Assembly (NCBI GenBank): GCA_038874655.1 | Contig: JAVZBY010000003.1 | Span: 22,718 to 86,717, forward strand | From: Candidatus Woesearchaeota archaeon | Lineage (GTDB): Archaea > Nanobdellota > Nanobdellia > Woesearchaeales > GW2011-AR15 | Reading direction: 5' to 3' | Length of the DNA: 64,000 bases | In this document: positions 1 through 64,000 of the stretch, piece after piece | How positions within the stretch are numbered: the stretch's first letter is position 1 | How the letters are laid out: each line of letters starts with the position of its first letter | Position numbers and translations under genes: made by a program | Notes under the pieces: generated by a model | Seen by the model: the letters and a program-made list of their open reading frames with translations, nothing else | Databases searched by the model: none | Told to the model about the DNA's origin: nothing

Positions 1-549
1 AAAATCTTTTGCAGATTCTTTTTCATATTCATCTTGTTTTACCCTTGCACCTTCTTTTAAATTTTCTACATTAATTTTTGATAATTTCCCGTAATCTTTA
101 AATTTAGAAACACTAAAATAAGTAGAACCATCTTCGCTTTTATATGCAATTCCTTTTTCTAATAATCTTTTTGATATTTCAATCATCTCATTTATTGTTT
201 CTGTTGCCTTTGGATAATATTCCACTTTCTCAATATTTAAAGTTTCTAAATCCTCAAAAAAGTACTTTGTATATCTCTCTGTAAATTCTTTTAAAGAAAC
301 ACCTTCTTTTTGTGAATCTCTTATTGTTTTATCATCAACATCTGTTAAATTCATAACATGAATTACTTCATAGCCCTTATATTTTAGATATCTACGCAAC
401 ATATCAGAGAAAACATAACTTCTCATATTGCCTATATGTGCAAAATTATATACAGTTGGCCCACAACTATATATTCTAACTTGTCCTGGGTTTATTTCTT
501 TAAACTCTTCTTTTTGCCTTGTTAAGGTGTTATAAAATTTTAATACCAT
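1..549 (-). CDS. cysS: Cysteine--tRNA ligase, N-terminal part; gene continues past the window start
   Basis: The minus-strand ORF starts with ATG at 549-547 and is not in the supplied ORF list because it is truncated by the window edge. Translation begins MVLKFYNTLTRQKEEFKEINPGQVRIYSCGPTVYNFAHIGNMRSYV, matching the class-I HIGH-type motif region of CysRS. Near the window edge it reads ...KESAKDF, consistent with the CysRS KxxxDFALWK region. Confidence 0.8.
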   Translation of the reverse strand, partial: MVLKFYNTLTRQKEEFKEINPGQVRIYSCGPTVYNFAHIGNMRSYVFSDMLRRYLKYKGYEVIHVMNLTDVDDKTIRDSQKEGVSLKEFTERYTKYFFEDLETLNIEKVEYYPKATETINEMIEISKRLLEKGIAYKSEDGSTYFSVSKFKDYGKLSKINVENLKEGARVKQDEYEKESAKDF

Positions 550-568
550 TTTAATTTAGATAATAAAC

Positions 569-1150
569 CTATTTTTTAATTTTTGTTTTAGGTAATTCTA
601 AATCAACCTTTTTTCCATTTAATTTAACTATTTTTCCTGGAATTCCAACAACTGTTGAATTACTTGGCACATCATGTTCAATTATAAAAGTATTAGCTCC
701 AATTTTAACATTGTCTCCAATAGTTATAGGACCTAATAAAATAGCACCAGTTCCTATTAAAACATTATTTCCTATTGTTGGATGTCTTTTACCTAGATGT
801 TTTCCTGTTCCTCCCAAGGTTACATTATGAAATAAAACACAATTATTTCCTATTTCAACAGTTTCTCCTATAACCACACCCATTCCATGATCAATAAAAA
901 AACCTTTTCCAATCTTAGCTCCTGGATGTATTTCAATGCCTGTTAAAAATCTCATAAACTGTGAAATTAACCTTGGCAAAAAAGGAACATTCAATTTATA
1001 TAAAGGATGACAAACATATCTATGGATTATAATAGCATATAAACTAGGATAAAGAAAAACTTCTAAATTTCTAAAAATATTGCCTTGTAATGCAGGGTCA
1101 TTTTTTATTGCTACTTTTACATCTTCAAACATTTTAAAATCCAATGGCAA
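569..1150 (-). CDS. cysE: Serine O-acetyltransferase (left-handed beta-helix hexapeptide acyltransferase)
   Basis: Sequence ...[46 protein letters not shown] shows hexapeptide repeats and the typical SAT core; adjacency to cysS is a common arrangement. Confidence 0.8.
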
Positions 1151-1221
1151 TGAATTTATAAAATTTTTTAAATTTTTATTTAAATTAAATTTTTATTTAA
1201 AATGAATCAAATAATTTAAAA

Positions 1222-1428
1222 ATGAAAAACATAAATATAAAAGCAAGAGTTATTGAGATAAAAGAAGTAAAAGAATTCGAGAAATTTGGAAAAAAAGGAA
1301 AATTAGCAATTGCTGTTATTGAAACAAAGGAAAAAAAAAGATATTTTCTAAATCTTTGGGATGAACAGATAGATTATATAAAAAAAGGAACTCATAGAAA
1401 TAATAAACGGCTATTTCAAACAATATAA
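1222..1428 (+). CDS. Hypothetical small protein (68 aa), Lys-rich
   Basis: ORF only; sits between the cysE and corA genes; no recognisable motif. Confidence 0.25.
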   Translation: MKNINIKARVIEIKEVKEFEKFGKKGKLAIAVIETKEKKRYFLNLWDEQIDYIKKGTHRNNKRLFQTI

Positions 1429-1561
1429 AGGTGAAAACTACCTAAATGTTAATAATTATGGTAGAATAGAAGTCCTGAAAAAATAAAAAAGTAAATAAAA
1501 TAAATAAAAAATACTAAAAAAAATAGTAAAATTTTTATTCTATTTACTTTATTAAATAAAT

Positions 1562-2488
1562 ATGCTAACAATCTACAGAAAAAGCCAATCTGATAAAGAA
1601 CTTATTACATTAGAAAAAAGCGAAACAGGATCTTGGATTAGCTTAATAAATCCTAATGATGAAGAAATCTCAAAAATATCACAAGAACAAAATGTTCCAG
1701 AAGATTTTTTAAAAAGCGTTAATGACCCAGATGAAAAACCTAGAATTGAAACAGAAAATGGTAATGTATTAATTATTATTAAAATCCCACATTTAAGAGA
1801 AAATTTTATTGAAACACTTTCTTTTGGTATTATTGTAGCAGAGAAAAATATAATTACTGTTTGCTCAACTGATAATATAATTATAAATGATATTCTATCT
1901 AATAAAATTAAAAATTTCTACACCACAAAAAAAACAAGATTTTGTTTACAAATACTAGCAAGAGCAAATAGAAATTATCAAAAATACTTAGATGATATTG
2001 AAAAAAATATTGAAAAAATTGAATCAGAGATAATGAAATCTTTTAAAAATGAGGAAATAATAAAATTATTAGGCATACAAAAAAGTTTAGTTTATATTAA
2101 CACAGCTATATTATCTAATGAAAAGGTCTTAGAAAAAATAATGACTGGTAAGCTATTAAAAATGTATGACGAAGATGAAGATTTATTAGAAGATATAATT
2201 GCAGATAACAAACAAGCAATTGATATGGTGAATATATTCTCAAATATCTTATCAAACACAATGGATGCATATGCATCAATCATTTCAAACAACTTAAATA
2301 TTGTAATGAAATTCTTAACATCTGTAACTATTATCTTAGCAATTCCTTCAATTGTAACAAGCTTTTATGGAATGAATGTTGAATTGCCATTTCAAGATTC
2401 TCATATAGCTTTTGTTTATGTAATTTTAATATCATCTGGATTAGCCATGCTTGCTTCTTATTTCTTTTTTAAAAAGGGGTATTTTTGA
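1562..2488 (+). CDS. corA: CorA-family Mg2+/Co2+ transporter
   Basis: 308 aa; C-terminal YGMNVELPF (GMN signature) followed by two hydrophobic helices. Confidence 0.85.
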   Translation: MLTIYRKSQSDKELITLEKSETGSWISLINPNDEEISKISQEQNVPEDFLKSVNDPDEKPRIETENGNVLIIIKIPHLRENFIETLSFGIIVAEKNIITVCSTDNIIINDILSNKIKNFYTTKKTRFCLQILARANRNYQKYLDDIEKNIEKIESEIMKSFKNEEIIKLLGIQKSLVYINTAILSNEKVLEKIMTGKLLKMYDEDEDLLEDIIADNKQAIDMVNIFSNILSNTMDAYASIISNNLNIVMKFLTSVTIILAIPSIVTSFYGMNVELPFQDSHIAFVYVILISSGLAMLASYFFFKKGYF

Positions 2489-2534
2489 TTTTTAGTTTAT
2501 ATTTTGAGAGTCTAATATAATTCTAATTATATCC

Positions 2535-2597
2535 TAAATAGTAAAATAAATAAATAGTAAAAAAATAGTAAAATAAATAAATAGTAAAATAAAGTAT
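2535..2597. repeat. Four tandem copies of a roughly 15-16 bp AT-rich unit (AAATAGTAAAATAAAT-like) directly upstream of the 2634 start
   Basis: Seen directly: taaatagtaaaataaa / taaatagtaaaaaaa / tagtaaaataaataaa / tagtaaaataaag. Confidence 0.5.
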
Positions 2598-2633
2598 AAA
2601 AATATAAGATAAAATTTCATAGGTGGGGAACTA

Positions 2634-3161
2634 ATGAAAAAATCTTTAAAAGCGCAAATAACTTTGTTTGTTGTTATTGGTTTGGTTGTTTTGATTGTGG
2701 GTGGAATGGCAATTTTTTATTTGAATAAAGACAATAAATTACTAAAAGAAACAAAAAAAGGTGTTTCTTTTTCTTCAGATAAAGATGTTTTTAAAGAGAG
2801 ATATGATAAATGCATGAAAGAAATTTTATTAGAAGGAATGTCTAAAGCATTAACTATTGAAAATGCAAATGGTTTCTTAGAACAATATTTAATACAAAAT
2901 TTTGAAAAATGCCTTTATTTAGGAGAAAAATCAACTTTAGGCTATAGTGTTGATTTTACAAATTTTGTTCCTAAAGTTAGGGTTTATGAAGATACTATTG
3001 TTTTTGAAAGCACAGGTGTTTTAATTGCAGAAAAAGACGGCAAAAAAATAGAAATAAAAGGAAATAGCTTTACATTGCCATTAAATGTTGTTCAAACATT
3101 AAAAACAGATGATTCTGGCAAATGTTTTAGAAGATTTCCAAATTGTTTCTCCAGATACTAA
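2634..3161 (+). CDS. Signal-anchored N-terminal segment (175 aa), probably the 5' part of a frameshift-split gene together with 3109..6780
   Basis: SD-like AGGTGGGGA at 2621-2629 precedes the start. N-terminus MKKSLKAQITLFVVIGLVVLIVGGMAIFYL is a transmembrane/signal anchor. The ORF ends 52 nt after the start of the overlapping large ORF, which is in another frame. Confidence 0.5.
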   Translation: MKKSLKAQITLFVVIGLVVLIVGGMAIFYLNKDNKLLKETKKGVSFSSDKDVFKERYDKCMKEILLEGMSKALTIENANGFLEQYLIQNFEKCLYLGEKSTLGYSVDFTNFVPKVRVYEDTIVFESTGVLIAEKDGKKIEIKGNSFTLPLNVVQTLKTDDSGKCFRRFPNCFSRY

Positions 3162-6100
3162 AGTTGTTTTTAGAATTAAAAAAGGAACAAAAGCACTAAC
3201 AAGTGATGATAAGCCTATAAAACAAATAAAAATGAAATTAATTCCAAGACCAAAAGAGGAAATATTGCCACAAGATTTAAGTATAATGATAGGCCCAGTT
3301 CTTTATAGAATTGAGCCAGATGGTGCTAAATTTGATCCTCCTGTAGAATTAAGTTATTACTATCATGACCCTGATCCTAATGAAGAAACAAACGAAAAAA
3401 ATTTCATGTTAAGCTATTACAATTATTTATCAGACGGACAATTTGTTGCTTATGAAACAAGCGTTGATACTAACAAAAACCTTATAACAGCAAAAGTTCC
3501 TCATTTATCAGACCCAGTTCCTGTAAGTGATTGTGGCTCATCTGCTAAAACTTATAAATTAGAAGATATTTTTGTCCCTAATTGTGATTTGATAAATAGA
3601 GATACTGTTTTTACAATTGAATCTAAAAAGCAGTTATTTTTTCATATAAAGGATTTTTATTCAATATTTACAACAAGAAAAAAAAATGAAGAAAAATATT
3701 TAATAAAAGGCATAAATGGGCAAGTTATAGATTATATGGAAAAATGCCAATTAATTCAACCTATATTTACAGATGCTAATGGAGATAGTCAACTTAATTA
3801 CCCTAATGATGATCCAGAAAAAGATTTGGATAAAGTTTTGTTGAGAATATCATCTTATTATCCTTATTTATGTGATGAGACTTGTAAAAATAAAATCAGT
3901 TCTGGAGATTATACTGAAGTTTGTAAAAAACTATGCACTTCTGACACAGCAAATTTATGCAAAAAATATTTTATAAAAGATGTGCCTGATCAATCTGATA
4001 ATGTGGTATGGAGATGGTCTAATGATGGAAATTATTATGATTCAAACCCTGAATGGGGTGAATATTTCAAAACAATAAAAGGCATAAAAGAAGATGGCAC
4101 TTATTTTGAGCCAGAACCTGATGATAAATACAAAGGCAAAAAAATAACAGATGATGTTTTTTATGGAGATGGCATTAATGATGAATTTGCTAATAAGTTA
4201 TTACTTTATCCTTCTACTGAGGATATATATGATGGTGCTTACTTCCTTTGCAAACCTGAAAATGGCATGAAACCAGCAACTCCTAAGTATGCATGGGGTT
4301 ATGAAAATTTACAAAACTTTGGCGGCAGGGCAGAATTTAAATTTTTCTTTGATGAAAATTCTTGTTTTAATCCACATAAAACACAGAATAATAAAATTGT
4401 AATAACACATCATAAATATTTAAAAATCACAAACTTCAAAATAAACGACAACTCTTATCCATTGCCAGAAAAAGGAAAATCAAACTTTGCATTTGATTAT
4501 GTTGATAGTAATAGTGTTTATGAATTAACCTTAAAAGTAAAAGAAAATAAATATTGCGAAGGAACTGGTTGTTCACAAGACACTTATATAAAAGAAGGTG
4601 AAAATGTTGTTGAATTAGAATTTTCACTTGATGAAAAAGAATTAGCAAATTTAAAAGAAGGTGATACAATAAAAATAAGTGAATTAGTTGGAGATGGCTC
4701 TGTTTCATTAATTGGCAATGGATTTAAAGAACAAGCATGCACAATAGACCAAAGAAAAACTTATTTAACTAATTATAATTCAAAATGTTCTTTTGATACT
4801 GATAATGTTAATATAAATAATAATGAACTAACTAACGTATTAAATAAAATAACTGATGATAACAAAGCAATAAAAACTTCAAGTTTACTTGATTCAAAAG
4901 AAGTTAAACAATTTTATGCTGCAAATGGAGTTGAATTAACAACAGAAATGATGTTTACTTGCCCTACTGATGATAATAATATTGTATGTAAAAATGCACA
5001 AAAAGGATGTTATGATAAGAAAGAGACATATGTAGGTGATGTTATTGTTGATGTTGATACTATTTTTACTTATTTGGGTATGCAGTGTATTCCAACTTCT
5101 CCAAGTGATATGACTCCAAAATCAGGAACAAATCAACAAGCTAAGTGTTCTGAGGTTTTAGGTTATGAGTATGAAGATTTTGATAATAATGGAGATATTA
5201 CAAAATGCACAATAAACTGCCAATGGGACACTAGTGTTTGTAAAAAAAGAACAAATGATTTTAGTAATTATCAGTTTGCAGGCAAACCTGGAAGTGCTTG
5301 TGTTGGTGGAAAACCAAATGGTGTTTTAGATAAAGATGAGCAATGTGATCCTTTGGTTAATCCGCCAACTGAAAAAAAATGCAATCAATTAGATTCTAAT
5401 AGATATAAAGACACTGCAAATGTCATATTAACTTCGAACTACCATTGCAAAGAAGATTGCACATGGGATTATGTAGCAAGATGTGATTATTTGGCATTAG
5501 GAGATAGTGGAAAATGCACAAAAAAACCTGATGGATCTGAGAGTGTTGACAGTAATGAATTTTGTGATATAGACGATGACGGAACACATTTATTAAATGG
5601 TAAAACATGCACAGATTACAAAGGAATGCCAGATATAGGAAGCCTTTATTCTGGCGGTGTTTTAAAATGCAAAAATGATTGCACTTATGACTTTTCTGGC
5701 TGCATTAAAAAAGAATCTGCAAGATGCAGAATAATTAATGGTGAAAAAATAGAACCTCCTAATGGTCAGATTTCAAATACTATATGTTCTGACTTTTCAT
5801 GCACTTGTGAATGCAAAGATATGGAAGATAAAGATTTAGATGAAAAAGACTTTAAAACAACATGCGAATCTTTATGCCAAAACAGATATGGTGGGAAATT
5901 TATTTATTATTCAGCTGGAATTTCATACAGACAAGTATCAAATGATTTATGTAATATGCCTACCTGCTATGACACAGATCCTAATAATGACCCAACAATA
6001 TTAGGAACTGTACAGGTTAAGTATAAAGAGGGTGAAAATTGGAAAAGCGAAACAAAGACAGATGAATGTGAGACTGATGGAAAAAAAACAATAGAATATA

Positions 6101-6780
6101 AGTGTGATTTATTAGAAAAAAAAGGATATACTACAGAGACAAAAGATTGCTCAACTTATAATAGTGGAAAAGATGATCCAGACTTTCCATTTGGCTATTG
6201 CTCTAATGGAGTTTGTAAATCCTCAACTGTACAAGCAAGATGTGATGCTAATTCAAAAGCTAATCCACCTATAGAGCCAGATACTTATGTTTCATTCACA
6301 GATGTTGATGGCTATACTTTTGAAACTTGCTGTAATGATAATACTTATTGTGTTGGCCGCGATACTAATTGTTATGAAAACGGCTATTTCACTGAAAAGA
6401 AAATCTGTAATTCAGGAACATGGGCTATTTGTGGCTATAAGAATTATAATGACAAAAAAACAATTCCAGAAATTAATATTGGTGGAACAATATATTACTG
6501 CGATTTAAACACCAATAAATGGCGAACTTCAAAAATTTATGATGGAAAACCAATAAAATATTGTGGCCCTGATTCACAACCTTTTTTAATTAATTCTCAA
6601 GGAGAAGATTGTAATTCAGGTAATAAGGACTGTGTTTATCTATGCAAAGCAGGCTATTTTTACGCAAATGATTATGCTCCAGGAAAAAAGGTTTATGCAT
6701 TAGATGGAACAACAGTAATTGCAATTTTAAATGAAGACACAACAACAGCTTCAAGTAAAAAATACTGGGTTTTGCAATAA
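3109..6780 (+). CDS. Large Cys-rich extracellular protein (1223 aa as called), rich in N-glycosylation sequons; lacks its own signal peptide
   Basis: Long ORF with many Cys residues. A repeated motif C-x-x-D-C-T-[WY]-D occurs as KCTINCQWDTSVC, HCKEDCTWDYVARC and KCKNDCTYDFSGC. Many NxS/T sequons. The N-terminus MILANVLEDF is not hydrophobic. An in-frame stop lies 3 codons upstream of the ATG. Confidence 0.7.
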   Translation: MILANVLEDFQIVSPDTKVVFRIKKGTKALTSDDKPIKQIKMKLIPRPKEEILPQDLSIMIGPVLYRIEPDGAKFDPPVELSYYYHDPDPNEETNEKNFMLSYYNYLSDGQFVAYETSVDTNKNLITAKVPHLSDPVPVSDCGSSAKTYKLEDIFVPNCDLINRDTVFTIESKKQLFFHIKDFYSIFTTRKKNEEKYLIKGINGQVIDYMEKCQLIQPIFTDANGDSQLNYPNDDPEKDLDKVLLRISSYYPYLCDETCKNKISSGDYTEVCKKLCTSDTANLCKKYFIKDVPDQSDNVVWRWSNDGNYYDSNPEWGEYFKTIKGIKEDGTYFEPEPDDKYKGKKITDDVFYGDGINDEFANKLLLYPSTEDIYDGAYFLCKPENGMKPATPKYAWGYENLQNFGGRAEFKFFFDENSCFNPHKTQNNKIVITHHKYLKITNFKINDNSYPLPEKGKSNFAFDYVDSNSVYELTLKVKENKYCEGTGCSQDTYIKEGENVVELEFSLDEKELANLKEGDTIKISELVGDGSVSLIGNGFKEQACTIDQRKTYLTNYNSKCSFDTDNVNINNNELTNVLNKITDDNKAIKTSSLLDSKEVKQFYAANGVELTTEMMFTCPTDDNNIVCKNAQKGCYDKKETYVGDVIVDVDTIFTYLGMQCIPTSPSDMTPKSGTNQQAKCSEVLGYEYEDFDNNGDITKCTINCQWDTSVCKKRTNDFSNYQFAGKPGSACVGGKPNGVLDKDEQCDPLVNPPTEKKCNQLDSNRYKDTANVILTSNYHCKEDCTWDYVARCDYLALGDSGKCTKKPDGSESVDSNEFCDIDDDGTHLLNGKTCTDYKGMPDIGSLYSGGVLKCKNDCTYDFSGCIKKESARCRIINGEKIEPPNGQISNTICSDFSCTCECKDMEDKDLDEKDFKTTCESLCQNRYGGKFIYYSAGISYRQVSNDLCNMPTCYDTDPNNDPTILGTVQVKYKEGENWKSETKTDECETDGKKTIEYKCDLLEKKGYTTETKDCSTYNSGKDDPDFPFGYCSNGVCKSSTVQARCDANSKANPPIEPDTYVSFTDVDGYTFETCCNDNTYCVGRDTNCYENGYFTEKKICNSGTWAICGYKNYNDKKTIPEINIGGTIYYCDLNTNKWRTSKIYDGKPIKYCGPDSQPFLINSQGEDCNSGNKDCVYLCKAGYFYANDYAPGKKVYALDGTTVIAILNEDTTTASSKKYWVLQ

Positions 6781-6869
6781 ATTTAAAATAAATTTTTCTT
6801 TCTTTTTTTAAAAAAAGGATAAAAAAGATTAAATTTATAAATTGTCTTACTTTTCTTACTTATAAGAAA

Positions 6870-7121
6870 GTGATAAATATGTCAATTTTAGATATTAAAA
6901 CAGCTACAATAACTGAAAAAGGCCAGATTGCTATTCCTAAAGAGATAAGAAAAAGATTTAAAATTGGCTCAAAAGTTGCAATTATTTCTTTTGAAGATAG
7001 AATTGAATTAAGACCTTTAGAAATAATTAATGAAAAAATATTTACTGCAATAGCTAGTGAAAAGTCATTATCTAAAGAATGGAATAGCAAAGAGGATGAA
7101 GAAGCATGGAAGAATTTGTAA
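6870..7121 (+). CDS. mazE: MazE/AbrB-like (SpoVT/AbrB swapped-hairpin) antitoxin
   Basis: ...KGQIAIPKEIRKRFKIGSKVAIISFEDRIELRPLE is a typical AbrB-fold DNA-binding segment; overlaps the downstream toxin start by 16 nt. Confidence 0.65.
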   Translation: MINMSILDIKTATITEKGQIAIPKEIRKRFKIGSKVAIISFEDRIELRPLEIINEKIFTAIASEKSLSKEWNSKEDEEAWKNL

Positions 7122-7438
7122 AAGGAGATGTTGTTGTTTTGCCTTTTCCTTTTTCTGATTTAAGTAATTCTAAAAAAAGGCCTGCTTTAGTTGTTGCAAA
7201 ATTAAAAAGTGATGATATTATTTTATGCCAAATAACAAGCCAAAATAGAATTGATGATTATTCTATTATTTTAGCAAATGATGATTTTAAGCAAGGTAGT
7301 TTAAATTTAACCAGTTTAATAAGAGCAAATAAAATATTCACAACAGATAAATCTTTAATTCTTTATAAAATAGGTACTCTTAAAGAAAATAAAATAAAAG
7401 AAGTTGAGGCAGCACTAATAAAAATATTCAAAGAATAG
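7106..7438 (+). CDS. mazF: MazF/PemK-family endoribonuclease toxin
   Basis: KGDVVVLPFPFSDLSNSKKRPALVVA matches the PemK/MazF N-terminal signature (GD-h-h-x-h-x-F, K-x-RP-x-LVh). Confidence 0.75.
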   Translation: MEEFVKGDVVVLPFPFSDLSNSKKRPALVVAKLKSDDIILCQITSQNRIDDYSIILANDDFKQGSLNLTSLIRANKIFTTDKSLILYKIGTLKENKIKEVEAALIKIFKE

Positions 7439-7565
7439 TATTTATTTCAATATAAACGATAAATTAATATAATTTAGTTTAATTAAAATTTATTATTACT
7501 GATCTTCAATCTATAATAGAATAATATGAATAATTTTATAAGCTCTTTTTCTTTCTTTTTTTCTT

Positions 7566-7895
7566 ATGGCAAATAAGCAACCAAATCATAAAAAAACAAA
7601 CAAAACAAGCAATTTAATAACCAAAGAATACTTACTAGAAATAGCCAAAAATTCAAGACTAAATTTATCAGAGCAAGAACTTAATGAATTAATGCCTCAA
7701 TTATCTGAAATTTTAACTTATTTCTCAGAGATTCAGAAAATAGAAACAGAAAACACAAAGCCTAGTTTTCAGCCTATTGAATTAAAAAACAATTTCAGAG
7801 AAGACATTGTAAAAAAATCAACTGACAATGAAACTGCTTTAAAAAACACAATGCATAAAAAAGATGGTTATTTTAAAGGGCCTAGAATTTTATAA
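7566..7895 (+). CDS. gatC: Glu/Asp-tRNA amidotransferase subunit C
   Basis: ITKEYLLEIAKNSRLNLSEQELNELMPQLSEILTYFSEIQKIETENTKP shows the typical GatC pattern; gatA and gatB are nearby. Confidence 0.7.
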   Translation: MANKQPNHKKTNKTSNLITKEYLLEIAKNSRLNLSEQELNELMPQLSEILTYFSEIQKIETENTKPSFQPIELKNNFREDIVKKSTDNETALKNTMHKKDGYFKGPRIL

Positions 7896-7949
7896 ATATC
7901 TCTAAAAATTAACAAAATATTTATAAATTTAAATTTTTAAATTATTTAT

Positions 7950-8348
7950 ATGAAAGAAATATTATATCCTTCACCTGAGTTAATAATTCAATTTAATGCA
8001 TTAGCAATAACTATGTTTGAAACAAAAAAAGCAGACTCTTCAAAATTATTAAGTTATACTAAATTATTAGAAGCAATTGAAAAATGTAAAAAAACAGAAG
8101 GAGACATATATGATAAAGCAGCTGTATTATTAATTGAATTAGTAAAAGCACATGCTTTTGCAAGTGGTAATAGAAGAACTGCATTCATAACTACAAAGGA
8201 TTTTATAAAAAAAAATAAAGCAAAATTTAATATTAAAGATGATCCAACTAATGCAAAAATATTAACTGGTGTGAGAGAAGGTTATTATAAAACTAATGAA
8301 ATAAAAGAGTGGATAAAAAATGGAAAAATCAGAAAATTTGAAAGATGA
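7950..8348 (+). CDS. doc: Doc/Fic-family protein (death-on-curing-like toxin), solo
   Basis: HAFASGNRRTAF resembles the Doc motif H-x-F-x-D-G-N-K-R; size is 132 aa; no Phd-like gene upstream. Confidence 0.55.
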   Translation: MKEILYPSPELIIQFNALAITMFETKKADSSKLLSYTKLLEAIEKCKKTEGDIYDKAAVLLIELVKAHAFASGNRRTAFITTKDFIKKNKAKFNIKDDPTNAKILTGVREGYYKTNEIKEWIKNGKIRKFER

Positions 8349-8535
8349 AGAAAGATATAAAATTGTAGTTGAAGAAGTTTTAAAATTTAAAGAATTAGTA
8401 AAAGGTCATAGAAAATTATTAGAAGCAATAGGAAGATTATAAAGAATAATTCCTTAATATATTAATCTTCTTTTAATATCTTTATTTGAATCTTAAAGCT
8501 AACTAGCAATAAAACATTTATATCATTATAATAAA

Positions 8536-9168
8536 ATGCCAAAAAAAACCATAATAAAAAAAACAAAAAATAAACCTAAATTAAACATAAAACTAATTTT
8601 AATCCTAATCTTATCACTATTAACTTTATTAACAATATACATAAGCAAAACAAAAAAAGGTGAAAATATGTCTGAAAATATTATTGTGGTATTTGAAACC
8701 AACAGAGGTAATTTTGAGGTTTTATTAGATGAAAAAAACTCACCAATAACAACAAAAAACTTTTTAGAATATGTAAATGAGGGTTTTTATAATGGCTTAA
8801 TATTTCATAGAGTCATAAAAGGTTTTATGATTCAAGGTGGTGGTTTTGATATTAACATGAATCAAAAAAAAACAAAAGAGCCGATAAAAAACGAAGCAAA
8901 TAATGGCTTAAAAAATTTAAAATACACAATTGCAATGGCAAGAACATCAGAAATAAATAGTGCCACTTCTCAATTTTTTATAAATACAGCAAACAATAGT
9001 TTTTTAGATTATGGTGTAAGAGATTATGGCTATGCTGTTTTTGGAAAAGTTATAAGTGGTTTTGAAACAATAGACAAAATAGAAAATTCAAAAACACATT
9101 CAATCGGTTATTTTGATGATGTTCCCGTTGAACCAATTATAATAAAAAAAGCTTATGTTAAAAAATAA
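8536..9168 (+). CDS. Cyclophilin-type peptidyl-prolyl cis-trans isomerase with an N-terminal membrane anchor
   Basis: FHRVIKGFMIQGGGF and the overall cyclophilin core; hydrophobic N-terminus LILILILSLLTLLTIYI. Confidence 0.85.
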   Translation: MPKKTIIKKTKNKPKLNIKLILILILSLLTLLTIYISKTKKGENMSENIIVVFETNRGNFEVLLDEKNSPITTKNFLEYVNEGFYNGLIFHRVIKGFMIQGGGFDINMNQKKTKEPIKNEANNGLKNLKYTIAMARTSEINSATSQFFINTANNSFLDYGVRDYGYAVFGKVISGFETIDKIENSKTHSIGYFDDVPVEPIIIKKAYVKK

Positions 9169-9228
9169 TAAGTATAAAAAAATATAAATAATCAAATAAC
9201 TAATAAAATAAACAAAATAACCAATAAA

Positions 9229-10659
9229 ATGAATGCAATAGACTTCATAAAAAAAACACAAAATCAAGAAATTAATATAATTGAAAATATAAAAAACACT
9301 TTAAAAGTTTGCAAAGATATAAATTCAGAATACAATTATTTTATTAATTTAAATGAAGAATATACTTTAAAAGAAACTGAAAAATTGTTTTCTGAAACAA
9401 AAAATCTAACAAAAGAACAAATTAAAAACAAAAAACTTTATGGCTTGCCAGTTTCTGTAAAAGATTGCATTTGTGTTAAAGATTTAGAATCTAGAGCAGG
9501 CAGCAAAATTTTAAAAAATTATAAACCGTTTTTTGATGCAACTGTCATAGAAAAAATAAAACAAGAGGGGGCCATTATTTTAGGAAAAACAACACAAGAT
9601 GCTTTTGGATTTGGTTCTTTTAATGTTAATGTTGGGTTAGATGAAAAAATTCCATTAAACCCAATTGACAAAGAAAGAGTAACTGGTGGATCTTCAGGTG
9701 GCTCAGCTGGAATAACTAAAAAATTAAATGAGAAAAAAATTCCACACATAGCAATTGCTGAAAGCACAGGTGGCAGTATTGCTTGTCCTTCTGCTTATTG
9801 CGGTGTTTATGGATTAACTCCTACTTATGGCTTAGTTTCCAGATATGGGTTAATGGATTATGCAAATAGCCTAGACAAAATTGGGATAATGGCAAATGAT
9901 ATAGAAGAAATCTCCTTAATGTTGGAAATAATTGCTGGTTATGATGAAAAAGACAGCACAAGTAAAAAAATTGAAATTCCAAAATATACTAAAAAAACAA
10001 ATTTAAAAAAAGATAATTTCAGAATTGCAATTTTAAAAGAATTTATTAAAAACATTGAGTCTGATGTAAAGAAAAATTTATTTGATACACTAAAAAAAGC
10101 CAATCTTAATTATGAATTAGTTTCTTTGCCATTAACATTTAAATATGGTATACAAACCTATTATTTAATTGCCATCTCAGAAGCCTCAACAAATTTAGCA
10201 AAATTCTCTGGAATAAGATATGGATATGAAAAAGAACTAAAAGGCAACTTTAATGAATATTTCTCAAACATTAGAACAGAAGCATTTTCTAAAGAAGAAA
10301 AACGAAGAATTATTTTAGGAACATTTGCAAGAATGTCAGGATTTAGAGATGCCTTTTATCTAAAAGCTTTAAAAGTAAGAACAAAAATTATTGAAGAATA
10401 CAAAAAATTATTTGAAAATTATGACATATTGATAAGTCCAACAATGCCAAATATTGCTCCAAAATTCTCTGAAATAGAAAAATTAACACCTTTAGAAAAT
10501 TATATGATGGATATAATGACTGTTGGCCCTAATTTAGCAGGATTGCCTCATTTAAGCATGCCTAATGGATTCTCAAAAGGACTTCCTACTTCAATTATGT
10601 TAATAGCAAATCATTTTGAAGAAAAAAGATTAATTGACTTTGCCAGATTATTAAACTAA
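9229..10659 (+). CDS. gatA: Glu/Asp-tRNA amidotransferase subunit A (amidase signature family)
   Basis: GGSSGGSAG amidase signature, Ser-cisSer-Lys context; 476 aa. Confidence 0.9.
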   Translation: MNAIDFIKKTQNQEINIIENIKNTLKVCKDINSEYNYFINLNEEYTLKETEKLFSETKNLTKEQIKNKKLYGLPVSVKDCICVKDLESRAGSKILKNYKPFFDATVIEKIKQEGAIILGKTTQDAFGFGSFNVNVGLDEKIPLNPIDKERVTGGSSGGSAGITKKLNEKKIPHIAIAESTGGSIACPSAYCGVYGLTPTYGLVSRYGLMDYANSLDKIGIMANDIEEISLMLEIIAGYDEKDSTSKKIEIPKYTKKTNLKKDNFRIAILKEFIKNIESDVKKNLFDTLKKANLNYELVSLPLTFKYGIQTYYLIAISEASTNLAKFSGIRYGYEKELKGNFNEYFSNIRTEAFSKEEKRRIILGTFARMSGFRDAFYLKALKVRTKIIEEYKKLFENYDILISPTMPNIAPKFSEIEKLTPLENYMMDIMTVGPNLAGLPHLSMPNGFSKGLPTSIMLIANHFEEKRLIDFARLLN

Positions 10660-10693
10660 AAATAGAAATTTGAATAATAATTGAATTATTAAA

Positions 10694-11491
10694 ATGAAAA
10701 AAATAAAACTTGGATTAGCTCTTGGAAGTGGAGGCGCTCGTGGATATGCCCATATAGGGGTTATAAAAGCCCTATTAGAAAATAATATAAAAGTAGATTA
10801 CATTGCTGGAACTAGTATTGGTAGTATTATTGGTGCTTATTATGCATTATATAATGAAATTGACTCACTAGAGAAATATGTTATAGATTTGCAAAAAAAA
10901 GATTTAATGAAATTAATAGATCTAAATGACCCAAGAAAATCCTTAATAAAAGGAGATAAAATTAAAAATTTTTTAAAACAATTTTTTGATAACAAAAATA
11001 TTGAAGAAACAAAAATTCCTTTTAAGTGTGTTGCAACTTCACTCCAAACTGGGAAAGCAATTATTTTTGATAAAGGAAATATAATAGATGCTGTAATGGC
11101 TTCTAGTTCTATTCCTGGAATTTTCATGCCCGTCAAATATAATAACCAAGATTTAGTTGATGGTGGTTTAGCTGATGGCTTACCCATTGACATTGTAAAA
11201 GAAATGGGTTCTGATGTCATAATTGGCGTTGATTTATATGGTTTTGATTATGAAGAAAAGAATTATGAAAAAAGCAAAGATGTGTTTGAAAGAACCTATC
11301 AATTATTATTGTCAAAATTATCTTATTTTTATGAAAAAGAATACTCAAACAAAGTAATTGTTTTAAGACCTAAAATAAAGCACGGATTTAGCACATTTGC
11401 ATTTTACGATGCTAAAGATAAAATTCAAGTTGGTTATGATGAAGCAATAAATAACATGCAAAAAATAAAAAAATTATTAAAAAGAAAATGA
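10694..11491 (+). CDS. Patatin-like phospholipase
   Basis: GSGGARGYAHIGV (Gly-rich oxyanion motif), GTSIGS (GxSxG) and DGG(L) catalytic Asp motif. Confidence 0.8.
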   Translation: MKKIKLGLALGSGGARGYAHIGVIKALLENNIKVDYIAGTSIGSIIGAYYALYNEIDSLEKYVIDLQKKDLMKLIDLNDPRKSLIKGDKIKNFLKQFFDNKNIEETKIPFKCVATSLQTGKAIIFDKGNIIDAVMASSSIPGIFMPVKYNNQDLVDGGLADGLPIDIVKEMGSDVIIGVDLYGFDYEEKNYEKSKDVFERTYQLLLSKLSYFYEKEYSNKVIVLRPKIKHGFSTFAFYDAKDKIQVGYDEAINNMQKIKKLLKRK

Positions 11492-13005
11492 AAAACAATA
11501 AAGAATTATTTAATAAAGAAACAATTTTTGATAAAAATATAATAATTGGTTTAGAAATACATGTAGAATTAAATACAGAAACAAAATTGTTTTGCTCATG
11601 TTCTAGAAAACCTATCAATTTAAATGAAAACAACACAGAAAAATTAAATCAACCTAACACAAGAACATGTGAAATTTGTTTAGGAATGCCAGGAAGTAAG
11701 CCAAAAGTAAATAAAAAAGCAATAGAATATGCTTTAAAAATAGCAAAAGCATTAAATTGCAATATTGCTGATGATGTAATTTTTTCAAGAAAAACCTATT
11801 TTTATCCAGATATGGCAAAAAATTTTCAAATAACTCAATATGAAAATCCAATTGGACAAAATGGTTTTATTAATTTAAATCTTAAAGATAAAAACAATAT
11901 TAATAATTACTACATAAAAAAAATTAGAATAAAAAGAGTTCATTTAGAAGAAGATCCTGCTTCCTTAATTCATCCTGCGGGAATTGATAAATCAAACTAT
12001 GTATTGATTGATTATAATAGAAGCGGAAATCCCCTAGTTGAAATTGTAACAGAACCAGATATAAATTCTAGTGAAGAAGCCAGATTATTTTTAAAAAAAT
12101 TATCAACCATTTTAGATTATTTAAATGTTTATGATAAAACTTGTATAATGAAAGCAGATGCTAACATATCAATAAAAGAATCTGTTTATGTAAGAACAGA
12201 AATAAAAAACATAAACGGCTTTAAAGACATACAAGATGCATTAGATTATGAAATTCTAAGACAGAAGCATGAAATTAAAGAGGGAAAAAAATTATTCCAA
12301 GAAACAAGAGCTTATGATTCAGAAAATAAAATAACCTTTTCTCTAAGAAAAAAAGAAACTGAAGAAGATTATGGTTATATTTTTGAGCCAGATTTAGTGC
12401 CCATTGAAACAAAATTATTCAAAATTGAACTTCCTGAATTACCAGATGAAAAAATTGAGACCTATACAAAAAAATATAATCTTCCCTATGAAGATGCTGA
12501 AATAATTGCTAATGAAAAAAAACTAGCAGAATTATTTGAAAAAACAATAGATGAAAAAAATACTGAAAAAATTAACCAAAAAATAAATCCAGAATTAGCC
12601 GCAAAATGGATTAGAAGAGAAATTATCAGAGTGCTAAATTATAATAAGATAGAAATTTCAGATTTAAACATAAATGAAAATGAATTCATAAAATTACTCT
12701 ATTTTTTACAAAGCAATAAGATAACAGAAAAAACCGCTCAGAAGATAATTGAAATTTTGGCAATAAAAGAGATTGATGTTGAAAAATACATAAAAGAAAA
12801 TAATTTAGAAGTTTTAAAAGATTCAAACTTAGTTGATAATTTTTGTAAAGAAGCTATTAATGAAAATCCAAATGCTGTTAATGATTTTAAAAAAGGAAAA
12901 CAAGAAGCATTAAATTTTTTATTAGGGGGTGTGATGAAAAAAGCAAAAGGAAAAGTCGATGCTAAAGAAGTAAGGGAAAAATTAATAGCAATGCTAAATG
13001 ATTAA
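11488..13005 (+). CDS. gatB: Glu/Asp-tRNA amidotransferase subunit B
   Basis: IGLEIHVELNTETKLFCSC N-terminal GatB signature; C-terminal GatB/YqeY-type tail; start overlaps the patatin stop (ATGA). Confidence 0.85.
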   Translation: MKNNKELFNKETIFDKNIIIGLEIHVELNTETKLFCSCSRKPINLNENNTEKLNQPNTRTCEICLGMPGSKPKVNKKAIEYALKIAKALNCNIADDVIFSRKTYFYPDMAKNFQITQYENPIGQNGFINLNLKDKNNINNYYIKKIRIKRVHLEEDPASLIHPAGIDKSNYVLIDYNRSGNPLVEIVTEPDINSSEEARLFLKKLSTILDYLNVYDKTCIMKADANISIKESVYVRTEIKNINGFKDIQDALDYEILRQKHEIKEGKKLFQETRAYDSENKITFSLRKKETEEDYGYIFEPDLVPIETKLFKIELPELPDEKIETYTKKYNLPYEDAEIIANEKKLAELFEKTIDEKNTEKINQKINPELAAKWIRREIIRVLNYNKIEISDLNINENEFIKLLYFLQSNKITEKTAQKIIEILAIKEIDVEKYIKENNLEVLKDSNLVDNFCKEAINENPNAVNDFKKGKQEALNFLLGGVMKKAKGKVDAKEVREKLIAMLND

Positions 13006-13043
13006 GTTTAAATGATTAAATTTAAATCTAAAAAATAAAAATT

Positions 13044-13436
13044 TCATTTTTGTTTGGGCCCGTTTTGTCCACCTTTTCTCTTATCTGGTGTTGATTTTGG
13101 TATTTTTGAGCCACTTCCAAGACTATTGCCTGCATGTCCATTTCCTGGAGTTTTTATAGTCCCTTGATTTTTTTTAGAAAATAAAGCTCCAAAACTTAAA
13201 TCCACAAAACCATTATTATACAAAGAGGTTTTATATCTTTCATAAAAATAGGAAAGATTTAAAATAAAATTTTCGATAGAAGTCTTATAAATTTCTAATA
13301 ATTTATTATAAAAATTTACTGAATATATCCTTATAGTTTCAGTCACTTTATTTATACTATGAACACACTCATATAATTGATATTCTATTATTTGAGAAAG
13401 GTTACTGGGTTTTTCATTTATATATAACATAGCCAC
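13044..13436 (-). CDS. Hypothetical protein with a Gly/Pro/Lys-rich C-terminal tail
   Basis: ORF only; convergent with gatB. Confidence 0.3.
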   Translation of the reverse strand: MAMLYINEKPSNLSQIIEYQLYECVHSINKVTETIRIYSVNFYNKLLEIYKTSIENFILNLSYFYERYKTSLYNNGFVDLSFGALFSKKNQGTIKTPGNGHAGNSLGSGSKIPKSTPDKRKGGQNGPKQK

Positions 13437-13737
13437 TTGGAAATAAAAAAAATTTTTAAATTTAACTAACGAATTGACCTAAGATAGTATTGTTTATATA
13501 CTAATTCTTTTCTTAATATTAAAGAGGTGAATAGATGGCAAGAAAAGCAAGAAGCTTTCCAAAAAGAAAAGAATCACTAAATCAAAGACTTGAAATATTC
13601 AGCATTCAACACAACTTTATTGAAAAGAAAAAAGGAAAAACCCCTGCTATGTTAGAAGGTTTGATAAACAAACCTCTAACTTGGAATTCCTTTTTTTGTA
13701 TTAAATTAACAACATTAATTTAGGTCAGTCCGATTAA

Positions 13738-14454
13738 CTAAATAAGCCAACTTAACGCTTCAAACAAATAATCCAAAATACCCCAAGAAACAACTTTATA
13801 AACAAAGGTTATTATTAAATTCTTAAATAAAACAAATAAAACAAAAGTAATTATGAAATTTATTTTTGTATCTTTTAATGCCTTTGAAAATATTTCTTTT
13901 ACTTGTTTTATTGTATAATCTTTTTTATGAGTTAAAACATCTAAAAGAAGTAAAATATAATAGTTTAAATGATGCAAAAACCATAAAAAAGTCAAGAAAA
14001 ATAAATTATCTCGTAATTCTTTATTTTTTCTAGCCACAAAAAGCAATAAAAAAGGCGCAATATATTGCCCGATAAAACCTAATGCCCTTGATTTTAAAAC
14101 ACTATATTTCTCTGATTTTCTGTTCTCTTCTTCGTATAAGCCAGTAATTCCTCTAAAATAAGATATATAAATAAAAAGAAACCATCCTAATAAAATATTC
14201 TCTTGAAAAAGCATCATAATTGCAAAAGCCAGAAACATATCTTCTTTATAATATGCTTTTTTAAAAATAGATAAAATAATAATTAAAACAACTAGAGCAA
14301 CTAAATTTTTCCAATGCAAACCAAAGTATAATTTTAATAGTAATCCCCAAAAACCTAACTCTATAAAATGCTCAAAAGCCTCTCCAAAAAAATGTCTAAC
14401 AAAAGGAAACAACTTTTCTTTTAATTTTTCTCTAAAATTTAGTGAGATGATCAT
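13738..14454 (-). CDS. Polytopic membrane protein, unknown function
   Basis: 238 aa with about 6-7 hydrophobic segments. Confidence 0.45.
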   Translation of the reverse strand: MIISLNFREKLKEKLFPFVRHFFGEAFEHFIELGFWGLLLKLYFGLHWKNLVALVVLIIILSIFKKAYYKEDMFLAFAIMMLFQENILLGWFLFIYISYFRGITGLYEEENRKSEKYSVLKSRALGFIGQYIAPFLLLFVARKNKELRDNLFFLTFLWFLHHLNYYILLLLDVLTHKKDYTIKQVKEIFSKALKDTKINFIITFVLFVLFKNLIITFVYKVVSWGILDYLFEALSWLI

Positions 14455-14496
14455 TTCATAATAAATTAATTAAACCTAATATAAAAATATTATTTT

Positions 14497-14550
14497 TATC
14501 ATACTTTATATGATAAATAAAAGAAAAAATATCATACTTTATATGATAAA
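14497..14550. promoter_or_regulatory. Two perfect 21-bp direct repeats (TATCATACTTTATATGATAAA), each with an internal inverted repeat ATCATA/TATGAT, in a divergent intergenic region
   Basis: Seen directly at 14497-14517 and 14530-14550; lies between the minus-strand gene ending at 14454 and the alaX start at 14626. Confidence 0.4.
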
Positions 14551-14625
14551 ATAAAACATTTTATATAAAATTTTGAGGCTTTTTTAAAAAAAATATTTAT
14601 AAAACAATTTTCTTTTTAATTTAAA

Positions 14626-15870
14626 ATGACTTATTTTAAACCATTTTTATTTGAATTTAAATCAATAGTAAAAAACATAAAAAAAGAAAATAATTTTTTA
14701 TTAGTTGAATTTAATGATACAATATTTTATCCTGGTGGTGGAGGTCAACCTCATGATACAGGAATAATAAAAAATAATAATTTTGAAGGCAATGTTGTTG
14801 AAGTTTTTAAAGAGAGTAATAAAGACAATAATGAAAAAGAAAAAATTTTACATAAAATAAAACCCATAAGAGGCACTTTAAACATAAATGATGAAGTTGA
14901 TTTAATTCTTAACAAAGAAAGAAGAATCAGCCTAATAAAAATGCACACTGGTGAGCACATCTTATTCAAAAGCTTGGAAATTACTCTTGGAGAAATTAAA
15001 TTAAACAAAATTGATTTAGATGAAAAAGAAAGTTCTTTGTTTATATTTTATGATAAAGAACTAAATTGGGATTTATTGTTTAAAGCTGAGGAATTAGCAA
15101 ATAAAATAATTAAAGAAGATAGAGAGATTATTGAAAAAGAATATCCTAAAACAGATGCTGTTATGATGGAAAAAATAAGAATAAAACCAGAAAGAATAAA
15201 AAATGACTTTGTTAGAGTTATTGAAATTAAGGACTTTGATTATTCTGCTTGCACAGGAACACATGCTTTTAATACTGGCTTTGTGGAAAATATTTTAATC
15301 ACAAAATTCAATAAAGATAAACAAGGATATGAAATTAGATTCACAACTGGTGAAAATGCAAAAAAATATTTATTTGAAATGTCTAAAACAGCAAGAATTT
15401 CTAGTTTTTTATTAGAAACTGATTTGATTAATGTTCCTACACATATAAAAAAAATAAAAGAAGAATCCGAAAACTACAAAGAAAAATTTAGGCAAATTTC
15501 TTATAAAGCATTAGACAATTATCATATAGAAGAACTAAATTATAAAAACAAAAAGGTAAAATTTATATATAAAATTACAGAAAATATAGAAAAAAAGCAA
15601 TTAATTGACAAATCAAATGAAATAAAAGAAAATAATAATCAATCAATTATTTGCTTTATAAACGAAAATCAAAACTCAGACAAAGCAGAAATACTATTAA
15701 CTTGTACTGATGATTTAGAGATAAATATTCCAGAATTACTGAAAAAATCAATAGAGCAATATAATGGCAAAGGCGGTGGAAAAGACAAATTTGCAATGGG
15801 AAGTTTTGATTTAAAAAATATAGAAGATGTTATTAAACTAATTAAACAGCATATAAATGGATTAAAATGA
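14626..15870 (+). CDS. alaX: AlaX-L-type alanyl-tRNA editing protein (AlaRS second additional domain plus DHHA1)
   Basis: MHTGEHILF (HxxxH zinc motif of the Ala/Thr-RS editing domain) and C-terminal KGGGKDKFAMG (DHHA1 GGG motif). Confidence 0.65.
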   Translation: MTYFKPFLFEFKSIVKNIKKENNFLLVEFNDTIFYPGGGGQPHDTGIIKNNNFEGNVVEVFKESNKDNNEKEKILHKIKPIRGTLNINDEVDLILNKERRISLIKMHTGEHILFKSLEITLGEIKLNKIDLDEKESSLFIFYDKELNWDLLFKAEELANKIIKEDREIIEKEYPKTDAVMMEKIRIKPERIKNDFVRVIEIKDFDYSACTGTHAFNTGFVENILITKFNKDKQGYEIRFTTGENAKKYLFEMSKTARISSFLLETDLINVPTHIKKIKEESENYKEKFRQISYKALDNYHIEELNYKNKKVKFIYKITENIEKKQLIDKSNEIKENNNQSIICFINENQNSDKAEILLTCTDDLEINIPELLKKSIEQYNGKGGGKDKFAMGSFDLKNIEDVIKLIKQHINGLK

Positions 15871-16316
15871 ATATTTATTATTTTTTTTCAAAAGAAATTG
15901 TCTTCAAAAAAGATCCTATAGGGGGTTGGAGAGATTTGAAACGTTATAGTGAAGTCAGTGATCTTGTTTCTCGTTTTCAAGATCCATATGAAACAATTGA
16001 AAATAAATTAACCGCTTTAGAAACTTTACAAACAAAAGGCTTTTTACCATATGGCCTATTAATGATTTCTTCTAATGAAAATGAAATAAATAAAATAGTT
16101 GAACAATACAAAAAAGAAGCTTATTTCAAAATTGAAATCAACTTGAATCCAAATTTTGTTTTTTCATCAGCCATAAATGTAGCTATCACCTTAAAAATAC
16201 CATTAAAGATGTCCAATAATAAAAATTATGTGTTTATACCCTTACTCGCAAAGGATATATTTACTTTTTTAGAATTAGTACAACAATATTCTAATAATCT
16301 GCCAAGATTAAATTAA
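15867..16316 (+). CDS. Hypothetical protein
   Basis: ORF; start overlaps the alaX stop. Confidence 0.35.
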   Translation: MNIYYFFSKEIVFKKDPIGGWRDLKRYSEVSDLVSRFQDPYETIENKLTALETLQTKGFLPYGLLMISSNENEINKIVEQYKKEAYFKIEINLNPNFVFSSAINVAITLKIPLKMSNNKNYVFIPLLAKDIFTFLELVQQYSNNLPRLN

Positions 16317-17498
16317 CTTATCCATCTCCTCTTTTATTCTTGCTTCATATTGATATTTAGTTTCTCCTTCTTTTTTTTCAGAACTTAAAAAATGCATCAT
16401 GTTTTTTATTAATTTTATTTGTTTTTCTTTTGTGAAATTTTTAAAAACTGGTTGTTGCTCTATTAATGTATTTTCAACATCTAAAGTGTTAGAAGCTTCT
16501 ATTTTTATTTCTTCATATTCCTTTGTAGATAAACCATTAGTATTTCTCATTACAAAATAAGCTCCATTTAAAAAATCATAAATCTTTTTCCATTCAATAT
16601 CACTAGGTTTTCCACTTTCCAAAACACCATAAACCCTTATTAAAACCAAAGTATTGTAAAATTCATTTCCTTTTATTTTATCTAAAATTTCATTTGTAAT
16701 TAATTCTGGTGTTTTATGTGTTGCATTAATAGTTATTGTAAAAACATTTTTTATATTGATATTTTCCCTTATTAAATTTCCATTATCATAAATATAAAAG
16801 CCACCTCCTTTTAATTCTTCTAATTCATGAAAATTATTTGGAAATAAAGGCCCAGGATAAACAATATTTTTATATCCTTGTAAATCTACTTTTTCAATAA
16901 TATGAACATGACCACCTGCATAGTAATCAAAATTTTTTGGTAAATAAGAAATGCCAAAAGATTCCATTTTATCCATGTTTTTTGGCTTCAACTCTGTAAT
17001 AGCAGAATGAAACATGAATATTTTAAAACCATCTTCTTTTTCCAAATGCTCCAAATCTAAATCTTCATAATACAATTTTTCTAATTGTCCTTTTCTACCT
17101 AGCATTCCTGTTATTTTCGCTCCTGTTTTTTTGTCAATGGTAAATTTTAATCTTAATTTCTTATTTATAACTTCACCTTTAACAACATTAACACATAAAC
17201 CAGCTTCTTCTAAAACATCTAACATTGTTTTTCCACTAGGAGAATAATCATGGCTACCTGCTATCAAATAAACATTTATGTTTTTTTCTTTTAATTCACG
17301 AAACTTTTTAACAACATCTTTTATATTATTTATACTTGGAATTGCATTATTAAACAAATCACCTGAAATTAAAATAAAATCAACTTCTTTTTTTATAGAA
17401 ATATCAATTGCTTTGAAAAATGCTTCTGTGTTTAGCTCTTTTAATTTATCCTCTCGCCAAGAACCTATATGACAATCTGCTAAATGACTGAATCTCAT
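16308..17498 (-). CDS. mre11: Mre11/SbcD-family DNA double-strand break repair nuclease (calcineurin-like phosphoesterase)
   Basis: Phosphoesterase motifs I FSHLADCHIG, II ISGDLFN and III IAGSHD, plus GGHVH later; 396 aa. Confidence 0.75.
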   Translation of the reverse strand: MRFSHLADCHIGSWREDKLKELNTEAFFKAIDISIKKEVDFILISGDLFNNAIPSINNIKDVVKKFRELKEKNINVYLIAGSHDYSPSGKTMLDVLEEAGLCVNVVKGEVINKKLRLKFTIDKKTGAKITGMLGRKGQLEKLYYEDLDLEHLEKEDGFKIFMFHSAITELKPKNMDKMESFGISYLPKNFDYYAGGHVHIIEKVDLQGYKNIVYPGPLFPNNFHELEELKGGGFYIYDNGNLIRENINIKNVFTITINATHKTPELITNEILDKIKGNEFYNTLVLIRVYGVLESGKPSDIEWKKIYDFLNGAYFVMRNTNGLSTKEYEEIKIEASNTLDVENTLIEQQPVFKNFTKEKQIKLIKNMMHFLSSEKKEGETKYQYEARIKEEMDKLI

Positions 17499-17594
17499 AT
17501 TATAAATAAATAAAACAAAATATTTAAAATTAATTAATAAAAAAACAATGAATTAATAAAAAAATATAAAAAAAATTATAAATAATAAAAGATA

Positions 17595-19412
17595 TCAACA
17601 ACTAGAATATTTTTTAAGTAAATTGAAAATTTCTTGTTTATCTGTTTCTGTTCCTGGAAAATAATTATCTGCCCAATACATTAACTCATTAAAAGCTTTA
17701 TCAAAACACCAACCATCAACTTTCATTCTATACAAAGCAATTGCTAATCCTGTTCTATGTTGTCCATATTTACAATGCACAAAAATTGGATAATTATCTG
17801 AATCTTGCAAAACACTTAAAACATTATTCATCCAAGATTCTTTTGCTCCTGGATAAGGCAAATGTATATATTCTAAACCTGCTTTCTTTGCAATATAACT
17901 ATTATCAATACCTTGTAAATCTAAAACAGTTTTATAACCTTTTGAAGCTAACCATTGATATCCTAATTGTGAGGGTTGTGCTCCTGCTGCTATATTACTA
18001 TTAATCTCTCTAAACAAAACTATATTTTCATTATTAGATAAAGTAGATAATTGAGTGTATTTATTTTTTGGAATATCATCAAAATCAACATAATCTATTT
18101 TTAGATTTGGAAAATTTAAAACAAAACTAAATTGTGAAGGCAACTTTTCAGCCCAAACTCCAAAATGATTAGCAACTGCTCTCTCAGAACCATCTGACAA
18201 GGTATTTATTATTCTAGGCACACTATTTTCTTCTATAACCAATGTTGTTGAACCTCCACCATCCATATTAATCATATTTGTGCTTCCATATTTCAAATGA
18301 ATTTCTCCTAACTCTAATGCAGAAACCCCTTCACTAATTCCTGGATTTCTGCCATCAACAACAATTATATTAAGCCATTTTTCATTTTCATCTAACCCAA
18401 TTGAAGTTCTTGGATTTAAATAATCATAACCCTCTTTATGTTGTGGATTTCCTTTATAAAATCTATCTAAAATTTTTCCATTTTCAATAATATGATTAAA
18501 TCCTGAGATTGCATATTTATAATTATTAGGCATGTTTGGCATCATATATATTTGATTATCCTCGCTAACAAACAAAGTTACATCTGGTTTAAACTCAGGA
18601 TTAGAATAAGGTTTTCCATCATAAGCAGCAAAGCCATTTACCTCATTTGTATTGCCTATATCAAAACCACCTCCATTTATTGCTAATTGTAAATTATTTT
18701 GTCTTAAAAAATCAGAAGTTGTCATTACATTAGGCGCTATTTTAGGAGTAACATAAAATCTTAATGTTGGATCATACAAATCAACCTTAACCACAAAAAT
18801 GTGTAAAGGTCTTGGATCATTAATTTCTTCATATTTATAAAAAATTCCTCTATAAATAGGGTTAAATCCTACTAAATTTTTTGGTATGTAATCTTTTGAA
18901 TATTTTAAATCTATAACTTTATTTTTTAACTCCAATTTTTGATTTTCATATTTTATTGTTAAATTTGTATTTAATTCTGTTATTATCAAAATTTTCTCTT
19001 CCTCATCCAGATATGTTTTAGTTAAATTAATATCAAAAAAAGTATATTCAATATTCAAACCTTTTTTTTTAAAATCCTCAACATTTAAACATTCATTAAA
19101 CTTTTTTTCTAGATAATATTCTAACTGCTCATCCAAATAATTAAGACCATATCTCTCTATTGTTTTTTCTGTTGAAATTTTTAAACATTGTTGAACAGAA
19201 AACTCAAATGAATTCTTTAATGCTGTAAAATCAAAATTTCGGTTATTTTGAGTTGCTTTTTTAAATAATGCTCTATTAAATAATATGAACAATAGTAAAA
19301 TAAACAAACCTATAATTATAAATAAGGTTATTTGAGTTTTTTTGTTAAATATTTTTTTAGTGGACATAATAATATTAAACAACAACTTATTAAAATAACT
19401 TATTAAAAACAT
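17595..19412 (-). CDS. Membrane-anchored protein with a central DGGGS-containing domain and a C-terminal Cys-based (CX5R) protein phosphatase domain
   Basis: N-terminal hydrophobic helix ITLFIIIGLFILLLFILF; NMDGGGSTTL motif; C-terminal VHCKYGQHRTGLAIALY (the HCxxGxxR active-site motif of tyrosine/dual-specificity phosphatases). Confidence 0.55.
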   Translation of the reverse strand: MFLISYFNKLLFNIIMSTKKIFNKKTQITLFIIIGLFILLLFILFNRALFKKATQNNRNFDFTALKNSFEFSVQQCLKISTEKTIERYGLNYLDEQLEYYLEKKFNECLNVEDFKKKGLNIEYTFFDINLTKTYLDEEEKILIITELNTNLTIKYENQKLELKNKVIDLKYSKDYIPKNLVGFNPIYRGIFYKYEEINDPRPLHIFVVKVDLYDPTLRFYVTPKIAPNVMTTSDFLRQNNLQLAINGGGFDIGNTNEVNGFAAYDGKPYSNPEFKPDVTLFVSEDNQIYMMPNMPNNYKYAISGFNHIIENGKILDRFYKGNPQHKEGYDYLNPRTSIGLDENEKWLNIIVVDGRNPGISEGVSALELGEIHLKYGSTNMINMDGGGSTTLVIEENSVPRIINTLSDGSERAVANHFGVWAEKLPSQFSFVLNFPNLKIDYVDFDDIPKNKYTQLSTLSNNENIVLFREINSNIAAGAQPSQLGYQWLASKGYKTVLDLQGIDNSYIAKKAGLEYIHLPYPGAKESWMNNVLSVLQDSDNYPIFVHCKYGQHRTGLAIALYRMKVDGWCFDKAFNELMYWADNYFPGTETDKQEIFNLLKKYSSC

Positions 19413-20974
19413 TAATTAAAATTTATACCATGAAACTCTTTTTCTTCAATTTTCTTTTGAAAATTTTTCTCGTATTTTCTTACAAAATCCTCAAACAACG
19501 GAATCTTAACTGGAATTGCAAATTTTGAAAAATTACTAGTTATGATTGCTTCTCCTTTATCTAATGAAGCTATTGTTCTAGAATCATTGCTTAAATCTTG
19601 TGCTGCTGATTCTATTATTGCTTGTCTTTCTGGTTGCATTTCAATTCCTAATATAATTTTTGTGTTCATATTTGCTAAAATTTCTCTTGGAATTAGAGAG
19701 GGTAATTGTGTTATTGCTGTTAGTCCTATTTTAAATTTTCTACCTTCTCTGGCAATTGTAGAAAATATATTAGGCCCAGTTTCTAAAACCTCTTTGCCTA
19801 AAACTCTTGGCGCTTCTTCAAGAATAATATTAATAACAGGTTTATTCTTCAATTCTCCACTAGATTTATACATTTTATATCTGTTAAAAATTTCTGTTGT
19901 AATTAAACTACCAACTAAGATTTCTATATTTCCCGAAAAATTAGAAGTATCTATAATAACAATTTTTCCTTTTTCTAATTCATTGCAAATATCATTGATA
20001 GTTGTTTGACCTAAATTTAAATCAAATATTCCTTTAGGATATATTTTAAAAGGCTCTACATCAATATCTAATAATTGAGATAATTTTCTTTTTAAAACAG
20101 CTAAAGTAGATTCATTAACAACTGTATCTGTTTCTTTTTCTAACAACAAAGATTCAATCCAATTTTCATTATACTTTCTATAATAGACATTAATGGCTTC
20201 TTTTTGTGCTGTTGTTAATTCCAGAGAACCATCAAAATGATAGGGCATTAATTGCTTTAAATTAATTTTTAATGTTCTTTGTCCAGGGGGTACATTATTA
20301 GGTGTATAATATACTAATTTTTTATTTGGATGATCTTTCAAGCCTATTTTATTTCTACCAAAATATTCATCATGGGGGTCCAAAACTAAAACACCTGCAT
20401 AATCTTTATCCATTAAATCCCATAACATAACATAAGTTAAATTACTTTTTCCTCTACCTGTTGTTGCTGGTATCAAGATATGATGACTCAAAACATCATC
20501 CCCTTTCAAATAAATTGGGACATCTAAAACTTTTGAACCACTTCTAAGATAACCAAAAAAAAGAGAATTTTCAGGTTTTGTTAGAAACTTTAAATCTTCA
20601 CTATTAATCTCTCTTAATTCTGAAAAAAAATCTGGTAAATTTTTAGCTAAACTTATTTTATTATCCTCAATAACTAACATATTTTTTAATTTTGCTAGAT
20701 TATAACTTCTAAGTTTTTCATCCATAAAATATAGATCAGAATTTTCTTCTAATTTTAAACCACTGATTAACTCTAAATTTTCTGAAGAAATTTGACTACC
20801 ATAAATTAGATCATATACTTGAAAAATTGTTTTATGCTTATTTTTATTTTCTGCTATTAGTAATTCTCCTATTTCAATTCTTTCATCAGATTTTTGTCTT
20901 GCTATAATTTCTCCGAACTTTCCAGAAATAATAATTCCTTTGCAATTTTTAGAATTTTTCATAAAAATAAACAA
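19412..20974 (-). CDS. herA: HerA-like hexameric ATPase/helicase (FtsK-HerA superfamily)
   Basis: N-terminal HAS-barrel-like segment; Walker [12 protein letters not shown]; Walker B-like [10 protein letters not shown] (hhhhEEAP, compare the HerA DEAH box); Arg-rich region after it; its start codon shares a base with the downstream gene. Confidence 0.7.
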
Positions 20975-21073
20975 AAAAAAGCAACTTTAAAAATTTTTAT
21001 AAAAACAAGTAAAAACAAAAAAATTAATAAAAGAAAAAAAGAAAGAGTAAATAAAAATTTTTAAACAAATTCT

Positions 21074-21307
21074 TTATTTTCTGCCTCTAGCCATCTTTGC
21101 TCTAGAGACATCTCCTTTTGAATCAACAAAGTATAGATAGCCTTTTTCTTTTTTAACTCCTACTTTTGCTACTTTTTCAACTTTTTGTTTTCCTTTTTTT
21201 CTTCCTCCTCTAGCCATTTTTGCTCTAGAGATATCTCCTTGCTTATCTACAAAATATAGATAGCCATCTTCTTTTTTAACTCCTACTTTTGCTACTTTTT
21301 CAGCCAT
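21074..21307 (-). CDS. Small basic protein built from an in-frame tandem duplication (2 x 41 aa)
   Basis: Protein repeats AEKVAKVGVKKEDGYLYFVDKQGDISRAKMARGGRK and VEKVAKVGVKKEKGYLYFVDSKGDVSRAKMARGRK; the DNA repeat period is 123 bp at about 85-90% identity; strong SD AAGGAGGT lies 6 nt before the ATG. Confidence 0.5.
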   Translation of the reverse strand: MAEKVAKVGVKKEDGYLYFVDKQGDISRAKMARGGRKKGKQKVEKVAKVGVKKEKGYLYFVDSKGDVSRAKMARGRK

Positions 21308-21435
21308 TTTTTAACCTCCTTTAACATTTCATTGGTGAGAATTAAAAGAATGTCTCCCCACCGAGTATAATATAGAATAACAACTATATAAATCTTACGA
21401 TTTTGTAGACGAATAATATAAAAAAATTATAAAGA

Positions 21436-22122
21436 TTAAGATATTTCTATCTTCAAAGCTTCTTTAATTTCATCCTCAGAAACAGAACAGCCATTTAATT
21501 TAATCCCCCATAAAAGCCCTTCTAATAAAGTTCTTTTTGAATTAGGTAATTTTAAATAATATTCTTTAAACAACCCCATTTCATATGCTATTAAAACTAT
21601 CTCAAATGTTCTAATTATAGTTAAATTAACTATTTTTTTAAAATCCTTAATTTTTTGTTCATCTGCTTTTACAACTAAATGAAGTTTATTTTCTAATCTC
21701 TCATGCACTAAATTTGGATTTTCAACTAAATTTCTAGTAATAAACTCGTCTATAACTATTGCGTCAGAATTTAAAACTAATGCTGCTGCAATAGTTTCTA
21801 TTTCTGCATAATGAGCAATTTTTATAAAGTTATCGTGCGCTTTAAAAAACGAATTTATTTCATTAAAAAGAAAATTTGCCTTATATTTTATTTTATTATC
21901 ATCTACTAACTTTATAATTCCTTCCTCTAAAAGCTTTAATATTTGTATTGCCTCATATTTAAATTTCTTTGATTCCAAAGGTTTATCAATCACTTCTCTT
22001 TTAACTGATTTTGTTATAAAAAATTCTCCTTTAAATTGTTCTTTTAGTGGTTTTAAAATCCACAATAAATTATTCAATGAAAGTGTAATTAAAGGTCCTG
22101 TGTCAAAAACTAAAGATTTCAT
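21436..22122 (-). CDS. PIN-like domain protein with a roughly 100-aa C-terminal extension
   Basis: N-terminus LVFDTGPLITLS (conserved Asp) and later AEIETIAAALVLNSDAIVIDE resemble PIN-domain acidic motifs. Confidence 0.45.
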   Translation of the reverse strand: MKSLVFDTGPLITLSLNNLLWILKPLKEQFKGEFFITKSVKREVIDKPLESKKFKYEAIQILKLLEEGIIKLVDDNKIKYKANFLFNEINSFFKAHDNFIKIAHYAEIETIAAALVLNSDAIVIDEFITRNLVENPNLVHERLENKLHLVVKADEQKIKDFKKIVNLTIIRTFEIVLIAYEMGLFKEYYLKLPNSKRTLLEGLLWGIKLNGCSVSEDEIKEALKIEIS

Positions 22123-22175
22123 ATGACCTCACTAATGATAATTTTCATTTTAAAATGAAATTACATTTATCTTAT

Positions 22176-22763
22176 TTATAAATTAAATATTGCTCTTGCT
22201 TTTTTCATTCTATCTTGTACATTTGTCTTATTTTTATAAGTTTCAATTATAGGTGTTTTACCGACATAATCCATTAAATCCCATAGAGATATGCCCAATG
22301 CATCAGCAACTTGTCCTAATGAAATACCATGTTCAAACATTCTTGATGCTTTTTTTATTTGTGCTTTTTCTAATGCTTCTTTTATATAACTTTTTATGTA
22401 AGAATCTTTTTTGGACAAATCCTTAATTATACTTTTCAATTCATTTTCATAATTAGAATTTGAACCATTTTCTAAATAAGTTAATGCATTTTTAAATTTT
22501 ACAATAATTAAATCTGAGATATCATTATATTTATAGAGTTTTGACAAAGCATAAATTATAACTGCAATTGTCAAAGTATCCTTATCTTGAAAAATAGATG
22601 CATTATGTATAACATGATCACTTAACTCTCTTAATTTAAACAATTCTTTTTTTTCTACAATGGAGATTGCTTCATTTAACACATTAAGAATATCTTTTTT
22701 CACAATAGGATTCATAAATATAAAAAAAATTATAAAGTATAAAAAACTTGTGATATATCTCAA
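22176..22763 (-). CDS. Putative helix-turn-helix protein
   Basis: C-terminal GISLGQVADALGISLWDLMDYVGK looks like an HTH; the true start may be at the internal MNPIVKK. Confidence 0.4.
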   Translation of the reverse strand: MRYITSFLYFIIFFIFMNPIVKKDILNVLNEAISIVEKKELFKLRELSDHVIHNASIFQDKDTLTIAVIIYALSKLYKYNDISDLIIVKFKNALTYLENGSNSNYENELKSIIKDLSKKDSYIKSYIKEALEKAQIKKASRMFEHGISLGQVADALGISLWDLMDYVGKTPIIETYKNKTNVQDRMKKARAIFNL

Positions 22764-22902
22764 TAATACAAATTATATACCCCAATTTAAACTAATGGTT
22801 GATAAACATATTAAATTAAGAAAAAGTTTTTAAACCTTATATAGAATAAAAAAGATAATAAATTAAAAATTATAAAACTGGTTAAAATAAATAGAGGAAA
22901 AA

Positions 22903-23502
22903 ATGGCTATTTTTAATAACAGCATAAATTTTTATATAATTGCTCTTTTATCTTATAGTGGACTAATATTTGGCTTAATTATAAGTAAGCATTGCGAAGA
23001 AGAGCTTGAAAATGCTCAATTTTTCTTTAGGTATATTAAAGTTTTTATCTTATCAATTATGATAAGTTTATGGATATTTTTTATCATGAACAATTTATTA
23101 ATCTCAATTTTTATTCTTTTTTCAGTTTTTGTTTTTCTATTAGTTCTTATGAATCTTAATTTTTTAAATAAAAAGAATATAAAAATAAAAGCTAATTATT
23201 CAAAATCTAAGAAATCAACTGAACAAAAGGAAAATAAAAAATATCTTATCGAAGAAAATTATAGACTACAAACTTATTTAGATAATTTTTTATATATATA
23301 TTCTGGTTTTGTTTTATTTAATACCTTTAAAAACGAAGTTAGTCTAATTGTTGCATTATTAATATTTTTTTATAGTCTTATTGTTTCCTCTTCATTGTAC
23401 TATTATCTAAAAGAAATTAATTTATTTGAAAAAATAATATTCATATTAAAAAACAACATATTGTTTTTTCTAACAATCCTAATTTTAGAAATAATCTTTT
23501 AG
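22903..23502 (+). CDS. Polytopic membrane protein, unknown function
   Basis: ORF with multiple hydrophobic segments and a Lys-rich loop. Confidence 0.4.
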   Translation: MAIFNNSINFYIIALLSYSGLIFGLIISKHCEEELENAQFFFRYIKVFILSIMISLWIFFIMNNLLISIFILFSVFVFLLVLMNLNFLNKKNIKIKANYSKSKKSTEQKENKKYLIEENYRLQTYLDNFLYIYSGFVLFNTFKNEVSLIVALLIFFYSLIVSSSLYYYLKEINLFEKIIFILKNNILFFLTILILEIIF

Positions 23503-23595
23503 ATTTATAGACAAAATTCTAAACTAAAAAATAAATAACATAAAATATATCAGTAAATAAAATATATATGACTTGTGTATAAAAATATAGAAATA

Positions 23596-24048
23596 TTAAA
23601 AGTAATAATAAACTAAATTACCACTAAAAATTCCAATTAAAATACCAACTATCACTTGTAAAGGCGTATGCCCAATAAACTCATATAATTTCTCTGGCTT
23701 GATATTTTTATTTTTAAATAACTCTGATATGATTTCATTAAGCACTTTGGCTTGTTTTCCTGCTGCCCTTCTTACTCCTAATGCATCTGCTATTACTATA
23801 CAACTAACAATAAAAGACACTACAAATAAATTAGAAAACCCTTCTAACAAATATAAAATAGAGGTCATTGCAGTTACTGTTGCAGAATGCGAACTTGGCA
23901 TACCTCCTGTTTTTAAGAAAAGTTTTATATCTAGCACTTTATTAATTATTAAATGAAATAAAACTTTAAGAAAACCTGCTATCAGATAAGCTACTAAAAC
24001 ACTTAATATAATCTTATTTTTAATAAGTTCAAAAAAAAAATCTGTCAT
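23596..24048 (-). CDS. Small membrane protein of the divergent PAP2 / acid phosphatase-vanadium haloperoxidase-related family
   Basis: GGMPSSHSA motif (PAP2 motif 2, PSGH-like), 150 aa, 4 hydrophobic segments. Confidence 0.55.
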   Translation of the reverse strand: MTDFFFELIKNKIILSVLVAYLIAGFLKVLFHLIINKVLDIKLFLKTGGMPSSHSATVTAMTSILYLLEGFSNLFVVSFIVSCIVIADALGVRRAAGKQAKVLNEIISELFKNKNIKPEKLYEFIGHTPLQVIVGILIGIFSGNLVYYYF

Positions 24049-24326
24049 AAAATAAATAAAATTAAAATAATATAAAAATTTTTTTAAGTTAAATTATTAG
24101 TTTAAAAAATAATTTAATGACATAGATAAAAAATAATAATTTGCGAAAAATAATAGGAAACTATTTTAAAAAGTATATATTTATTTAATAAAAAAATAAA
24201 GAAAATTTTCAAAAAATCCAAAAGAATATTTTTTTAAGAAGATTCATATTATAATTGCTAATTTGTATTAAATAAATATAATCTAAAATTAAAGTAAATA
24301 TAATTAAAATTAAAGGATGTAAAAAG

Positions 24327-25682
24327 ATGATAAAAAAAACAAAAGATAAAAAAATACTAGATATTCTTGAAAAGATAAAAAAAGAGATTACACCTGATAT
24401 TGAAATAATAAAAAATATTGATTCTTTTGTAGATAAACTAAATTCTTACTTTAAATCAAAGAATCTCAAAATAAAATGTATTAAAGGTGGAAGTATTGCA
24501 AAGGGAACATTTCTTAAAGATGATTTTGATGTTGATTTATTTATCAAATTTGATTATAGCTATAAAAATGAAAACATATCTTCTATATTAGAAAAATCTT
24601 TATTAGAACAAAAAATAAAATATGAAAAAATACATGGAAGCAGAGATTATTTTATAGTCAAATTTTCAATAAAAGATAAAAACCTAACTTTTGAAGAAAA
24701 TCATTTTAGCAAAAAGATTTTGTGTTATGAATTGGTGCCTGTATTAGACATAAAAAATCCTGAAAAAGCAATAAATGTTACTGATATGAGTCCTTTACAT
24801 GTTTCATGGGTTAAAAAAAATTTAAAAAAAGGACAAGAAGATGAAATAAGATTAGCAAAAAAATTTTGTAAAGGCATTAATGTCTATGGTGCTGAATCTT
24901 ATATTAATGGCTTTTCAGGACATGTTATTGACATTCTTATAATTTATTATGGAAGTTTTCTAAAATTATTAAAAGAATCAATAAAATGGAAACCTAAGGT
25001 GATAATTGATCCTGAAAAACACTTTAAATCAAAAGACGATGTGCTTTTTAATCTAAATAAAGCAAAAACAACAGGACCTTTAATTATAGTAGATCCGATA
25101 TTAAAATATAGAAATGCAGCTGCAAGTTTATCCTATGAAAAATTTAATCTTTTCATAGAAAAAGCAAAAGAATTTCTAGAAAATCCTAGTGAAGATTATT
25201 TCAAAGAAAAATCTATACAAGAAATAATAAATGAAAAAATAAAAGAACAGAATAAAATTACTATAGTAGAAATGAAAATAATAGACCAAGATTTAAAAAA
25301 AGAAAGATATAAAGAAATTTTGTATGCTAAAATTTTAAAAACACATAATTATCTAAAAGACGAATTAATAAAAAAAGGATTTAAAATAGTAGATAGTAAT
25401 TGGGGTACATCAGTTAATCAAAAAGAGCTCATAATAACCCTATTTTATATTTCAGAAAACCTTGAATTAAAATCTGAAAAACTAATAAAAGGACCTATGC
25501 TTAACATGAAAGAACATGTTGAAAGATTTAAAAATAAATATATAAAAACCTATGTCAAAGATGATTGCATATATGCAATAGCAAAAATAAATAAAGTAAA
25601 AATAACAGATAATATAAAAGAAATATTCAATAAATCTTATTATAAAAAATATTTTATAATTACTGGTATTAAAACAATTTAA
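24327..25682 (+). CDS. cca: Class-I (archaeal-type) CCA-adding tRNA nucleotidyltransferase
   Basis: IKGGSIAKGTFLKDDFDVDLFIKF matches the archaeal class-I nucleotidyltransferase G[SG]x9-13Dx[DE] catalytic motif; 451 aa is typical. Confidence 0.7.
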   Translation: MIKKTKDKKILDILEKIKKEITPDIEIIKNIDSFVDKLNSYFKSKNLKIKCIKGGSIAKGTFLKDDFDVDLFIKFDYSYKNENISSILEKSLLEQKIKYEKIHGSRDYFIVKFSIKDKNLTFEENHFSKKILCYELVPVLDIKNPEKAINVTDMSPLHVSWVKKNLKKGQEDEIRLAKKFCKGINVYGAESYINGFSGHVIDILIIYYGSFLKLLKESIKWKPKVIIDPEKHFKSKDDVLFNLNKAKTTGPLIIVDPILKYRNAAASLSYEKFNLFIEKAKEFLENPSEDYFKEKSIQEIINEKIKEQNKITIVEMKIIDQDLKKERYKEILYAKILKTHNYLKDELIKKGFKIVDSNWGTSVNQKELIITLFYISENLELKSEKLIKGPMLNMKEHVERFKNKYIKTYVKDDCIYAIAKINKVKITDNIKEIFNKSYYKKYFIITGIKTI

Positions 25683-25710
25683 TATAAATAAATTTATTAA
25701 AAATCGATTA

Positions 25711-26475
25711 ATGAGATATAAAAAATTAAAAATGAAAAGTAAAAATAAAAAATCACAAATAAGTATTTTTATTATAATTGGCTTAATAATTCTTATAACC
25801 ACATTATTAATAATAAACTTAACACCTAAAAAAATAAAAATAACAAGTTCTACAAAAAATAACACCATTAAACAAAATTTAGAGAATCCTGATTATTATT
25901 ATGTTAAAGATAGATTAGAAAAATGCATAAACAATTTATCCGAAGAAGCAATTTTAAAGATAAGTAATCAAGGATTATTAAATCCAAAAGAATATATTTC
26001 ATCAAATAAGATTGTTATTGGCTACTTATACTATGATGGAAAAAAGAATATTCAAAATGAAAAAGAATTATCTAATTCTATAGCAGAATATATAAAAAGA
26101 AATATTGAAAGTTGTGCAAAAAAAGAATATATTGAAATTGATAAAGACAATATTAATGTTATTATAGTTTTATTAAAAGATGAAATAAATATAAAAGCAG
26201 AGTTTTCAGAAAAAATTAACTATAAAAACAAAAAAATAGATATAACTGAAATTTATGTAAATAAAAAATCAAATTTATTAAACTTAGTAAAAGCAGCTAA
26301 TAAAATTATTAATAATTTAGATAAAGATGAATGGCTTAATTTAAATGGCATAGATGATGAAAAAATTAAAGTTAATATTATAAAGATCAGTGAAAAAACC
26401 TGGATTTATGAAATAATTCAAATTAATGAAACTGAAAATAATAACTCACTATATAGATTCGCAATTAAATATTAG
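25711..26475 (+). CDS. Signal-anchored secreted protein, unknown function
   Basis: N-terminus KKSQISIFIIIGLIILITTLLIINL is a transmembrane anchor. Confidence 0.4.
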   Translation: MRYKKLKMKSKNKKSQISIFIIIGLIILITTLLIINLTPKKIKITSSTKNNTIKQNLENPDYYYVKDRLEKCINNLSEEAILKISNQGLLNPKEYISSNKIVIGYLYYDGKKNIQNEKELSNSIAEYIKRNIESCAKKEYIEIDKDNINVIIVLLKDEINIKAEFSEKINYKNKKIDITEIYVNKKSNLLNLVKAANKIINNLDKDEWLNLNGIDDEKIKVNIIKISEKTWIYEIIQINETENNNSLYRFAIKY

Positions 26476-26481
26476 TTAAAA

Positions 26482-28179
26482 ATGAACAAAAAAAAATCAA
26501 CAGAAATAATTAGTAAAAATATAGTTTTATTAATAATATTTAGTTTTATCGCTCTTATATTTATTTTGAAGATATTATCTGTGAGTGCAATCCTATCTTT
26601 AGATGAAATAAAAAATGTAATAGAAACCGAAACAAATATAGAAATAACAATAAATCCTGAGTTAAGTTCTTATAATATTAATTATAAGGAAAATATTTTA
26701 AAATTTGAAATTGAAAAAAAAGCATTTAAAATATATCTAAAAAACCAAAATATAGATTATGAAAATAGTATTAACCTTCCTAAAAAAATTACATTAGACT
26801 TTGAGATTCTAGAAAATAAAAAAAATCCAAAAATTATTTTCTATGGAGAAAAAAATAATTACAGCATTATTCAAAAAGATGAAGGAACCACAAACATATA
26901 TTTTGAAATTCCAGAAGAGATAAAAAATAAGAGTGAAATTGATATAAAAAATATAAATAATCTTGATTATGGAATTATATACCTTGTAGAACACTATGAA
27001 CCTGATTTAAGAATTGATGACTCTTCAAGGTTAAATGGAAAAAAAATTCTATCAATAAATATGTATAATAATCCAAAAATATTATTTAATGATTCAAAAA
27101 TAGTTTTATTTCCAAATGAATTAAAGATATCTAAAAAATCATTTGAATATGCTGAATCATTAGAAAATAGTGAGATAAACATTATTAATAATAACACAAT
27201 AAAAAGAATATATAAAAAATCTAATTTAACAATCATAGAAAATGAGATAATAAAATATGATAAAAATTATGATAGAGGATTTACAAGTGAACAAGACTAT
27301 TTAAATGAAGAAAAAATACAAGAATATTCAAAAATATCAAATAATCATAATATTGTAGATGAAGAAAGTTGTAATAAATTTATAAAATTCAAAAAAAATA
27401 TTATTATAGATAATGAATTTTTAAATATATATTCTAATGAAAACAAAAATAATTCTTGGGAATTATATGTAATTAATCAAAAAAGAAACATAAATAATGA
27501 TGAATCCATCATATTAAAAGAAAATCTAGACAAAATCATAGAACTAATAAAACAAAGTAATGGAAAAAAATTCATTATTAAAATAGATAAAAACACTATA
27601 AATTTATTCGAAATTATAAAACATATATATAATAATTTAGACACATATGATATTAAAGAAAAAAATAAGGAAATATTTTTTGTTATAATAGATAAGCCAA
27701 ATTCTCTAGAAAAGGAAGCAGATAAGGAAATTATTACTTCTGAGGATTATATTAATTTGTTAAAAAACATTTATAATGAAGTTAGCAATAATATAAATAT
27801 AATTATAAGTCCATTAGAACAAAGCAAAGAAAAAATTGATTCCGAAAAAATAATTTTAAACTCAAAAGATTACTATGAAACTATTTTTAAAAATGAAGAT
27901 ATAATTAATCCGATAAAATATATTGCAATATCTATAAATACTAGTCAATTAGAGGGATTAAATTATTGCATTAATTTAAACACATTATATAATAAAGATT
28001 ATTTTTGTATTGATTCTATTTATGCACATAGAGTTGTTTTAGACATTGCAAAAATATATAATAAAGAACTAAAAGCAATTATATTAATTGAAACCCAAAA
28101 TATAAATGAAAGTTTTATAGAGGAATTAAAATCTGATCCTTATGTTGAAGCAGTATTTTTAGATAAAGAGGTTTGTTAA
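26482..28179 (+). CDS. Signal-anchored protein (565 aa), Asn/Ile/Lys-rich, unknown function
   Basis: N-terminal hydrophobic segment; no recognisable catalytic motif. Confidence 0.4.
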   Translation: MNKKKSTEIISKNIVLLIIFSFIALIFILKILSVSAILSLDEIKNVIETETNIEITINPELSSYNINYKENILKFEIEKKAFKIYLKNQNIDYENSINLPKKITLDFEILENKKNPKIIFYGEKNNYSIIQKDEGTTNIYFEIPEEIKNKSEIDIKNINNLDYGIIYLVEHYEPDLRIDDSSRLNGKKILSINMYNNPKILFNDSKIVLFPNELKISKKSFEYAESLENSEINIINNNTIKRIYKKSNLTIIENEIIKYDKNYDRGFTSEQDYLNEEKIQEYSKISNNHNIVDEESCNKFIKFKKNIIIDNEFLNIYSNENKNNSWELYVINQKRNINNDESIILKENLDKIIELIKQSNGKKFIIKIDKNTINLFEIIKHIYNNLDTYDIKEKNKEIFFVIIDKPNSLEKEADKEIITSEDYINLLKNIYNEVSNNINIIISPLEQSKEKIDSEKIILNSKDYYETIFKNEDIINPIKYIAISINTSQLEGLNYCINLNTLYNKDYFCIDSIYAHRVVLDIAKIYNKELKAIILIETQNINESFIEELKSDPYVEAVFLDKEVC

Positions 28180-28195
28180 AAATAAAAAAATTAAA

Positions 28196-29248
28196 TTATT
28201 TTTTCATTTCTATTGTTTGTGTTGGGTATGCAAAATCTATTTTATTTTTTTCAAATTCTTCTTTTATTTTAAAATTAATCTTATCTTTAATTTCCCTAAC
28301 TAATTTAGGTTGGTTTGTTTCAATAAAATACCTAACTTCTAAATCTAAACTATAAGCACCAAAATTAATAAAATTAACTTCGTAATTAAATATCAACTTT
28401 TCTTTTGATAATATCTCTTGTATTATCTTTTTTGCTTTTTTCATTTTTTCATTGCTAGTGTTATAAACTAAGTTCAATGTCATAATAACAAGTTTTTGAT
28501 TTAATCTTTTATGGTTTATAGTTGCTTTTTCTGTTATAAATTTATTAGGAATTGTGATAAATTCACCATTAGGTGTTTTTAATTTTGTACTTCTCAAACC
28601 AATTTCTACTATTTCACCTTGGACATCACCTATCTGTATATATTCACCAACTTTAAAAGGCTTATCTATAATAATAGTTAATCCTCCAAAAAAATTACCT
28701 AATAAATCTTGTGCCGCTAATGCAAAGGCCAAACCACCAATTCCTAAACCAGCTAAAATACTTGTTACATGATATCCCATATTATCTAAAATCATTATTA
28801 TTGCTACTGCTGTTAATGATATTTTTACTATTTTTCTTATAAGTGGAAATAATAAATCATCCAAGTCTGTTTTAGTTTTTTCTGATAATGGCATTAAATA
28901 ATTTACTATCAAAGCATCTATTAATCTAATTATAAGCCATGAAATTGCGGAAATTACTAAAATTTTAAAGATTCGATTAAATATATCATATGCCTTTTCT
29001 GATAAGTTTAATTGATGATATGCAAAGAAAAACCCAGCAATAACTACTAAAAAAACAATCGGCTCCTCTATCATATCAATTATAATATCATCTAATTTTG
29101 TTTTTGTTTTGGAAGTAAATTTTTTAATTATGTTAGTAGATATATAATACAATATTCTTCCAACTAAAAATGCTATTGCTATATATGCAAAAAATAATAA
29201 ATATTGTTTTATAGTATTTCCAAAATATAAAGTGTCTAAAAAACTCAT
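28196..29248 (-). CDS. mscS: MscS-family small-conductance mechanosensitive channel
   Basis: Three N-terminal TM helices, then KVGEYIQIGDVQGEIVEIGLRSTKLKTPNGEFITIPN, the MscS beta-domain signature. Confidence 0.85.
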   Translation of the reverse strand: MSFLDTLYFGNTIKQYLLFFAYIAIAFLVGRILYYISTNIIKKFTSKTKTKLDDIIIDMIEEPIVFLVVIAGFFFAYHQLNLSEKAYDIFNRIFKILVISAISWLIIRLIDALIVNYLMPLSEKTKTDLDDLLFPLIRKIVKISLTAVAIIMILDNMGYHVTSILAGLGIGGLAFALAAQDLLGNFFGGLTIIIDKPFKVGEYIQIGDVQGEIVEIGLRSTKLKTPNGEFITIPNKFITEKATINHKRLNQKLVIMTLNLVYNTSNEKMKKAKKIIQEILSKEKLIFNYEVNFINFGAYSLDLEVRYFIETNQPKLVREIKDKINFKIKEEFEKNKIDFAYPTQTIEMKK

Positions 29249-29585
29249 CTTCTCACCTTTTAAAGATTTTTTAATTATCTATTTAAAACATTAATTCATA
29301 TTTAGTAGTTATCTAATTTTCTTATATATGTTTGTAAATAATGAATTAAAAAAATTATATTTAAATCTATCCAAAATGAAATTAAAAAATTCAAAATTAA
29401 ACTAAATCTTAAGAGAAAGATTATAAAAACATTAAATCTTAGTAAAATATTTAAATAATAACTTATTTAATTTAATATAATTAATTTACTTAGTTAAATA
29501 AGTTAACTTAACTAACTTATTAATTATTAAAATAAAAACAATAATTATTAAAATAAACATAAGATTGTTAAAAAAATAATAAAAA

Positions 29586-29717
29586 ATGACAAACATAAAC
29601 ATTGAAATTCCTGATGAATTACATAAAAAATTAAAAATTCAATGTGCCATAGAAGAAAAAACATTGAAAGAATACATTGTCAATGTTTTAGAAGAAAAAG
29701 TAAAAAAATTAAAATAA
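29586..29717 (+). CDS. Unannotated 43-aa ribbon-helix-helix (CopG/Arc/MetJ-like) protein
   Basis: MTNINIEIPDELHKKLKIQCAIEEKTLKEYIVNVLEEKVKKLK reads as a beta-strand plus two helices with the RHH register. It is too short for the ORF track and lies directly upstream of the 1275-aa surface protein. Confidence 0.45.
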   Translation: MTNINIEIPDELHKKLKIQCAIEEKTLKEYIVNVLEEKVKKLK

Positions 29718-29821
29718 AATTTATAAAATTTCATAAATTAAAGAAAATGAAAAAAAATTTAAATCATATAAAAAAATATTTAAACAATTTATTTTTACAA
29801 AATTCTTATCATCTTAATTCT

Positions 29822-32800
29822 ATGAAAAGCCATGCATTCAACCCCCGAAAAAAACGCATGGCTTTTATTTTTTTTATAATTAATCTATTATTTCTAATTT
29901 TAATTTTAAATAATGTTTACTCGGTTGATTTTTCCCCTGTTGAATTATCTCCAAAAAACGCAACAACTCTTGATAATTTAATTTGCTCTTGGAACACAAG
30001 TTTAAATCCTAAAGTAAATGTTAGTTGGTATAATGGCTCTAATCTTTATAGTGTTGTAAAAGAAACAACAAGTATACAAATTTTAAATAATTTCATTGCA
30101 AGAAAAGGTGAAACTTGGAATTGCACAGTTGTAGAGTGGAATGATGCTAATAATATTGGAAGTAGTTCAATAACAATTAGAAACGCACCTCCTTTTCAAC
30201 CTAATGTGGTTAATGACACAATAGAAGAAGATTCAACCTATATAAGAGATATATCAACCACTGATCCAGATGGTGATGAAATAATTTCCTATATATGTAT
30301 TCCAAACACATTCACAATTAATAATGGAATTATCTCTTGGACACCAACATCAAGTAATGTTGAACCTGAGAAATCAAAATTATATAACTTTACATGTCTT
30401 ACCTTAGATTCAGAAGGATTATCAAATTCAAAAAAATTTTCTCTCAATGTTACTGCAAGAAATGACCCTCCATTTTTTAACCCTAGTTTAGTAAATATTT
30501 CCAAATATGAAAATCAAAAAATACAATATATAATAACTGCAAGTGATGAAGAGAATCCAACAGGAAAGTTTAATTTAACATTTGACAATAAAATATGTCC
30601 TTATGATTCAAAAACAGCATATGAGTTAGTTAGAATTAACAATTACACTTTTATTTTTCAAGTAATAAATAATCAAACACTTCCTTATAGTTTAGTTGGA
30701 AACTGTTCTATAACTTTAAGTTTATATGACCCTATGGATACTAATATCTCTACTAATAGTTCTATTAACATTGAAGTTATTGCAATAAATCATCCTCCAA
30801 TAATAACCAATATTGAAAGCAAATCAAGAAATTATAGTCAAGGAGAATATTTTAATTTATCTATAAATGCAACTGACATTGATGAAAACGAATTAATAAA
30901 TTTCTTTGTTATTACACCTACTTGTAGCTTCAACCCATGGAATATAACGATATTAAACAACAGTAGAAATGCTTCTGCATTATTAAAAGCAACTCCGTTA
31001 AATGAGAGCCATATAAAATGCAAGCAAATAAAAATAAGAGCAAGTGATACAAAAAATGCTTATTCTGAAGTTAATCTTACTTTAAATATTACCAATGTAA
31101 ATGATCCACCAATCATAAAAGAAATAAGCAATCATATTAATAATAGTTTTTCAAATATAAACTTAAGTAATTTAACTGCTTTTGCTTATGTTAAATTTAG
31201 ATATTATATAAATGCTACTGATCCTGACATTGAATATGGAACAGATCCTAGTGATTCTTTAACATTTAATATAAATTCTTCATTATGTTTTGATTGTCCT
31301 TTTATAAGTATTAATTCAAATACAGGAGAAATAAATTTCACACCTAACTTAGATAATATTGGAAAAACTTATTCTTATAAAGTAAATGTCAGTGATAAAT
31401 ATGGTTTATTTGACGAAAAAATACTTAAAATAACCATTTTAAATAATAGTGTACCCTATTTTAATCAAACACCACCAGATATTTATGCAAAAGAAGATAT
31501 TTTATATACCTTAAAAATTAATGCTACTGATAAAGAAGATATAAATGTCAGCTTTTTTCTAAACACAACTTTATTCAATATTACAAACACAGGATTAATA
31601 AATTTCACACCAACATGCCAAGATGTAGGAAACTACTCTGTTTTAATTACAATAAGAGATACTTATGGCGCAGAAAACTCTAGTATCATGAGAGTATATA
31701 TAAATATGAGTCCTGATTTACCTATAATAATACCAATACAAAACACTACATTATTTGAAAATGAAGCTTATTATTTAGAAATAATTGCTAGTGATGATGA
31801 TTTATTATGTAGTCAAGATGATAATTTAATTTTCAGTTATAATTTTATAAATGGTTCTGAAAGTTCATTAAGTGATTTTATTTTTGAAAATATAAACAAT
31901 AGTGGAAATTATAAAGCCCTCTTATCATTCCAAACTATTTTAGGTAGTCAAGGAATTTATATAATCAATTTCAGTGTGGTTGACAATTATAATTTAAAAA
32001 ATTCATATTTATGGGAATTAACTGTAATAAACAGAACAAATCCTCCTGTAATTAATAACATAACACCTTATGGTAGTCCTTATACAAATTATTCAAATGG
32101 TTGGAGACCCAGATCAAATTTTTTAGGTGATTACACAAATATAAATATTTCTGAAGGAATGACCATTATTTTTGATCACAATAGCACAGATCTAGATAAA
32201 AACACTTTAAATTTTACATGGTTAAGAAATAATCAACAAATAGGTGATAAAAAAAACTTAAGTTTATTCTTTGATTATGAAAGTCATGGAAATTATAACA
32301 TAACACTTATAGTTTCTGATATCGTAAATAATAGAATTGCTAACTCTGTTTCTTTTTCATGGAACATAAGTGTTAGAAATAATAACAGACCTCCTATTTT
32401 AAATAATTCTCTTCCTAATATCACAGTAAATAAAACTATAAGTATTCCAAATTACTTTACTTGTAGAGATATTTTGCCGGGCTATATTTGTGATGAGCCA
32501 AGATTTTTTGACCCTGACAATGATAATTTAACATTTACACATTCAAATGCTACAAAAGTTTCTATTTCCATAAACAAAAATTCCATAAGCTTAACTGCAT
32601 TGGAATTAGGCAATGAAACAATAACCTTTTATGCATCTGATGGAACTTACACAATTGAAAGCAACCCTGTTATTATAAATGTAATTAGTTTGCCAGAACA
32701 AAATCAACAAGTCAGTCAATCTACATCGACAAGAACCTCACAAAGCACTAATTATGTGCCTTATTCTGTTTTACAAGAAGTGGAAAAAGAAAAAGAGATT

Positions 32801-33469
32801 TATTTAGATATTATTGTTCCAGAGCAATTAACAATTTATCAAAATGAAACAATAAGACAAGTAATTAACATAAAAAATGAAGGCAACACCACTTTAAGAG
32901 GTATTATATTATCTGCATCCACAAATTCGAGCTCTGCTGATTTAAGCTTTTCTAATTCATTTATCTCAGAATTAAAACCAAATGAAATTGTAAAAACAGA
33001 TTTAATCATAAAAGATTACAAATTAAAAAACAATTATGAGATAATAATATGGGCTAATGTCACAGAACCTAATTACAGAGATAAAGCAATTATTTATGTT
33101 AATGCAATAGAAAAAACTAGAGGAAATCAAAGTATAACTGCAACAAAAATAACATTTGCACAAGATTTATTATCAAGTAATCCTGAATGCATAGAATTAA
33201 ATGAATATTTAAAGAAATCACTTAATTATATGGAAGCAAAAAATTATGAAGAAGCTGAGAAAATTATTGATTCTGTAATCCAAGGCTGTAAATACTTAGT
33301 AAGTCAAAGTAAATTAAAAGAAGAAAGTCCAAAAGGGTTGTTATTAAATTTAAAAATAACCAATCCCTATATAAGAGGTGCTATAATTTTAACAATTTTA
33401 GCAATAATAACTATTGTAGCTATGACAATTAAATTAAAAAAATCAAATAACGAAGAAAACAATCTATAA
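29822..33469 (+). CDS. Cell-surface protein with multiple cadherin/Ig-like repeats, N-terminal signal peptide and C-terminal TM anchor
   Basis: Signal MKSHAFNPRKKRMAFIFFIINLLFLILIL from ATG 29822; the called ORF extends back to 29642, and alternative ATGs lie at 29747 and 29642. Recurring module boundaries NDPPFF / NHPPII / NDPPII / NPPVINN / NRPPILNN; very many NxS/T sequons; C-terminal IILTILAIITIVAMTI then KLKKSNNEENNL. Confidence 0.65.
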   Translation: MKSHAFNPRKKRMAFIFFIINLLFLILILNNVYSVDFSPVELSPKNATTLDNLICSWNTSLNPKVNVSWYNGSNLYSVVKETTSIQILNNFIARKGETWNCTVVEWNDANNIGSSSITIRNAPPFQPNVVNDTIEEDSTYIRDISTTDPDGDEIISYICIPNTFTINNGIISWTPTSSNVEPEKSKLYNFTCLTLDSEGLSNSKKFSLNVTARNDPPFFNPSLVNISKYENQKIQYIITASDEENPTGKFNLTFDNKICPYDSKTAYELVRINNYTFIFQVINNQTLPYSLVGNCSITLSLYDPMDTNISTNSSINIEVIAINHPPIITNIESKSRNYSQGEYFNLSINATDIDENELINFFVITPTCSFNPWNITILNNSRNASALLKATPLNESHIKCKQIKIRASDTKNAYSEVNLTLNITNVNDPPIIKEISNHINNSFSNINLSNLTAFAYVKFRYYINATDPDIEYGTDPSDSLTFNINSSLCFDCPFISINSNTGEINFTPNLDNIGKTYSYKVNVSDKYGLFDEKILKITILNNSVPYFNQTPPDIYAKEDILYTLKINATDKEDINVSFFLNTTLFNITNTGLINFTPTCQDVGNYSVLITIRDTYGAENSSIMRVYINMSPDLPIIIPIQNTTLFENEAYYLEIIASDDDLLCSQDDNLIFSYNFINGSESSLSDFIFENINNSGNYKALLSFQTILGSQGIYIINFSVVDNYNLKNSYLWELTVINRTNPPVINNITPYGSPYTNYSNGWRPRSNFLGDYTNINISEGMTIIFDHNSTDLDKNTLNFTWLRNNQQIGDKKNLSLFFDYESHGNYNITLIVSDIVNNRIANSVSFSWNISVRNNNRPPILNNSLPNITVNKTISIPNYFTCRDILPGYICDEPRFFDPDNDNLTFTHSNATKVSISINKNSISLTALELGNETITFYASDGTYTIESNPVIINVISLPEQNQQVSQSTSTRTSQSTNYVPYSVLQEVEKEKEIYLDIIVPEQLTIYQNETIRQVINIKNEGNTTLRGIILSASTNSSSADLSFSNSFISELKPNEIVKTDLIIKDYKLKNNYEIIIWANVTEPNYRDKAIIYVNAIEKTRGNQSITATKITFAQDLLSSNPECIELNEYLKKSLNYMEAKNYEEAEKIIDSVIQGCKYLVSQSKLKEESPKGLLLNLKITNPYIRGAIILTILAIITIVAMTIKLKKSNNEENNL

Positions 33470-33481
33470 AGATATAAACAA

Positions 33482-34561
33482 TTAATTTAAATTTAAAACA
33501 ACAATTTTTCTAGTCAATGATTTATGTACATAATAACTAAATTCTCTTTTTATTTTAAGATTTAATTTTCTTATAATTTTTTTATAATTAATAAAATGTG
33601 GAAAAATTAAAACCATATTTATACCTTTTTTAAAACTAGTTTTCATAATATCTTTTGAATTAATTAAAAATTGTTCATATAAATTTTCTAAATCTTTTCC
33701 ATATGAACCTTTTCCATAAGGCAAATCACTAACTATTGCAAAATCCATTTTTGTTGAAAAAAGTTTATTATCAAATAGCAAATTCAAAGTAATTTTTCTT
33801 TCGTCTAAATTCAATAATTTATAATTTTTTATTTTATAGAAATCTAGATTGATTTTTGCATAATCCAATTGTTTTTTTATTATATCTATGCCCATAACAT
33901 TAAAGCCAATTAACCCCGCTTCTATTAAAATTCCACCTGAACCACAAAAAGGATCAAAGATTAAACCTTTTTTCAATCCTGTTAAATTAATACACGCTCT
34001 TGCCAAATCAGGGCTTAATGATGTTGGATGAAACCCAGGTCTAAGATGTGCTTTTCTATTAAGATATGTTTTGTCTACCTCTTTTAAGAATAATCCTGCT
34101 ATTATAAAATCATCTTTTTCAAAAAACTCTATTTTTGTAAATGGTTTTTTTAGATTAACACATGGTTTTTTTTTAAAAGAACTTTTTAAATTTTCATAAA
34201 TCAAATCAGCTACATATTTTTCTTGAAAAAAATTTCCATGATACCTAACACAAAAACTTTTTTTATATAGTTTATACCAATCATAATTCCTAACTTTTTT
34301 AAAAAAATTATTTTTAGTTGCCTTAAAAATAAAATTATAAATTGAATGTGTAAAACCTAACCTTTTTGAATAAAAATCAACTATTTTTGAAGAAATATGT
34401 GATGAGAATGTAATACCTTTATATTCACAAAGCAAAATATCATCAAATAAAAAATATCTATTTGGTTTTATTAAAGAAATAACTTCCTCTTTAGCAATTT
34501 CCAGGTAGGGTTTTTTCAAATGAAAAATCAAATTTAATTTATTTACCATTTTATAAAGCAT
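33482..34561 (-). CDS. THUMP-domain RNA (guanine-N2) methyltransferase, Trm14/TrmN-like
   Basis: DPFCGSGGILIEAG (SAM-binding motif I) and DLPYGK (the NPPY-type motif IV of N2-G/N6-A methyltransferases), with N-terminal THUMP-like region. Confidence 0.7.
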   Translation of the reverse strand: MLYKMVNKLNLIFHLKKPYLEIAKEEVISLIKPNRYFLFDDILLCEYKGITFSSHISSKIVDFYSKRLGFTHSIYNFIFKATKNNFFKKVRNYDWYKLYKKSFCVRYHGNFFQEKYVADLIYENLKSSFKKKPCVNLKKPFTKIEFFEKDDFIIAGLFLKEVDKTYLNRKAHLRPGFHPTSLSPDLARACINLTGLKKGLIFDPFCGSGGILIEAGLIGFNVMGIDIIKKQLDYAKINLDFYKIKNYKLLNLDERKITLNLLFDNKLFSTKMDFAIVSDLPYGKGSYGKDLENLYEQFLINSKDIMKTSFKKGINMVLIFPHFINYKKIIRKLNLKIKREFSYYVHKSLTRKIVVLNLN

Positions 34562-34658
34562 TAAAAAATTACATAATAATAGATATTTTAGTATTATAGA
34601 TATTTTATTATATTCAATATGGAAAAATATATAAATTTATTTACTACAATAAACAATT

Positions 34659-34985
34659 ATGAGAGGTAGACCTTCTTATTCTAAGATAAGAGAAAACATA
34701 TCTGAGATTCTATTTTATATGGAAAAAGCTCATGGCTATGATATTTATAAAATCTATTGTGAAATCTTTCCCAAAGTAACACAAAGGTCTATATATTATA
34801 ATTTAAAAAAAGGTTATGAACTTAATGAATTTGAAATTGAGGTTAAAAAAGAGGAAGGTAATTACTCATGGGGCAACCTTGCTGAAAAAGTTTATTACAA
34901 ATTAGGAAAAAACGCTAAAGTTAGTCATAATGAATTAGTTGCCGATTATTTTTTTAAAAAAAATAAGGAATCTAATAAAACATAA
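34659..34985 (+). CDS. Small protein, possibly winged-helix (PadR-like)
   Basis: ISEILFYMEKAHGYDIYKIY ... RSIYYNLKKGYEL resembles the PadR-type wHTH pattern; weak. Confidence 0.3.
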   Translation: MRGRPSYSKIRENISEILFYMEKAHGYDIYKIYCEIFPKVTQRSIYYNLKKGYELNEFEIEVKKEEGNYSWGNLAEKVYYKLGKNAKVSHNELVADYFFKKNKESNKT

Positions 34986-35024
34986 TTTAATATATCTAAT
35001 TAGATTAAGATGTAATTATACAAA

Positions 35025-35693
35025 ATGGTAGAACAACAAATCATAGAATATATCAAATCATTAAAAGAAAAAGGTATTGATGATGAAACAATAAAAAATC
35101 ATCTATTAAAATACAATTATAGCCCTGATCTAATAAAAGAATGCTTTGATGAACTAAATAAACAATCCTTAAATATTGTTCTTCCTTCAATTACAAATAA
35201 CAACAATTTAACAAACAACAACAATTTGAATAACCAAAACATAAAAATTGAGAATAAAGAAAATAAAAAAAATAAAACTAATAAAAATTTATTAAGCCCT
35301 GTCCTAATTATTTTGGTTTTAATTACTTTAATAAGTGGAATATTTTTATTTAAAGATTTAATTTTAAACTTATTTGAAAATCCTAATTGCAAAGATGCTT
35401 CCATAAAAATATTTGAATCAAATAATAATGAAATTTTATGTTCATTTCCAGATAACTCTAAAGTTCAAATGATACTAGAAAATAATGGAAATAAAAAAAT
35501 TGAAAAAATAGATATATTCTTAAACAACAACAAAGTTGATACATCAATTATAAATTTAATGCCTGATCAAGTTTTAACAAAAGTAATTGATAATAACCTA
35601 AAACAAGATATAAATGGAATAAAAATAATTCCTTATTTAGAGAACAATATAAGATGTAAGGAACTCATAAAGAAAAACATTAAAAAATGCTAA
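35025..35693 (+). CDS. Hypothetical protein with a poly-Asn low-complexity linker and one TM segment
   Basis: NNNNLTNNNNLNNQNIKIENKENKKNKTNKN followed by LLSPVLIILVLITLISGIFLF. Confidence 0.35.
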   Translation: MVEQQIIEYIKSLKEKGIDDETIKNHLLKYNYSPDLIKECFDELNKQSLNIVLPSITNNNNLTNNNNLNNQNIKIENKENKKNKTNKNLLSPVLIILVLITLISGIFLFKDLILNLFENPNCKDASIKIFESNNNEILCSFPDNSKVQMILENNGNKKIEKIDIFLNNNKVDTSIINLMPDQVLTKVIDNNLKQDINGIKIIPYLENNIRCKELIKKNIKKC

Positions 35694-35747
35694 ACTTATT
35701 TTATATGTTTTTTATTTTTTATATCTTTTTTATATCCCTTTATTTTT

Positions 35748-36476
35748 TTATCTATTATTAATTAATTTTTTATTTAACTTTCTTAAAAAACCTATAACTG
35801 CAAAAGCTTCTCTTTTTGTAATCATTGATTTTTCAAAAATATTTTTCCAAACCTTTTTTTGTGTTTCTTTTTTTTCTTTTGTTGAAAAATCTATTATATC
35901 TAAAATTTTGTATAAATTATCGTATATAATCTCTTTTTCTTTTCTAGTTGCTAATTTTAAATGACTTGTTATTTTATTCTCCCCAATTTTTTTATAAATT
36001 TCGTAAAGGATTATGGCAACAGCATGACTTAAATTCATGGAAGGATATTTTTTTGATGTTTCTATAGTAATTACAAAATCACAAATCTCTAATTCATTAT
36101 TTGTTAAACCAATTCCTTCATTTCCAAATACAATCGCAATATTATTTTTTTTTGTATCATAAGACCTTAATTTTTTAGAAAAAAAATCACTTGATAATGG
36201 TATTCTTTTAATATTGTAGTCTGTTCCTAAAACAGAGGTTGTTCCTATAATTAAATCAAAATCATTTCTTAATTTAAAGTAATCCTCATAATTTATTTTT
36301 TTTGCTTTTTTTAAAATCTCTTTTGCATGCATGCTTTTTTTTAATGCATCATTATCTAAGAAATCACATAAAGGTTCAACTATGATTAAATTATCAAGAT
36401 CAAAATTAGCCATTATCCTAGCTATAAAACCAATATTTCCTGATGTTTCTGGTTTTACTAAAATAACAGATATCAC
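35748..36476 (-). CDS. SpoU/TrmH-family RNA 2'-O-methyltransferase (TrmJ-like)
   Basis: MISVILVKPETSGNIGFIARIMANF N-terminus and the SPOUT-like core ...IVFGNEGIGL. Confidence 0.75.
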   Translation of the reverse strand: MISVILVKPETSGNIGFIARIMANFDLDNLIIVEPLCDFLDNDALKKSMHAKEILKKAKKINYEDYFKLRNDFDLIIGTTSVLGTDYNIKRIPLSSDFFSKKLRSYDTKKNNIAIVFGNEGIGLTNNELEICDFVITIETSKKYPSMNLSHAVAIILYEIYKKIGENKITSHLKLATRKEKEIIYDNLYKILDIIDFSTKEKKETQKKVWKNIFEKSMITKREAFAVIGFLRKLNKKLINNR

Positions 36477-36553
36477 ATTAAAGAAAAAAACAAATTATAA
36501 TAAAAATCTTTTTGATAAAACTAATAGAAAATTTAAAAAAATAAAGAAATTTT

Positions 36554-37216
36554 TTAAATCTCCATAATCTTTACTTGGCAAAAAGTACATAATTTTTTAA
36601 ATTTCTCAGCATCACTAACTTCACCAACTATTTTTCCATAATGCATTGGTATTGCAACTTTAGGCATTATTTTTCTAGCTGCTTCAACTGCCTCATTCAC
36701 ATTCATTACATAAGTTCCTGAAACAGGTAAAAAAGCAACATCGCATGAAATTTCAGACATCTCTGGGATAAAATCACTATCTCCTGTATGATAAAATTTT
36801 ATTCCATTTATAGTAAAAATAAAACCTAACCATTCATTTTGTCTAGGATGAAAGGGCTTATTTATATTATAAGAAGGAACAGCTTCTATAATAACATCTT
36901 TATAACTTAGTTTATCGTTTGGTTTCATTTTATTAAAATTTGCTTTTATAGTTTTTAATTTATCTGGCACATCATAAGGACAAAATATTTGTGTTTTCTC
37001 GGAAATTATTTTTTTTAAATCTTTTTCTGAACAATGATCATAATGACTATGTGTTATTAAAACAATATCAGATTTATCTCTTAATTTTTCATCCTTAGCT
37101 TCAAAAGGATCAATATACAAAAACAAACCATTATAATAAAATTTAAACCCATCATGTCCAAGCCATTCAACCTTCACATTATTGAAATCCAATATTTCCG
37201 CCATTTTTTCACCCAA
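36554..37216 (-). CDS. Metallo-beta-lactamase-fold hydrolase
   Basis: LITHSHYDHCS (HxHxDH motif) and later His/Asp ligands; 220 aa. Confidence 0.7.
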   Translation of the reverse strand: MGEKMAEILDFNNVKVEWLGHDGFKFYYNGLFLYIDPFEAKDEKLRDKSDIVLITHSHYDHCSEKDLKKIISEKTQIFCPYDVPDKLKTIKANFNKMKPNDKLSYKDVIIEAVPSYNINKPFHPRQNEWLGFIFTINGIKFYHTGDSDFIPEMSEISCDVAFLPVSGTYVMNVNEAVEAARKIMPKVAIPMHYGKIVGEVSDAEKFKKLCTFCQVKIMEI

Positions 37217-37310
37217 GTTATTAAAAATATAAAAGATTCATTTAAAAAATTAAAGCATAATAAAAACATAATTTATAAAACATACTAAAATTATTTTTTA
37301 ATTTACATAT

Positions 37311-37991
37311 CTAATTCATAATTAATTTTCTCAATTCTTTAATTTCTTTTTTTTTATCTCTTGAATTAAATATAGCACTACCTATTACAAAAATATTAGA
37401 GCCAGCTTCTTTTGCTAATTTTATTGTATCTTTATTAATACCTCCATCTATCTCTATATCTTTTTGAAATGTTAACTTTTCCCTTAATAATTTTACTTTA
37501 TCTAATACATTAGGAATAAATTTTTGCCCACCAAAACCTGCATAAACACTCATTATTAAAACATAATCTATTTCATCTAACACATACTTTATTAAATCAA
37601 TCTTTTTATCAGGATTTAAAGCTAAACCAACTTTTACATCTAATTTTTTTATTTTTTGAATAGCTTCTTTTAATTTTTTAATTTCTTTTTTTGTATTATT
37701 CTTGTTAAATAACTCAGGATGAAAACTTATCATTGAAATATTATTACAATTTTCTTTAAATACAGGTGCATACTTTAATGGATCTTCTATCATAAAATGA
37801 ACATCTAAACTTAATCTTGTTTTTATCCATTTAATAACTTCATAACCAAAGCTAATATTTGGAACTAAATGACCATCCATTACATCTATATGTAATAAAT
37901 CTGAGTAGGTTTCAATTTCTTTTATTTCATTATTTAAACTTCCAAAATTAGCTGACAAAATAGATGGTGCAATTTTATAATTTATTTTCAT
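37311..37991 (-). CDS. rpe: Ribulose-phosphate 3-epimerase
   Basis: KIAPSILSANFGSLNNEI ... HIDVMDGHLVPNISFG signature; TIM-barrel size. Confidence 0.85.
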   Translation of the reverse strand: MKINYKIAPSILSANFGSLNNEIKEIETYSDLLHIDVMDGHLVPNISFGYEVIKWIKTRLSLDVHFMIEDPLKYAPVFKENCNNISMISFHPELFNKNNTKKEIKKLKEAIQKIKKLDVKVGLALNPDKKIDLIKYVLDEIDYVLIMSVYAGFGGQKFIPNVLDKVKLLREKLTFQKDIEIDGGINKDTIKLAKEAGSNIFVIGSAIFNSRDKKKEIKELRKLIMN

Positions 37992-38053
37992 TTTAAGTTA
38001 AGTATAATTAAATTTTTCATAAATTTTTATTTATAAACTTAATTATTGTATCC

Positions 38054-38530
38054 TCATTTATATAAAATTTCTTCTAGTTCTTTAATTTTTTTTAATCTTC
38101 TTTTATGTCTTTCTTCATTACTAAATTCTGTATTAAGCCAAGCTAAAATAATTCTTTTTGCTAATTTCTCATTAACCCAATCCCCTGAAATTCCAATAAC
38201 ATTAGTATCATTATGCAACCTAGAATGCTTTGCTGACTTAACATCAAAAACAGAAACTGCTCTTACATTCTTAAATTTATTAGCTGCTATTATCATTCCT
38301 GCTGAGCTTCTACAAAATAAAATTCCTTTTGCCCTATCTTTCCATTTTTTTGAATCATCATCTTCTTTTGAAACCATCTCTGCCACTAAAAAAGCGTAAT
38401 CAGGATAATCGTCATCTTTATCATATACTTTATTCCCTAAATCAACAAACAAGTATCCTTTTTTTTCTAAAAACTTTTTTATTTTTTCTTTTAATCTAAA
38501 ACCACCATGATCACTTCCTAAATATATCAT
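38054..38530 (-). CDS. rpiB: Ribose-5-phosphate isomerase B
   Basis: MIYLGSDHGGFRLKEKI ... CRSSAGMIIAANKF, typical RpiB/LacAB. Confidence 0.85.
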   Translation of the reverse strand: MIYLGSDHGGFRLKEKIKKFLEKKGYLFVDLGNKVYDKDDDYPDYAFLVAEMVSKEDDDSKKWKDRAKGILFCRSSAGMIIAANKFKNVRAVSVFDVKSAKHSRLHNDTNVIGISGDWVNEKLAKRIILAWLNTEFSNEERHKRRLKKIKELEEILYK

Positions 38531-38652
38531 ATAAAGTTATAATTAGTACTCTTTTTTATAAGTTTCTTTTTTATAAAAAAGTAATAAAAAGAGAAAAATG
38601 CCTACCTCTAAAAAATAAAATTAGATAAAAAAGTAGAAACTCTAAAAAAATA

Positions 38653-39072
38653 TTAAACCTTTTTAAAAACAACTGTTGTTATTCCATTATATTTTCCTAA
38701 GCTATAATTACCTACATTACAATAAAATATTACTGATTTTGTTTCATTAGATTTTAAAATAAAATCATTGTCTGAAACAGTTATCATAGGACTTATATTT
38801 CCATCAACTTTAATAGATACATAAACATCTTTATTATAATTATTTTGTAATGTTATTGCTCTTTTTCCTACATTTCCACTAGATATTTTATCAAAATACA
38901 ACCCATCAGTGTTTAAATTTATACCTACAATAGCTTTATCAACTACTTCAACACTTAAAGGCAATTTTTTAACTTCAACTAAAACATTAAAATTATAATA
39001 AAGTAAATACGCAGATATAGCTAACAAAAAGATTATTAAAAAAGACATAAAAAAAATATAAATTTTTTTCAT
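38653..39072 (-). CDS. Signal-anchored secreted protein (139 aa); last gene of the surface-protein operon
   Basis: N-terminus IYIFFMSFLIIFLLAISAYLLYY. Confidence 0.4.
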   Translation of the reverse strand: MKKIYIFFMSFLIIFLLAISAYLLYYNFNVLVEVKKLPLSVEVVDKAIVGINLNTDGLYFDKISSGNVGKRAITLQNNYNKDVYVSIKVDGNISPMITVSDNDFILKSNETKSVIFYCNVGNYSLGKYNGITTVVFKKV

Positions 39073-39167
39073 AAATATAGAAAAAATAAGCTAGTTTTTA
39101 ACCCTTTCTATTAAATTACAATAGATTAAAAATAAAAAAATAAATATCTCAAAGAAATTAAAAAGAA

Positions 39168-40607
39168 CTATTTATTTTTATTTAAATAATTAAACAATTT
39201 ATCAACTTTAGCAGGATTCCAACCTTTTTTTATCAATTTCTCTTTGATTTCTTCATTACTAAACAATTTCTGTAGATCTCTAATTTTATTTAATGTTTCT
39301 TCATCAAAAAGCAAATCATCAAAATTAGACGAATTAACAAATGATTTTGAAATATTTTCTTTCTCTATTGATTTTGATTTAAAAATTGTATAAACTAAAT
39401 ATAAGGATAATAAAACAAAAATTATCAATAGAAAAACTAAAACATTAACTAAAGTTATATTTGATATAATATTTGAAACAAATTTCTTCATACTAAATGT
39501 TCCTGGGATTTCTTCAACAACATTTTTATTTATATTCTCATCTATAATAATAAAATCTTCCAAACTTGAAGTACTTCCTTCATAATTTAAAGTGATAACT
39601 ATCTTATATTTACCTTTATCAAAATTTCTTGCATCCAAATAAGATTCTAATGTTTTTTTTTCTAATCTCCCTAAATTGGTATCAAAACTTCTAAAATTAG
39701 TTAATTTTGTTTTTTTATCTTCGGTATAAACATCAACAATAGCATATATATTATTAATTTCCTTATTCCATTCGCTCTCTACTTCAATATCAAATTTATT
39801 AATACTTCTATATTCAATTAATTTTGTAAAATTTAAGATTTTAACATTTTTTTGTCCTATTCTAAAATAATATGTTTGATTGCTTATATTACCATCATAA
39901 TTAAGATATGCTATAGCATAATATTCTCCTGATAATAAACCATTTGCATCAAAAGAAGTTGTCAATGATTTTTCTTCCTTAGATTTCAAATTATATATTT
40001 CATTTGTTCTTAATTGTCTTATTTGTTGATTATCAATATTATAAACATAAATATCTGCATATGCTTTTTCTATTGTTGGCACACCGATATTTTTAACATT
40101 TATATTAAAATCTTGTTTATCATTTAAATTCATAGGTGGCAAACTAATAGTCCATTCAACTGCCTTCCATGGATATAAAACATAAATTAAATATCTTAAT
40201 CCAACAACAGGCCTAGCAACTAAACCACCATAAGTATCTTTTGCAATATCTCTTAAAAAAACAATAATTTCATTTTCACCTGGAGAATCTAAATTATTCG
40301 GCAAATTAATTAAAACCTTAAATTTTCTTGTTTCTCCTGCAGGAACATCTTTAAAAGTATTAGGTTCTATAATAACATATTGTCTTAAATCAACTTTACT
40401 TTTAGATTCAACAAAAAACTCATAATCAGCCAAATAACCATCGTTTGCTATTAGTTCATAATCAAAAACATATTTTTTATTTGGTTCATAATCAAATCTC
40501 CTTAAAAAATCACCACTATTTGAAGAAATCCCTAACCCATAAATAAAAAAACTAGTTACAATAAGATTCAAAATAAGAAAAAATAAAAAATAAATTTTTT
40601 TTTTCAT
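39168..40607 (-). CDS. Surface protein (479 aa) with N-terminal signal, C-terminal TM anchor and short cytoplasmic tail
   Basis: N-terminus IYFLFFLILNLIVTSFFIYG; C-terminal NITLVNVLVFLLIIFVLLSLYLVYTIF then a charged tail. Confidence 0.45.
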   Translation of the reverse strand: MKKKIYFLFFLILNLIVTSFFIYGLGISSNSGDFLRRFDYEPNKKYVFDYELIANDGYLADYEFFVESKSKVDLRQYVIIEPNTFKDVPAGETRKFKVLINLPNNLDSPGENEIIVFLRDIAKDTYGGLVARPVVGLRYLIYVLYPWKAVEWTISLPPMNLNDKQDFNINVKNIGVPTIEKAYADIYVYNIDNQQIRQLRTNEIYNLKSKEEKSLTTSFDANGLLSGEYYAIAYLNYDGNISNQTYYFRIGQKNVKILNFTKLIEYRSINKFDIEVESEWNKEINNIYAIVDVYTEDKKTKLTNFRSFDTNLGRLEKKTLESYLDARNFDKGKYKIVITLNYEGSTSSLEDFIIIDENINKNVVEEIPGTFSMKKFVSNIISNITLVNVLVFLLIIFVLLSLYLVYTIFKSKSIEKENISKSFVNSSNFDDLLFDEETLNKIRDLQKLFSNEEIKEKLIKKGWNPAKVDKLFNYLNKNK

Positions 40608-40659
40608 TTTTACATTAAAAGAGTTTAATTAAAAAATATAAAAATTAAAATTATAAAAA

Positions 40660-41316
40660 TTAAACTTGTGTTGTATAAAATTCTATTGTACTATTTTCAT
40701 ATGTTCCTGCAGGTAAATCTACTGGAATTAGTACATTAACATCAACAGCAATACTATCTTCTGTATCAGGATAATATTTTAATCGTTGACATAATGTAAC
40801 ATTCTCTGATAATTCTACCCATGGCCAAGTATATAATCCTGTTGCACATGAATTTGCTTCATTCTCTCTTGCTACAACAGTCAAATTATAACCTAATGCA
40901 CCATTATAATTATTGAAAAAACTTTTTGCAGATGGTCCTCTTACTGAAACAGATACATTAACATTACCATTATTTTCTATTATAAAGCTTGTTGGTGTTG
41001 TATTTCCTGTCCAGCAATCAGTATTATCAATAAAAGTTAATCCTGCTGTTAGATTTGCAAATGTCTTTCCATTTAAATTAATTTCATCACAACTAGAATT
41101 TATAAAGCCTACTCCAAAATCTATTACAGAATTTAATAATGCTATACTAATAGAATTTTGCACACTTAAATTTATTCTACCCATTTCTGTTGCTTTTGCT
41201 GTCGGATATGTGCTAATCGCAATTTTATTTAATTGATTCATCAATAAAAAAGTAGATGAAACAGAAAAAAAAATTGATAGCATTATAACAAATGCTAAAA
41301 ACTTATTACTAACCAT
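40660..41316 (-). CDS. Signal-anchored N-glycosylation-rich protein, tandem paralog of 41337..41987 (candidate filament/pilin-like subunit)
   Basis: Shares with its neighbour INLSVQNSISI...DFG.GF.N.SC.EI...NLTAG..FID..DCWTGN.TPTS.I.ENNGNVNVSVS.RGP... and an identical C-terminal NVLIPVDLPAGTYENSTIEFY; pilin-type signal not demonstrable. Confidence 0.5.
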   Translation of the reverse strand: MVSNKFLAFVIMLSIFFSVSSTFLLMNQLNKIAISTYPTAKATEMGRINLSVQNSISIALLNSVIDFGVGFINSSCDEINLNGKTFANLTAGLTFIDNTDCWTGNTTPTSFIIENNGNVNVSVSVRGPSAKSFFNNYNGALGYNLTVVARENEANSCATGLYTWPWVELSENVTLCQRLKYYPDTEDSIAVDVNVLIPVDLPAGTYENSTIEFYTTQV

Positions 41317-41336
41317 GTTTTCACCTATTAGTTTTA

Positions 41337-41987
41337 TTAAACTTGCACAGCATAAAATTCAATAGTGCTATTTTCATAAGTTCCTGCTGGTAAATCAACT
41401 GGAATTAATACATTAACATCTATTGCAATACTATCTTGTGAGTCTGGATAATATTTTAAACGAGTGCAAAATGATGCATTATTATTTAATTGCACATAAC
41501 TTGATTGTAATGTGCCTGCACATGAATTTGCTTCATAATTCCTTGCCAATGCTGTTAAATTATATGTGAAAGAACCATTATACATACCAAAAAATGCTCT
41601 TGGATCTGGTCCTCTTATTGAAACAGATACATTAACATTACCATTATTCTCTACTATTATACTTGTTGGTGTTTTGTTGCCTGTCCAACAATCACTTGTA
41701 TCAATAAAAGCTGCGCCTGCTGTCAAATTTGCTGCTGTCTTGCTATTTGATAAAATCTCTGAACAACTAACATTAACAAAACCTGTGCCAAAATCAACTG
41801 TTGCATTATAAAGTATTATACTAATTGAATTCTGAACTGATAAATTTACTTTTCCAGGAACATTTTGTGCTTGGCCAGTAATCCCAAAAGGATTTAATTT
41901 ATTTAATGAATAAATTGTTACTCCCAAAGAAACAACAATTGACATAACCAAAAAAAGTGCTAATGTTCTATTTGAAATATCATCCAT
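41337..41987 (-). CDS. Signal-anchored N-glycosylation-rich protein, tandem paralog of 40660..41316
   Basis: See the paralog entry; roughly 55-60% aa identity by eye across the full length. Confidence 0.5.
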   Translation of the reverse strand: MDDISNRTLALFLVMSIVVSLGVTIYSLNKLNPFGITGQAQNVPGKVNLSVQNSISIILYNATVDFGTGFVNVSCSEILSNSKTAANLTAGAAFIDTSDCWTGNKTPTSIIVENNGNVNVSVSIRGPDPRAFFGMYNGSFTYNLTALARNYEANSCAGTLQSSYVQLNNNASFCTRLKYYPDSQDSIAIDVNVLIPVDLPAGTYENSTIEFYAVQV

Positions 41988-41998
41988 TTTTTTACCTC

Positions 41999-42250
41999 CT
42001 ATTCTTCCTTTAAAACTTGGAATATTATTTTACCTGTTGTTTTAATTCCACTTGGTGCATTTGGATCAATAACTTGTAAAGAAATTTTCGCATTCTGACT
42101 ACTTGTGCCTTGCTGTACTGGCGCATTATTCAATCTGTTAATCTCTGTCAATACAGTAAAAGTACCAAGAATTGATATAACAACTGCCAAAACAACTAAT
42201 ATCACAACTATGCTTTTTGGCAAATCTTCTTTTTCATCCATAAACCCCAC
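41999..42250 (-). CDS. Small signal-anchored protein (83 aa) resembling the N-terminal part of the two paralogs
   Basis: TM IVVILVVLAVVISILGTFTVL then AKISLQVIDPN, which resembles GKVNLSVQNSISI in the neighbouring proteins. Confidence 0.4.
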   Translation of the reverse strand: MGFMDEKEDLPKSIVVILVVLAVVISILGTFTVLTEINRLNNAPVQQGTSSQNAKISLQVIDPNAPSGIKTTGKIIFQVLKEE

Positions 42251-42403
42251 CCATTACAAAGTAATAACAAATAATTAAATTATATTTAACAAATTTTTTT
42301 TATTATTAACTAATATATAAACTTTACTCTTTTTAAATACTAAAAAAAAAAGTAAGATATAAAATACTAAATCTACTTAATTTCTCCTAAATCTAAAAAT
42401 TTA

Positions 42404-43570
42404 TTAGTTATTTCTCTTTTTAAGAATAAAAATAATCAAAATTATATTCAATAAAATTAAAATTATAACACCTATAATTAAAATATTTAATTGAAATTTA
42501 TTTCCTTGTCCAATAACTTTTGCACTCACATAATTTTTAAAATTCACCGAATCTGGTGATACATAAGCAGTATAAGTTTTTTCAGAAATTTTATCTTCAT
42601 AAATAACCTTTGTAGAGAGCTCATATTCACCTATAGTTAAACCTTCTGTATTCCAATACGCATTCATAATTGAAGTTGATTTTTCATTAATACTAACAGG
42701 AATTGCATTAAAAGTTGAAATTAATTTATTATCTTTAAAAACATCAACTTTTCCTTCTGCCTTAATTTGCTTGTTCCATTTATTTCTTAAATAGATATCT
42801 AGTTTTGCAATTTGACCTATTTTAAAATTATTTATTTCTATTTTTTCAATTTCAACTTCTAAATTTCCAACATCAAATTTTTGATAGAATTCTAAAATCT
42901 TAGAATCATATTCTAATGTTGCTTCTAAAACATAGCTTCCAGAATGTTCAGTTTGCCAGGTTAAAATAAAACTTTCTTCTTTATTCGACTCTATTGACTT
43001 TGATTCTGATGTTGCTTTATATAATTCTTCATTTGTTGGACCCTTAATTACTAAATTAATTTTTGCATTTTCTATTTTTTCCTTTCCAAAATTTTTTATT
43101 GCAAATGTAAAAATAATAGGCTCATTAACTTTTGTATTTGTTATAAATAAATTACCCTCTGCATATTTTCCAGGATAGGGTACATTAACTATTATTTTAT
43201 GCATTACTGCAGGAGCTGCCATTATAACATCATTTTGCATTTCTCTAGGTAATTCCAAAACAATTAAAGAACATGATCTTTCACCTGGAGGTAATTCATT
43301 TGGTAGTTGAATCTTATAATTAATCCATGTTTCTTTATTTTCAATAATCATCGTTTCTTTATCAAGTGAAATATATTTTGCTAATTCTCCTTCTTTCGAA
43401 ATTATTATTTTAGTAGGTGTATCATCAACAACTACTCTAAAAGCCCCTTCTTGTTGAAATTGATTAAAATCAAACTTATTTTTAGCAGGAGCTATTCCTA
43501 ATCCAAAGATCATATTTATATTTACTAAAAACATAATTAACATAATAAATTTTAAAAATATTTTTCTCAT
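42404..43570 (-). CDS. Surface protein (388 aa) with N-terminal signal and C-terminal TM anchor; translationally coupled to the giant gene
   Basis: Its start ATG overlaps the stop of the 2485-aa gene (ATGA at 43567-43570); C-terminal NILIIGVIILILLNIILIIFIL then KKRNN. Confidence 0.5.
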   Translation of the reverse strand: MRKIFLKFIMLIMFLVNINMIFGLGIAPAKNKFDFNQFQQEGAFRVVVDDTPTKIIISKEGELAKYISLDKETMIIENKETWINYKIQLPNELPPGERSCSLIVLELPREMQNDVIMAAPAVMHKIIVNVPYPGKYAEGNLFITNTKVNEPIIFTFAIKNFGKEKIENAKINLVIKGPTNEELYKATSESKSIESNKEESFILTWQTEHSGSYVLEATLEYDSKILEFYQKFDVGNLEVEIEKIEINNFKIGQIAKLDIYLRNKWNKQIKAEGKVDVFKDNKLISTFNAIPVSINEKSTSIMNAYWNTEGLTIGEYELSTKVIYEDKISEKTYTAYVSPDSVNFKNYVSAKVIGQGNKFQLNILIIGVIILILLNIILIIFILKKRNN

Positions 43571-46500
43571 GCCTGCTCACCCACTATATAAATTGTTACA
43601 TATTTTGGGCCGCCAGGCTCATACATCGGAACTGTTATATTAATATCAATTTGTGCAGTATCATGTTCATCACTATAATTTAAATTTCTTAATAATGTGG
43701 AATTTGAAATTGATATATCTGTCATATTTGCCCATTCTGTTTGTGAATTTGCATAATCAAAAGAAGGCATTTCACTAGTATTATCTGCTTTATATCTAAA
43801 ATAAATTGTATTTAAAGGCGCCATTATAAATGGTGATTGATTAGCACCAATTCTTGTAATATTAACAACAATATTACCATTATTCTCTATTATTAGAGGT
43901 GGATAACCATTATCAGTATCTTTTGATTCTAAAATATTCATTATTCCAAAATCAATTGAATTAACAGTTAAATTTATACTTAAAAAAGATTCAATTGTAA
44001 AGTTCCATGCTAGACTCCATAGACTATAATTAAAACCATCATATGCCCGAACACTCCAATTAATTAGTCTATCAACACAAAAATCATAATTTGGTTGATA
44101 ACTTGTATCAGAAACATTAATACTAACATCTGGACCACATTCGAAAGTAGAGGAAAAACTAATATTTATTGTATAATTTATATCATCATAATCTAAATCT
44201 GAGCTATTAAACAGAAATAAAGGTTTTCTTTCATGTATAGTATGATTATTGTTTGTTGGGGTTATTAATATTGGAATAGTTGGTGGACTATTAACAATTG
44301 TTGTTTTTGTTGAATTATAATTACTTGAATCAATACCATCGTATGCTTTTATAGTGCAGTTCCATATTTCATTCTTTTTTGTATTAGAACTGGCTATAAA
44401 TGATATTAAAGTATTTGTGTTATTATTCACACTAACATTTCCTGATGAAAATAAATTAGTTCCATTATACCAAAAATATTCAACTCTTAAAGAGGTGTTT
44501 AAATCATCAACGATAGTTGCATAACAATTTAAATTTGATGTGGTATTTGGCTCATTAGGTAAAATTTGTATGTTTGAAACTCTTGGAGGGGAATTTAAAT
44601 TAATTCTTACCTTTGTACTATTTTTAGTAATTCCATCTTGATAACCATCATTAGGTGTTACTGAGCAAATTAGTTCATCGTTTAAATTAAACGCATATCT
44701 TAATAATTCATTATTAGTTCTATTTAATATACCATAATTATATTCATTTAGAATTTCTTCATCAGATAAAATATAATTATATATTTTGATTTCATCTATA
44801 AACCCATTATAAGGTGCTTTTCCTGTATTATGTAAAGCCCAATTTGACAAACCACTAGATGCACCAATAACTAAATTTAAAATTGAGTTTGAAATATTAC
44901 TATTCACTTGAGAAGAATTTTTATTCATACCATTAACATATAATTTAAAAATATCTCTATTTAAAGTTAATAACAAATGTGTCCAATTATTTTGTTTTAT
45001 CGTCTCATTACTAATCACTTCATTTCCAAACTTTCTAATAATTAATGCTGAATCTGTTGTGTTTATTGAATATCTACCACCTAATATTAAATTTTCCCTG
45101 GAATCAAAGGTACCTACTTGAAAAACATCCTTATAATTAGATAAATCTAAAGTAAAATTATAAACCTGTGAACCTGTTTTATTCAATTTAAATACAAAAA
45201 TAACATTATTTGTTGAATTTAACCAATAAAAACCTAGGCCATAAATATCATTATTTGAATCAATTAAAATTTTCTGTATGCTATCATTAAATGGTGTTGG
45301 ATTTAAAATATAATTCCATAAGTTATTACCATTTTTATCAAACTTCATCACATTAATATAGCTATCTATTGGTTGATTTGCGATTCCTGCAATTATTAAA
45401 TTATCTTCACTATCTACCTTCATATCTTGAAGTGTATCATTATATATTGTTGGGTTTGTAGTAATATTGAAAAGATTCACTCCTGTAGGTGAAAATTTCA
45501 CTATTCTATACTGAAAATTACCTAAAAGTTGATCATATCCTCCTATATAATACGAACCATCTAATGCCTTAACAATAATATTAGCAGAATCAATTCCTGA
45601 ACTAATTTGAGGAGTATAATTCCACAAATTTACACCATTTTCATTAAAAGCTGAAACAAACCAATCATAAACAGTTGTTGCTTTAATCCCCACTGCAATT
45701 ATCAATGTATCATTATAAACTAAAACATCATTATAAAGATCTGTTCCTGATGTCGGATTAAATGTTCTATTCCATAAATAAGTTCCTGTAGAATTATATT
45801 TAACTAAATAATGACTATGCCCTACTACTGAATCATATATATATCCTGCTACATAAATGTTATTTCTTGAATCTACATCTACACCTAAATATCTATCATG
45901 ACCTAAATTTGGATAAGTATAATTAAAAAGTAAAGTTCCATTTGGTGAAAATTTCATAATTATTTGATCAATAGAATAAGGGTTATTATTACCTGCTCCA
46001 ACAGCTATAAAATTATCTTCATTATCAACTATTAAATCTGTTAAATATTCATAATATGTATCATCATTTAAATCATTTAAAAAGTAATTTTTTCTAAATT
46101 CATATAAAGTTTTGTTTTTATTATTTTCATTTAAAGAAACTCCTGGATAACCATTAAGTAAAAATATTGAATATATTCCATTACTCAGAATATTATCTAT
46201 TACATCAAACCTTGTAGGCTTTATCCATAATGAAATAGAGATATTATTACTTTTTAGTAAATTTGTATTATTAACATAAATAAAATTAGTGCCATTAAAA
46301 TTATATCCTCCAAATACCTTACCAAATTTTCTTGACCAATTTAAATTATTTGAAAAATTTATACTAGTATTATAGCCACTGTAATCTTTTGTAAAAGTAT
46401 TATTACTTCCTCCTTCAAACGGCAAATACAACAAATAAATACTTTGATTATTTTTATACCAAGTAGTTATATTTACAACTTGATCTCCATCTGCATCAAA

Positions 46501-49500
46501 AACATTATTAGCATTACAAGTCAAATTATTAAAAGTATAAGCAGGATCAGGCGTGATATAAGGATTATCATGTGTTGGTGCATCATTAAGTTTTATTTTC
46601 ACACTTGAGCTGTTTTTAGTTATGCCATCCTGATAACCATCATTGGGTGTTATAGAACATTTCCATTCATCTTCAAAATTAGTATTTGTAAAAGATATAA
46701 TATTACTTAATTTTCCTGAAATTCCTAAAAGATAATCATTATATATCTGCTGATCTGATAATACAAAATTATACACCTTAACCTCATCAATTGTACCATT
46801 AAAAAATTGTGTATTTGGTAAACCTATTCCCCCTCTTCTACCTATGTTGATAGATTTATTTACAGTATAAATAACATTACCATTTGCTTGCTTACTATTA
46901 TCCAAAACCCCATTTACATATAAAAGTAATTTCGAATTATCATATACTCCTACTATATAATACCATTTTCTTTTTCCTAATACTGTATTAGAGGTAATAT
47001 TTTGAGATGCAAAACCATTGTTATTCGATGCGAAAAACCTAACTCTACTTTCATTAGAAATTTGTAATCCATAGCCATCATCTCCCCCACCATCTTCATC
47101 AGTACTTATAATCATTTGATAAGTATTATTATCAAAAAGATATATCCATGCAGAAACACTAAAATTATTATAAGGCCTTAAATTAGGATTTGAAGGAAAA
47201 ACAATATATTGATAATTTCCATTAAACACATAAGCACCTCCTATTATACCTGCAGTTGTGTCAAATGTAGCATTAACCACAGATGCATTAGTAAAACTTA
47301 CATAATCTAATGTTGAACCATTTTTTGAATATGTTCCAGTTATTGAACCTCCTTCAAACGGCAAATACAACAAATAAATACTTTGATTATTTTTATACCA
47401 AGTAGTTATATTTACAACTTGATCTCCCTCTGCATCAAAAACATTATTAGCATTACAAGTCAAATCACTAAAAATATTTGCTGGATTAGGTGTGATATAA
47501 GGATCATCATGTGTTGGTGCAGAAGGATATATTTTAACAGAACTACTGTTTTTAGTTATCCCATCTACATAGCCATCATTTGGAGTTATAGAGCATTTAA
47601 TTTCATCATTTAATTTTAAATTTAAATATTTTAAATCTAAAAATTGTTCCTTATTTGAGAAAGAAAAAGGATAAATTATTGAATTAATATATGAAATAGA
47701 GAGAGGAATATTAAAAATTTTAACTTCATCAATAATACCATTAAAAAATTCTGTATTAGGTTGATAAGTACCACCTATTCTACCTATATTTATAGAATTA
47801 TTAACAGTATATACTACATTTCCATTTCCTATTTTTCTACCAACTAATAAACCATTAATATAAAGAGATATTTCAGAATTATTATAAACTCCAACAATAT
47901 TATACCATATATTTTTTCCTAAAGTAATATTTGAAGTTACATTTTGTAAAGCATAGCCATTAGAATTTAAAACTGCAAAGCTAACTCTTCCTTGATCAGT
48001 TATTCTTAAAAAATATCCATCATCATTACCTCCATCACTATCTGAAGAAATAATTGTTTGATTTGTATTATTTGAATTTAAACTTATCCAAACTGAGATA
48101 CTAAAATTATTATAAGGCCTTAAATCATTATTAGAAGGCACGGAGATATAATCATAATCCCCATCAAAAAAATATGCTCCTCCTATTATACCTGAAAACT
48201 GCAAATATGTTGCATTTACTACACTAACATTTTTTAAAGAAACATAATCTCTTGTAGAACCATTTGAAAAATTATCGCCACTAGTTGAACCTCCTTCAAA
48301 AGGTAAATTTAATGAATAAATACTTTTATTATTAATATACCATGTTGTTATGTTTCTAATAAAATGATCCTCATAATCTATTAGATTTGTAGTATCACAA
48401 AAGATTGTTTTATTTAAAGTTGGTGTTTGTGGGTTAATTTGTGGATTATCATGTATAGGTTCTGTATTATTAATAAAAAACCACAATCCTTCTTCGTAAA
48501 AATAAATTATATCTGGAAACTCTCCTATTTCAGAGGAATATATAATTCTATCACTATTATTAAACTCTATACAATGAACTATTAGATCTATAGCTTGAGA
48601 TGCTAAAATATGATAATATACTGAAATATTATGTTCTCTAACAACACAAGATTGTGGTAAAGTAATATTGTTATTAAGATTAGAAATAATTTTAACATTG
48701 GTAACATTATTTGGTTTATAATAAATTGAGGAGATATAATAATCATTTGCTTCACTACCAGTAAACCAATTACCATCAAAGAAAGCTTGTGCATTAACAC
48801 ATCCTCCTACTGCATTACAACCACTTATATTACTAAATTCAACATAATAATAATAACTAGGATCATAAGCATAATCACTTACATAAGCTAAATCATTTTC
48901 AAACTCAAAAAGCAAAGTAGCATAACCAGCTTTAATCATGTAATTTTTTAGATAAGCAGTTTGATTACATTCAAAATTTGGAATAAACAATTTTTTGATT
49001 TTAACAGAGTTTTCAGATAAATCAGAGTAATTATAAGTGATATTATTAACATCAACTATTAATAATTTATCTAGGAGAGGGTAATTACCACAACTTAGGT
49101 TTAAAAATAACATTTCATCAAAAGTTTGATTATTATCAACAGAGATTTCAGTCCAATTAGCATTAGTAGAGCTAATAGATAAATTAGCAATTCCGCTAGT
49201 ATTAAAAGCCACAATCCATATTTCATTATCTTTTAGATAGGTGTAAGGATTCAGTACAATTATAGAAATTTCAAAAGTTTGATTACTTAGATGAGGCACA
49301 ATCCATTCAATTTTATCAATTAAGCCATTATCATTAGTATCAAAATAATTAACATTTTCAAACAATATTTTCTGATCATCTTTAAACCAATAAACCTTTA
49401 TATTTTCTTTTTTAGATTCTTTAATATTAGTATAAGCTAGGACATTTTCATAATGCAAATCTGATGAAATAACAACATGTTTTTTATTTTCATTTAATAT

Positions 49501-51024
49501 AATTTCATCAGCTTTAGGTGGTTCAGTATAGAAAGATAATTCTAAGATCTCACTTTCATGATTACTTTCAGATAAATTTTCAGAATCATTTTTCTCAAAG
49601 ACTAAAACAACATCATTAACATTATCTAAATTCAAGTTTATGTTATTAAGATTTTGTAATTCAGAATTAAGTTCATTCAATTTATTTAACAATAAATTAG
49701 CTTTATCTTTGCTTACAGGTTTTTCTAATTCTTTTAACTCTGATTTAATTTTTTTAACTTTATTAAATTGTTCAACATCAATTAAGTTTTTATCTGCATA
49801 CACATATGGCTTAATATCATCATTACTAAAAGAGATGTTAAAAGCAGATTTAGGCAATATAGTATAATTAGTAATAGACAAATTAATTTTCTTTTTCCAT
49901 AAAACTGGCTCATTAATTTTAGCACTATAATTAAAATCAATAACACCAATTTCCTCAGAACTTAGATTCAAAGTTAAATTAATTATTTGCAATGTTTCAT
50001 TAACTAAAGTTTCATTCAAAGTTTCATTTAAGAAAGTTTCATTTAAACTCTCATTAACAAAAACATTTTCAATAAAAGTGTATTCAATTGAACTTAAATT
50101 TAAAACAGCATTCTCAACTATAATCTGTAAAACTATTTCATCGCCATAATTATACAATTTGCATGTTTCTAAACAATAATTACTGAATAAAAGCACTCTT
50201 TCTTCAATAGTTATATTTTCACTAGCATTACTCTCTGTGATTGTTTCATTAATAATTATTTCTGGAATAATTACATCTGTAAAATTGGTTTCATTAAACT
50301 CATATGCTATATTTGTATTGTTATCTATAATATTTTCTTCAATTATAGTTTCATTTAATATTGTTGTTTCATTTAAACTTTGATTTAAACTTATTTCAAT
50401 TATTTCCTCATTAATAACTTCATGACTATTATTTAAAGAAATATTTTCTAAATTAGAACTTTCTCCAACAGAAAAATTTTCATTAATTATATTATTTTCT
50501 TCAATGGTTTGAGTTTCTTCTGTAATTTCAATTAACTCTTGATTATTAACAGAGGGATTAACCTCATTATTAGTTAAATTATTTTCTTGATTATATTCTT
50601 GAACAATATCTTCAACAACTAAACCTGTTAAAATATTTTTTCTATTAAGTTCATTTGAATCAAAAACCAATTTTGAATTATTACTTTTATCAATCAATAA
50701 AACCTTTACAGAACCATTTCCTATTATAGAACCAGTTATTTTTAGAGATGTTAAATTTCCATTAACATTAAATCTTAGAACATTATTATCATAAAACTCT
50801 TGATTAACATTAATAACTTCTTTTATTTCTGTATTGCCAAAAATTAAAAACCCTGTTAAATTTTGACCAAATAAATTATAAAATAAACCTATTGAAAATA
50901 TTGTTATTATAAATAATAACACATACGACTCATGCTTCATTAACCTCTTTATTTTTCTATCTCTTTGCTCTCTCCTCTCTGCCTCTCTAATTGCCTTTAT
51001 AAACTCTTGTAAGGGTGATGTCAT
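43567..51024 (-). CDS. Giant (2485 aa) signal-anchored surface protein with an Asn-rich N-glycan linker, three LamG/concanavalin-like modules and SBBP-type beta-propeller repeats
   Basis: N-terminal cytoplasmic basic stretch then TM YVLLFIITIFSIGLFYNLF. Repeated NETL/NETF sequons. Three copies of a roughly 310-aa module contain GGAY(F/V)F(D/N)G...SVW(I/Y)...DEVK(I/V)(F/Y)N (LamG-like). Several NIYVAGY...LVKYN..G..LWN repeats (SBBP-like). SD GGGGTGAT lies 5 nt before the ATG. Confidence 0.8.
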   Translation of the reverse strand: MTSPLQEFIKAIREAERREQRDRKIKRLMKHESYVLLFIITIFSIGLFYNLFGQNLTGFLIFGNTEIKEVINVNQEFYDNNVLRFNVNGNLTSLKITGSIIGNGSVKVLLIDKSNNSKLVFDSNELNRKNILTGLVVEDIVQEYNQENNLTNNEVNPSVNNQELIEITEETQTIEENNIINENFSVGESSNLENISLNNSHEVINEEIIEISLNQSLNETTILNETIIEENIIDNNTNIAYEFNETNFTDVIIPEIIINETITESNASENITIEERVLLFSNYCLETCKLYNYGDEIVLQIIVENAVLNLSSIEYTFIENVFVNESLNETFLNETLNETLVNETLQIINLTLNLSSEEIGVIDFNYSAKINEPVLWKKKINLSITNYTILPKSAFNISFSNDDIKPYVYADKNLIDVEQFNKVKKIKSELKELEKPVSKDKANLLLNKLNELNSELQNLNNINLNLDNVNDVVLVFEKNDSENLSESNHESEILELSFYTEPPKADEIILNENKKHVVISSDLHYENVLAYTNIKESKKENIKVYWFKDDQKILFENVNYFDTNDNGLIDKIEWIVPHLSNQTFEISIIVLNPYTYLKDNEIWIVAFNTSGIANLSISSTNANWTEISVDNNQTFDEMLFLNLSCGNYPLLDKLLIVDVNNITYNYSDLSENSVKIKKLFIPNFECNQTAYLKNYMIKAGYATLLFEFENDLAYVSDYAYDPSYYYYVEFSNISGCNAVGGCVNAQAFFDGNWFTGSEANDYYISSIYYKPNNVTNVKIISNLNNNITLPQSCVVREHNISVYYHILASQAIDLIVHCIEFNNSDRIIYSSEIGEFPDIIYFYEEGLWFFINNTEPIHDNPQINPQTPTLNKTIFCDTTNLIDYEDHFIRNITTWYINNKSIYSLNLPFEGGSTSGDNFSNGSTRDYVSLKNVSVVNATYLQFSGIIGGAYFFDGDYDYISVPSNNDLRPYNNFSISVWISLNSNNTNQTIISSDSDGGNDDGYFLRITDQGRVSFAVLNSNGYALQNVTSNITLGKNIWYNIVGVYNNSEISLYINGLLVGRKIGNGNVVYTVNNSINIGRIGGTYQPNTEFFNGIIDEVKIFNIPLSISYINSIIYPFSFSNKEQFLDLKYLNLKLNDEIKCSITPNDGYVDGITKNSSSVKIYPSAPTHDDPYITPNPANIFSDLTCNANNVFDAEGDQVVNITTWYKNNQSIYLLYLPFEGGSITGTYSKNGSTLDYVSFTNASVVNATFDTTAGIIGGAYVFNGNYQYIVFPSNPNLRPYNNFSVSAWIYLFDNNTYQMIISTDEDGGGDDGYGLQISNESRVRFFASNNNGFASQNITSNTVLGKRKWYYIVGVYDNSKLLLYVNGVLDNSKQANGNVIYTVNKSINIGRRGGIGLPNTQFFNGTIDEVKVYNFVLSDQQIYNDYLLGISGKLSNIISFTNTNFEDEWKCSITPNDGYQDGITKNSSSVKIKLNDAPTHDNPYITPDPAYTFNNLTCNANNVFDADGDQVVNITTWYKNNQSIYLLYLPFEGGSNNTFTKDYSGYNTSINFSNNLNWSRKFGKVFGGYNFNGTNFIYVNNTNLLKSNNISISLWIKPTRFDVIDNILSNGIYSIFLLNGYPGVSLNENNKNKTLYEFRKNYFLNDLNDDTYYEYLTDLIVDNEDNFIAVGAGNNNPYSIDQIIMKFSPNGTLLFNYTYPNLGHDRYLGVDVDSRNNIYVAGYIYDSVVGHSHYLVKYNSTGTYLWNRTFNPTSGTDLYNDVLVYNDTLIIAVGIKATTVYDWFVSAFNENGVNLWNYTPQISSGIDSANIIVKALDGSYYIGGYDQLLGNFQYRIVKFSPTGVNLFNITTNPTIYNDTLQDMKVDSEDNLIIAGIANQPIDSYINVMKFDKNGNNLWNYILNPTPFNDSIQKILIDSNNDIYGLGFYWLNSTNNVIFVFKLNKTGSQVYNFTLDLSNYKDVFQVGTFDSRENLILGGRYSINTTDSALIIRKFGNEVISNETIKQNNWTHLLLTLNRDIFKLYVNGMNKNSSQVNSNISNSILNLVIGASSGLSNWALHNTGKAPYNGFIDEIKIYNYILSDEEILNEYNYGILNRTNNELLRYAFNLNDELICSVTPNDGYQDGITKNSTKVRINLNSPPRVSNIQILPNEPNTTSNLNCYATIVDDLNTSLRVEYFWYNGTNLFSSGNVSVNNNTNTLISFIASSNTKKNEIWNCTIKAYDGIDSSNYNSTKTTIVNSPPTIPILITPTNNNHTIHERKPLFLFNSSDLDYDDINYTINISFSSTFECGPDVSINVSDTSYQPNYDFCVDRLINWSVRAYDGFNYSLWSLAWNFTIESFLSINLTVNSIDFGIMNILESKDTDNGYPPLIIENNGNIVVNITRIGANQSPFIMAPLNTIYFRYKADNTSEMPSFDYANSQTEWANMTDISISNSTLLRNLNYSDEHDTAQIDINITVPMYEPGGPKYVTIYIVGEQA
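46409..46526. repeat. Intragenic direct repeat, copy 1 (118 nt, 117/118 identical to 47348..47465); part of a roughly 940-bp tandem module repeat
   Basis: Seen directly: cctccttcaaacggcaaatacaacaaataaatactttgattatttttataccaagtagttatatttacaacttgatctccatctgcatcaaaaacattattagcattacaagtcaaat. Confidence 0.85.
47348..47465. repeat. Intragenic direct repeat, copy 2 (see 46409..46526); a third, diverged copy lies near 48290
   Basis: Same sequence with a single a/c difference; flanking roughly 150 nt remain about 80% similar. Confidence 0.85.
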
Positions 51025-51236
51025 TTTTTATCACCCCTCTTCTTCTTTAATGCCCTATTATATATTGTCCAAATAGTTCTATCATCTCTATTCAAAGAAT
51101 CTGCAATATCATGATAACTCATATTAAGAGTTTCTTTCATGTAAAAAACAACAGATTCCATAAAAGAAAAATCTCTATTATTAAATATAGACAGAGGTAT
51201 ATTTATTTCATTATTATTCTTTTTACCCACCCTCAC
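51021..51236 (-). CDS. Small HTH DNA-binding protein (sigma-70 region-4/LuxR-like helix-turn-helix), first gene of the surface-protein operon; uses a GTG or an internal start
   Basis: ETLNMSYHDIADSLNRDDRTIWTIYNRALKKK shows an HTH pattern like sigma region 4. The stop overlaps the giant gene start (ATGA) and its 3' end encodes the giant gene's SD. The annotated start is GTG with no upstream SD, so the transcript may be leaderless. Confidence 0.45.
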   Translation of the reverse strand: MRVGKKNNNEINIPLSIFNNRDFSFMESVVFYMKETLNMSYHDIADSLNRDDRTIWTIYNRALKKKRGDKK

Positions 51237-51243
51237 AAGAAAT

Positions 51244-51350
51244 AACTTACATTGTAAGTATTTATACTTTTTGGTTTTTTACTTACATTGTAAGTATTAT
51301 AAAAAAATAAATTAAAATAAAAAATAAAATATTTACTTACAATGTAAGTA
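51244..51350. promoter_or_regulatory. Three copies of a 17-bp palindrome TACTTACA(A/T)TGTAAGTA (51244-51260, 51280-51296, 51334-51350) in the divergent region between the HTH gene and tRNA-Asn
   Basis: Seen directly; half-sites TACTTACA/TGTAAGTA are exact reverse complements; centre-to-centre spacings are 36 and 54 bp; copy 1 ends 7 nt from the GTG start of the HTH ORF. Confidence 0.55.
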
Positions 51351-51427
51351 TAAATCAATTTAAAAAATCAAACAAAAAACTCAGTAAATTATTTAAATTA
51401 ATATCTAATCCATTAATAAATATTAAT

Positions 51428-51500
51428 GCCTCGATAGCTTAGTAGGTAGAGCGATGGACTGTTAATCCATAGGTCGCCAGTTCGAGTCTGGCTCGAGGCG
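51428..51500 (+). tRNA. tRNA-Asn (anticodon GUU), 73 nt, no encoded CCA
   Basis: Acceptor stem GCCTCGA/TCGAGGC plus discriminator G. D-arm AGCTTAGTAGGTAGAGC. Anticodon stem-loop ATGGA-CTGTTAA-TCCAT, giving GTT. T-arm GCCAG-TTCGAGT-CTGGC. Followed by an oligo-T tract. Confidence 0.85.
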
Positions 51501-51540
51501 CTTTTTAAAAAATTTTTTAGAAAAAACATAAAATTTCTTT

Positions 51541-53757
51541 TTAAATATTTCCAACTAAGTTTGTATTTTGAAGAACTGTTGCTGCAATTAAATTAAAAAC
51601 CAAAATCACAAAAAAAGCAATTAAACAATAAAGTAAACCACTTTTTTTAAAATAAACACCTAACAAATATTTTTCATTCAAAGGGTCATAACCATTTTCA
51701 ATAGTATTTAACATAGTTGTTAATAAATATGTTACTTGAATTATATAAATTCCAATAACAACTTGAAAATAAAAACTAGGGATTGAGTCTCTAAACAAAT
51801 CTAACATTGAACCAAATTGTTGTGCATTTGCAGCACCACCTGCTTCTCTAGTTAAAATATCCATTTGAGCAGATAATTTATTTAATATTGTTGTTATCAT
51901 GGATGTCAAACCTATGACAACACCCGCAATTAAAGGCGCTAAAAAACTTATTTGACTTTTCATACTACTAGTAATTTCTGACATTAAATCCTTTAATCTT
52001 TCTTCAACTTTATGCATTTCTTTAACATAATTAGAAATATTTATCAACGCCTCAGATGCAATCAAAGGTCCTTTTTTTGCACTTTCCACAAAAACTTTCA
52101 TAGAACTCTGAATCAATGCAGATGGAAACTTATTAATTGCACCATATTTTTTATCAAAAATAGCATCTTCAACACCCATTCCCAAATTAGAAATATTATT
52201 ATAAACTAATTCAAAAAATTTTCCTGCATTAGTATTTTGAGTGATTTGGCTTACTTTATAGAAAGCAATCTCAGCAGGCAACCCATCTCCTACTCTATTT
52301 CCTAATTGAAACAAAGCTGCAGCAAACTCATTTTCTAACTCTCTTGTTTTATTCCTAATTTCAATTAATTTTCTAGTATAAGTTAAATAATAGAAACTCA
52401 ACCCTAGTGTTAATCCTAAAGGCAATAAAATACTCAAAAGTGTTGAAAAAATTCCATAAGGTCCAATTATCTTACCTTGACTATTTTCTTTATAACCTAA
52501 AAAAGTAAAAGAATATTCTTTTACTTTGTCCATTGAAGTTATTATCTCAAAATCATAATCATTTGTTAAACCAATATCCCAATAACTACCTGAAAGATTA
52601 TTAATCCCATAAATAACTAAAGGTAAGAAAGCTATAAAAACAAAAAAACCAGTTATCCCTAATGAAATCCATAAAGGATTTACTCTATATTCTTTATTAA
52701 AAAACTTAATATTCAAATATGCATATTTCTTTAACTCTTCATTAACCTCAGTAATATCTGCTTGTCCATAACCACTTGGTCTTGTAGACAAAATAATCTT
52801 GCCGAAATACCATACAAGCAAAGGCAAAAAGAGATTATATAAAATAGCAATATGATACCATTCAACACCTCCTAAAAAACCAACAACTAAAGGCAAAATA
52901 ACTAAACCTAATATTGGCAAAATAACACCTAACATATGTAAAGTTGTTATAGGGCTTTTTAATTCCTGTGCAAAGTGAAGCATTTTTTCATAAGTTGATT
53001 CTAACATAACTGACATTGCTTTTTCTAAAGATTCAAGTCTCTTTTTTTCACTTGGCTCATATAAAGAAGCTTCAATCAAATGCATACTTTCAACAAACTC
53101 CATATTATATTTTTTCCATCTTTCTAAATAATTATCTAAGGAATCTTTCAATGAATGAAACTTTCCTGTTTCTAAATTCCAAATAATTTTTTTAAAATCA
53201 ATACTTAAAGGAGGTTGTAAATGATCAGAAGTAAATTTTATTGCTAATTCTAGATTTGAAGTATGTCTCATAAAAGAAACAATATAAAAAATAGACATAA
53301 CCATCTGATTGCTTGCTTTTAATCGCCAAGAATTAGCCATAATAAATGGTAAATTCATTAAGGGAATAATTGAAATAAAACCAAAAAAAAGCCAAACCAT
53401 AATAAAAAAGACTATGCCTTCGCCATTAAAAAGCAAGCCATTAATTAAAAAAGTTAATAATATTGAAATTAAAACAAAACTTAAAGGAACTAAAACAGCA
53501 AAAGAATTAACTCCTTCTGGAGTAGTTTTTAAATGACATGTTTCTAAGGCTTCTTCAATCTCCTTTCTTTTTTTCTCATCTACTTTAAAAGATATTATCT
53601 TTGCACAGAAATTACAAGATTTTTCATAAAAAGAATAATGACTAGGCAAAATCTCGTTTTCAAAATCTTGAAAATCATCTGTCTTAACCCCTAAATTTTG
53701 ATTTTTATATCTTTTTGTAAATTCTTCTATCTCTTTTTTAATTTGCTCTTCGTCCAA
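51541..53757 (-). CDS. Large polytopic membrane protein (738 aa) with two cytoplasmic domains each followed by TM helices; possibly a T2SS-F/FlaJ/TadC-like filament-assembly platform
   Basis: About 9-11 hydrophobic segments. The repeated architecture (soluble roughly 150-aa domain plus a TM bundle, twice) and segments like ALFQLGNRVGDGLPAEIAFYKV resemble T2SSF-domain proteins. This is inferred from architecture, not a confirmed motif match. Confidence 0.4.
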   Translation of the reverse strand: MDEEQIKKEIEEFTKRYKNQNLGVKTDDFQDFENEILPSHYSFYEKSCNFCAKIISFKVDEKKRKEIEEALETCHLKTTPEGVNSFAVLVPLSFVLISILLTFLINGLLFNGEGIVFFIMVWLFFGFISIIPLMNLPFIMANSWRLKASNQMVMSIFYIVSFMRHTSNLELAIKFTSDHLQPPLSIDFKKIIWNLETGKFHSLKDSLDNYLERWKKYNMEFVESMHLIEASLYEPSEKKRLESLEKAMSVMLESTYEKMLHFAQELKSPITTLHMLGVILPILGLVILPLVVGFLGGVEWYHIAILYNLFLPLLVWYFGKIILSTRPSGYGQADITEVNEELKKYAYLNIKFFNKEYRVNPLWISLGITGFFVFIAFLPLVIYGINNLSGSYWDIGLTNDYDFEIITSMDKVKEYSFTFLGYKENSQGKIIGPYGIFSTLLSILLPLGLTLGLSFYYLTYTRKLIEIRNKTRELENEFAAALFQLGNRVGDGLPAEIAFYKVSQITQNTNAGKFFELVYNNISNLGMGVEDAIFDKKYGAINKFPSALIQSSMKVFVESAKKGPLIASEALINISNYVKEMHKVEERLKDLMSEITSSMKSQISFLAPLIAGVVIGLTSMITTILNKLSAQMDILTREAGGAANAQQFGSMLDLFRDSIPSFYFQVVIGIYIIQVTYLLTTMLNTIENGYDPLNEKYLLGVYFKKSGLLYCLIAFFVILVFNLIAATVLQNTNLVGNI

Positions 53758-53986
53758 TTTAAGCCTCTTTTTTTAAAAAAATTATATTCAAATAAGGTAA
53801 GAAATTGCCATTTAAAAGGATTTCTATAAAAAATGAGAATCCATAAAATAAATAATTGCAAAAGAATGTATTTTTTATAAATCCTCAATTTTTTATAATT
53901 AAATAAAATTATAATAAAATTTTTATACTAACATTCATAATCTAATAATTGGTAAAAAAAATTGTAAAATAAAAAAGGAGTTAAAA

Positions 53987-56900
53987 ATGAAAAAAAATCA
54001 AGTTTCTATTTTTTTAATAATTGGTATTATGATTATAACACTCGTTTTATCGATAATCTTATTAAATAAAGATAATAAAGTTGGTTCTACCTATAGTTCT
54101 GTATTATTTACAACAAAAATACAAGAATATTCCAATTTTAGAGATTTATGCATTGAGAAATCAGTTAATAACGCATTAACATATAATCTCATAAAAGAAG
54201 AAAACAAAAAAGATATAGAGAATTACATTAAATATTATCTATATTATTGCTTATTAGATAGCCCATTAAAAAACACTGATTACAATATACAAATAGAAAC
54301 TCCTTTAAGTAAAGATTATATTATAGAAGTTAATATTTATGAAGACAGTATTCATGTAAAAGGAGAATTACCTATAAAAGTTAGTTATCAAGATAATAAT
54401 AAAGAATTTAAAAAATTTGAATATATCTTAAAAAAAGAAAAAATTGAAAAAATAAAAGAAAGTCAAAAATTTAATTTAATATCTACAGATAAATATTTCA
54501 TACTTCAAATACCAGAGAACACTAAAATTTATTCAAAGGATAATTTTCAGATTGACTTATTAAGTGCAAAATTTGATGATAAAGAAAAAATATCCCAAAA
54601 CCCTTATTTAGAAGGAACAAAAGTATATTATATAACAGATTCAAAATTTAGCAATAAAGTAAAAGCATGTATTAATTATATTGAAGATATGTTAAATGAA
54701 GATAGTGATGAAAAAAATCTTGCACTAGCATGGTATGATGAAGAAAGAAAAGTTTGGGTTGCAAGAGAAAGTGAGATAAATACAAAAAACAAAATAATTT
54801 GTGCAGATTTTGATCATTTTAGTCCAGTTGCTTTAGTAAAAAATACTTACACTGAAGAAAAAAATAAAGAAAAAACTTTAAAATGGGATTTTTTTATAGA
54901 ACACATACATAGACCATGTTCTTCTTCACCTGATAATATCCCAAAAGGAAAAATAATTGAACAAAGACCAGAAATAGATAAAAGATACACCGGATTATTT
55001 AACAAAAATATTGGAACAAAAGAATATGAAGAATTTTATGAAACTAGATGGAAATTTAATGATTTTAAAGAAAAAGATGAAAGAGATGCCCCACATAGAT
55101 ATGGTGTTTATGCTACTCCACAAATGTATCAAACATTATTAATAAGAGGACATGACAATTTAAATACTGAATATATTCATATTTCAGGGATTAGAGCATT
55201 AAAAAGTGAATTATATAATGAACAAAATATTTGGAAATTTGAAGATTTAAATGAAAATCAAGAGATTAATATACAGGAAACAAAAAATGATAGAATAACG
55301 GGAAGTGATATGAGTTTAATAAAATATAAATATAGTAATATAAATGATTGGATAATAATTCCTAGCTTTGAACCTAATGAACATGCTGAATTATCTATTG
55401 AAGATTGGGATGATGATGATTTATATTCAATAACAGATAATTATTGTGATGATAAACCCTGTCTAAAATGTATTGATATAACTAATGATAAAAATGCTAT
55501 TGAAGTATCTTGTGATTTATATAAAGAAGATTGCCTAAAAAAATGTAAATCAAAAGCAAAAGAAATTTATTTAGAATTCGAAAAAAAAGGTTGGGCTCCT
55601 TGGAATCCAAGTAATGATGGTATTTTAGATTATAAATATATATCTAAAGAGCAATTAATTCCTAACTTAGTAGAATGTAAAATAGAACATGGAACAGTTA
55701 TTGGAACAATTATTGATTGTAATATTGACGAAACTGATATAGCTACACCAATGTTTTGGGGTTATGGAAATAAAAAAACAGGATTAAGATCTAGTCAAGG
55801 TAATTATAAAGATAGCCCAGATTTTGGTTATGAAGGTGCTGGAAATAATGATCATCCTGTCACTTATGATTTTGAGATAATTTCACCTATATGTGATGAA
55901 ACTGAAGCAAAATTAAAAATAAAATGTTCTGAAAAAGACTTATGTATTATTAATTTAAACAACCACGAATTTAGATGTGAAAATAAAGAATGTATCATGG
56001 ATGTGAAAAACCTATTAATAGGATCTGAAAAAGGGAAAAACAAAATAACAGGTTATGTAATAAACAAAAGAGAAAGTCAAGATGTCTGTGCTTATGTTTC
56101 TGCTGAATTAATATTAACTGAGTGCCCTTCAAAAGAAAAAATAGAATGTGGTGATGGAATTATTAATCAAAACTGGGAACAATGTGATATTAATCCAGAA
56201 GGAATTGGAAAAGAATGTGATAATGGACAATGTATAATGTCAGGTGATTTAAAATGCACATGTCCTTCCATAGGAGTTTATTGTGGTGATGGAATTATTA
56301 ATCAAAAATTTGAGCAATGCGATTTAAAACCTGATGGTTCAGGAGTTAATTGTCAAAAAGGGATTTGTATAATGACTAGCAAACAAAGATGTATATGTAA
56401 AGAAGAAAAAAATTACTGCGGTGATAACATAATTCAAAGACCTAATGATGATGGTTTTATTGAAGAATGTGATGGCACAGATGACAAATCTTGTCCTGGA
56501 CAATGTAAAAGTGATTGTACTTGTCCTAATAGCATAAATACTTTATGTAAGGTGTGTCATTGGGATCAAGGCCAACCTGGTTGTTTTAGAGAATATACCT
56601 CTAATTGCCCAAACTCTTGGAATGGACACAATTCACATCAGTATGATATACTCGTTTGTGATCCTAACAATCCTCCAATATATTCAAATGGCAAAAAGGT
56701 TGATCCTTCAGAATGCAAACCTGAGTCTTTATGTAATCCAAAATGTTATGGAACAGGTTTATGTAATAAAAATAATATATGTGATTATAAAGAAAGTTGT
56801 GATAATTGTCCTCAAGATTGTGGAAAATGTCCATCTCCTACACCCCAACCTAATGAATGCAAAAAAAATGAAATAAAATGTGGAAACTATTGTTGTAGTA

Positions 56901-57112
56901 GTAATGAAGAATGTAAAAATAATATATGTATAAAAAAAGATAATCCACCTAAAGAAGAAAATCCACAACCTCCAAACCCTCCTGAAAATCCACCTAATCC
57001 ACCAACAAATAAATGCAAAGAAGGAGAAATTGAATGTGGTACAGAATGCTGTAATTCATATAAACCTATATGTGAACAAAAAAACAATAAATATCAATGT
57101 AAAAACAAATAA
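53987..57112 (+). CDS. Signal-anchored Cys-rich surface protein (1041 aa) with three tandem Myxococcus-type cysteine-rich repeats and a Pro-rich C-terminal segment
   Basis: SD AGGAG 8 nt before ATG. TM IFLIIGIMIITLVLSIILL. Repeats ECGDGIINQNWEQCD..., YCGDGIINQKFEQCD..., YCGDNIIQRPNDDGFIEECDG... (CGDG...EECD is the pattern of the Myxococcus Cys-rich repeat). NPPKEENPQPPNPPENPPNPPTN near the end. Confidence 0.65.
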   Translation: MKKNQVSIFLIIGIMIITLVLSIILLNKDNKVGSTYSSVLFTTKIQEYSNFRDLCIEKSVNNALTYNLIKEENKKDIENYIKYYLYYCLLDSPLKNTDYNIQIETPLSKDYIIEVNIYEDSIHVKGELPIKVSYQDNNKEFKKFEYILKKEKIEKIKESQKFNLISTDKYFILQIPENTKIYSKDNFQIDLLSAKFDDKEKISQNPYLEGTKVYYITDSKFSNKVKACINYIEDMLNEDSDEKNLALAWYDEERKVWVARESEINTKNKIICADFDHFSPVALVKNTYTEEKNKEKTLKWDFFIEHIHRPCSSSPDNIPKGKIIEQRPEIDKRYTGLFNKNIGTKEYEEFYETRWKFNDFKEKDERDAPHRYGVYATPQMYQTLLIRGHDNLNTEYIHISGIRALKSELYNEQNIWKFEDLNENQEINIQETKNDRITGSDMSLIKYKYSNINDWIIIPSFEPNEHAELSIEDWDDDDLYSITDNYCDDKPCLKCIDITNDKNAIEVSCDLYKEDCLKKCKSKAKEIYLEFEKKGWAPWNPSNDGILDYKYISKEQLIPNLVECKIEHGTVIGTIIDCNIDETDIATPMFWGYGNKKTGLRSSQGNYKDSPDFGYEGAGNNDHPVTYDFEIISPICDETEAKLKIKCSEKDLCIINLNNHEFRCENKECIMDVKNLLIGSEKGKNKITGYVINKRESQDVCAYVSAELILTECPSKEKIECGDGIINQNWEQCDINPEGIGKECDNGQCIMSGDLKCTCPSIGVYCGDGIINQKFEQCDLKPDGSGVNCQKGICIMTSKQRCICKEEKNYCGDNIIQRPNDDGFIEECDGTDDKSCPGQCKSDCTCPNSINTLCKVCHWDQGQPGCFREYTSNCPNSWNGHNSHQYDILVCDPNNPPIYSNGKKVDPSECKPESLCNPKCYGTGLCNKNNICDYKESCDNCPQDCGKCPSPTPQPNECKKNEIKCGNYCCSSNEECKNNICIKKDNPPKEENPQPPNPPENPPNPPTNKCKEGEIECGTECCNSYKPICEQKNNKYQCKNK

Positions 57113-57147
57113 AAACCTTTTAATATTTTTTCTTTATCTAAATTATA

Positions 57148-57606
57148 ATGCTAAAAAAAAAATATTCTGAATTGCAAAAAAAATATAATCTTCCTGATTA
57201 CAATTTAATTAATCAGGAATTTGACATAGAAGATATAAATGAAGAATCTGATTTAATCTTACAAAAAATAAGATTAAAAATATATGAAAAAATTGCTTTT
57301 TATTCTGAAATGTTTGAAAATATCTTACAACCAGAATCAAGCTTAGCTGATTTATATGAAGCACATTATATTGAAGAAAGTACAAAAAATAGCGCCTATT
57401 CAATTTATAAAAAATTAATAAAAATATTAAGAAAATCCTCATTAGTTTCATTAAACAATAGTGAACAAGAAAATGCAAAATTTATAATAGAAAGCTATAA
57501 CGAATGGAACAACTTAAAAAGTGAAATAGAAAAACACTTAAAAAGAAGATTAACTTTATGGGAAAAAGAAACTGATATAAGAGAAGATTTAAGTTATTTT
57601 GGATAA
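57148..57606 (+). CDS. Hypothetical cytoplasmic protein (152 aa)
   Basis: ORF only. Confidence 0.35.
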   Translation: MLKKKYSELQKKYNLPDYNLINQEFDIEDINEESDLILQKIRLKIYEKIAFYSEMFENILQPESSLADLYEAHYIEESTKNSAYSIYKKLIKILRKSSLVSLNNSEQENAKFIIESYNEWNNLKSEIEKHLKRRLTLWEKETDIREDLSYFG

Positions 57607-57687
57607 AAGGTTTTTGGATAAAAAGTTATTAAAATTATATAATATAAAAAAAATAACAATATAAAATAATAATATTGATGTGAGAGA

Positions 57688-58335
57688 ATGAATATAATAT
57701 TTTTAGGTCCTCCTGGTTCTGGAAAGGGAACTCAAGCAAAATTACTTTCTGAAAAATTAAAAATACCACATATATCAACAGGAGATATTTTTAGAGAAAA
57801 CATAAAAAATCAAACAGAACTAGGCAAAAAAGCATCTGAATTTATTAATAATGGTTTACTAGTCTCTGATGAAATCACAAATAATATGATAAAAGAAAGA
57901 TTAAATAGAAACGATTGTAAAAATGGTTTTATATTAGATGGCTATCCAAGAACAATAGCACAAGCAGAATTTCTAGACACAATAGCTAAAATAGATAAAA
58001 TAATAAACTTTGAATTAGATGACGAAGAAATAATAAAAAGAATTTCTGGCAGAAGAACTTGTCCTAATTGTAATTCTGTTTATAATATTTATAGTGCAAA
58101 ACCTAAAAAAGAAAATATATGTGATAAATGTGGTTCAGAATTAAAGCAAAGAGATGATGAAAAACCTGGTGTAGTTAAAAAAAGATTAGAAGTATATAGA
58201 AAAGAAACAAAACCTTTAATAGATTATTATAAAAAAAAAAATAAAGACTTATTCTATAATATTAGTGCATATTCTAAAATAGAGGAAGTATTTAAAAAAT
58301 TATTAGATACTATTAACTTATATAAAATTAGATAA
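57688..58335 (+). CDS. adk: Adenylate kinase, long bacterial type with a Cys4 zinc lid
   Basis: P-loop GPPGSGKGTQA; LID with CPNC...CDKC; 215 aa. Confidence 0.9.
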   Translation: MNIIFLGPPGSGKGTQAKLLSEKLKIPHISTGDIFRENIKNQTELGKKASEFINNGLLVSDEITNNMIKERLNRNDCKNGFILDGYPRTIAQAEFLDTIAKIDKIINFELDDEEIIKRISGRRTCPNCNSVYNIYSAKPKKENICDKCGSELKQRDDEKPGVVKKRLEVYRKETKPLIDYYKKKNKDLFYNISAYSKIEEVFKKLLDTINLYKIR

Positions 58336-58456
58336 AAAAATAGATAAAACACTATAAAACGAAAAAATATTTAAACTTGATTTCTTATCAAAAAAATGTA
58401 TACTGGTTTATAAATTATTTTGTTATTATAAATAGGAAAATCAAGAGGTGGGGAGA

Positions 58457-61400
58457 ATGAATAAGAAAAAAATTTTCTTATTTTTCATAAGTATAATCAT
58501 ATTATCTATTATCTTAAACTTTACATTTGGACAATTTAATACATTAAAAAAAGTTGCTTGTACAGATGATATGAAACAATGTCCTGATGGGAGTTATGTT
58601 ACTAGAAACCCTCTTAATAATTGTAATTTTTATCCTTGCCCTGGAGAAGAGACTAACATAAACCAATGCATTGATAGTGATGGATTAAATTTTACAAAAA
58701 AAAGCACTACAATTAATAATCTAGAAAGAAAAACTGATAGTTGCTTATTAGATATAAATAATAAAGAATCATTTTATATTTATGGAAAATATTTAGCTGA
58801 ATATTATTGTAATAATAATAAAATTAATGTCACTTATATAGATTGTCGCTATGGCTGTATTGATGGTGCATGCTACACTAAAGAACCAAATTGCACAACT
58901 ATTGGAACAGTAATGTATGTTGATCCTTATGGTTATGGTTATATTGGCTGTGATATTATTGCTGAAGGGCCAATTGATCCTGATAAAAGTATATGCATTA
59001 GTTCAAAAACAAGAAAAAATATTTCTTTATTAATACAGGAAAAAGTTAAAGAAAATATTTATCATTATTATAACACATTAACGGGTTTAGATCCAAATGA
59101 AGAAGTTAGAGTTTATATCAGAACTTTTTATAATGGAACTAAAGAATGTTATCCTCCATTAAATAAAAAAGAATCACTCTATTCTATACAAACAAATACC
59201 ACAAATCAAGAAACAAATACAACTAATTTAAATTGTAGCAAAGAAGGAGAAATGTGTGGTGGCTTTGCAGGTTATTTATGCTGTGATGGATTAAAATGTA
59301 AATATGAGAATGGTTTTATAACTTATCCTGATGAATCTGGAGTTTGTGTTCCTATACAAGAAAAAATTCAATGTCAAGATACTGATTATTATAATCTAAG
59401 CATTCCTGGAAATTCAACCAAAGGTAATATAATTAAAAAAGACACATGCTATTATGATGATAATTTAAAAGAATTTTCAGCTTCAAGATCTGGAAAATAC
59501 CTAGCAGAATATTATTGTGATAATAACAATATTAATGTTAGCTATGAAGAATGTTTTATGGGTTGTTATAAATCTGCATGTTATGATAAACTCCCTAAAT
59601 GTAAAACTCTTCCAACAACCATAGACAATCAAGGAACTATTGTATGTAACATTTTAGTTGAGGGCCCTATTGATCAATTTAATAGTTATTGTATTGGTGA
59701 AAGCACTCGTAAAAATAAAAGTTTTGCTTATCAAAGAGAAATAAATCAAACAACAGATTTATATTCAACAACCTTAACAAATTTAAACCCCACTGAAAAA
59801 GTAAGAGCCTTCATAAAAAGTTATTATTATAATTCTACATTTGAGTGTTATCCTCAATTAAATAGTCTCTCACAAAACAATGTGAATAATTTATTAGAAG
59901 AATCCCTATCATATAAAAGTGCTTATTGGATATGTCAAGATGGAACTGAAGTCAATCAAGAAAGTCAAACCTCTTGTAATACTTATGCAGGTTGGTTTAC
60001 AATCGCAAATGAATTTTGTAAAGATAAATGCTCTTTAATTAATAATTCATGTGGTATATTAAATTTCATAATCGGTGAACAATGTAATAATATTGAACAT
60101 GAATCCCCCCTAATATCTTATACCTTAGAAACAAATAAAAAAGTATATGAATATGGTGAAACTGTAAAAATAATTGGCACAGTAATCGGTACTAATAACT
60201 CTGAAGTAAAAACTTGGATTCAAACACCTGATAAAAAAATAAGATTATTAAATGTTAATAAAGAATGTGAACGATGCACTTTAATAAATTGTATTAACAA
60301 ATGCTACTATACTAGTGAATATAAAATAGGTGATGAAACCTCATTTAGAAGCAATGAAGAAATAGAACCTCCTACACCAATAAGACAAGATACTAGTACT
60401 TCTACCAACATGATGACTGGATATGTTGTACTACCTAATCAAGTATATAATGTTTTTTCAAGAGCAATAACTATTATCAACAATACTGAATATGTTAATA
60501 ATGCAACAACTTCTTTTGGTGTATCTATTAATGAGACTAATATTGAGCTAAAGGTTAACGCAAACGAATTACCTTTTGTGGCAGTCCTATTAAAGAATAA
60601 GGAAAAGCTACCTGTAGAGATCCAGGTTAAAGATATAAAAATCTATAAATATATAAATAATGAAAAAGTAGAATTAAAAGATTTATGTAATTCAAATATA
60701 AAAAATAGAGATGTAAATATAGGTTCTAATGAACTTATAGAGATTTCTAGTTGGAATAAAAAATTAAAAAATCAAGAAAATAATGAATGTAACTATAATG
60801 CAAACTCTGGAATTTACGAAGCTGAAGTTGAATACTCAATAAAAAATACTGATACAAGCATATTCAAATCTAAAACATTTTTAGTATTAGACCCTCAAGC
60901 AAATAGTTGTAATCCTGTTTGTAAAGCAATTTCTACTAATAATGAAGGATGGTATAATTCATGTACAGGTGTTTTATTAAAGTATGAAAAATGTAGTATT
61001 ACCTCAAAAGAATACAATCAACCTAAAGAAAATGGAGAATATTGTTTAGCGAATAAAGAGTGTATTAGTAATAGTTGTTCTAATAATAAATGTACAAAGA
61101 AAGAAAGCATTTTAGATATTATAAAAAGATGGCTAAATGGTTGCACTCCAAGTGATGAAATATGTGATGGAAAAGATAATAACTGCAATAATTTAGTTGA
61201 CGAAGGCTGTATATACTGTAGTGATACTGACAAAGGATTTAATGTATATACAAAAGGTATAGTCAATGGAAGAGATAATATAAATATTTATACAAAAACA
61301 GACAACTGCAGAGATAATTATAATTTAACTGAATTTTATTGTTATAAGGACATAGTTTACAATAAAACATATAGATGTCCTTATGGATGTAATGATGGAA

Positions 61401-62302
61401 GATGTTTAGAAACTAGTAATCCTAAAACAGTTAATGTAATGGTAATAAATATAGAACCAAAAATAAACGGAATCAATTTAACAAGATATATGAAATGGAA
61501 TAGTATTGACTATTTAATTGATGGTTATATTAAAGACATTTATAATGCTAGTAATGGATATATCAAATATAAAGTTGTAAATTATACTTATAGTGATGAA
61601 TTTCCAATTAAAAAAGATGGATTTAGATATAATGAAAATACTTATCTACAATGTTTGAATAATCATGAACTATGCCATATGCCTGATGAAGTTGATTATG
61701 AAATATTATTATCAAAATTTAAAGTATGTGATTTAGTTAATAAAGGTTTAATTACAGAAGTTTGGATTTTTAATGGACCATTTTTTGGATTTTACGAAGC
61801 AAATATGGCTGGTCCTGGTTGGGAGACAAACGGTCCTGTAATTGAAAATACAGATTGCTTAAAACCTGTTCATATTATGGGATTTAGTTATGAAAGACAA
61901 ATTGAAGAGATGTTAGAAGACTTTGGACATCGTGTTGAGGGAACAATGGAATATTTTGTTTTTAATGAAATTCCAAATAACCCATGGAAAAATTTTACAT
62001 ATAATCATAATAGTAAAGAAAAATTAAAACCAATAGATGTGTTTGGTTGTGGTAATGTGCATTTTGCACCTAATAGTCACCAAGACTATGAATGGAGTAA
62101 CAAAGAAACAGTAAAATCCAATTGTGATGATTGGTATAACTATCCAAATCTAAAAGGAATAGTTACTAATGTTAATTGCGATATTTGGGATTGTAATGCA
62201 AGAGAACATAAAAAATGGTGGCTTAAACATATACCTAATGCACCAGGAAAAACAAACGGTATTTCAAATAATTGGTGGGACTATTTTGTAATAACTAGAT
62301 AA
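58457..62302 (+). CDS. Secreted Cys-rich protein (about 1281 aa) with internally duplicated modules and a C-terminal HExxH-containing region; paralog of the next gene
   Basis: ATG at 58457 is preceded by SD GAGGTG (the track ORF starts at a GTG within the SD). Signal IFLFFISIIILSIILNFTFG. A duplicated module EYYC(N/D)NN(K/N)INV(T/S)Y..C..GC..(G/S)ACY.K.P.C.T... GPID. HELCH lies at about aa 1070. Confidence 0.65.
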   Translation: MNKKKIFLFFISIIILSIILNFTFGQFNTLKKVACTDDMKQCPDGSYVTRNPLNNCNFYPCPGEETNINQCIDSDGLNFTKKSTTINNLERKTDSCLLDINNKESFYIYGKYLAEYYCNNNKINVTYIDCRYGCIDGACYTKEPNCTTIGTVMYVDPYGYGYIGCDIIAEGPIDPDKSICISSKTRKNISLLIQEKVKENIYHYYNTLTGLDPNEEVRVYIRTFYNGTKECYPPLNKKESLYSIQTNTTNQETNTTNLNCSKEGEMCGGFAGYLCCDGLKCKYENGFITYPDESGVCVPIQEKIQCQDTDYYNLSIPGNSTKGNIIKKDTCYYDDNLKEFSASRSGKYLAEYYCDNNNINVSYEECFMGCYKSACYDKLPKCKTLPTTIDNQGTIVCNILVEGPIDQFNSYCIGESTRKNKSFAYQREINQTTDLYSTTLTNLNPTEKVRAFIKSYYYNSTFECYPQLNSLSQNNVNNLLEESLSYKSAYWICQDGTEVNQESQTSCNTYAGWFTIANEFCKDKCSLINNSCGILNFIIGEQCNNIEHESPLISYTLETNKKVYEYGETVKIIGTVIGTNNSEVKTWIQTPDKKIRLLNVNKECERCTLINCINKCYYTSEYKIGDETSFRSNEEIEPPTPIRQDTSTSTNMMTGYVVLPNQVYNVFSRAITIINNTEYVNNATTSFGVSINETNIELKVNANELPFVAVLLKNKEKLPVEIQVKDIKIYKYINNEKVELKDLCNSNIKNRDVNIGSNELIEISSWNKKLKNQENNECNYNANSGIYEAEVEYSIKNTDTSIFKSKTFLVLDPQANSCNPVCKAISTNNEGWYNSCTGVLLKYEKCSITSKEYNQPKENGEYCLANKECISNSCSNNKCTKKESILDIIKRWLNGCTPSDEICDGKDNNCNNLVDEGCIYCSDTDKGFNVYTKGIVNGRDNINIYTKTDNCRDNYNLTEFYCYKDIVYNKTYRCPYGCNDGRCLETSNPKTVNVMVINIEPKINGINLTRYMKWNSIDYLIDGYIKDIYNASNGYIKYKVVNYTYSDEFPIKKDGFRYNENTYLQCLNNHELCHMPDEVDYEILLSKFKVCDLVNKGLITEVWIFNGPFFGFYEANMAGPGWETNGPVIENTDCLKPVHIMGFSYERQIEEMLEDFGHRVEGTMEYFVFNEIPNNPWKNFTYNHNSKEKLKPIDVFGCGNVHFAPNSHQDYEWSNKETVKSNCDDWYNYPNLKGIVTNVNCDIWDCNAREHKKWWLKHIPNAPGKTNGISNNWWDYFVITR

Positions 62303-62355
62303 AAAATAAAAGGGAAAATAAAACAAAAAATATAAAATTTTAGGAGGAATTAAAA

Positions 62356-64000
62356 ATGAATAAAAAATTAAAAACAAAAACTATTTTTTTATTTTTTATA
62401 ATAAGTGTTTTTCTTATAACTTTTGTTTATGGACAAATTAGTAATTCACTATCAAGAATTGCTTGTACTAATGATGTTTTACAATGCACTGATGGAAGTT
62501 TTGTTACAAGAAACCCAAATAATAACTGCAATTTCTATCCTTGTCCTAATGAACAAGCAACAACCTCTTGTACAGACAGCGATGGTTTAGATTATCAAAA
62601 AAAAGGTTTTACTACATGGTATGTTAATAATGAAAAAATAACTTATGAGGACATGTGTGTATTACAAACAACAAACATAAACTATGAAAAAAAAGATTCT
62701 TGTAGCGGTAAAAATTGTTTTTTAGTTGAAAATTTTTGTAGTGATAATACTGCAAAAACAAAAATTATTTCTTGTGAAGATGGTTGCTCTGAAGGTTTTT
62801 GTTCATCTAAAATTCCAGAAGAACCAACCTGTCAAACTATTAAAAGTGAAATGATAATAGATTATGATGGAACTGGATATATATATTGTAATGTTTCTGT
62901 TTCTGGAAATTTTAATATAGAAAAAAGTTATTGTATGAGTGAAAAAGGTAAAATATCTTATTTAAGAAAAACTAGTACTAATAATTTATATTATACTATA
63001 TTATATAATTTAGATCCTACAGAAGAGGTTAATGCATTTATAGTTACAAATACAGGAAAAACAATACTTTGTTTACCAACTTTAAATCAAAATAAGTTAC
63101 ATTTAGAAGGTGTTGAAGTAGAAGTACTTAATTCTAAGCAGGATGTTATTGTTAATGAATCTTTATTTATTCATGTATATTTTATAAATGATGGTGAATC
63201 TAATATTATATTACAAAAATTACAAGAATTTGTCCCAATGATTGTTGGTCAATCGTTATATAAAGTTAAAGATTTTCAAGGTATTTGGACAGATATTAAT
63301 GGAAATGAATTAAATTATAAAAATTACCCCTATGGCATACCAAAAGGTGTAAAAGTAAAATATACCTTAAAAGGATATTTTACACAATCAGGTAATAATA
63401 TTATATTAGCCTATTCAAAAGGTTCTAAAGTATCAAAAAATATAGAAGTTAAAGAATCTAACAATCAATACTTAAATAATTATTTTAGAAAAATTACATT
63501 TATATGTCAAAATGGTGTTTCTTATAGTCAAGGGAGTTTTTCATGTAAGTCATCTAGCGAATGGCTAAAAATTGCAAATTCAATTTGTAAAGAAAAATGT
63601 AAAGAAGATACTTGTGGTGTTGCCTCATATTACTTTGATTATGAATGCAAAGAAGAAAAAAAGGATAACATCATCTTTAAAATAAAAACTGATAAAGAAT
63701 TTTATAACTATGGTGAAACTGTTAATATTTTAGGTATATTAGAAGGTTCAAAATATTTCGAAGTAAAAACTTATGTCCAAACCTCTGAAGAGATATATGA
63801 ATTACCTGTAAATAAAAATTGTGAAAAGACTTGTATAGAAAACCAATGTAATATAATATGCTATTACAATAGTAATTATATTATAGGCAATAAATATCCT
63901 CTTGCTGAAATTTCTAAAGAAGAATTTAAAAATAAATATTTATCATCTCAAATAACAGGTTTAGTTGTTATGCCATCAAACAATTATAATGTGTATTCAG
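62356..64000 (+). CDS. Secreted Cys-rich protein, tandem paralog of 58457..62302 (partial; runs off the window end)
   Basis: ATG at 62356 with SD TAGGAGGA 6 nt upstream; not in the ORF track because it has no stop in the window. Translated by hand with no stop through 64000. N-terminus MNKKLKTKTIFLFFIISVFLITFVYGQISNSLSRIACTNDVLQCTDGSFVTRNPNNNCNFYPCPNEQ parallels the upstream gene, and homology continues (ICKEKCKEDTCG... versus FCKDKCSLINNSCG...). Confidence 0.6.
   Translation, partial: MNKKLKTKTIFLFFIISVFLITFVYGQISNSLSRIACTNDVLQCTDGSFVTRNPNNNCNFYPCPNEQATTSCTDSDGLDYQKKGFTTWYVNNEKITYEDMCVLQTTNINYEKKDSCSGKNCFLVENFCSDNTAKTKIISCEDGCSEGFCSSKIPEEPTCQTIKSEMIIDYDGTGYIYCNVSVSGNFNIEKSYCMSEKGKISYLRKTSTNNLYYTILYNLDPTEEVNAFIVTNTGKTILCLPTLNQNKLHLEGVEVEVLNSKQDVIVNESLFIHVYFINDGESNIILQKLQEFVPMIVGQSLYKVKDFQGIWTDINGNELNYKNYPYGIPKGVKVKYTLKGYFTQSGNNIILAYSKGSKVSKNIEVKESNNQYLNNYFRKITFICQNGVSYSQGSFSCKSSSEWLKIANSICKEKCKEDTCGVASYYFDYECKEEKKDNIIFKIKTDKEFYNYGETVNILGILEGSKYFEVKTYVQTSEEIYELPVNKNCEKTCIENQCNIICYYNSNYIIGNKYPLAEISKEEFKNKYLSSQITGLVVMPSNNYNVYS

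Follow-up and report, generated by a model that had tools for sequence, protein, structure and literature searches.

Two overlapping ORFs of a Woesearchaeota archaeon as halves of one surface-protein gene, probably broken by a +1 frameshift mutation

Two overlapping open reading frames in a 64,000-nucleotide stretch of DNA from Candidatus Woesearchaeota archaeon (the whole of which is called the window below) are two parts of a single gene encoding a surface protein of about 1381 residues, split by a +1 frameshift; comparison with related sequences strongly supports this reading. As for the state of the gene, which belongs to a fast-evolving, multi-copy family of surface proteins, a very recent inactivating mutation is the most likely explanation, and we consider it probable. 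The two ORFs, both hypothetical proteins in the NCBI annotation, are:

2634-3161, + strand: ORF1, 175 aa (QXE31_03045), the 5' half of the gene, with the anchor and the N-domain
3109-6780, + strand: ORF2, 1223 aa in the +1 frame (QXE31_03050), the 3' half of the gene

They overlap by 53 nt in different frames, the start of ORF2 lying 50 nt upstream of the stop of ORF1; nowhere else in the window do two ORFs on the same strand overlap extensively out of frame. A TAA at 3100-3102 stands three codons ahead of the ATG of ORF2 and overlaps an AAAAA run at 3101-3105. The coordinates of both ORFs, of this run and of the stop, given in an earlier note on this DNA, were all reproduced, and so was the fusion which that note obtained by removing one A from the run: it reads ...LKQMILANVLE... 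and is 1381 aa long, close to the roughly 1400 aa stated there. At a GC content of 24.5%, about 9% of random codons would be stops by our own calculation; ORF2 is nonetheless open across 1223 codons, and the arrangement is therefore not due to chance. ORF1 carries a hydrophobic anchor at residues of about 8-30. ORF2 has 60 cysteines and an N-terminus that is not hydrophobic, in keeping with its earlier description as a Cys-rich protein with no signal peptide.

The strongest evidence for a single gene comes from its relatives. With the fusion as query, phmmer found 525 matches among 1.84 billion representative proteins. Among the 148 matches listed (ORF1 and ORF2 excluded) at least 62 are uninterrupted proteins, 264-1495 aa in length, which align in a single stretch spanning the junction, their residues of about 3-300 pairing with residues 3-310 of the fused protein. 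A split into two genes, which the earlier note had said would count against its proposal if seen in orthologs with an independent start and signal peptide on the second gene, was found in none of these 62 listed full-module homologues. A family HMM built from the homologues gave 98.4 bits for ORF1 alone and 123 bits for the start of ORF2, and 227-236 bits for the fusion. In the AF2 model the junction residues 151-170 have a pLDDT of about 98, and the two-domain module has a pTM of 0.74. The window itself holds further members of the family:

53987-57112, + strand: intact paralogue, 1041 aa with 64 Cys and 0 sequons, having anchor, N-domain, domain 2 and Cys-rich body in a single ORF
17595-19412, 25711-26475 and 53987-57112: the paralogues of the N-domain in the window

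With the gene studied here, the N-domain is thus carried by four genes in 64 kb, which makes it a multi-copy family. BLASTP of fused residues 25-297 against residues 21-283 of the intact paralogue returned one alignment (E = 1e-10), which crosses the junction. The idea of a single gene split by a frameshift, as first put forward, is accordingly strongly supported by the listed unbroken homologues and by the in-window paralogue alike.

The start of ORF2 tells the same story. Its ATG sits inside GAT GAT, where codon usage favours frame 0, and the codon-usage and profile evidence led to its rejection as a true start; the ATG at 3109 is probably fortuitous and out of frame. A Shine-Dalgarno-like motif was looked for upstream of this ATG and is absent, while GGTGGGG precedes ORF1 and AGGAG the paralogue, a comparison of little discriminating weight here, as only 12 of 45 longest-ORF starts carry such a motif. 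The body of the protein encoded by ORF2 also bears the mark of export:

3532-6645, + strand: Cys-rich ectodomain body, with all 60 Cys of ORF2, 0 sequons and no Pfam family

The earlier note had described ORF2 as sequon-rich, and this has to be reversed: there is not one N-x-S/T sequon, against 12.6 +/- 3.2 expected, and none of 2000 shuffles was as low. In neighbouring surface proteins of this genome, sequons are enriched more than twofold. The depletion shows that the body evolved as an exported protein, which counts against ORF2 being an independent gene.

It is worth considering here whether the gene could have undergone a functional fission, with the anchored N-domain and the large remainder each translated as a protein of its own. 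The break falls exactly in the linker between two domains and leaves both products with whole domains, NCBI annotates two proteins, and the window does contain a stand-alone protein of anchor plus N-domain (25711-26475, 254 aa). Against this, ORF2 has neither signal nor anchor despite being Cys-rich and sequon-depleted like the exported members of the family, and its start, 50 nt before the ORF1 stop, lacks a Shine-Dalgarno-like motif and lies where frame 0 codes better. Of the 62 listed full-module homologues, 0 are split. Some listed matches do have domain 2 within 20 residues of the N-terminus, but most of these begin with a residue other than Met and have the look of truncated gene calls; the ones with an initial Met have a different, C-terminally anchored architecture. 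We regard fission as the least probable of all the readings weighed here, and a very improbable one.

An ortholog or intact allele was not found in public data, the best homologue among the matches listed having 29% identity; NCBI's automated annotation, with no close ortholog to go by, consequently called two hypothetical proteins. That best homologue, P0003, was set aside as an ortholog since its locus is not syntenic with this one, and it is better described as a paralogue-type relative. The closest relative of ORF1, P0006 (136 aa, 42% identity), ends before the junction. A word-index homologue search with the fusion returned ORF2 itself only and profile A1 returned ORF1 only, while exact-pattern DNA scans across the junction, with a variable gap, gave nothing in GTDB representative genomes or JGI metagenomes.

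The place at which the frame breaks can be narrowed down to two stretches of interest:

3119-3130, + strand: most probable position of a one-base insertion, GGC AAA TGT TTT AG (AAATGTTTT), in the inter-domain linker and at the top of the family-HMM and codon-usage scans
3101-3105, + strand: A5 run, the shift site of the earlier note, possible but disfavoured

A shift is permitted anywhere in 3103-3158. Placing it at the A5 run gives 227.3 bits with the family HMM versus 234.7-236.1 bits for 3119-3128, about 8 bits less, and a codon log-likelihood of -11.2 bits relative to 3119-3130, the latter because that reading requires the rare codons CAG and CTG; both preferences, of 8 and 11 bits, depend on about 10 codons and on a linker that is variable. 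On this profile and codon evidence the A5 run was rejected as the preferred site. A shift at the A5 run is one of many reconstructions that give a protein of equal length. In the favoured reading, frame 0 is kept as far as about 3122 (...TLKTDDSGK), and from about 3127 the +1 frame takes over (LEDFQIV...); where frame 0 reads LKTDDSGK, the homologues have LKTN-AQGILLEE or LNADGLTT. The last 11-18 residues of ORF1 would then probably be out-of-frame read-through. The tracts at the break are short ones: A5 at 3101-3105, A3 at 3120-3122 and T4 at 3125-3128.

These tracts bear directly on the possibility that the frameshift is real and is bypassed or used as a switch, by programmed +1 frameshifting, transcriptional slippage or slipped-strand phase variation, so that the ectodomain would be made conditionally. 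Surface proteins are classic targets of phase variation, ORF2 is undecayed, and tRNA-Lys could re-pair perfectly on A-AAA-A (from AAA 3102-3104 to AAA 3103-3105). However, profile and codon usage put the frame change about 20 nt downstream of this only perfect slippery site. The 0-frame codons that follow the candidate sites are common (ACA, 29.8 per 1000; AGA, 19 per 1000 and the main Arg codon), being neither stops nor rare codons, there is no Shine-Dalgarno-like stimulator upstream, and the RNA fold of 3095-3220 does not stand out (z = -0.93). The 62 listed full-module homologues and the in-window paralogue are all encoded unshifted. Slippage-based switches use runs of 7-9 or more, far longer than the A5, A3 and T4 found here. 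Taken together, this makes a bypass or switch of any kind improbable.

The likeness to known systems is limited in the same way. The locus shares with the programmed +1 frameshifting of bacterial prfB, yeast Ty1 and antizyme a +1 downstream frame and, in A-AAA-A, a sequence that permits tRNA re-pairing; it differs in having no slow or stop A-site codon, no stimulator and no conservation, its homologues being unshifted, and in that the best-fitting frame change is off the slippery site. To our knowledge, programmed +1 frameshifting is essentially undocumented in Archaea. With the contingency loci of Neisseria, Campylobacter and Haemophilus it shares a surface-protein gene broken near short A/T runs, but the tracts here are just 3-5 nt. 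Of the explanations offered in the earlier note, programmed frameshifting is thus left without any of its recognised signals, and slipped-strand phase variation without a long tract at the break. The specific version in which a real frameshift lets full-length protein be made at a controlled low level, by +1 recoding on UUA-AAA-ACA, or be switched on and off in the population, is more improbable again; if it were true, one would have an archaeal symbiont with a conditionally expressed tethered surface protein, maybe self-cleaving and releasable.

A more ordinary alternative is that the extra base is confined to the deposited sequence, through a sequencing or a polishing/consensus error, the organism itself having an intact gene. 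We consider this unlikely, yet it is the chief competitor of a recent mutation. ORF2 looks like part of a functional gene, open for 1223 codons and with its 60 Cys and lack of sequons retained, and a second, independent genome with the lesion was not found. A further assembly, that of SRR30574052 in Logan, is 100% identical across 6727 nt including this region; it may derive from the MAG's own reads, the organism having been met with in a single sample. Two different assemblers nevertheless agree fully over 6.7 kb. The tracts at the favoured site are A3 and T4, and the alternative, A5, is itself short. The genes of the window contain 870 A/T runs of at least 5 nt and 167 of at least 7 nt, including those in a 2485-codon ORF, and the frame is kept through every one of them, with no sign of a split in any other pair of genes; the indel accuracy of the assembly is therefore high. 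The homopolymer error that the earlier note had listed first is weakened on all three counts.

A very recent inactivating mutation is thus the best-fitting of the four explanations originally listed, and we infer that the cells really carry the lesion and do not bypass it. The intact protein would have consisted of the K-A-Q N-terminal anchor, an N-domain of about 125 residues with two cysteines, a ZU5/GAIN-like beta-sandwich ending in H-L-S, and a Cys-rich, sequon-free ectodomain of about 1000 residues. One extra base in the linker between N-domain and beta-sandwich would then have put the rest into the +1 frame. For the genotype as assembled, ORF1 would give no more than the anchored N-domain, followed by a short nonsense tail, and the ectodomain would be either not made or not exported, since ORF2 has neither a secretion signal nor a credible start. 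The mutation would have to be recent, because the 1223 downstream codons are still open and sequon-free; this freedom from secondary decay is equally expected of an intact gene with a one-base consensus error. Likewise, the break exactly at a domain boundary leaves two complete modules, and a functional fission would look alike. Frameshift-disrupted genes of prokaryotes and MAGs, whether unitary pseudogenes or annotation splits, also present themselves as adjacent same-strand ORFs in different frames, collinear with single-ORF homologues, the downstream ORF being without its own start or export signals; what sets the present case apart is the lack of a close ortholog and of visible secondary decay.

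The frameshift itself is most likely a routine event, in a protein family that is uncharacterised. In the annotation, QXE31_03045 and QXE31_03050 are best merged into one frameshifted gene, the annotated start of ORF2 being probably not real. What this brings to light is the family, which is widespread and has a conserved N-terminal module of about 300 residues, in which an anchor and a two-cysteine domain are followed by a ZU5/GAIN-like domain with H-F-S/T; this module bears hypervariable Cys-rich ectodomains that almost wholly avoid N-glycosylation sequons. None of the homologues among the matches listed reaches into the Cys-rich body, and Pfam and NCBIfam have no family for ORF1, ORF2 or the N-module. 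For the PGF-pre-PGF domain (TIGR04213), 4 of 30 members gave weak matches (best E = 8.5e-4), and the window protein gave none at E up to 0.1. The module starts with the following parts:

2649-2723, + strand: membrane anchor, K-A-Q and then a 23-residue hydrophobic helix, resembling an archaeal class III (prepilin-type) signal
2730-3101, + strand: N-domain, two helices and a four-stranded sheet (AF2 pLDDT 82.8)

AF2 places a helix at residues 5-32, and the invariant columns of alignment A1 include two cysteines of the N-domain, C60 (2811-2813) and C93 (2910-2912). Most homologues have [KR]-[GAS]-Q followed by a hydrophobic stretch: by one strict pattern, basic-G/A/S-Q is present in 41 of 63 N-module sequences (the 62 listed homologues and the window paralogue), and it is visible in most others. 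In a manner that recalls archaeal class III signals and type IV pilin-like proteins, the basic residue, the G/A/S and the Q precede a hydrophobic helix of about 20 residues, which continues as a long helix packed against a four-stranded sheet. The sequence here is K-A-Q-ITLFVVIGLVV, and the family often has S at position -1, which is atypical for class III signals. The Pfam class III signal and archaeal pilin N-terminal models matched none of ten N-termini at E up to 10, nor any of 30 members at E up to 0.01, and a prepilin peptidase or pilus genes were not identified beside the gene, unlike in type IV pilin-like systems. The N-terminal helix may simply be an uncleaved signal anchor.

The other half of the module holds a feature of wider interest:

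3130-3525, + strand: domain 2, a ZU5/GAIN-like beta-sandwich (AF2 pLDDT 89.3, pTM 0.83)
3502-3510, + strand: H-L-S tripeptide, a candidate H-x-S/T site of autoproteolysis, in the final beta-turn of domain 2

Foldseek matched domain 2 to the ankyrin ZU5 domain with a TM of 0.54-0.61 (probability 0.99-1.00), and weakly to the GAIN domain of BAI3 (4dlo_B; probability 0.69, TMq 0.37). The His of the motif is invariant in 29 of 29 sequences; HFS or HFT occurs in 51 of 63 N-module sequences and HLS or HLT in 6 of the same 63. The same H-x-S/T motif is cleaved in PIDD and Nup98 (PMC3210808), and in microbial MAIN domains such as that of B. subtilis YfkN (Brogan & Rudner, bioRxiv 10.64898/2026.05.12.724683). 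By this analogy, H-L-S is a possible self-cleavage site. What is shared with MAIN (YfkN) and with eukaryotic ZU5 domains (ankyrin, UNC5, PIDD; PMC3210808) is the beta-sandwich, for which ZU5 is the best structural match and GAIN a weaker one, the near-invariant H-hydrophobic-S/T at the last beta-turn, and the position between a cell-surface tether and a large ectodomain. There are differences too. Neither domain 2 nor the family has a match to Pfam ZU5 or GPS, or a PDB sequence match with E < 0.05, and this copy has H-L-S, not H-F-S. The tether here (membrane helix and N-domain) is N-terminal and not a C-terminal sortase or TM anchor, so that the piece released would be the C-terminal body. 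If H-x-S/T is autoproteolytic as in MAIN domains, the family would provide N-terminally tethered, releasable ectodomains in DPANN archaea, which could bear on host contact by these ultra-small cells. Domain 2 is also found alone, in many other surface proteins.

The gene in question is deposited as two ORFs, the first holding the membrane anchor and the N-domain and the second the Cys-rich half:

2634-3161, + strand: ORF1, 175 aa (NCBI MEM3374174.1, QXE31_03045)
3109-6780, + strand: ORF2, 1223 aa (NCBI MEM3374175.1, QXE31_03050)

The frame of ORF2 is +1 with respect to that of ORF1, the overlap is 53 nt, and the two are the only same-strand pair with a large out-of-frame overlap in the 64-kb window. 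A TAA at 3100-3102 shuts the ORF2 frame three codons 5' of its ATG, and the removal of one A from the AAAAA at 3101-3105 gives the reading ...LKQMILANVLE... within a 1381-aa product; the ORF coordinates, the A5 run, the stop and the fused reading described in the earlier note were all reproduced from the sequence. Because about 9% of random codons are expected to be stops, as calculated from the base composition of the window (24.5% GC), the 1223-codon open frame is a real coding sequence. The public annotation of this Candidatus Woesearchaeota MAG (a 204-kb contig) treats the ORFs as independent hypothetical proteins with no frameshifted-gene label, presumably because there was no close homologue to trigger pseudogene calling.

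Indeed, a word-index search found no close relatives of the fusion, that is, of the two ORFs joined by a one-base deletion. An exhaustive phmmer search of 1.84 billion cluster representatives, with fused residues 1-1200 as the query, returned 525 matches at E <= 1e-3, and the homologue counts given here rest on the 148 listed matches other than ORF1 and ORF2 themselves. Among these 148 are 62 unbroken proteins (264-1495 aa) in which residues ~3-300 align as a single stretch to fused residues ~3-310, straight across the junction at 157/158; only ORF1 and a 136-aa sequence ending before the junction stop short among the matches listed. An intact paralogue is also present in the window:

53987-57112, + strand: intact paralogue, 1041 aa, 64 Cys

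Its residues 21-283 match fused residues 25-297 in one alignment (BLASTP, E = 1e-10). With a family profile made from the 62 homologues and this paralogue, ORF1 alone scores 98.4 bits and the first 164 residues of ORF2 score 122.8 bits, while the fused reconstructions reach 212-236 bits. The finding is thus a split gene of the ordinary kind, correctly spotted in the earlier note: in the comparison with relatives that the note called for, these are single genes, and no full-module homologue was accompanied by a second gene bearing its own signal peptide. No ortholog or intact allele of the split gene itself was found in the collections searched.

The position of the frame change is a separate matter. 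A one-base deletion anywhere within 3101-3159 produces a stop-free fusion, always of 1381 aa, and every such reconstruction was scored twice, by the family profile and by codon usage (a table from 24 window genes). The profile score peaks at ~235 bits for sites 3116-3130, which read ...QTLKTDDSGK(V/C)LEDFQIVSPD..., compared with 227 bits at the A5 site; the frame 0 LKTDDSGK stands where homologues have LKTN-AQGILLEE, LNADGLTT or LNQNGPTT. Codon usage peaks at 3119-3122, with sites 3123-3130 within 1-3 bits, and is 11.2 bits worse at the A5 site because the +1 reading there needs CAG (2.1 per 1000) and CTG (0.5 per 1000); frame 0 over the same stretch uses common codons. The two scores agree in placing the lesion most likely within GGCAAATGTTTTAG, and not in the A5 run, which had been proposed as the shift site. 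The evidence is moderate, since it comes from a variable linker and some ten codons; frame 0 appears to hold true to ~3122, and the +1 frame to be in charge by ~3127. If the lesion is in GGCAAATGTTTTAG, the ATG of ORF2, which is GAT GAT read out of frame, would be fortuitous. The possible readings would differ in their peptides: TDDSGNVLEDFQIVSPDTK, TDDSGKVLEDFQIVSPDTK or TDDSGKCLEDFQIVSPDTK for restoration or bypass at 3119-3128, QMILANVLEDFQIVSPDTK for a shift at A5, and MILANVLEDFQIVSPDTK for an independent start of ORF2, while the truncated ORF1 product, if made, would carry the tail CFR/RFPNCFSR.

As to its nature, the lesion is probably a real, recent inactivating mutation, which would have disrupted a surface-protein gene. 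A consensus error in the deposited sequence is a rather unlikely alternative. An independent assembly, the kind of comparison suggested in the earlier note, has the same sequence: the Logan contigs of run SRR30574052 are 100% identical to the window over 505-7231 and were also gene-called as 175-aa and 1223-aa proteins, although the reads behind them may be those of the MAG itself. Moreover, the window genes contain 870 A/T runs of at least 5 nt, 167 of them of at least 7 nt, and every other gene, a 2485-codon ORF among them, is intact; an indel error at A3/T4 or A5 is therefore a priori unlikely.

It is improbable that the frameshift is bypassed, or used as a switch. Programmed +1 frameshifting, one of the possibilities raised earlier, is unsupported: the homologues are read without any shift, common codons (ACA and AGA) follow the candidate sites in frame 0, a Shine-Dalgarno-like stimulator upstream is absent, RNA folding in the region is unremarkable (z = -0.93), and the inferred frame change lies ~20 nt downstream of the sole perfectly slippery site. 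Phase variation, also suggested before, would have to work at a break with no long tract. Least probable of all is a functional fission into two separately made proteins; the break does lie cleanly at a domain boundary, and at 25711-26475 the anchor and N-domain exist as a protein of their own, but ORF2 has neither a signal nor a start context.

Pfam and NCBIfam assign no family to the encoded protein. At the N-terminus, most members of the family have a basic residue, a G/A/S and a Q ahead of a hydrophobic helix, an arrangement that resembles an archaeal class III signal, although the family N-termini gave no match to class III or pilin HMMs. In the AlphaFold2 model of the fused N-module (30 sequences; pLDDT 82.8, pTM 0.74), a membrane helix (residues 5-32) leads into an N-domain that consists of two more helices and a sheet of four strands and contains the invariant C60 and C93, and then, after a short linker, into a second domain, which is all-beta; for residues 151-170, around the junction, the pLDDT is ~98. 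Domain 2 modelled alone (pLDDT 89.3) is structurally closest to ankyrin ZU5 domains (TM 0.54-0.61, probability 0.99-1.00) and matches the BAI3 GAIN domain less well. The Cys-rich body of about 1000 residues (3532-6645) has no Pfam domain and no homologue among the matches listed; of 150 listed matches from the 1.84 billion representatives, only ORF2 itself aligns past fused residue ~342. Therefore, only the N-terminal ~300 residues appear conserved.

The same anchor and N-domain also head a 605-aa protein at 17595-19412 (- strand), where they are fused to a NAGPA phosphodiester glycosidase and a dual-specificity/Tyr phosphatase domain, and the 254-aa protein at 25711-26475 (+ strand), which has only ~100 residues beyond them. 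As it heads these two proteins as well, the N-domain looks like a general tethering module. Domain 2 is found in a different architecture in P0038, P0056, P0067, P0118, P0131, P0150 and other homologues, which have, in this order, a signal peptide or Gly-rich N-terminus, domain 2, and a C-terminal hydrophobic helix with a basic tail of the RRR type. Weak matches to TIGR04213 PGF-pre-PGF came from a few members of the family.

Domain 2 ends, at its last beta-turn, in a near-invariant H-F/L-S/T, the His of which is invariant in 29/29 sequences. In the split gene this is:

3502-3510, + strand: HLS tripeptide

PIDD and Nup98 cleave themselves at this tripeptide (PMC3210808), and so do the recently described GAIN-like MAIN domains of microbes, which hold ectodomains at the cell surface in a releasable form (bioRxiv 10.64898/2026.05.12.724683). 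By this likeness, domain 2 is a putative autoprotease acting at HLS; with the anchor N-terminal here, the part set free by cleavage would be the Cys-rich body at the C-terminus.

ORF2 had been described as sequon-rich. On the contrary, it contains no N-x-S/T sequon at all, with 95 Asn and 170 Ser+Thr and an expectation of 12.6 +/- 3.2 (0/2000 shuffles as low). The paralogue likewise has none (9.5 expected), and the 62 homologues, which come from other samples, have 133 sequons vs 348 expected, whereas 34 other window genes have 79 vs 71.5 expected, the 1.1x of housekeeping genes. To us, this depletion suggests an exported family under selection to avoid N-glycosylation, and it is further evidence against ORF2 having evolved as a signal-less cytoplasmic protein. 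Among the surface proteins encoded here there are thus two contrasting classes, the two sequon-free Cys-rich paralogues on the one hand and, on the other, two giant neighbours, an Ig/PKD-type protein (29642-33469; 65 sequons vs 28 expected) and a LamG-type protein (43567-51024, 2485 aa; 126 vs 53), both more than twofold enriched.

The frameshift event itself is of low interest; of modest interest is the family, in DPANN archaea, which combines an N-terminally tethered ZU5/GAIN-like module with sequon-free Cys-rich ectodomains. Directly 3' of the split gene is an overlapping gene pair (6870-7121 and 7106-7438, + strand) that looks like a toxin-antitoxin module: the first gene, called as 80 aa in the Logan assembly, has a weak match to PF04014 MazE_antitoxin, and the second is, in our judgement, MazF/PemK-like.

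Follow-up and report, generated by a model that had tools for sequence, protein, structure and literature searches.

A co-oriented herA and mre11 on the minus strand of a 64,000-nucleotide stretch of Woesearchaeota DNA (the window) recall the archaeal herA-mre11-rad50-nurA operon, yet a third, unrelated gene lies between them and neither rad50 nor nurA is at hand. The first-pass annotation described this arrangement as a herA, membrane phosphatase and mre11 cluster and left two readings of it: a repair operon rearranged in a reduced genome, or a HerA-plus-nuclease defence module. An ORF check of the 64-kb window recovered all three minus-strand ORFs (HerA, a 605-aa middle gene and Mre11), in agreement with that description in order, orientation and position. 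The locus most probably represents (roughly 80%) an ordinary DPANN DNA-break-repair pair, herA-mre11, that has received a gene for an unrelated secreted sugar-phosphate enzyme in one sub-lineage.

HerA and Mre11 resemble repair proteins

The herA gene (19412..20962, minus strand) encodes a repair-type HerA ortholog of 516 aa when read from its ATG; with the alternative TTG at 20974 as start codon, the product has 520 aa (ORF 19412-20974). The product is 100% identical to NCBI MEM3374192.1 (516 aa, ATG start). PF01935 was detected at 97.5 bits (cutoff 23.2) over aa 140-362. Walker A (ATTGRGKS, aa 166-173, positions 20444-20467) and the Walker B/'EEAP' box (NIILEEAP, aa 378-385, positions 19808-19831) are invariant across 27 orthologs, which also share G169, G171, K172, S173, E382, E383, R405 and R408 without exception; the Arg finger region, AREGRKF, lies at 19733-19753. 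The protein is a predicted hexameric dsDNA translocase. Pfam detected no HAS-barrel in HerA, and the NF040937 alignment begins at residue 31. An AF2 model (pLDDT 74) contains N-terminal beta-barrel strands at residues 7-56 and further beta-strands at 86-153, which supports the presence of a HAS-barrel. The initial identification of HerA by Walker A, EEAP box and HAS-barrel is thus sound, the barrel by model and not by Pfam.

Sequence and fold comparisons both led to the repair HerAs of Sulfolobus and Thermococcus. The PDB sequence search returned 4D2I and 9x1l as top matches, and Foldseek with the AF2 model returned 4D2I and 9x1m; against S. solfataricus HerA (4D2I) the model aligned over nearly its full length (516-518 alignment columns, TM 0.69-0.70 on target). 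The N-terminal beta-barrel, RecA-like Walker A/B core and C-terminal helical region are those of the operon-encoded HerAs, although the window protein is only about 18-22% identical to characterised proteins. Among NCBIfam families, repair HerA ranked first (NF040819 and NF040937, 100 and 97 bits, below cutoffs of 970 and 800 for models built on narrow thermophile clades), followed by CedD at 70 bits and anti-phage HerA at 32-47 bits. Within DPANN, more than 3000 matches were found at 60-83% identity.

The mre11 gene (16308..17498, minus strand) encodes a 396-aa Mre11/SbcD-family nuclease identical to MEM3374190.1. Metallophos PF00149 was detected at 49.5 bits, and the top NCBIfam match was Mre11_Pyroc (96.9 bits, full length over residues 1-389, below the equivalog cutoff). 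The top PDB match, P. furiosus Mre11 (1II7/4HD0, E 1e-24), covers residues 1-293 and thereby both the nuclease and capping domains, as for the Mre11 of the archaeal resection operon. In the set DxH, GD, GNHD/E, H and GHxH, motifs I (17469-17480), II (17352-17363), IV (17004-17012) and V (16902-16916) are canonical, and their metal-ligand and catalytic His residues are invariant within a calcineurin-like fold, as in Mre11-Rad50/SbcCD. Motif III (17247-17258), however, reads GSHD instead of GNHD in all 41 syntenic orthologs and in 138 of the 138 readable sequences among 150 representatives. The Asn that serves as a metal-B ligand (Pfu N84) is therefore Ser throughout this DPANN 'GSHD' subfamily, and of the motifs I-III initially reported as Mre11-like, I and II are canonical whereas III lacks the canonical Asn. 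A C-terminal helical module (residues 341-396, positions 16311-16478) is retained in all orthologs with 2% gaps and a conserved L..EK.EGE motif. In characterised Mre11s this module binds Rad50.

Orthology of both proteins is based on best-hit ranking, fold and synteny, and both, at about 100 bits, score below the equivalog cutoffs of NCBIfam (500-970). A repair function for this HerA and Mre11 is suggested by that orthology.

The middle gene encodes a NAGPA-phosphatase fusion

The gene between herA and mre11 (17595..19412, minus strand; 605 aa as the longest ORF) combines two recognisable enzymatic domains. The first-pass annotation had noted a 'DGGGS domain' and a CX5R phosphatase, and both are real: they correspond to a NAGPA phosphodiester-glycosidase (18153-18698, aa 239-420; PF09992, 89.5 bits versus a cutoff of 25) and a DSP/PTP Cys-phosphatase (17667-18020; PF22741 52.1 bits and PF03162 51.4 bits, cutoffs 27). 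With the NAGPA 'uncovering enzyme' and bacterial phosphodiester glycosidases the protein shares, beyond a domain above the Pfam cutoff, the NMDGGGS motif (18249-18269). With PFA-DSP/Siw14-like Cys-phosphatases (PF03162) it shares a CX5R-type P-loop, HCxxGxxRTG, present here as HCKYGQHRTG (17748-17777). Residues D384, G385, G386, G387 and S388 are invariant in 11 of 11 aligned sequences, the full motif being NMDGGGS in ten and NADGGGS in one. The DSP domain is present in five of the 11 closest aligned sequences, the window protein included, and absent from six; HC..G..RTG is kept in all five fusion proteins.

Unlike members of either family, this protein joins the two domains behind a DPANN-type signal or transmembrane N-terminus and is encoded inside a repair gene pair. 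A single TM or class-III-signal-like segment lies at 19278-19337, and the ortholog alignment places two invariant Cys in the domain that follows it. Homologs of the NAGPA domain usually have extracellular modules as fusion partners (GH25, SH3, SLH, Por-sorting), and the combination of NAGPA, phosphatase and this type of N-terminus was found in only a handful of sequences. An extracellular location and a two-step chemistry are consistent with these features. The NAGPA domain would cut sugar-1-phosphodiester linkages of glycans, and the C-terminal Cys-phosphatase of some members could then take off the phosphate so uncovered. The enzyme would probably act on cell-envelope or host glycopolymers and would have no role in DNA repair.

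The boundaries of this gene bear on its relationship to its neighbours. The longest ORF does overlap the herA stop codon by one base (TAATG), as originally described. However, all orthologs begin at the equivalent of Met16 (position 19367, about 590 aa by start-site alignment), so that a 44-nt spacer between herA and the middle gene is more likely than an overlap. On its other side, an AT-rich spacer of 96 bp (17499..17594), read directly from the sequence, contains a number of T7-8 runs, and a TTTAAATA box lies some 25 nt ahead of the mre11 ATG. These elements could possibly act as an archaeal terminator and a leaderless promoter, in which case mre11 would be transcribed independently. A promoter and terminator scan of the spacer, performed with bacterial-type models on DNA of an AT-rich archaeon, gave fewer promoter-like sites than shuffled sequence and is uninformative here.

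Gene order around herA, and the location of rad50 and nurA

An alignment-based metagenome scan gathered 82 related DPANN loci. In 52 of the 82, mre11 comes after herA in the same orientation, a recurrence far above what chance would give. The remaining 30 have no detected mre11, and 24 of these have less than 5 kb of sequence downstream. Spacers of 97-8700 bp separate the two genes in 32 of the 52 paired loci, with heterogeneous contents on both strands (GGDEF, AAA_14/DUF4143, GNAT, methyltransferase and unknowns). A single HerA-Mre11 fusion protein of 954 aa (P0416) was observed, on a contig of 7 kb, and it could reflect a frameshift or an error of assembly.

NAGPA genes between herA and mre11 were found only in the window, in L090, in a JGI contig, in L091 and in L002/L008, a sub-clade that comprises five or more genomes and in which only some members carry the phosphatase domain; most of the clade has no NAGPA gene. 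The 605-aa gene is therefore a lineage-specific passenger in an otherwise standard pair. The first-pass annotation had named such an insertion as one outcome that would speak against its reading of an unusual cluster, and it is what the comparison returned: the genes lie within 60 bp of each other in 20 loci (abutting, several overlapping by 4 nt), and other lineages hold unrelated genes in the spacer. The NAGPA-bearing loci also share the synteny HTH-DUF3368...s77-herA-NAGPA-mre11-kinase-alaX-gatB. In L002 and L091, extra genes, some on the opposite strand, break up the herA/NAGPA/mre11 unit. Where the NAGPA-phosphatase fusion occurs, in three genomes, the three genes run in one direction, 44-98 bp apart, and may be co-transcribed, with some functional coupling. 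The position of the passenger inside the repair pair appears incidental.

Three further minus-strand genes precede herA. The nearest, s77 (21077..21307), is an unannotated basic protein of 77 aa in which a ~38-aa module, GYLYFVDKxGDVSRAKMARG, occurs twice, with no family or PDB match. It is 90% identical to its counterpart at positions 345-578 of L002. Counting the window and L002, 15 sequences have it next to herA, and in 13 of the related loci it is the immediate neighbour; it occurs on either side of herA and on either strand, with Lys-rich tails in some orthologs. A PIN-like (DUF3368-like) putative nuclease of 228 aa (21436..22122) is conserved upstream of herA. Its orthologs are 41-62% identical and share invariant D7, E43, E57, E107, D125 and E126. 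Precomputed PF11848 (DUF3368) matches exist for the orthologs in L090, L091 and L003, but hmmscan of 16 orthologs did not reproduce them, and a single-sequence AF2 model reached a pLDDT of 41. The PIN-like protein was rejected as a cryptic NurA (hhalign probability 0.8%). The third gene (22176..22715; 179 aa from Met17, with the longest ORF reaching 22763) encodes an HTH protein with a UPF0175-like C-terminal domain, for which weak UPF0175 matches were obtained in 12 of 15 orthologs (best E 0.0017); it overlaps its PIN-like partner by 4 nt in most orthologs. Profile searches of the PDB with the PIN-like, HTH and s77 proteins returned no meaningful match. The HTH and PIN-like pair often precedes herA and shares its strand in all 25 occurrences; in L041 it forms a fully overlapping four-gene operon with herA-mre11. 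The two genes may correspond to the toxin-antitoxin-like UPF0175/DUF3368 (COG2886/COG2405) PIN arrangement.

The initial observation that the window lacks Rad50 and NurA was borne out by several searches. No G..G.GK[ST] P-loop other than that of GatA was present in any frame of the 64-kb window, its large ORFs had no SMC/Rad50 Pfam match, and neither PfRad50 head probes nor a 64-sequence DPANN NurA HMM matched it at E<=10. The window thus holds herA and mre11 only, and not the canonical cluster of four. No Rad50 was found within 10 kb on either side of herA in the 82 loci, and searches of 1.05 Mb of related DNA flanking herA and nurA genes likewise detected no rad50. Two candidates were rejected as Rad50: an 817-aa ORF that runs off the window end encodes a Cys-rich secreted protein, and an 856-aa protein in L003 matches the Rad50/SMC coiled coil only and was not recovered by the N-terminal P-loop screen or the PfRad50 head probes. 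NurA occurs in many Woesearchaeota; it stood alone in all three of the solo nurA neighbourhoods sampled and lay near related herA loci only in L003/L004, about 2 kb downstream of mre11 in L003. No statement on the Rad50, NurA or HerA content of Woesearchaeota was found in the literature. Rad50/SbcC has been reported in MAGs of other DPANN, the Parvarchaeota (PMC7779479); hinge-less SMC variants, the subject of PMC12153180, have no relevance to Rad50 content here.

Repair, defence and the roles of the three genes

Of the two readings left by the first-pass annotation, the rearranged repair operon proved essentially right, with repair-type matches, a herA-then-mre11 core, nurA elsewhere and rad50 unlinked. 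From the classical operon, known from Sulfolobus, Pyrococcus and Thermococcus, the clade would have kept only the herA-mre11 adjacency, nurA having moved to a separate locus and rad50 having become unlinked or escaped detection. The window pair further differs from that operon in its GSHD motif and in the unrelated gene inserted. The junction of herA and mre11 would be a permissive insertion site, taken in the sub-lineage of the source genome by a gene whose product is anchored at the cell surface or secreted. In S. acidocaldarius, HerA and Mre11-Rad50 co-precipitate directly (PMC2288612), so that linkage of herA to mre11 makes functional sense.

The competing reading, an anti-phage or anti-plasmid HerA ATPase with Mre11 and/or the phosphatase as its effector, is very improbable, and a new defence system is not supported. 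Sir2-HerA/Nezha, DUF4297-HerA and TdpAB also place a HerA-family hexameric ATPase of recognisably similar fold beside a nuclease-type gene, and generic PADLOC HerA profiles match the ATPase core here (best 93 bits). However, PADLOC otherwise gave only weak PDC-S70 matches on the upstream HTH and PIN-like genes and none on Mre11 or the 605-aa protein, and no cognate effector of the Sir2, DUF4297 or TdpB type was found. The NCBIfam HerA_antiphage models scored 47 and 32 bits (cutoffs 800-850) versus about 100 for repair HerA, and defence HerAs in the PDB reached at most 43 bits versus 89 for repair HerAs. The pair is a near-universal, vertically inherited and slowly evolving core of the clade; it sits in conserved housekeeping synteny (alaX, gatB, gatA) of uniform composition, and the patchy, strain-variable distribution with flanking mobile elements expected of a defence island was not seen. 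It is scarcely more credible that all three genes act as one unit, with the phosphatase cleaning DNA ends (e.g. 3'- or 5'-phosphates) for HerA and Mre11 and NAGPA handling glycosylated or modified DNA. Their co-directional, closely spaced order in the fusion-bearing genomes was kept while NAGPA diverged to 40-50% identity, which favors such a unit. Yet the signal or TM segment and conserved Cys pairs are typical of exported proteins, the related NAGPA proteins are enzymes of several domains that work outside the cell, roughly half of the syntenic orthologs have no phosphatase domain, and the interrupted loci and the absence of NAGPA from most of the clade also argue against it.

A further proposal concerns the pair itself: HerA and GSHD Mre11 would form a self-sufficient helicase-nuclease, Mre11 docking on the HerA hexamer as NurA does elsewhere, with Rad50 lost, NurA not obligatory and the HTH/PIN-like pair perhaps assisting or regulating. 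This is unlikely, though it has more in its favor than the preceding two. The sole conserved linkage is that of herA to mre11, often translationally coupled by 4-nt overlaps, the clade-wide GSHD marks a distinct Mre11 subfamily, and no Rad50-like ORF was seen in the window or in the 1.05 Mb around related herA and nurA loci. The HerA-Mre11 contact known in Sulfolobus, the P0416 fusion, the consistent strand of the HTH-PIN pair and the L041 operon point the same way. On the other hand, the absence of Rad50 is one of linkage, covering those regions and not whole genomes, and the module that contacts Rad50 in characterised Mre11s is kept in every ortholog. The Parvarchaeota report, the frequent presence of NurA in Woesearchaeota and the uncertain status of the single fusion weigh against the proposal as well. 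It is correspondingly doubtful that a large DPANN clade uses the two proteins as a minimal, Rad50-independent end-resection machine after loss of Rad50 from reduced genomes.

As a conserved repair pair with a passenger, in a lineage that has the thermophile operon of four genes in dispersed form, the finding is an ordinary one. It has value for annotation, the NCBI names being only 'ATP-binding protein' and 'DNA repair exonuclease'. To our knowledge, Rad50 is the obligate partner of every characterised Mre11, and Rad50/SbcC is nearly always encoded beside Mre11/SbcD. In contrast, no Rad50/SbcC adjoins the window locus, and across hundreds of DPANN genomes it is herA-mre11, and not mre11-rad50, that has stayed linked, with a clade Mre11 that lacks the motif III Asn in its readable sequences and no rad50 seen nearby. 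If Rad50 is truly absent, this would bear on how DNA ends are resected in minimal archaeal cells; were the Rad50-independent reading true, this would be the first Mre11 lineage to work without its universal ABC-ATPase partner.

The herA and mre11 genes and their products

Three co-oriented ORFs occupy the minus strand and encode HerA (19412-20974), a middle protein (17595-19412) and Mre11 (16308-17498), in agreement with the first-pass annotation. G+C content is ~25% across the whole window. The middle gene was also said to share one base with the herA stop codon; the TAATG is present, but the true start is probably Met16 (nt 19367), because every ortholog in the alignment starts at the equivalent position. 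For herA itself, ortholog alignments and the NCBI call favor a likely ATG start at 20962 rather than TTG at 20974.

The HerA ORF matches PF01935 (97.5 bits). In NCBIfam it scores best against two models of DSB-repair HerA, NF040819 and NF040937 (~100 bits), with lower scores for CedD (70 bits) and for anti-phage HerA (47 and 32 bits). The protein shows 100% identity with MEM3374192.1, encoded on a 204,035-bp contig of a Candidatus Woesearchaeota MAG, and has more than 3000 homologs, the best 120 of which are 62-83% identical and belong mainly to Woesearchaeota and Nanoarchaeota. Its Walker A/B and arginine residues are invariant. Top fold matches to an AF2 model (pLDDT 74) were S. solfataricus HerA (4D2I) and the T. 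kodakarensis HerA-NurA complex, with defence HerAs scoring below both. By orthology, this protein would act as a hexameric, ATP-driven dsDNA translocase.

The Mre11 ORF, 100% identical to MEM3374190.1 of the same MAG contig, matches Metallophos with 49.5 bits, aligns over its full length with Mre11_Pyroc, and aligns with P. furiosus Mre11 over residues 1-293 (E 1e-24). Residues D8, H10, D47, H83, H164, H197 and H199 are invariant and the C-terminal helical module is kept. Motif III (window 17247-17258, residues 81-84) reads GSHD where the canonical form is GNHD, while all other metal ligands are intact. The serine was found in 41/41 syntenic DPANN orthologs and in all 138 readable members among the top 150 library representatives of the subfamily. 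GSHD is the mark of a large, distinct Mre11 subfamily in which the metal-B ligand is altered. The protein would, by orthology, be a metal-dependent nuclease at DNA ends. A 7060-bp ENA metagenome contig (P0416) encodes a 954-aa protein in which a complete HerA is joined in frame to a complete GSHD Mre11. As a singleton in the collection, it may represent either a genuine Rosetta-stone fusion or an artefact, produced by a stop-codon error or frameshift where the genes overlap by 4 nt.

The herA-mre11 junction and its passenger gene

Linkage was assessed in 82 non-redundant herA neighbourhoods annotated by homology. A same-strand mre11 lies downstream of herA in 52 of the 82; of the 30 loci that lack it, 24 have downstream sequence shorter than 5 kb. 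In 20 loci herA and mre11 abut or overlap, several by 4 nt, and in the other 32 they are 97-8700 bp apart. The spacers contain unrelated genes in either orientation: GGDEF cyclases, an AAA_14/DUF4143 ATPase, a GNAT acetyltransferase, a methyltransferase and genes of unknown function. The junction is thus permissive for insertions. Retention of the linkage can be rationalized by the direct co-precipitation of HerA, Mre11 and Rad50 in S. acidocaldarius, as documented in PMC2288612.

Three elements make up the middle ORF: an N-terminal transmembrane or signal segment, a phosphodiester glycosidase of the NAGPA family (PF09992, 89.5 bits) and, at the C-terminus, a Cys-phosphatase (PF22741/PF03162) whose P-loop reads HCKYGQHRTG. 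The CX5R phosphatase domain noted earlier is this Cys-phosphatase, and the "DGGGS domain" is NAGPA. A NAGPA gene at the herA-mre11 junction is confined to one sub-clade, to which the window belongs. It is a 560-aa fusion with the phosphatase in L090 (GCA_964392465.1), a 572-aa fusion in a JGI contig, and NAGPA only, plus an opposite-strand gene, in L091; in L002/L008 a NAGPA-only gene shares the junction with a methyltransferase and an opposite-strand gene. Synteny common to the window and these loci extends through HTH, DUF3368-like, s77 (a small basic protein gene), herA, NAGPA, mre11, kinase, alaX, gatB and gatA. Beyond close DPANN orthologs, NAGPA homologs are mostly bacterial and fused to extracellular modules (GH25 lysozyme, SH3, SLH and Por-sorting). 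This restriction, together with the extracellular relatives, identifies the 605-aa gene as a lineage-specific passenger. The outcome that the first-pass annotation had set against its own proposal, a lineage-specific insertion, is the one found: the middle gene is an apparently incidental, sub-clade-specific insertion.

The signal or transmembrane N-terminus, conserved Cys pairs and extracellular relatives point to an exported enzyme. NAGPA chemistry would cleave a sugar-1-phosphodiester and, where the phosphatase domain exists, the uncovered phosphate would then be removed. Several of the proteins predicted to be exported in the window (19278-19345, and the ORFs that begin at 25711 and 53987) have at their N-terminus the motif KKxQ(I/V)(S/T)(I/L)F(I/L)IIG and then a hydrophobic stretch, similar to a class III (pilin-type) signal peptide of archaea; every NAGPA ortholog begins in this manner. 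Very large surface proteins are also predicted in abundance along the window (43567-51024, minus; 29642-33469 and 58448-62302, plus; 62356-end), among them one of 2485 aa with LamG/ConA-like lectin repeats, one of 1275 aa with Ig/PKD/cadherin-like repeats, and Cys-rich secreted proteins of 1284 and 817 aa. This repertoire is consistent with the lifestyle of an episymbiotic DPANN archaeon.

Between the passenger gene and mre11, the 96-bp spacer carries runs of T and, ~25 nt before the mre11 ATG, a TTTAAATA box; in DNA of 25% G+C, these features weakly suggest an independent leaderless mre11 transcript.

Rad50, NurA and the upstream neighbours

A four-gene herA-mre11-rad50-nurA operon is described for hyperthermophilic and thermophilic archaea (PMC2288612; PMC8708640). 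The earlier observation that the window encodes neither Rad50 nor NurA held in every search. Its large ORFs gave no Pfam match to SMC, AAA_23 or Rad50, the only G..G.GK[ST] P-loop in six frames is that of GatA, and probes for the head domain of P. furiosus Rad50, which do recover 1F2T, had no match at E<=10 with filters off. An HMM from 64 DPANN NurA sequences likewise had no match in the window. A Logan contig reaches 2.7 kb beyond the window end, where the 817-aa ORF encodes a Cys-rich secreted protein. No Rad50-like ORF was present in the 1.05 Mb of DPANN DNA gathered. The literature searched yielded no statement on Rad50, NurA or HerA content for Woesearchaeota; for Parvarchaeota, both Rad50/SbcC and Mre11/SbcD are reported from some MAGs (PMC7779479).

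One related DPANN locus (L003) carries a genuine NurA (PF09376, 37 bits) ~2 kb downstream of mre11, and with this query 68 DPANN NurA proteins were found (~30-38% identity). In three of their neighbourhoods, nurA stands alone amid housekeeping genes (topA and sepF, for example), and neither herA nor mre11 nor rad50 lies close by. In two Woesearchaeota genomes (L086, 6532-11077; L089, 4248-11032), stand-alone nurA lies a few kb from a divergent topoisomerase I (Toprim/Topoisom_bac), which may represent a conserved nurA neighbourhood.

Upstream of herA, the unannotated s77 (21077-21307, minus) encodes a 77-aa basic protein of two tandem ~38-aa modules (GYLYFVDKxGDVSRAKMARG) that matches no family or PDB entry. 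It is 90% identical to an ORF of L002, and some orthologs have long Lys/Ala-rich tails. In the window and in 13 related DPANN loci the gene adjoins herA, with no fixed side or strand; in L002 and L005 it lies ~6-9 kb upstream. The product has the appearance of a small protein that binds nucleic acids or is chromatin-like. Further upstream is a conserved pair (21436-22763, minus) of an HTH protein with a UPF0175-like C-terminus (likely start Met17, nt 22715, by ortholog alignment) and a PIN-like (DUF3368-like) protein. The pair precedes herA, on its strand, in 25 related loci, and in 16/42 loci whose upstream sequence is 2.5 kb or longer; L041 has HTH, PIN, herA and mre11 as a single operon of overlapping genes. 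The pair is similar to a toxin-antitoxin pair of the COG2886/COG2405 kind, but here the two proteins are larger and vertically conserved. The PIN-like protein was rejected as a NurA candidate.

Interpretation of the cluster

A repair-type HerA and Mre11 in a retained linkage support the view, one of two offered earlier, that the cluster is a rearranged repair operon. The other, a HerA-nuclease defence module, is unlikely in view of the low scores against anti-phage HerA: PADLOC matched neither Mre11 nor the passenger, and herA-mre11 shows vertical conservation within core synteny of uniform composition. It is also unlikely that herA, the passenger and mre11 form a functional three-gene unit, given that the passenger is predicted to be exported, its phosphatase domain is optional and other genes interrupt the cluster in sister genomes.

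A further reading, of low probability, is a HerA-Mre11 machine that would operate independently of Rad50. The exclusive herA-mre11 linkage, the GSHD signature, the singleton HerA-Mre11 fusion and the frequent upstream HTH and PIN-like pair favor it. Against it, the Mre11 C-terminal module is retained and the rad50 evidence bears only on linkage. Across the clade, the lack of a nearby rad50, herA-mre11 as the only retained linkage and the GSHD Mre11 are features that merit attention at the genome scale.

Follow-up and report, generated by a model that had tools for sequence, protein, structure and literature searches.

A candidate strand-donation surface fimbria with a giant lectin-type protein in a woesearchaeal genome

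Strand-donation pili have been described in Thermoproteota, haloarchaea, Thermococcales/Archaeoglobales and Sulfolobales, and literature searches returned none for DPANN archaea. Cryo-TEM has revealed pili-like appendages on ultrasmall episymbionts in contact with their hosts. Here, we analyzed DNA from Candidatus Woesearchaeota archaeon (GCA_038874655.1, contig JAVZBY010000003.1), namely a 64-kb stretch at forward-strand positions 22,718-86,717, hereafter the window. A first-pass annotation of this DNA had read one of its loci as encoding a filament or adhesive surface structure. Our analysis likewise favours an adhesive surface structure, but disfavours assembly by a type IV pilus route. With moderate confidence, we propose that the genes at 38653-51236 encode a Sec-dependent surface fimbria of the strand-donation class, free of chaperone and usher and equipped with a giant lectin-type tip adhesin. 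The cluster provides a concrete, testable candidate for attachment in DPANN.

Gene order, control region and neighbours

ORF calling recovered eight minus-strand genes at 38653-51236, exactly as annotated. The array and its surroundings are listed below, beginning with the two neighbours and followed by the array in transcription order.

51541..53757, minus strand: polytopic membrane protein of 738 aa with a PilC/GspF (T2SSF)-type cytoplasmic domain; neighbour
51428..51501, plus strand: tRNA-Asn(GTT); neighbour
51245-51259, 51281-51295 and 51335-51349, no strand assigned: three 15-bp palindromes, ACTTACA(A/T)TGTAAGT, read in the sequence
51021..51236, minus strand: HTH protein of 71 aa, first gene of transcription unit 1
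43567..51024, minus strand: giant protein of 2,485 aa, candidate tip adhesin, with anchor, spacer, repeats, Ig/Fn3-like modules and proposed docking domain
42404..43570, minus strand: p388, 388 aa, with signal peptide, stacked Ig-like/CARDB domains and C-terminal TM segment (aa 356-387)
42251..42403, minus strand: AT-rich spacer of 153 nt between units 1 and 2, with an oligo-T run and then BRE/TATA-like AAAGTTTATATATT
41999..42250, minus strand: p83, 83 aa, with the ATG at 42241 as its likely true start
41337..41987, minus strand: fimbrial-subunit candidate of 216 aa
40660..41316, minus strand: 218-aa paralog of the 216-aa protein
39168..40607, minus strand: p479, 479 aa, with signal peptide, three Ig-like domains, TM segment (aa 376-411) and cytoplasmic tail of ~65 aa
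38653..39072, minus strand: p139, 139 aa, with N-terminal TM segment and a single Ig-like domain

From the 71-aa to the 139-aa gene, the intergenic distances are -4, -4, 153, 11, 20, 52 and 95 nt, and both overlaps (71-aa/2485-aa and 2485-aa/388-aa) were read directly as ATGA stop/start junctions. Comparison with related genomes showed that the gene order is kept in about a dozen diverged genomes. Judged by the archaeal promoter consensus, the 153-nt spacer probably marks the boundary between unit 1 (HTH-giant-p388) and unit 2 (p83-subunits-p479-p139), and the latter probably carries a promoter of its own. This boundary is consistent with the occurrence of unit 2 alone in four of the relatives' loci (L004, L005, L010 and L012).

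The HTH assignment of the 71-aa product was supported by a match to Sigma70_r4_2 (E 1.5e-5; 25.0 bits, just below the cut-off of 25.7), and homologs adjoin giant/p388 genes in L016 (two copies) and L019. The triple palindrome annotated upstream, ACTTACAWTGTAAGT, was found at 51245, 51281 and 51335 (3 matches against 0.01 expected; 0/100 shuffles gave 3), the proximal copy falling between TATA-like GTATAAATA and the start of the HTH gene. The palindrome was absent from the loci of all 21 relatives. The three copies may be operators bound by an HTH dimer, conceivably that of the 71-aa product, and together with this product would control unit 1.

The tRNA-Asn, which is also present in L004, and the 738-aa gene both belong to the conserved backbone and therefore lie outside the system. 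The locus had been described as anchored at the tRNA; it does adjoin it, but on the 5' side and with no integrase. The 738-aa polytopic protein was confirmed by ORF and TM prediction, and its proposed likeness to T2SSF held at the level of fold (a GspF/PilC-type cytoplasmic helical bundle), but the T2SSF profile (PF00482) reached 12.8 bits against a threshold of 25.2, with weak matches in 11 of 28 relatives (best E 0.014). Its suggested two-fold architecture appears in the secondary-structure map as two helical-domain-plus-TM units, although the halves were not detectably homologous in a profile comparison based on a low-diversity alignment. Homologs are near-universal in Woese-/Nanoarchaeota, and such a gene adjoins the cluster in one backbone lineage only (window, L004 and L010). 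As a backbone gene with adjacency limited to one lineage, it was rejected as the cluster's own platform, which mends a tempting mis-association.

Components of the array

All seven products downstream of the HTH gene contain an N-terminal hydrophobic segment, as annotated. C-terminal TM anchors, said to be frequent, were found in p388 and p479 but not in the other five. The many NxS/T sequons ascribed to these proteins proved to be enriched only in the giant (126 against 52.9 expected, z 11) and in the 216-aa (z 4) and 218-aa (z 2) proteins; p479, p139 and p83 match expectation and p388 has none.

The 216- and 218-aa proteins are a tandem paralog pair (61% identical, E 2e-93). In the former, a signal anchor (aa 4-29) is followed by T-G-Q-A (aa 37-40), an amphipathic strand (aa 46-52) and a Cys-containing beta-sandwich (aa 57-216). 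Structural comparison of the predicted fold points to a beta-sandwich/jelly-roll like that of known ABP/thread/Tafi/cannulae-class members, and the N-terminal strand (aa 45-56) is left unpacked in the single-chain model. The family alignment and profile checks covered 59 members. A conserved [TS]-G-x-A precedes the amphipathic strand, placing a candidate site ~11 residues past the helix, and the n-region is acidic. None of the 59 matched TasA/Peptidase_M73 (PF12389) or DUF1102 at E<=1, the subunits had no match in NCBIfam, Pfam or PDB sequences, and no twin-arginine (RR) motif was seen in subunit N-termini. The family comprises >2,000 clusters at 50% identity and has no curated model, which it could now yield.

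The suspected kinship of p83 was confirmed in that it is a partial paralog, aligning to subunit residues 1-55 (hhalign 96.7%, E 3.3e-10). It consists of a subunit-like TM helix and a linker, then the donor-like strand AKISLQV followed by another, short strand, without a globular domain. The T-G-x-A motif of the subunits is missing, and in about half of the p83 family G-S-P stands in its place. In 15 loci, the p83 gene lies directly upstream of the first subunit gene. We propose that p83 is a membrane-tethered donor strand serving as anchor/terminator or as placeholder; if true, this would be a new minimal way to terminate or anchor such fibres.

At the N-terminus of the giant, a TM/signal anchor (aa 33-53) precedes a spacer rich in Asn and sequons. 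Three repeats follow, each of a 73-aa Ig-like module plus LamG (LamG at aa 954-1109, 1268-1427 and 1575-1601+2003-2091 by self-BLAST), the third LamG being split by about six propeller-like blades (aa 1646-1960). After Ig/Fn3-like modules, the protein ends in a subunit-like domain. Two regions are of particular relevance:

44695..48372, minus strand: putative LamG/propeller binding region, aa ~885-2110, from the repeat map
43570..44007, minus strand: C-terminal domain, aa ~2340-2485, a homolog of the 216/218-aa subunit beta-sandwich

The LamG annotation was clearly supported (Laminin_G_3, E 3.9e-73, four stretches). The SBBP annotation was not: no match was obtained, and only a sub-threshold delta-60 repeat (1e-6) accompanies the blades. 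The C-terminal domain aligns with subunit positions 47-203 (hhalign 95.7%, E 9.6e-9; BLASTP E 2e-5), and the same module closes proteins with Gly-rich or S8-protease-plus-LamG cargos in L002, L016 and L019. Cargos on this module vary among relatives between LamG arrays, a Gly-rich domain and an S8 protease with LamG. We propose that the module is a pilin-like, filament-docking domain, which would flag host-binding or host-degrading cargos in DPANN metagenomes.

p388 matches CARDB (2.5e-8) and is a paralog of p479 (E 7e-20); a p388-like gene follows every docking-domain giant (window, L002/3, L009, L016, L017 and L021). The p479 gene is downstream of the subunit genes in 8 loci, the place of AbpB/TapA in ABP/TasA operons. 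Among 15 members of the p479/p388 family, WxLIP_HBD was matched in 7 (best 4e-8), CARDB in 4 and, faintly, PGBD in 2. The Ig-like domain of p139, whose gene is downstream of p479 in 7 loci, is a homolog of domain 1 of p479/p388 (hhalign 93.9%, E 1.5e-7) and matches a choice-of-anchor D domain below cut-off (E 6e-4).

Proposed assembly and alternative readings

In the proposed fimbria, the N-terminal signal anchor would insert the 216/218-aa subunits in the membrane, where a generic signal peptidase I may cleave them after [TS]-G-x-A. The released amphipathic strand (G-K-V-N-L-S-V) would be inserted into an adjacent subunit to complete its beta-sandwich. The product would be a thin N-glycosylated polymer, to which the giant LamG/propeller protein would be joined through its C-terminal domain. 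p83 may fill the groove in the subunit nearest the cell while tethering the fibre; alternatively, it may keep grooves open prior to assembly. Each Ig-stack protein would pair with a client (the giant for p388, the subunits for p479 and the single-domain p139) as an anchor or as an assembly factor analogous to AbpB/TapA/TafF. The gene set is compact, and heterologous expression is conceivable.

The strict pairing of giant with p388 and of subunits with p479 would also be expected of anchored, non-filamentous adhesin complexes, in which the Ig-stack partner holds the giant and the 216/218-aa proteins on the cell, perhaps by strand complementation, as in Gram-positive Csc/WxL complexes. The WxLIP_HBD and weak PGBD matches and the shared order of signal peptide, Ig stack and C-terminal TM segment point the same way, and polymerization of the 216/218-aa proteins is itself something we infer. 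We consider this reading rather unlikely. An archaeal type IV pilus-like filament, with the 216/218/83-aa proteins as class III-signal pilins on the 738-aa PilC/FlaJ-like platform and with ATPase and prepilin peptidase encoded elsewhere, appears improbable. It would draw on the genuine T2SSF-type domain next to the cluster in the window, L004 and L010, on the pilin-like order of conserved short N-terminus, hydrophobic helix and beta-sandwich, and on faint arch_flag_Nterm matches in 6/59 family members (E>=0.09). Archaeal type IV pilins have a class III signal, a [KRDE][GA] cleavage site directly before the hydrophobic helix (FlaFind-type motif). In the subunits, however, this signal is absent, position 8 (after K/R) being T in 40, S in 6, F in 5 and A in 4 of 59, and profile scans of the 64-kb window agreed with the earlier annotation in finding no T2SSE or peptidase A24 linked to the candidate pilins.

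Archaeal surface proteins commonly have Ig-like folds and N-terminal anchors, and the window encodes several more large surface proteins. The genes could encode glycoproteins of the envelope or S-layer that are unrelated to one another, brought together by chance or by shared regulation and forming no joint structure. We regard this as very improbable, given the order of overlapping or closely spaced genes conserved in the diverged genomes and the part-to-part homologies (giant C-terminus/subunit, p83/subunit N-terminus and p139/p479 domain 1).

Building on the proposed fimbria, we tentatively suggest that the cluster represents a DPANN-wide, previously undescribed class of Sec-dependent strand-complementation fimbriae, with an uncurated subunit family, giant cargos that can be exchanged (LamG lectin arrays, Gly-rich domains or subtilisin-like proteases) and are docked through a conserved C-terminal pilin-like domain, and a helix-plus-donor-strand terminator or tether. 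Among the pili-like appendages visible in cryo-TEM, at least some may be such fimbriae.

Comparison with described systems

Compared with T2SSF/PilC/FlaJ platforms, the 738-aa neighbour has a beta-rich insertion and no adjacent ATPase. The cannulae or Hyper2 (DUF1102) tubes of Pyrodictium differ from the cluster, which has no DUF1102 match, another gene context and no sign of tubes. Chaperone-usher type 1/P pili (FimH, FimG, PapA, PapH) differ in that the archaeal system has no outer membrane, no usher and no detected PapD-type chaperone, and would be terminated by a bare strand tethered to the membrane; PapD_N/C and Usher gave no matches, and only faint ASH/Cep192/choice-of-anchor-D and TcfC E-set matches were seen in p139/p388.

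WxL-interacting proteins (DUF916/DUF3324; Csc/Duf, Firmicutes) resemble p388/p479 in signal peptide, Ig-like domains and C-terminal TM segment, and in both cases the genes adjoin those of secreted surface-protein partners. These archaea, however, have neither a WxL-domain partner nor peptidoglycan, and PGBD is faint (2/15). In the Tafi system of haloarchaea (TafA/C/E/F/D/G/B) and the taf-like Sec clusters of Thermococcales/Archaeoglobales, the pilin-like domain of TafC is N-terminal, whereas that of the giant is C-terminal. The TafC model matches the giant (E 5e-21) through LamG only (aa 948-1111), at 75.2 bits against a cut-off of 410, and the giant was ruled out as a TafC equivalog. The cluster also lacks TafD signal peptidase, TafG/DUF5305, a twin-arginine motif and a DUF1102 match; Peptidase_S24/S26 and DUF5305 had no match in any scanned ORF of the window or the neighbours of L015/L016. 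Archaeal bundling pili (AbpA/AbpB, Pyrobaculum) and TasA/TapA fibres show no sequence or profile similarity to the cluster and belong to Thermoproteota and Firmicutes rather than DPANN. In contrast to these systems, the downstream Ig-stack protein of the cluster has a C-terminal TM segment and a paralog dedicated to the giant adhesin, and the cluster also encodes a modular tip protein of giant size and, in p83, a strand-only membrane protein.

Two protein lineages in the surface-protein cluster

The eight minus-strand ORFs between 38653 and 51236 lie exactly where the first-pass annotation had placed them, with spacings of -4, -4, 153, 11, 20, 52 and 95 nt, and its two ATGA stop/start overlaps were seen in the sequence itself. 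The features concerned are:

51541-53757, minus strand, 738-aa polytopic PilC/GspF-like protein
51428-51501, tRNA-Asn
51021-51236, minus strand, 71-aa HTH protein (HTH71)
43567-51024, minus strand, 2,485-aa LamG protein (the giant)
41999-42250, minus strand, 83-aa protein (p83)
41337-41987, minus strand, 216-aa subunit
40660-41316, minus strand, 218-aa subunit
within 38653-51236, minus strand, Ig-type proteins of 388, 479 and 139 aa (p388, p479, p139)

The cluster is assembled from two protein lineages. To the subunit lineage belong the tandem paralogs, which are indeed a pair (61% identical), and the C-terminal ~145 residues of the giant, hereafter the (putative) docking module, which are homologous to the subunit beta-domain (hhalign 95.7%, E 9.6e-9). 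The proposed kinship of p83 holds for the first 55 subunit residues only (96.7%, E 3.3e-10) and not for the remainder; the match spans the membrane helix, the linker and a strand, AKISLQV in p83 and GKVNLSV in the subunit. A word-index search returned just 27 subunit relatives and six for the docking domain, and an exhaustive profile/HMM search revealed a large family: E<=1e-3 was reached by 2,218 cluster representatives and E<=1e-10 by 1,500, nearly all of 200-250 aa. None of 59 sampled members gave a meaningful match to any Pfam or NCBIfam family, and no solved structure was matched by sequence when the subunit profile was searched against PDB sequences.

Column statistics for these 59 sequences showed a near-invariant cytoplasmic N-terminus, (D/E)(D/E)ISN(K/R)xLA, followed by a conserved [TS]-G-x-A (G in 58 and A in 40 sequences), a predicted motif that conforms to the -3/-1 rule for signal peptidase I. 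An amphipathic strand, hydrophobic at positions 47, 49 and 51 and polar at 46, 48, 50 and 52, is left unpacked in the monomer model, and may thus carry the signature expected of an N-terminal donor strand. The N-terminal motif (alignment positions 1-10; 41958-41987 in the window) is acidic and shows stronger conservation than the globular domain. It is unusual for a Sec signal and is not a class III site, which suggests some recognition factor.

The Ig-stack lineage comprises p388 and p479, which are full-length paralogs (E 7e-20) with a signal peptide, Ig-like/CARDB domains and a C-terminal TM segment, and p139, which corresponds to their first domain alone (93.9%, E 1.5e-7), preceded by a separate N-terminal anchor. 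Pfam/NCBIfam searches confirmed CARDB in p388, and WxLIP_HBD was matched by 7 of 15 p388/p479 family members. C-terminal TM anchors, previously thought to be frequent among the products, are restricted to p388 and p479. As a small pilin paralog p139 was rejected: its hhalign match to the subunit family was weak (0.1% with the single sequence), and a second alignment gave 60% over 32 columns; the protein duplicates domain 1 of p479.

In the giant, LamG was recovered in four stretches (E 3.9e-73, Pfam/NCBIfam), while the SBBP assignment was not reproduced. Self-BLAST located about six propeller-like blades inside the third LamG, so that a propeller appears to be inserted there; the blades (aa 1646-1960; delta-60 repeat match sub-threshold) are flanked by an N-part at aa ~1575-1601 and a C-part at aa ~2003-2091. 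The NxS/T sequons, described as abundant throughout, exceed expectation in three products only, the giant (126 vs 53, z 11) and the 216-aa (z 4) and 218-aa (z 2) proteins; p388 has none.

Of the control elements, the triple palindrome ACTTACAWTGTAAGT was retrieved (three matches vs 0.01 expected) and had no match in the loci of 21 relatives. The regulator call for HTH71 was borne out by a marginally sub-threshold Pfam/NCBIfam match to Sigma70_r4_2 (E 1.5e-5). The AT-rich 153-nt gap 5' of p83 holds an oligo-T run and, after it, a BRE/TATA-like element, and because of these the cluster is suggested to form two putative transcription units split at this gap, in agreement with the modular presence and absence of its parts among relatives. 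Scans for bacterial sigma-70 promoters and intrinsic terminators, models not applicable to archaea, did not exceed shuffles.

Gene order in relatives and the genomic setting

Loci of relatives (L001-L021) were gathered by exact-protein look-ups and a genome scan and compared with the window proteins by phmmer, and a conserved gene order was found. In 15 loci p83 immediately precedes the first subunit gene, the subunit genes occur in tandem sets of one to four, and p479-like and p139-like genes follow 3' of the subunits in L002-L005, L010, L012, L016 and L021. A p388-like gene lies 3' of every giant with a subunit-like end (window, L002/3, L009, L016, L017 and L021), L016 and L019 have HTH71 homologs next to the giant module, and some loci (L001 and L013) hold p83 and subunit(s) only. 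The docking module caps LamG arrays in the window, L009 and L021, a Gly-rich domain in L002, and an S8 subtilase with LamG in L016 and L019. By eye, the Gly-rich protein appears to bear a normal, cleavable Sec signal. The subtilisin-like carriers lie within 1-5175 of L016 and 201-4001 of L019, and this protease cargo hints at degradation of the host envelope. In L016, a transglutaminase-like 677-aa gene (10608-12641) is directly 3' of the p139-like gene.

The loci belong to MAGs of Woesearchaeota, Pacearchaeota and Nanoarchaeota whose GC ranges from 25 to 45%. This DPANN cluster is also carried by third-party bins titled 'uncultured Methanosarcinales archaeon' (L012, L015, L016, L018, L019 and L020; GC 0.33-0.40), a label that is probably wrong; L012 has the Woesearchaeal RpiB-Rpe-MBL backbone too (E 1e-57 to 1e-83).

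On sequence comparison, the 738-aa gene is placed outside the cluster, as a member of a conserved backbone of the order ADK-152aa-[738]-tRNA-...-RpiB-Rpe-MBL. Its family has >3,193 members of 48-78% identity and is near-universal in Woese- and Nanoarchaeota. The cluster lies inside this backbone in the window, L004 and L010 and is absent from it in L008; in the JW930 MAG, the homolog (L007) is on other contigs than the two p83-subunit pairs (L001 and L013), and no homolog lies within 10 kb in L014-L018 and L021. The proposed two-fold internal repeat was not detectable when profiles of the two halves were compared; the secondary-structure map shows two units, each a helical domain plus TM segments. 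Between TM helices the protein has an insertion rich in beta structure (aa ~348-420), and its gene is an orphan in the window, L004, L007 and L008, where neither an ATPase nor a pilin or peptidase gene adjoins it.

A tRNA-integrated island was considered and rejected, the cluster being on the 5' side of tRNA-Asn, with no integrase and a GC content equal to its surroundings, and tRNA-Asn being likewise present in L004. We read the site as a variable slot of the conserved backbone and not as a proven mobile element. The tRNA-Asn of L004 is 89 nt long (7453-7541), against 74 nt in the window, and the 89-nt gene in the matching slot of L008 (10969-11057), called 'tRNA-Stop (tta)' by ARAGORN, is probably a mis-called intron-containing tRNA.

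The window is archaeal, to judge by its archaeal CCA-adding enzyme and HerA, and has ~25% GC. It also contains:

53987-57112, plus strand, 1041-aa Cys-rich protein (64 Cys)
3109-6780, plus strand, 1223-aa Cys-rich protein (60 Cys)
58448-62302, plus strand, 1284-aa Cys-rich protein (68 Cys)
29642-33469, plus strand, second giant adhesin candidate (1,275 aa)
7106-7438, plus strand, MazF/PemK-like toxin
7950-8348, plus strand, Fic/DOC-family protein
24000-28000, GC trough (0.18-0.19 vs ~0.25 elsewhere)

The three very large Cys-rich proteins had no meaningful Pfam match, with faint sub-threshold matches for the 1284-aa one; this and the 1041-aa protein have an N-terminal hydrophobic segment. The 1041- and 1223-aa proteins lack sequons altogether (9.5 and 12 expected, z -3.3 and -4.0), a glycosylation signature opposite to that of the LamG giant. 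The second adhesin candidate is unrelated, with Big_9, He_PIG, PKD and cadherin-like matches, 65 sequons vs 28 (z 8.2) and TM segments at both termini. The toxin and Fic genes lie either side of gatC, a short distance upstream of a cyclophilin-gatA-patatin-gatB block. The GC trough covers the gene of the CCA-adding enzyme and two ORFs that matched nothing in Pfam (25711-26475 and 26482-28179).

Interpretation and alternatives

We observed homologies between the parts, a fold class, a conserved gene order, modular cargos and a restricted sequon enrichment, and on balance we lean towards a fimbria that depends on Sec, assembles by strand donation and carries a giant lectin-type adhesin at its tip. 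The subunits would be cleaved at T-G-x-A and donate the N-terminal strand to a neighbour, in a fibre with a presumed polarity; p83 would act as a tethered donor strand (anchor, terminator or placeholder), p388, p479 and p139 may be client-specific anchor or assembly factors, and the palindromes could mediate autoregulation. In the main rival there is no polymer, and a paralogous Ig-stack anchor simply holds each secreted beta-domain protein in a complex; this would account for the p388-like gene beside each giant with a subunit-like end, and we regard it as rather unlikely.

A type IV pilus, to which the adjacent platform-like 738-aa gene, the conserved subunit N-terminus and faint arch_flag_Nterm matches in 6 of the 59 family members point, we hold to be improbable and reject as the best explanation. 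As noted at first pass, neither a secretion ATPase nor a prepilin peptidase was found in the whole 64 kb; a signal peptidase was likewise not found there, and none of the three was found next to the distant loci.

Comparison with known systems

Strand-donation pili have been reported in Thermoproteota, haloarchaea, Thermococcales/Archaeoglobales and Sulfolobales, and pili-like appendages have been seen by cryo-TEM on ultrasmall episymbionts. Our literature search found no description of strand-donation pili in DPANN, nor of this subunit family. As far as sequence can tell, the cluster belongs to no named family, because Tafi, TasA and DUF1102 fail every sequence test: the NCBIfam TafC match is LamG-only and far below cut-off, TafD and TafG are absent, and no TasA or DUF1102 profile matched among the 59 subunit-family members. 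In layout the giant is like FimH, the pilin domain lying C-terminal to the binding part. Organisationally the cluster is closest to two systems. One is ABP/TasA, where a three-domain beta protein comes after the pilin, there is an HTH regulator, and a dedicated peptidase, chaperone or usher is lacking. The other, Tafi, has a small regulator, a base protein anchored in the membrane and a tip subunit in which LamG is joined to a pilin-like domain.

Follow-up and report, generated by a model that had tools for sequence, protein, structure and literature searches.

Probable recent gene conversion of a short patch between two lectin-bearing units of a giant woesearchaeal surface-protein gene

Within the 64-kb stretch of woesearchaeal DNA that we analysed (the window), a single gene for a 2485-aa surface protein (43567..51024, minus strand, from its open reading frame and translation) carries two nearly identical copies of a 118-nt patch, and we consider it probable that these copies reflect a recent, short, non-reciprocal intragenic gene conversion between two old paralogous segments. 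One copy lies in unit 2 of the protein (47348..47465, minus strand; aa 1187-1226, ..LTCNANNVFDAEGDQVVNITTWYKNNQSIYLLYLPFEGG), where it makes up the 3' two-thirds of the N-terminal half of a split Ig-like domain, and the other lies in unit 3 (46409..46526, minus strand; aa 1500-1539). A preliminary description of this DNA had reported two 118-nt stretches with one differing base; nucleotide comparison agrees and places that base at 46489 (A) and 47428 (C) on the plus strand, corresponding to the codons GAT (Asp1512) and GAG (Glu1199). The mismatch divides the patch into exact runs of 80 nt and 37 nt. The copies are spaced by 939 bp, one module as described, which is 313 codons and thus in frame, and the verbatim protein repeat that had been noted, DQVVNITTWYKNNQSIYLLYLPFEGGS, is present at aa 1201-1227 and aa 1514-1540. 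The 80-mer is the longest exact repeat of the window, with two matches against none expected in 100 shuffles.

The near-identity is narrowly bounded. It is limited to 118 nt of the 939-nt interval, or to 174 nt at 94% identity if the shoulder that adjoins the patch towards the 5' end of the gene is included (46527..46582, minus strand, partner 47466-47521), in which 9 of 56 nt are mismatched and the synonymous differences per site (pS) take an intermediate value of 0.24. Directly downstream of the patch, identity between the copies over 120 nt is 28%. The diverged third copy that had been placed near 48290 is also there: it is the N-half of unit 1 (48290..48463, minus strand), 942 bp beyond the second copy, and has 63% nucleotide identity over 174 nt.

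When codons 1188-1225 are compared with codons 1501-1538, all 37 codons at same-residue positions are identical and the lone difference is non-synonymous. The shared codons include the rare TTG, used four times (13% of Leu codons), and CCG (3% of Pro codons), and the chance of 37 identical codons out of 37 is about 10^-8.4 given local window codon usage; permuting the differing codons or bases gives P ~6e-4 for so long a clean run. An internal control is supplied by the C-half of unit 2 (46594..46662, minus strand, partner 47530-47598 in unit 1; KCSITPNDGY.DGITKNSSSVKI), which lies 25 codons upstream of the patch. Here 22 of 23 residues are identical, yet synonymous divergence is saturated (pS 0.61) and 9 of 22 same-residue codons differ, as against 0 of 37 in the patch, so that conservation of the protein does not by itself preserve codons. 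Units 1 and 2 as a whole, with 57% amino acid identity, share 109 of 176 codons at same-residue positions (pS 0.53), and outside the patch their nucleotide identity is ~54-73%. Moving upstream from the patch, synonymous differences per site rise stepwise from 0 to 0.24 to 0.61. The patch carries the statistical signature of gene conversion: synonymous differences are significantly fewer in the tract than in its paralogous flanks.

On this reading, ~118 nt, and possibly up to 174 nt, would have been copied between the N-terminal Ig-like halves of units 2 and 3, by way of heteroduplex or synthesis-dependent repair between the copies. The units are ancient tandem duplicates, and purifying selection maintains the protein-level likeness of their Ig-like scaffold halves. 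The 56-nt shoulder may date from an earlier conversion or from one that was repaired in part. At its other end the patch runs precisely up to the PFEGG motif, which is the end of alignable homology, since LamG 2 and LamG 3 beyond it are too different to pair; a tract flush with the homology boundary would have to be resolved with very little homology on that side, which is plausible but counts to some extent against conversion. The 80-nt exact repeat would now allow a single 313-codon unit to be deleted or duplicated in frame, with its nested domains intact. Given this exact identity at a 313-codon offset, it is reasonable, from the sequence, to regard the patch as a potential substrate for in-frame expansion or contraction, but antigenic variation through the repeat is speculation. 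Local homogenisation as such is commonplace; what is unusual is the protein in which it occurs here.

That protein begins with an N-terminal signal anchor (hydrophobic aa 34-52) and an Asn-rich N-terminal region, after which come three units that each contain a LamG domain, a single Ig-like domain without interruption and, at the C terminus, a beta-rich region. The sequence has 126 N-x-S/T sequons. Pfam Laminin_G_3 (PF13385) matches it in three stretches (E 3.9e-73, 245 bits, cut-off 27.6), and no significant Pfam match came from the first 800 aa, the last 350 aa or the small Ig-like domain. Unit 1 (47530..48468, minus strand; aa 853-1165, with an HMM self-hit at 853-1167) consists of an Ig-like N-half, a LamG domain and a C-half (KCSITPNDGYVDGITKNSSSVKI), and unit 2 (46582..47529, minus strand; aa 1166-1481) has the same architecture. 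The AlphaFold model of unit 2 (pLDDT 75, pTM 0.81) places four strands ahead of the LamG jelly roll and roughly three behind it. Searched against the PDB with Foldseek, it matches concanavalin-A-like (ConA-like) lectin domains at E ~1e-10, as a jelly-roll beta-sandwich, with matches to neurotoxin HCN/NTNH, pentraxins, AbnA domain 4 and the trans-sialidase lectin domain. In the model we take Cys1190 and Cys1456 to lie in Ig-like strands B and F, and we infer that each unit is a LamG lectin domain nested in a loop of a small Ig-like domain. The uninterrupted Ig-like domain (44275..44592, minus strand; aa 2145-2250, with Cys2167 and Cys2223) has the unit motifs in the same order (L.C...D.D...Y.WY.NG ... 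W.C.I..DG). The unit HMM hits it weakly at positions 2-46 and 269-310, and a BLASTP comparison with the spliced N-half and C-half gives a weak match (E 0.028) in the N-half only.

Unit 3 (44590..46581, minus strand; aa 1482-2145) is built differently. Aligning the three units of roughly 940 bp, as the preliminary description had them, succeeds end to end for units 1 and 2 and fails for unit 3, which is ~2 kb long and not equivalent. Its order is N-half, LamG part 1 (to aa 1612), an insert of ~390 aa, LamG part 2 (aa 2002 on) and C-half (ICSVTPNDGYQDGITKNSTKVRI); the unit HMM aligns at positions 2-140 with aa 1480-1612 and at positions 177-318 with aa 2002-2145, and outside the 118-174 nt of identity unit 3 is not alignable with unit 2 at the nucleotide level. 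The insert (45022..46188, minus strand) parses into ~7 repeats of ~51 aa, typically of the form 'GxxLWNxT...D..VDS.NNIY.AG...' and terminating in '..VKF...'. It is likely a seven-bladed beta-propeller in which the repeats are the blades. Pfam gives weak hints of SBBP and PQQ_2 (E 0.03-0.19), and single-sequence AlphaFold predicts a periodic, all-beta insert at pLDDT 50-80; as the unit 3 model is poor overall (pLDDT 41), the propeller assignment leans mainly on the repeat periodicity. None of the 111 homologues retrieved was matched by the insert in a BLASTP search.

The same data bear on other explanations of the repeat. The patch was previously attributed to recent module duplication or homogenisation, and the second part of that proposal stands. 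A recent duplication of the whole 939-bp module, followed by divergence everywhere but in the patch, would account for a spacing of exactly one module and for copies that are tandem and in frame. However, it would have to accommodate the pS of 0.53 and 0.61, the latter in a C-half whose protein sequence is conserved, the 28% identity just downstream of the patch, and a LamG domain that in unit 3 is different and holds a 390-aa insert. Uniform decay cannot yield synonymous divergence of 0 and of 0.61 within 25 codons, and on the strength of this synonymous-site mosaic we reject whole-module duplication, which we find scarcely credible. A function at the nucleotide level, whether as an RNA element, a regulatory site or the template and variable repeats of a diversity-generating retroelement, is very improbable. 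Such retroelements are known in DPANN archaea and giant surface proteins are their typical targets; our gene resembles them in having a near-identical ~120-nt repeat pair tied to a large surface protein, and the lone mismatch, A versus C on the plus strand, formally fits adenine mutagenesis. But there is no adenine-specific pattern, adenines being unchanged at 45 of 46 positions on the plus strand and at 39 of 39 on the coding strand, no reverse-transcriptase domain occurs in the ORFs of at least 150 aa in the window, and both copies are in-frame structural parts of one protein. We therefore reject the retroelement, and likewise an RNA element, as the fold of the patch is unexceptional (z = -0.11) and Rfam finds a tRNA-Asn only.

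Two further explanations place the cause in the assembly and not in the genome. The contig comes from a metagenome-assembled genome (MAG), its GatB being 100% identical to an NCBI protein of a Candidatus Woesearchaeota MAG on a 204-kb contig, and an 80-nt exact repeat falls in the k-mer range of assemblers, such that an assembler or polisher might have mis-resolved or homogenised the repeat and the copies, or the 939-bp copy number, might really differ. In the short-read Logan assembly SRR30574052 the same organism is present as fragments of 3.5-5.8 kb, none of which spans the repeat. Against this, the reading frame is open over 7.4 kb, and both the graded shoulder and the one mismatch within the patch have a biological look. 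Two Logan contigs, L003 and L004, overlap the window and match it at 100% identity; L004 reaches 323 nt into the giant gene from its 3' end and stops there. Distinct sequence flanks both copies on both sides, so that in any genome the segment between them must have the patch at either end, and only copy number is ambiguous; a collapse would therefore alter the number of 939-bp copies and not the existence of the repeat. We judge an artefact of this kind unlikely. A chimeric consensus, in which the assembler joined copies from different co-existing strain haplotypes, would also suit the metagenomic origin of the contig, and surface-protein genes often vary among strains. Yet the gene can be followed without a break and in frame, what lies between the copies is unique sequence, and the independent Logan fragments match the window without a mismatch, which makes such a chimera quite improbable. 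Intragenic gene conversion is the explanation that we favour.

The giant gene lies within a cluster encoding secreted or anchored proteins. Downstream, and overlapping it by 4 nt, is a probably co-transcribed gene (42404..43570, minus strand), whose 388-aa product has a CARDB domain, a signal at the N terminus and a membrane anchor at the C terminus. At the other end, the stop codon of a small helix-turn-helix ORF (51021..51236, minus strand; 46-71 aa) overlaps the start of the giant gene (ATGA). This ORF scores just below the 25.7-bit cut-off for Sigma70_r4_2 (E 1.5e-5, 25.0 bits), and look-ups of its 71-aa and 46-aa versions gave no match.

Searches of the protein collection, of the GTDB genomes and of the JGI metagenomes turned up no orthologue of the giant gene. 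An exact-product look-up of the 2485-aa protein gave no match, and scanning the GTDB genomes and the JGI metagenomes with back-translated patterns brought up no relatives. In homology searches the best match had 27% identity over the whole protein and 40% over the unit region, and the nearest relatives carry a LamG annotation and belong to Nanoarchaeota, Woesearchaeota and Pacearchaeota. As many as seven copies of the LamG-in-Ig-like unit occur in other giant proteins of DPANN archaea. One such protein, from an unrelated MAG (P0003 on L002), is encoded by an independent, related giant gene that shows similar patchy local homogenisation: its C-halves share 63 of 71 same-residue codons, compared with 44-62% elsewhere, and exact repeats of 47-67 nt occur in it. 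Another (P0001 on L001) has seven units, and its longest exact repeat is at most 23 nt; seven units lacking any longer exact repeat indicate that homogenisation is episodic and not a by-product of protein conservation.

It is conceivable, though we hold it doubtful, that the split Ig-like halves serve as built-in recombination junctions in giant DPANN adhesins, periodically homogenised in their nucleotide sequence and flanking each LamG insert. The idea draws on the N-halves of units 2 and 3 here and on the C-halves of the L002 gene. If it were true, entire lectin cassettes could be lost, duplicated or exchanged in frame at such junctions with the fold unbroken, which would provide recombination-based variation of host-attachment specificity in episymbiotic archaea. 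The patch itself offers a clean, small case of gene conversion within an archaeal surface-protein gene, and it is the sole place in the 7.4-kb gene where a lectin unit could be dropped or gained in frame by homologous recombination. It also alerts annotators to a site at which the number of units given by MAG assemblies may be wrong. Of greater use is a by-product of the analysis, the domain anatomy, in which LamG domains are apparently nested in Ig-like scaffolds and one of them is split by a propeller-like insert; this is a concrete framework for studying how presumed host-contact proteins diversify. Neither the patch nor the domain anatomy overturns current understanding.

Expansion of LamG or concanavalin-A-like lectin surface proteins has been reported in the ARMAN relative Mia14 (PMC5498576) and in nanohaloarchaea (PMC7443923). 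The 2485-aa protein resembles these DPANN proteins in its Laminin_G_3 domains and ConA-like fold, its very large size, its many N-glycosylation sequons, its predicted membrane anchor and its position in a cluster of secreted or anchored proteins, and it is a presumed host-contact protein. It stands apart in that its best homologues are only 27-40% identical, and the nesting of LamG in Ig-like and of a propeller-like insert in LamG is not mentioned in the passages on LamG of those two reports (PMC5498576; PMC7443923).

Tandem-unit surface proteins in which DNA identity between units could drive in-frame gain or loss are also represented by the periscope-type proteins of bacteria, for example, SHIRT, Rib, SasG and Esp, which have DNA-identical tandem domain repeats, with many whole domains highly identical and length variation between strains documented (PMC8201768). 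In contrast to such whole-domain arrays, the identity here is limited to 118-174 nt of 939 nt, with 118 nt nearly identical in two copies only, the units are otherwise 57% identical at best, and the host is an archaeon. A further parallel is the intragenic concerted evolution by gene conversion described for repeat-bearing genes such as those of spidroins (PMC3933166). Unlike spidroin-type homogenisation, which is array-wide, the process would have affected one short tract in a three-unit array, but the outcome is the same kind of mosaic: a short tract without synonymous divergence amid diverged paralogous repeats.

The giant gene (43567-51024, minus strand) encodes 2485 aa, and the repeat finder places in it a three-copy family starting at 46409, 47348 and 48290 (spacings of 939 and 942 bp), with identities of 94% and 63% over 174 nt. 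Base-by-base comparison agrees with the preliminary description that two 118-nt stretches, 46409-46526 and 47348-47465, lie 939 bp apart and differ by one base (46489/47428). The diverged third module copy that it had reported near 48290 is the family member with 63% identity over 174 nt, and codon analysis showed that the peptide it had quoted does recur verbatim. This patch consists of exact runs of 80 and 37 nt and is bounded by a mismatch at each end. The 80-mer, present twice where shuffles predict zero occurrences, is the longest exact repeat of the entire 64 kb.

Pfam finds Laminin_G_3 in three stretches of the giant protein. When a profile made from the first two units is matched to the protein, it aligns at full length with aa 853-1167 and aa 1166-1481, and units 1 and 2 are therefore equivalent modules of 313-316 aa. 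Unit 3 begins and ends in the same way, yet about 390 aa break up its LamG, so that profile positions 2-140 fall at aa 1480-1612 and positions 177-318 at aa 2002-2145. Units start with about 58 aa of the form THDxPxIxP…C…DxxGD…NITTWYxNNxSIYxLxLPFEGGS (N-half) and end with about 25 aa, W/I-K-C-S-I-T-P-N-D-G-Y-x-D-G-I-T-K-N-S-S-S-V-K-I (C-half); the patch is the last two-thirds of the N-half in units 2 and 3. Given that each half carries one cysteine (876/1144, 1190/1456 and 1503/2120), that an uninterrupted domain at aa 2145-2250 has the motifs of the halves in matching order together with Cys2167 and Cys2223, that in an AlphaFold model of unit 2 (12-sequence alignment, pLDDT 75, pTM 0.81) four strands precede the jelly roll and about three come after it, that the protein has three N-halves, three C-halves and zero orphans, and that such units recur in giant proteins from other archaeal contigs (seven in P0001, three to four in P0003), we believe that the two pieces are halves of one Ig-like sandwich holding an inserted LamG. 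The two cysteines of the model lie within strands 22-26 and 288-296, which would be the B and F strands. For the LamG portion of the model, a comparison with the PDB gives ConA-like lectin domains (E about 1e-10).

The insert in LamG 3 (45022-46188, minus strand) divides into some seven repeats, each about 51 aa long. Given weak hints of SBBP and PQQ and a predicted fold that is all-beta and periodic, a beta-propeller is probable, in which case there would be three levels of nesting, propeller within LamG within Ig-like domain. A homologue of the insert was seen in none of the 111 retrieved proteins.

Codon analysis bears on the origin of the patch. Codons 1188-1225 and 1501-1538 differ once non-synonymously (Glu/Asp) and never synonymously over about 22 synonymous sites. 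If codons were drawn as the window uses them, all 37 same-residue codons would match with a chance of 10^-8.4, rare TTG (four times) and CCG are among the codons common to both copies, and permuting the placement of differing codons gave P of about 6e-4. The 19 codons preceding the patch have synonymous differences per site (pS) of 0.24, with a one-codon indel coming next, and the 120 nt directly past PFEGG are 28% identical. In the C-half 22/23 residues are identical, pS is 0.61 and codons differ at 9/22 same-residue positions; units 1 and 2 as wholes share 57% of residues and the codon at 109/176 same-residue positions (pS 0.53). Protein-level selection fails as the cause of the patch because the equally conserved C-half is saturated at silent sites. 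Recent module duplication, one half of the earlier reading, fails because beyond the patch the sequence of the 939-bp interval is either old or unrelated; homogenisation, the other half, is borne out by the absence of synonymous differences. At the sequence level, the pattern is typical of gene conversion, recent and confined to a short tract, between old paralogous segments; an older tract of about 174 nt possibly underlies it. The patch ends abruptly at the point where alignable homology stops, as would arise if heteroduplex could not extend into the dissimilar LamG sequences.

A function at the nucleotide level might also keep the copies identical, but the RNA fold z-score is -0.11 and tRNA-Asn (51428-51500) is the sole Rfam match in the window. 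A diversity-generating retroelement behind the pair is contradicted by the absence of a reverse-transcriptase domain from all window ORFs of 150 aa or more and by a difference at only 1 of 46 or 39 adenines between copies. An assembly artefact is conceivable but unlikely: unique sequence bounds each copy on either side, and thus the repeat must be real; only how many 939-bp units there are is open to doubt. The Logan assembly of SRR30574052, made independently from short reads, has two contigs that agree with the window at 100% over lengths of 3.5 and 5.8 kb, both ending outside the repeat.

Local homogenisation of this kind recurs but is not universal in the family, since P0003 shows patchiness and P0001 does not. 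The C-halves of P0003 share 63/71 same-residue codons, compared with 44-62% elsewhere, and its gene has exact repeats of 47-67 nt, several between distant units and including C-halves; this makes it a second case of patchy homogenisation, independent of the first. In P0001 (L001, seven units), protein identity is 70-77% for the scaffold halves versus 31% for LamG cores, same-residue codon matching is only 42-48% and exact repeats are all <=23 nt, a pattern of pure purifying selection. The P0003 gene also contains twelve tandem 72-nt (24-aa) repeats of 63-70% identity (L002 16886-17821).

The window, with a GC content of about 25%, is archaeal; among its products are a class I CCA-adding enzyme, GatA/GatB and HerA. 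A small helix-turn-helix ORF (51021-51236, minus strand; Sigma70_r4_2, E 1.5e-5) precedes the giant gene, its stop overlapping the ATG (ATGA). Matching arrangements lie upstream of two giant LamG genes that are unrelated, where the small ORF is of GerE/Sigma70_r4 type and 63 aa long (L001 9817-10008) or of HTH_5/MarR type and 90 aa long (L002 9732-10004), which suggests a conserved regulator/adhesin pair, possibly translationally coupled. In the window, upstream of the helix-turn-helix ORF and the giant gene, the 17-nt intergenic palindrome TACTTACAWTGTAAGTA occurs at 51244-51260, 51280-51296 and 51334-51350 (about 0.03 copies expected by chance) and may serve the neighbouring helix-turn-helix protein as an operator array. 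The tRNA-Asn (GTT; 51428-51501, plus strand) lies between this cluster and an upstream 738-aa gene, on the opposite strand; Asn makes up 14.6% of the giant protein.

The gene after the giant one, overlapping it by 4 nt, encodes a CARDB protein with signal and membrane anchor; next are tandem paralogous genes for 218 and 216 aa (40660-41316 and 41337-41987, minus strand; about 74% nucleotide identity, 30-nt exact repeat) and more anchored proteins, and for this reason the cluster looks like a cell-surface module. The paralogues have no Pfam match and hydrophobic segments at both N-termini, and may be secreted or pilin-like. Four further ORFs of 1000-1300 aa (3109-6780, 29642-33469, 53987-57112 and 58448-62302), one with Big_9, PKD and cadherin-like domains and three without a Pfam match, suggest a region dense in large surface proteins; long internal exact repeats occur in none of the four. 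Elsewhere, a 123-nt tandem duplication (21073-21318, minus strand; 83% identity, 34-nt exact run) lies in a small basic ORF (about 77 aa) made up of two copies of KVAKVGVKKExGYLYFVDxxGDxSRAKMARG, with no significant Pfam match.

Judging from other prokaryotes, eighty exact bases at a 313-codon offset would be enough for homologous recombination, which would either delete LamG 2 in frame, together with the scaffold halves on its two sides, or duplicate that segment; in either product each N-half would still be paired with a C-half. The process at the patch is well understood, while the protein, from a DPANN archaeon, is poorly characterised; the patch is of modest interest alone, and the domain nesting and the recurrence on L002 are more useful leads. 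LamG-like proteins have been described as plentiful among DPANN archaea and as candidates for a part in host interaction (PMC5498576, PMC7443923), a role that the giant protein may have. Lacking whole-domain, many-copy DNA identity, it bears only a limited likeness to the bacterial periscope proteins, in which such identity goes with documented length variation (PMC8201768).
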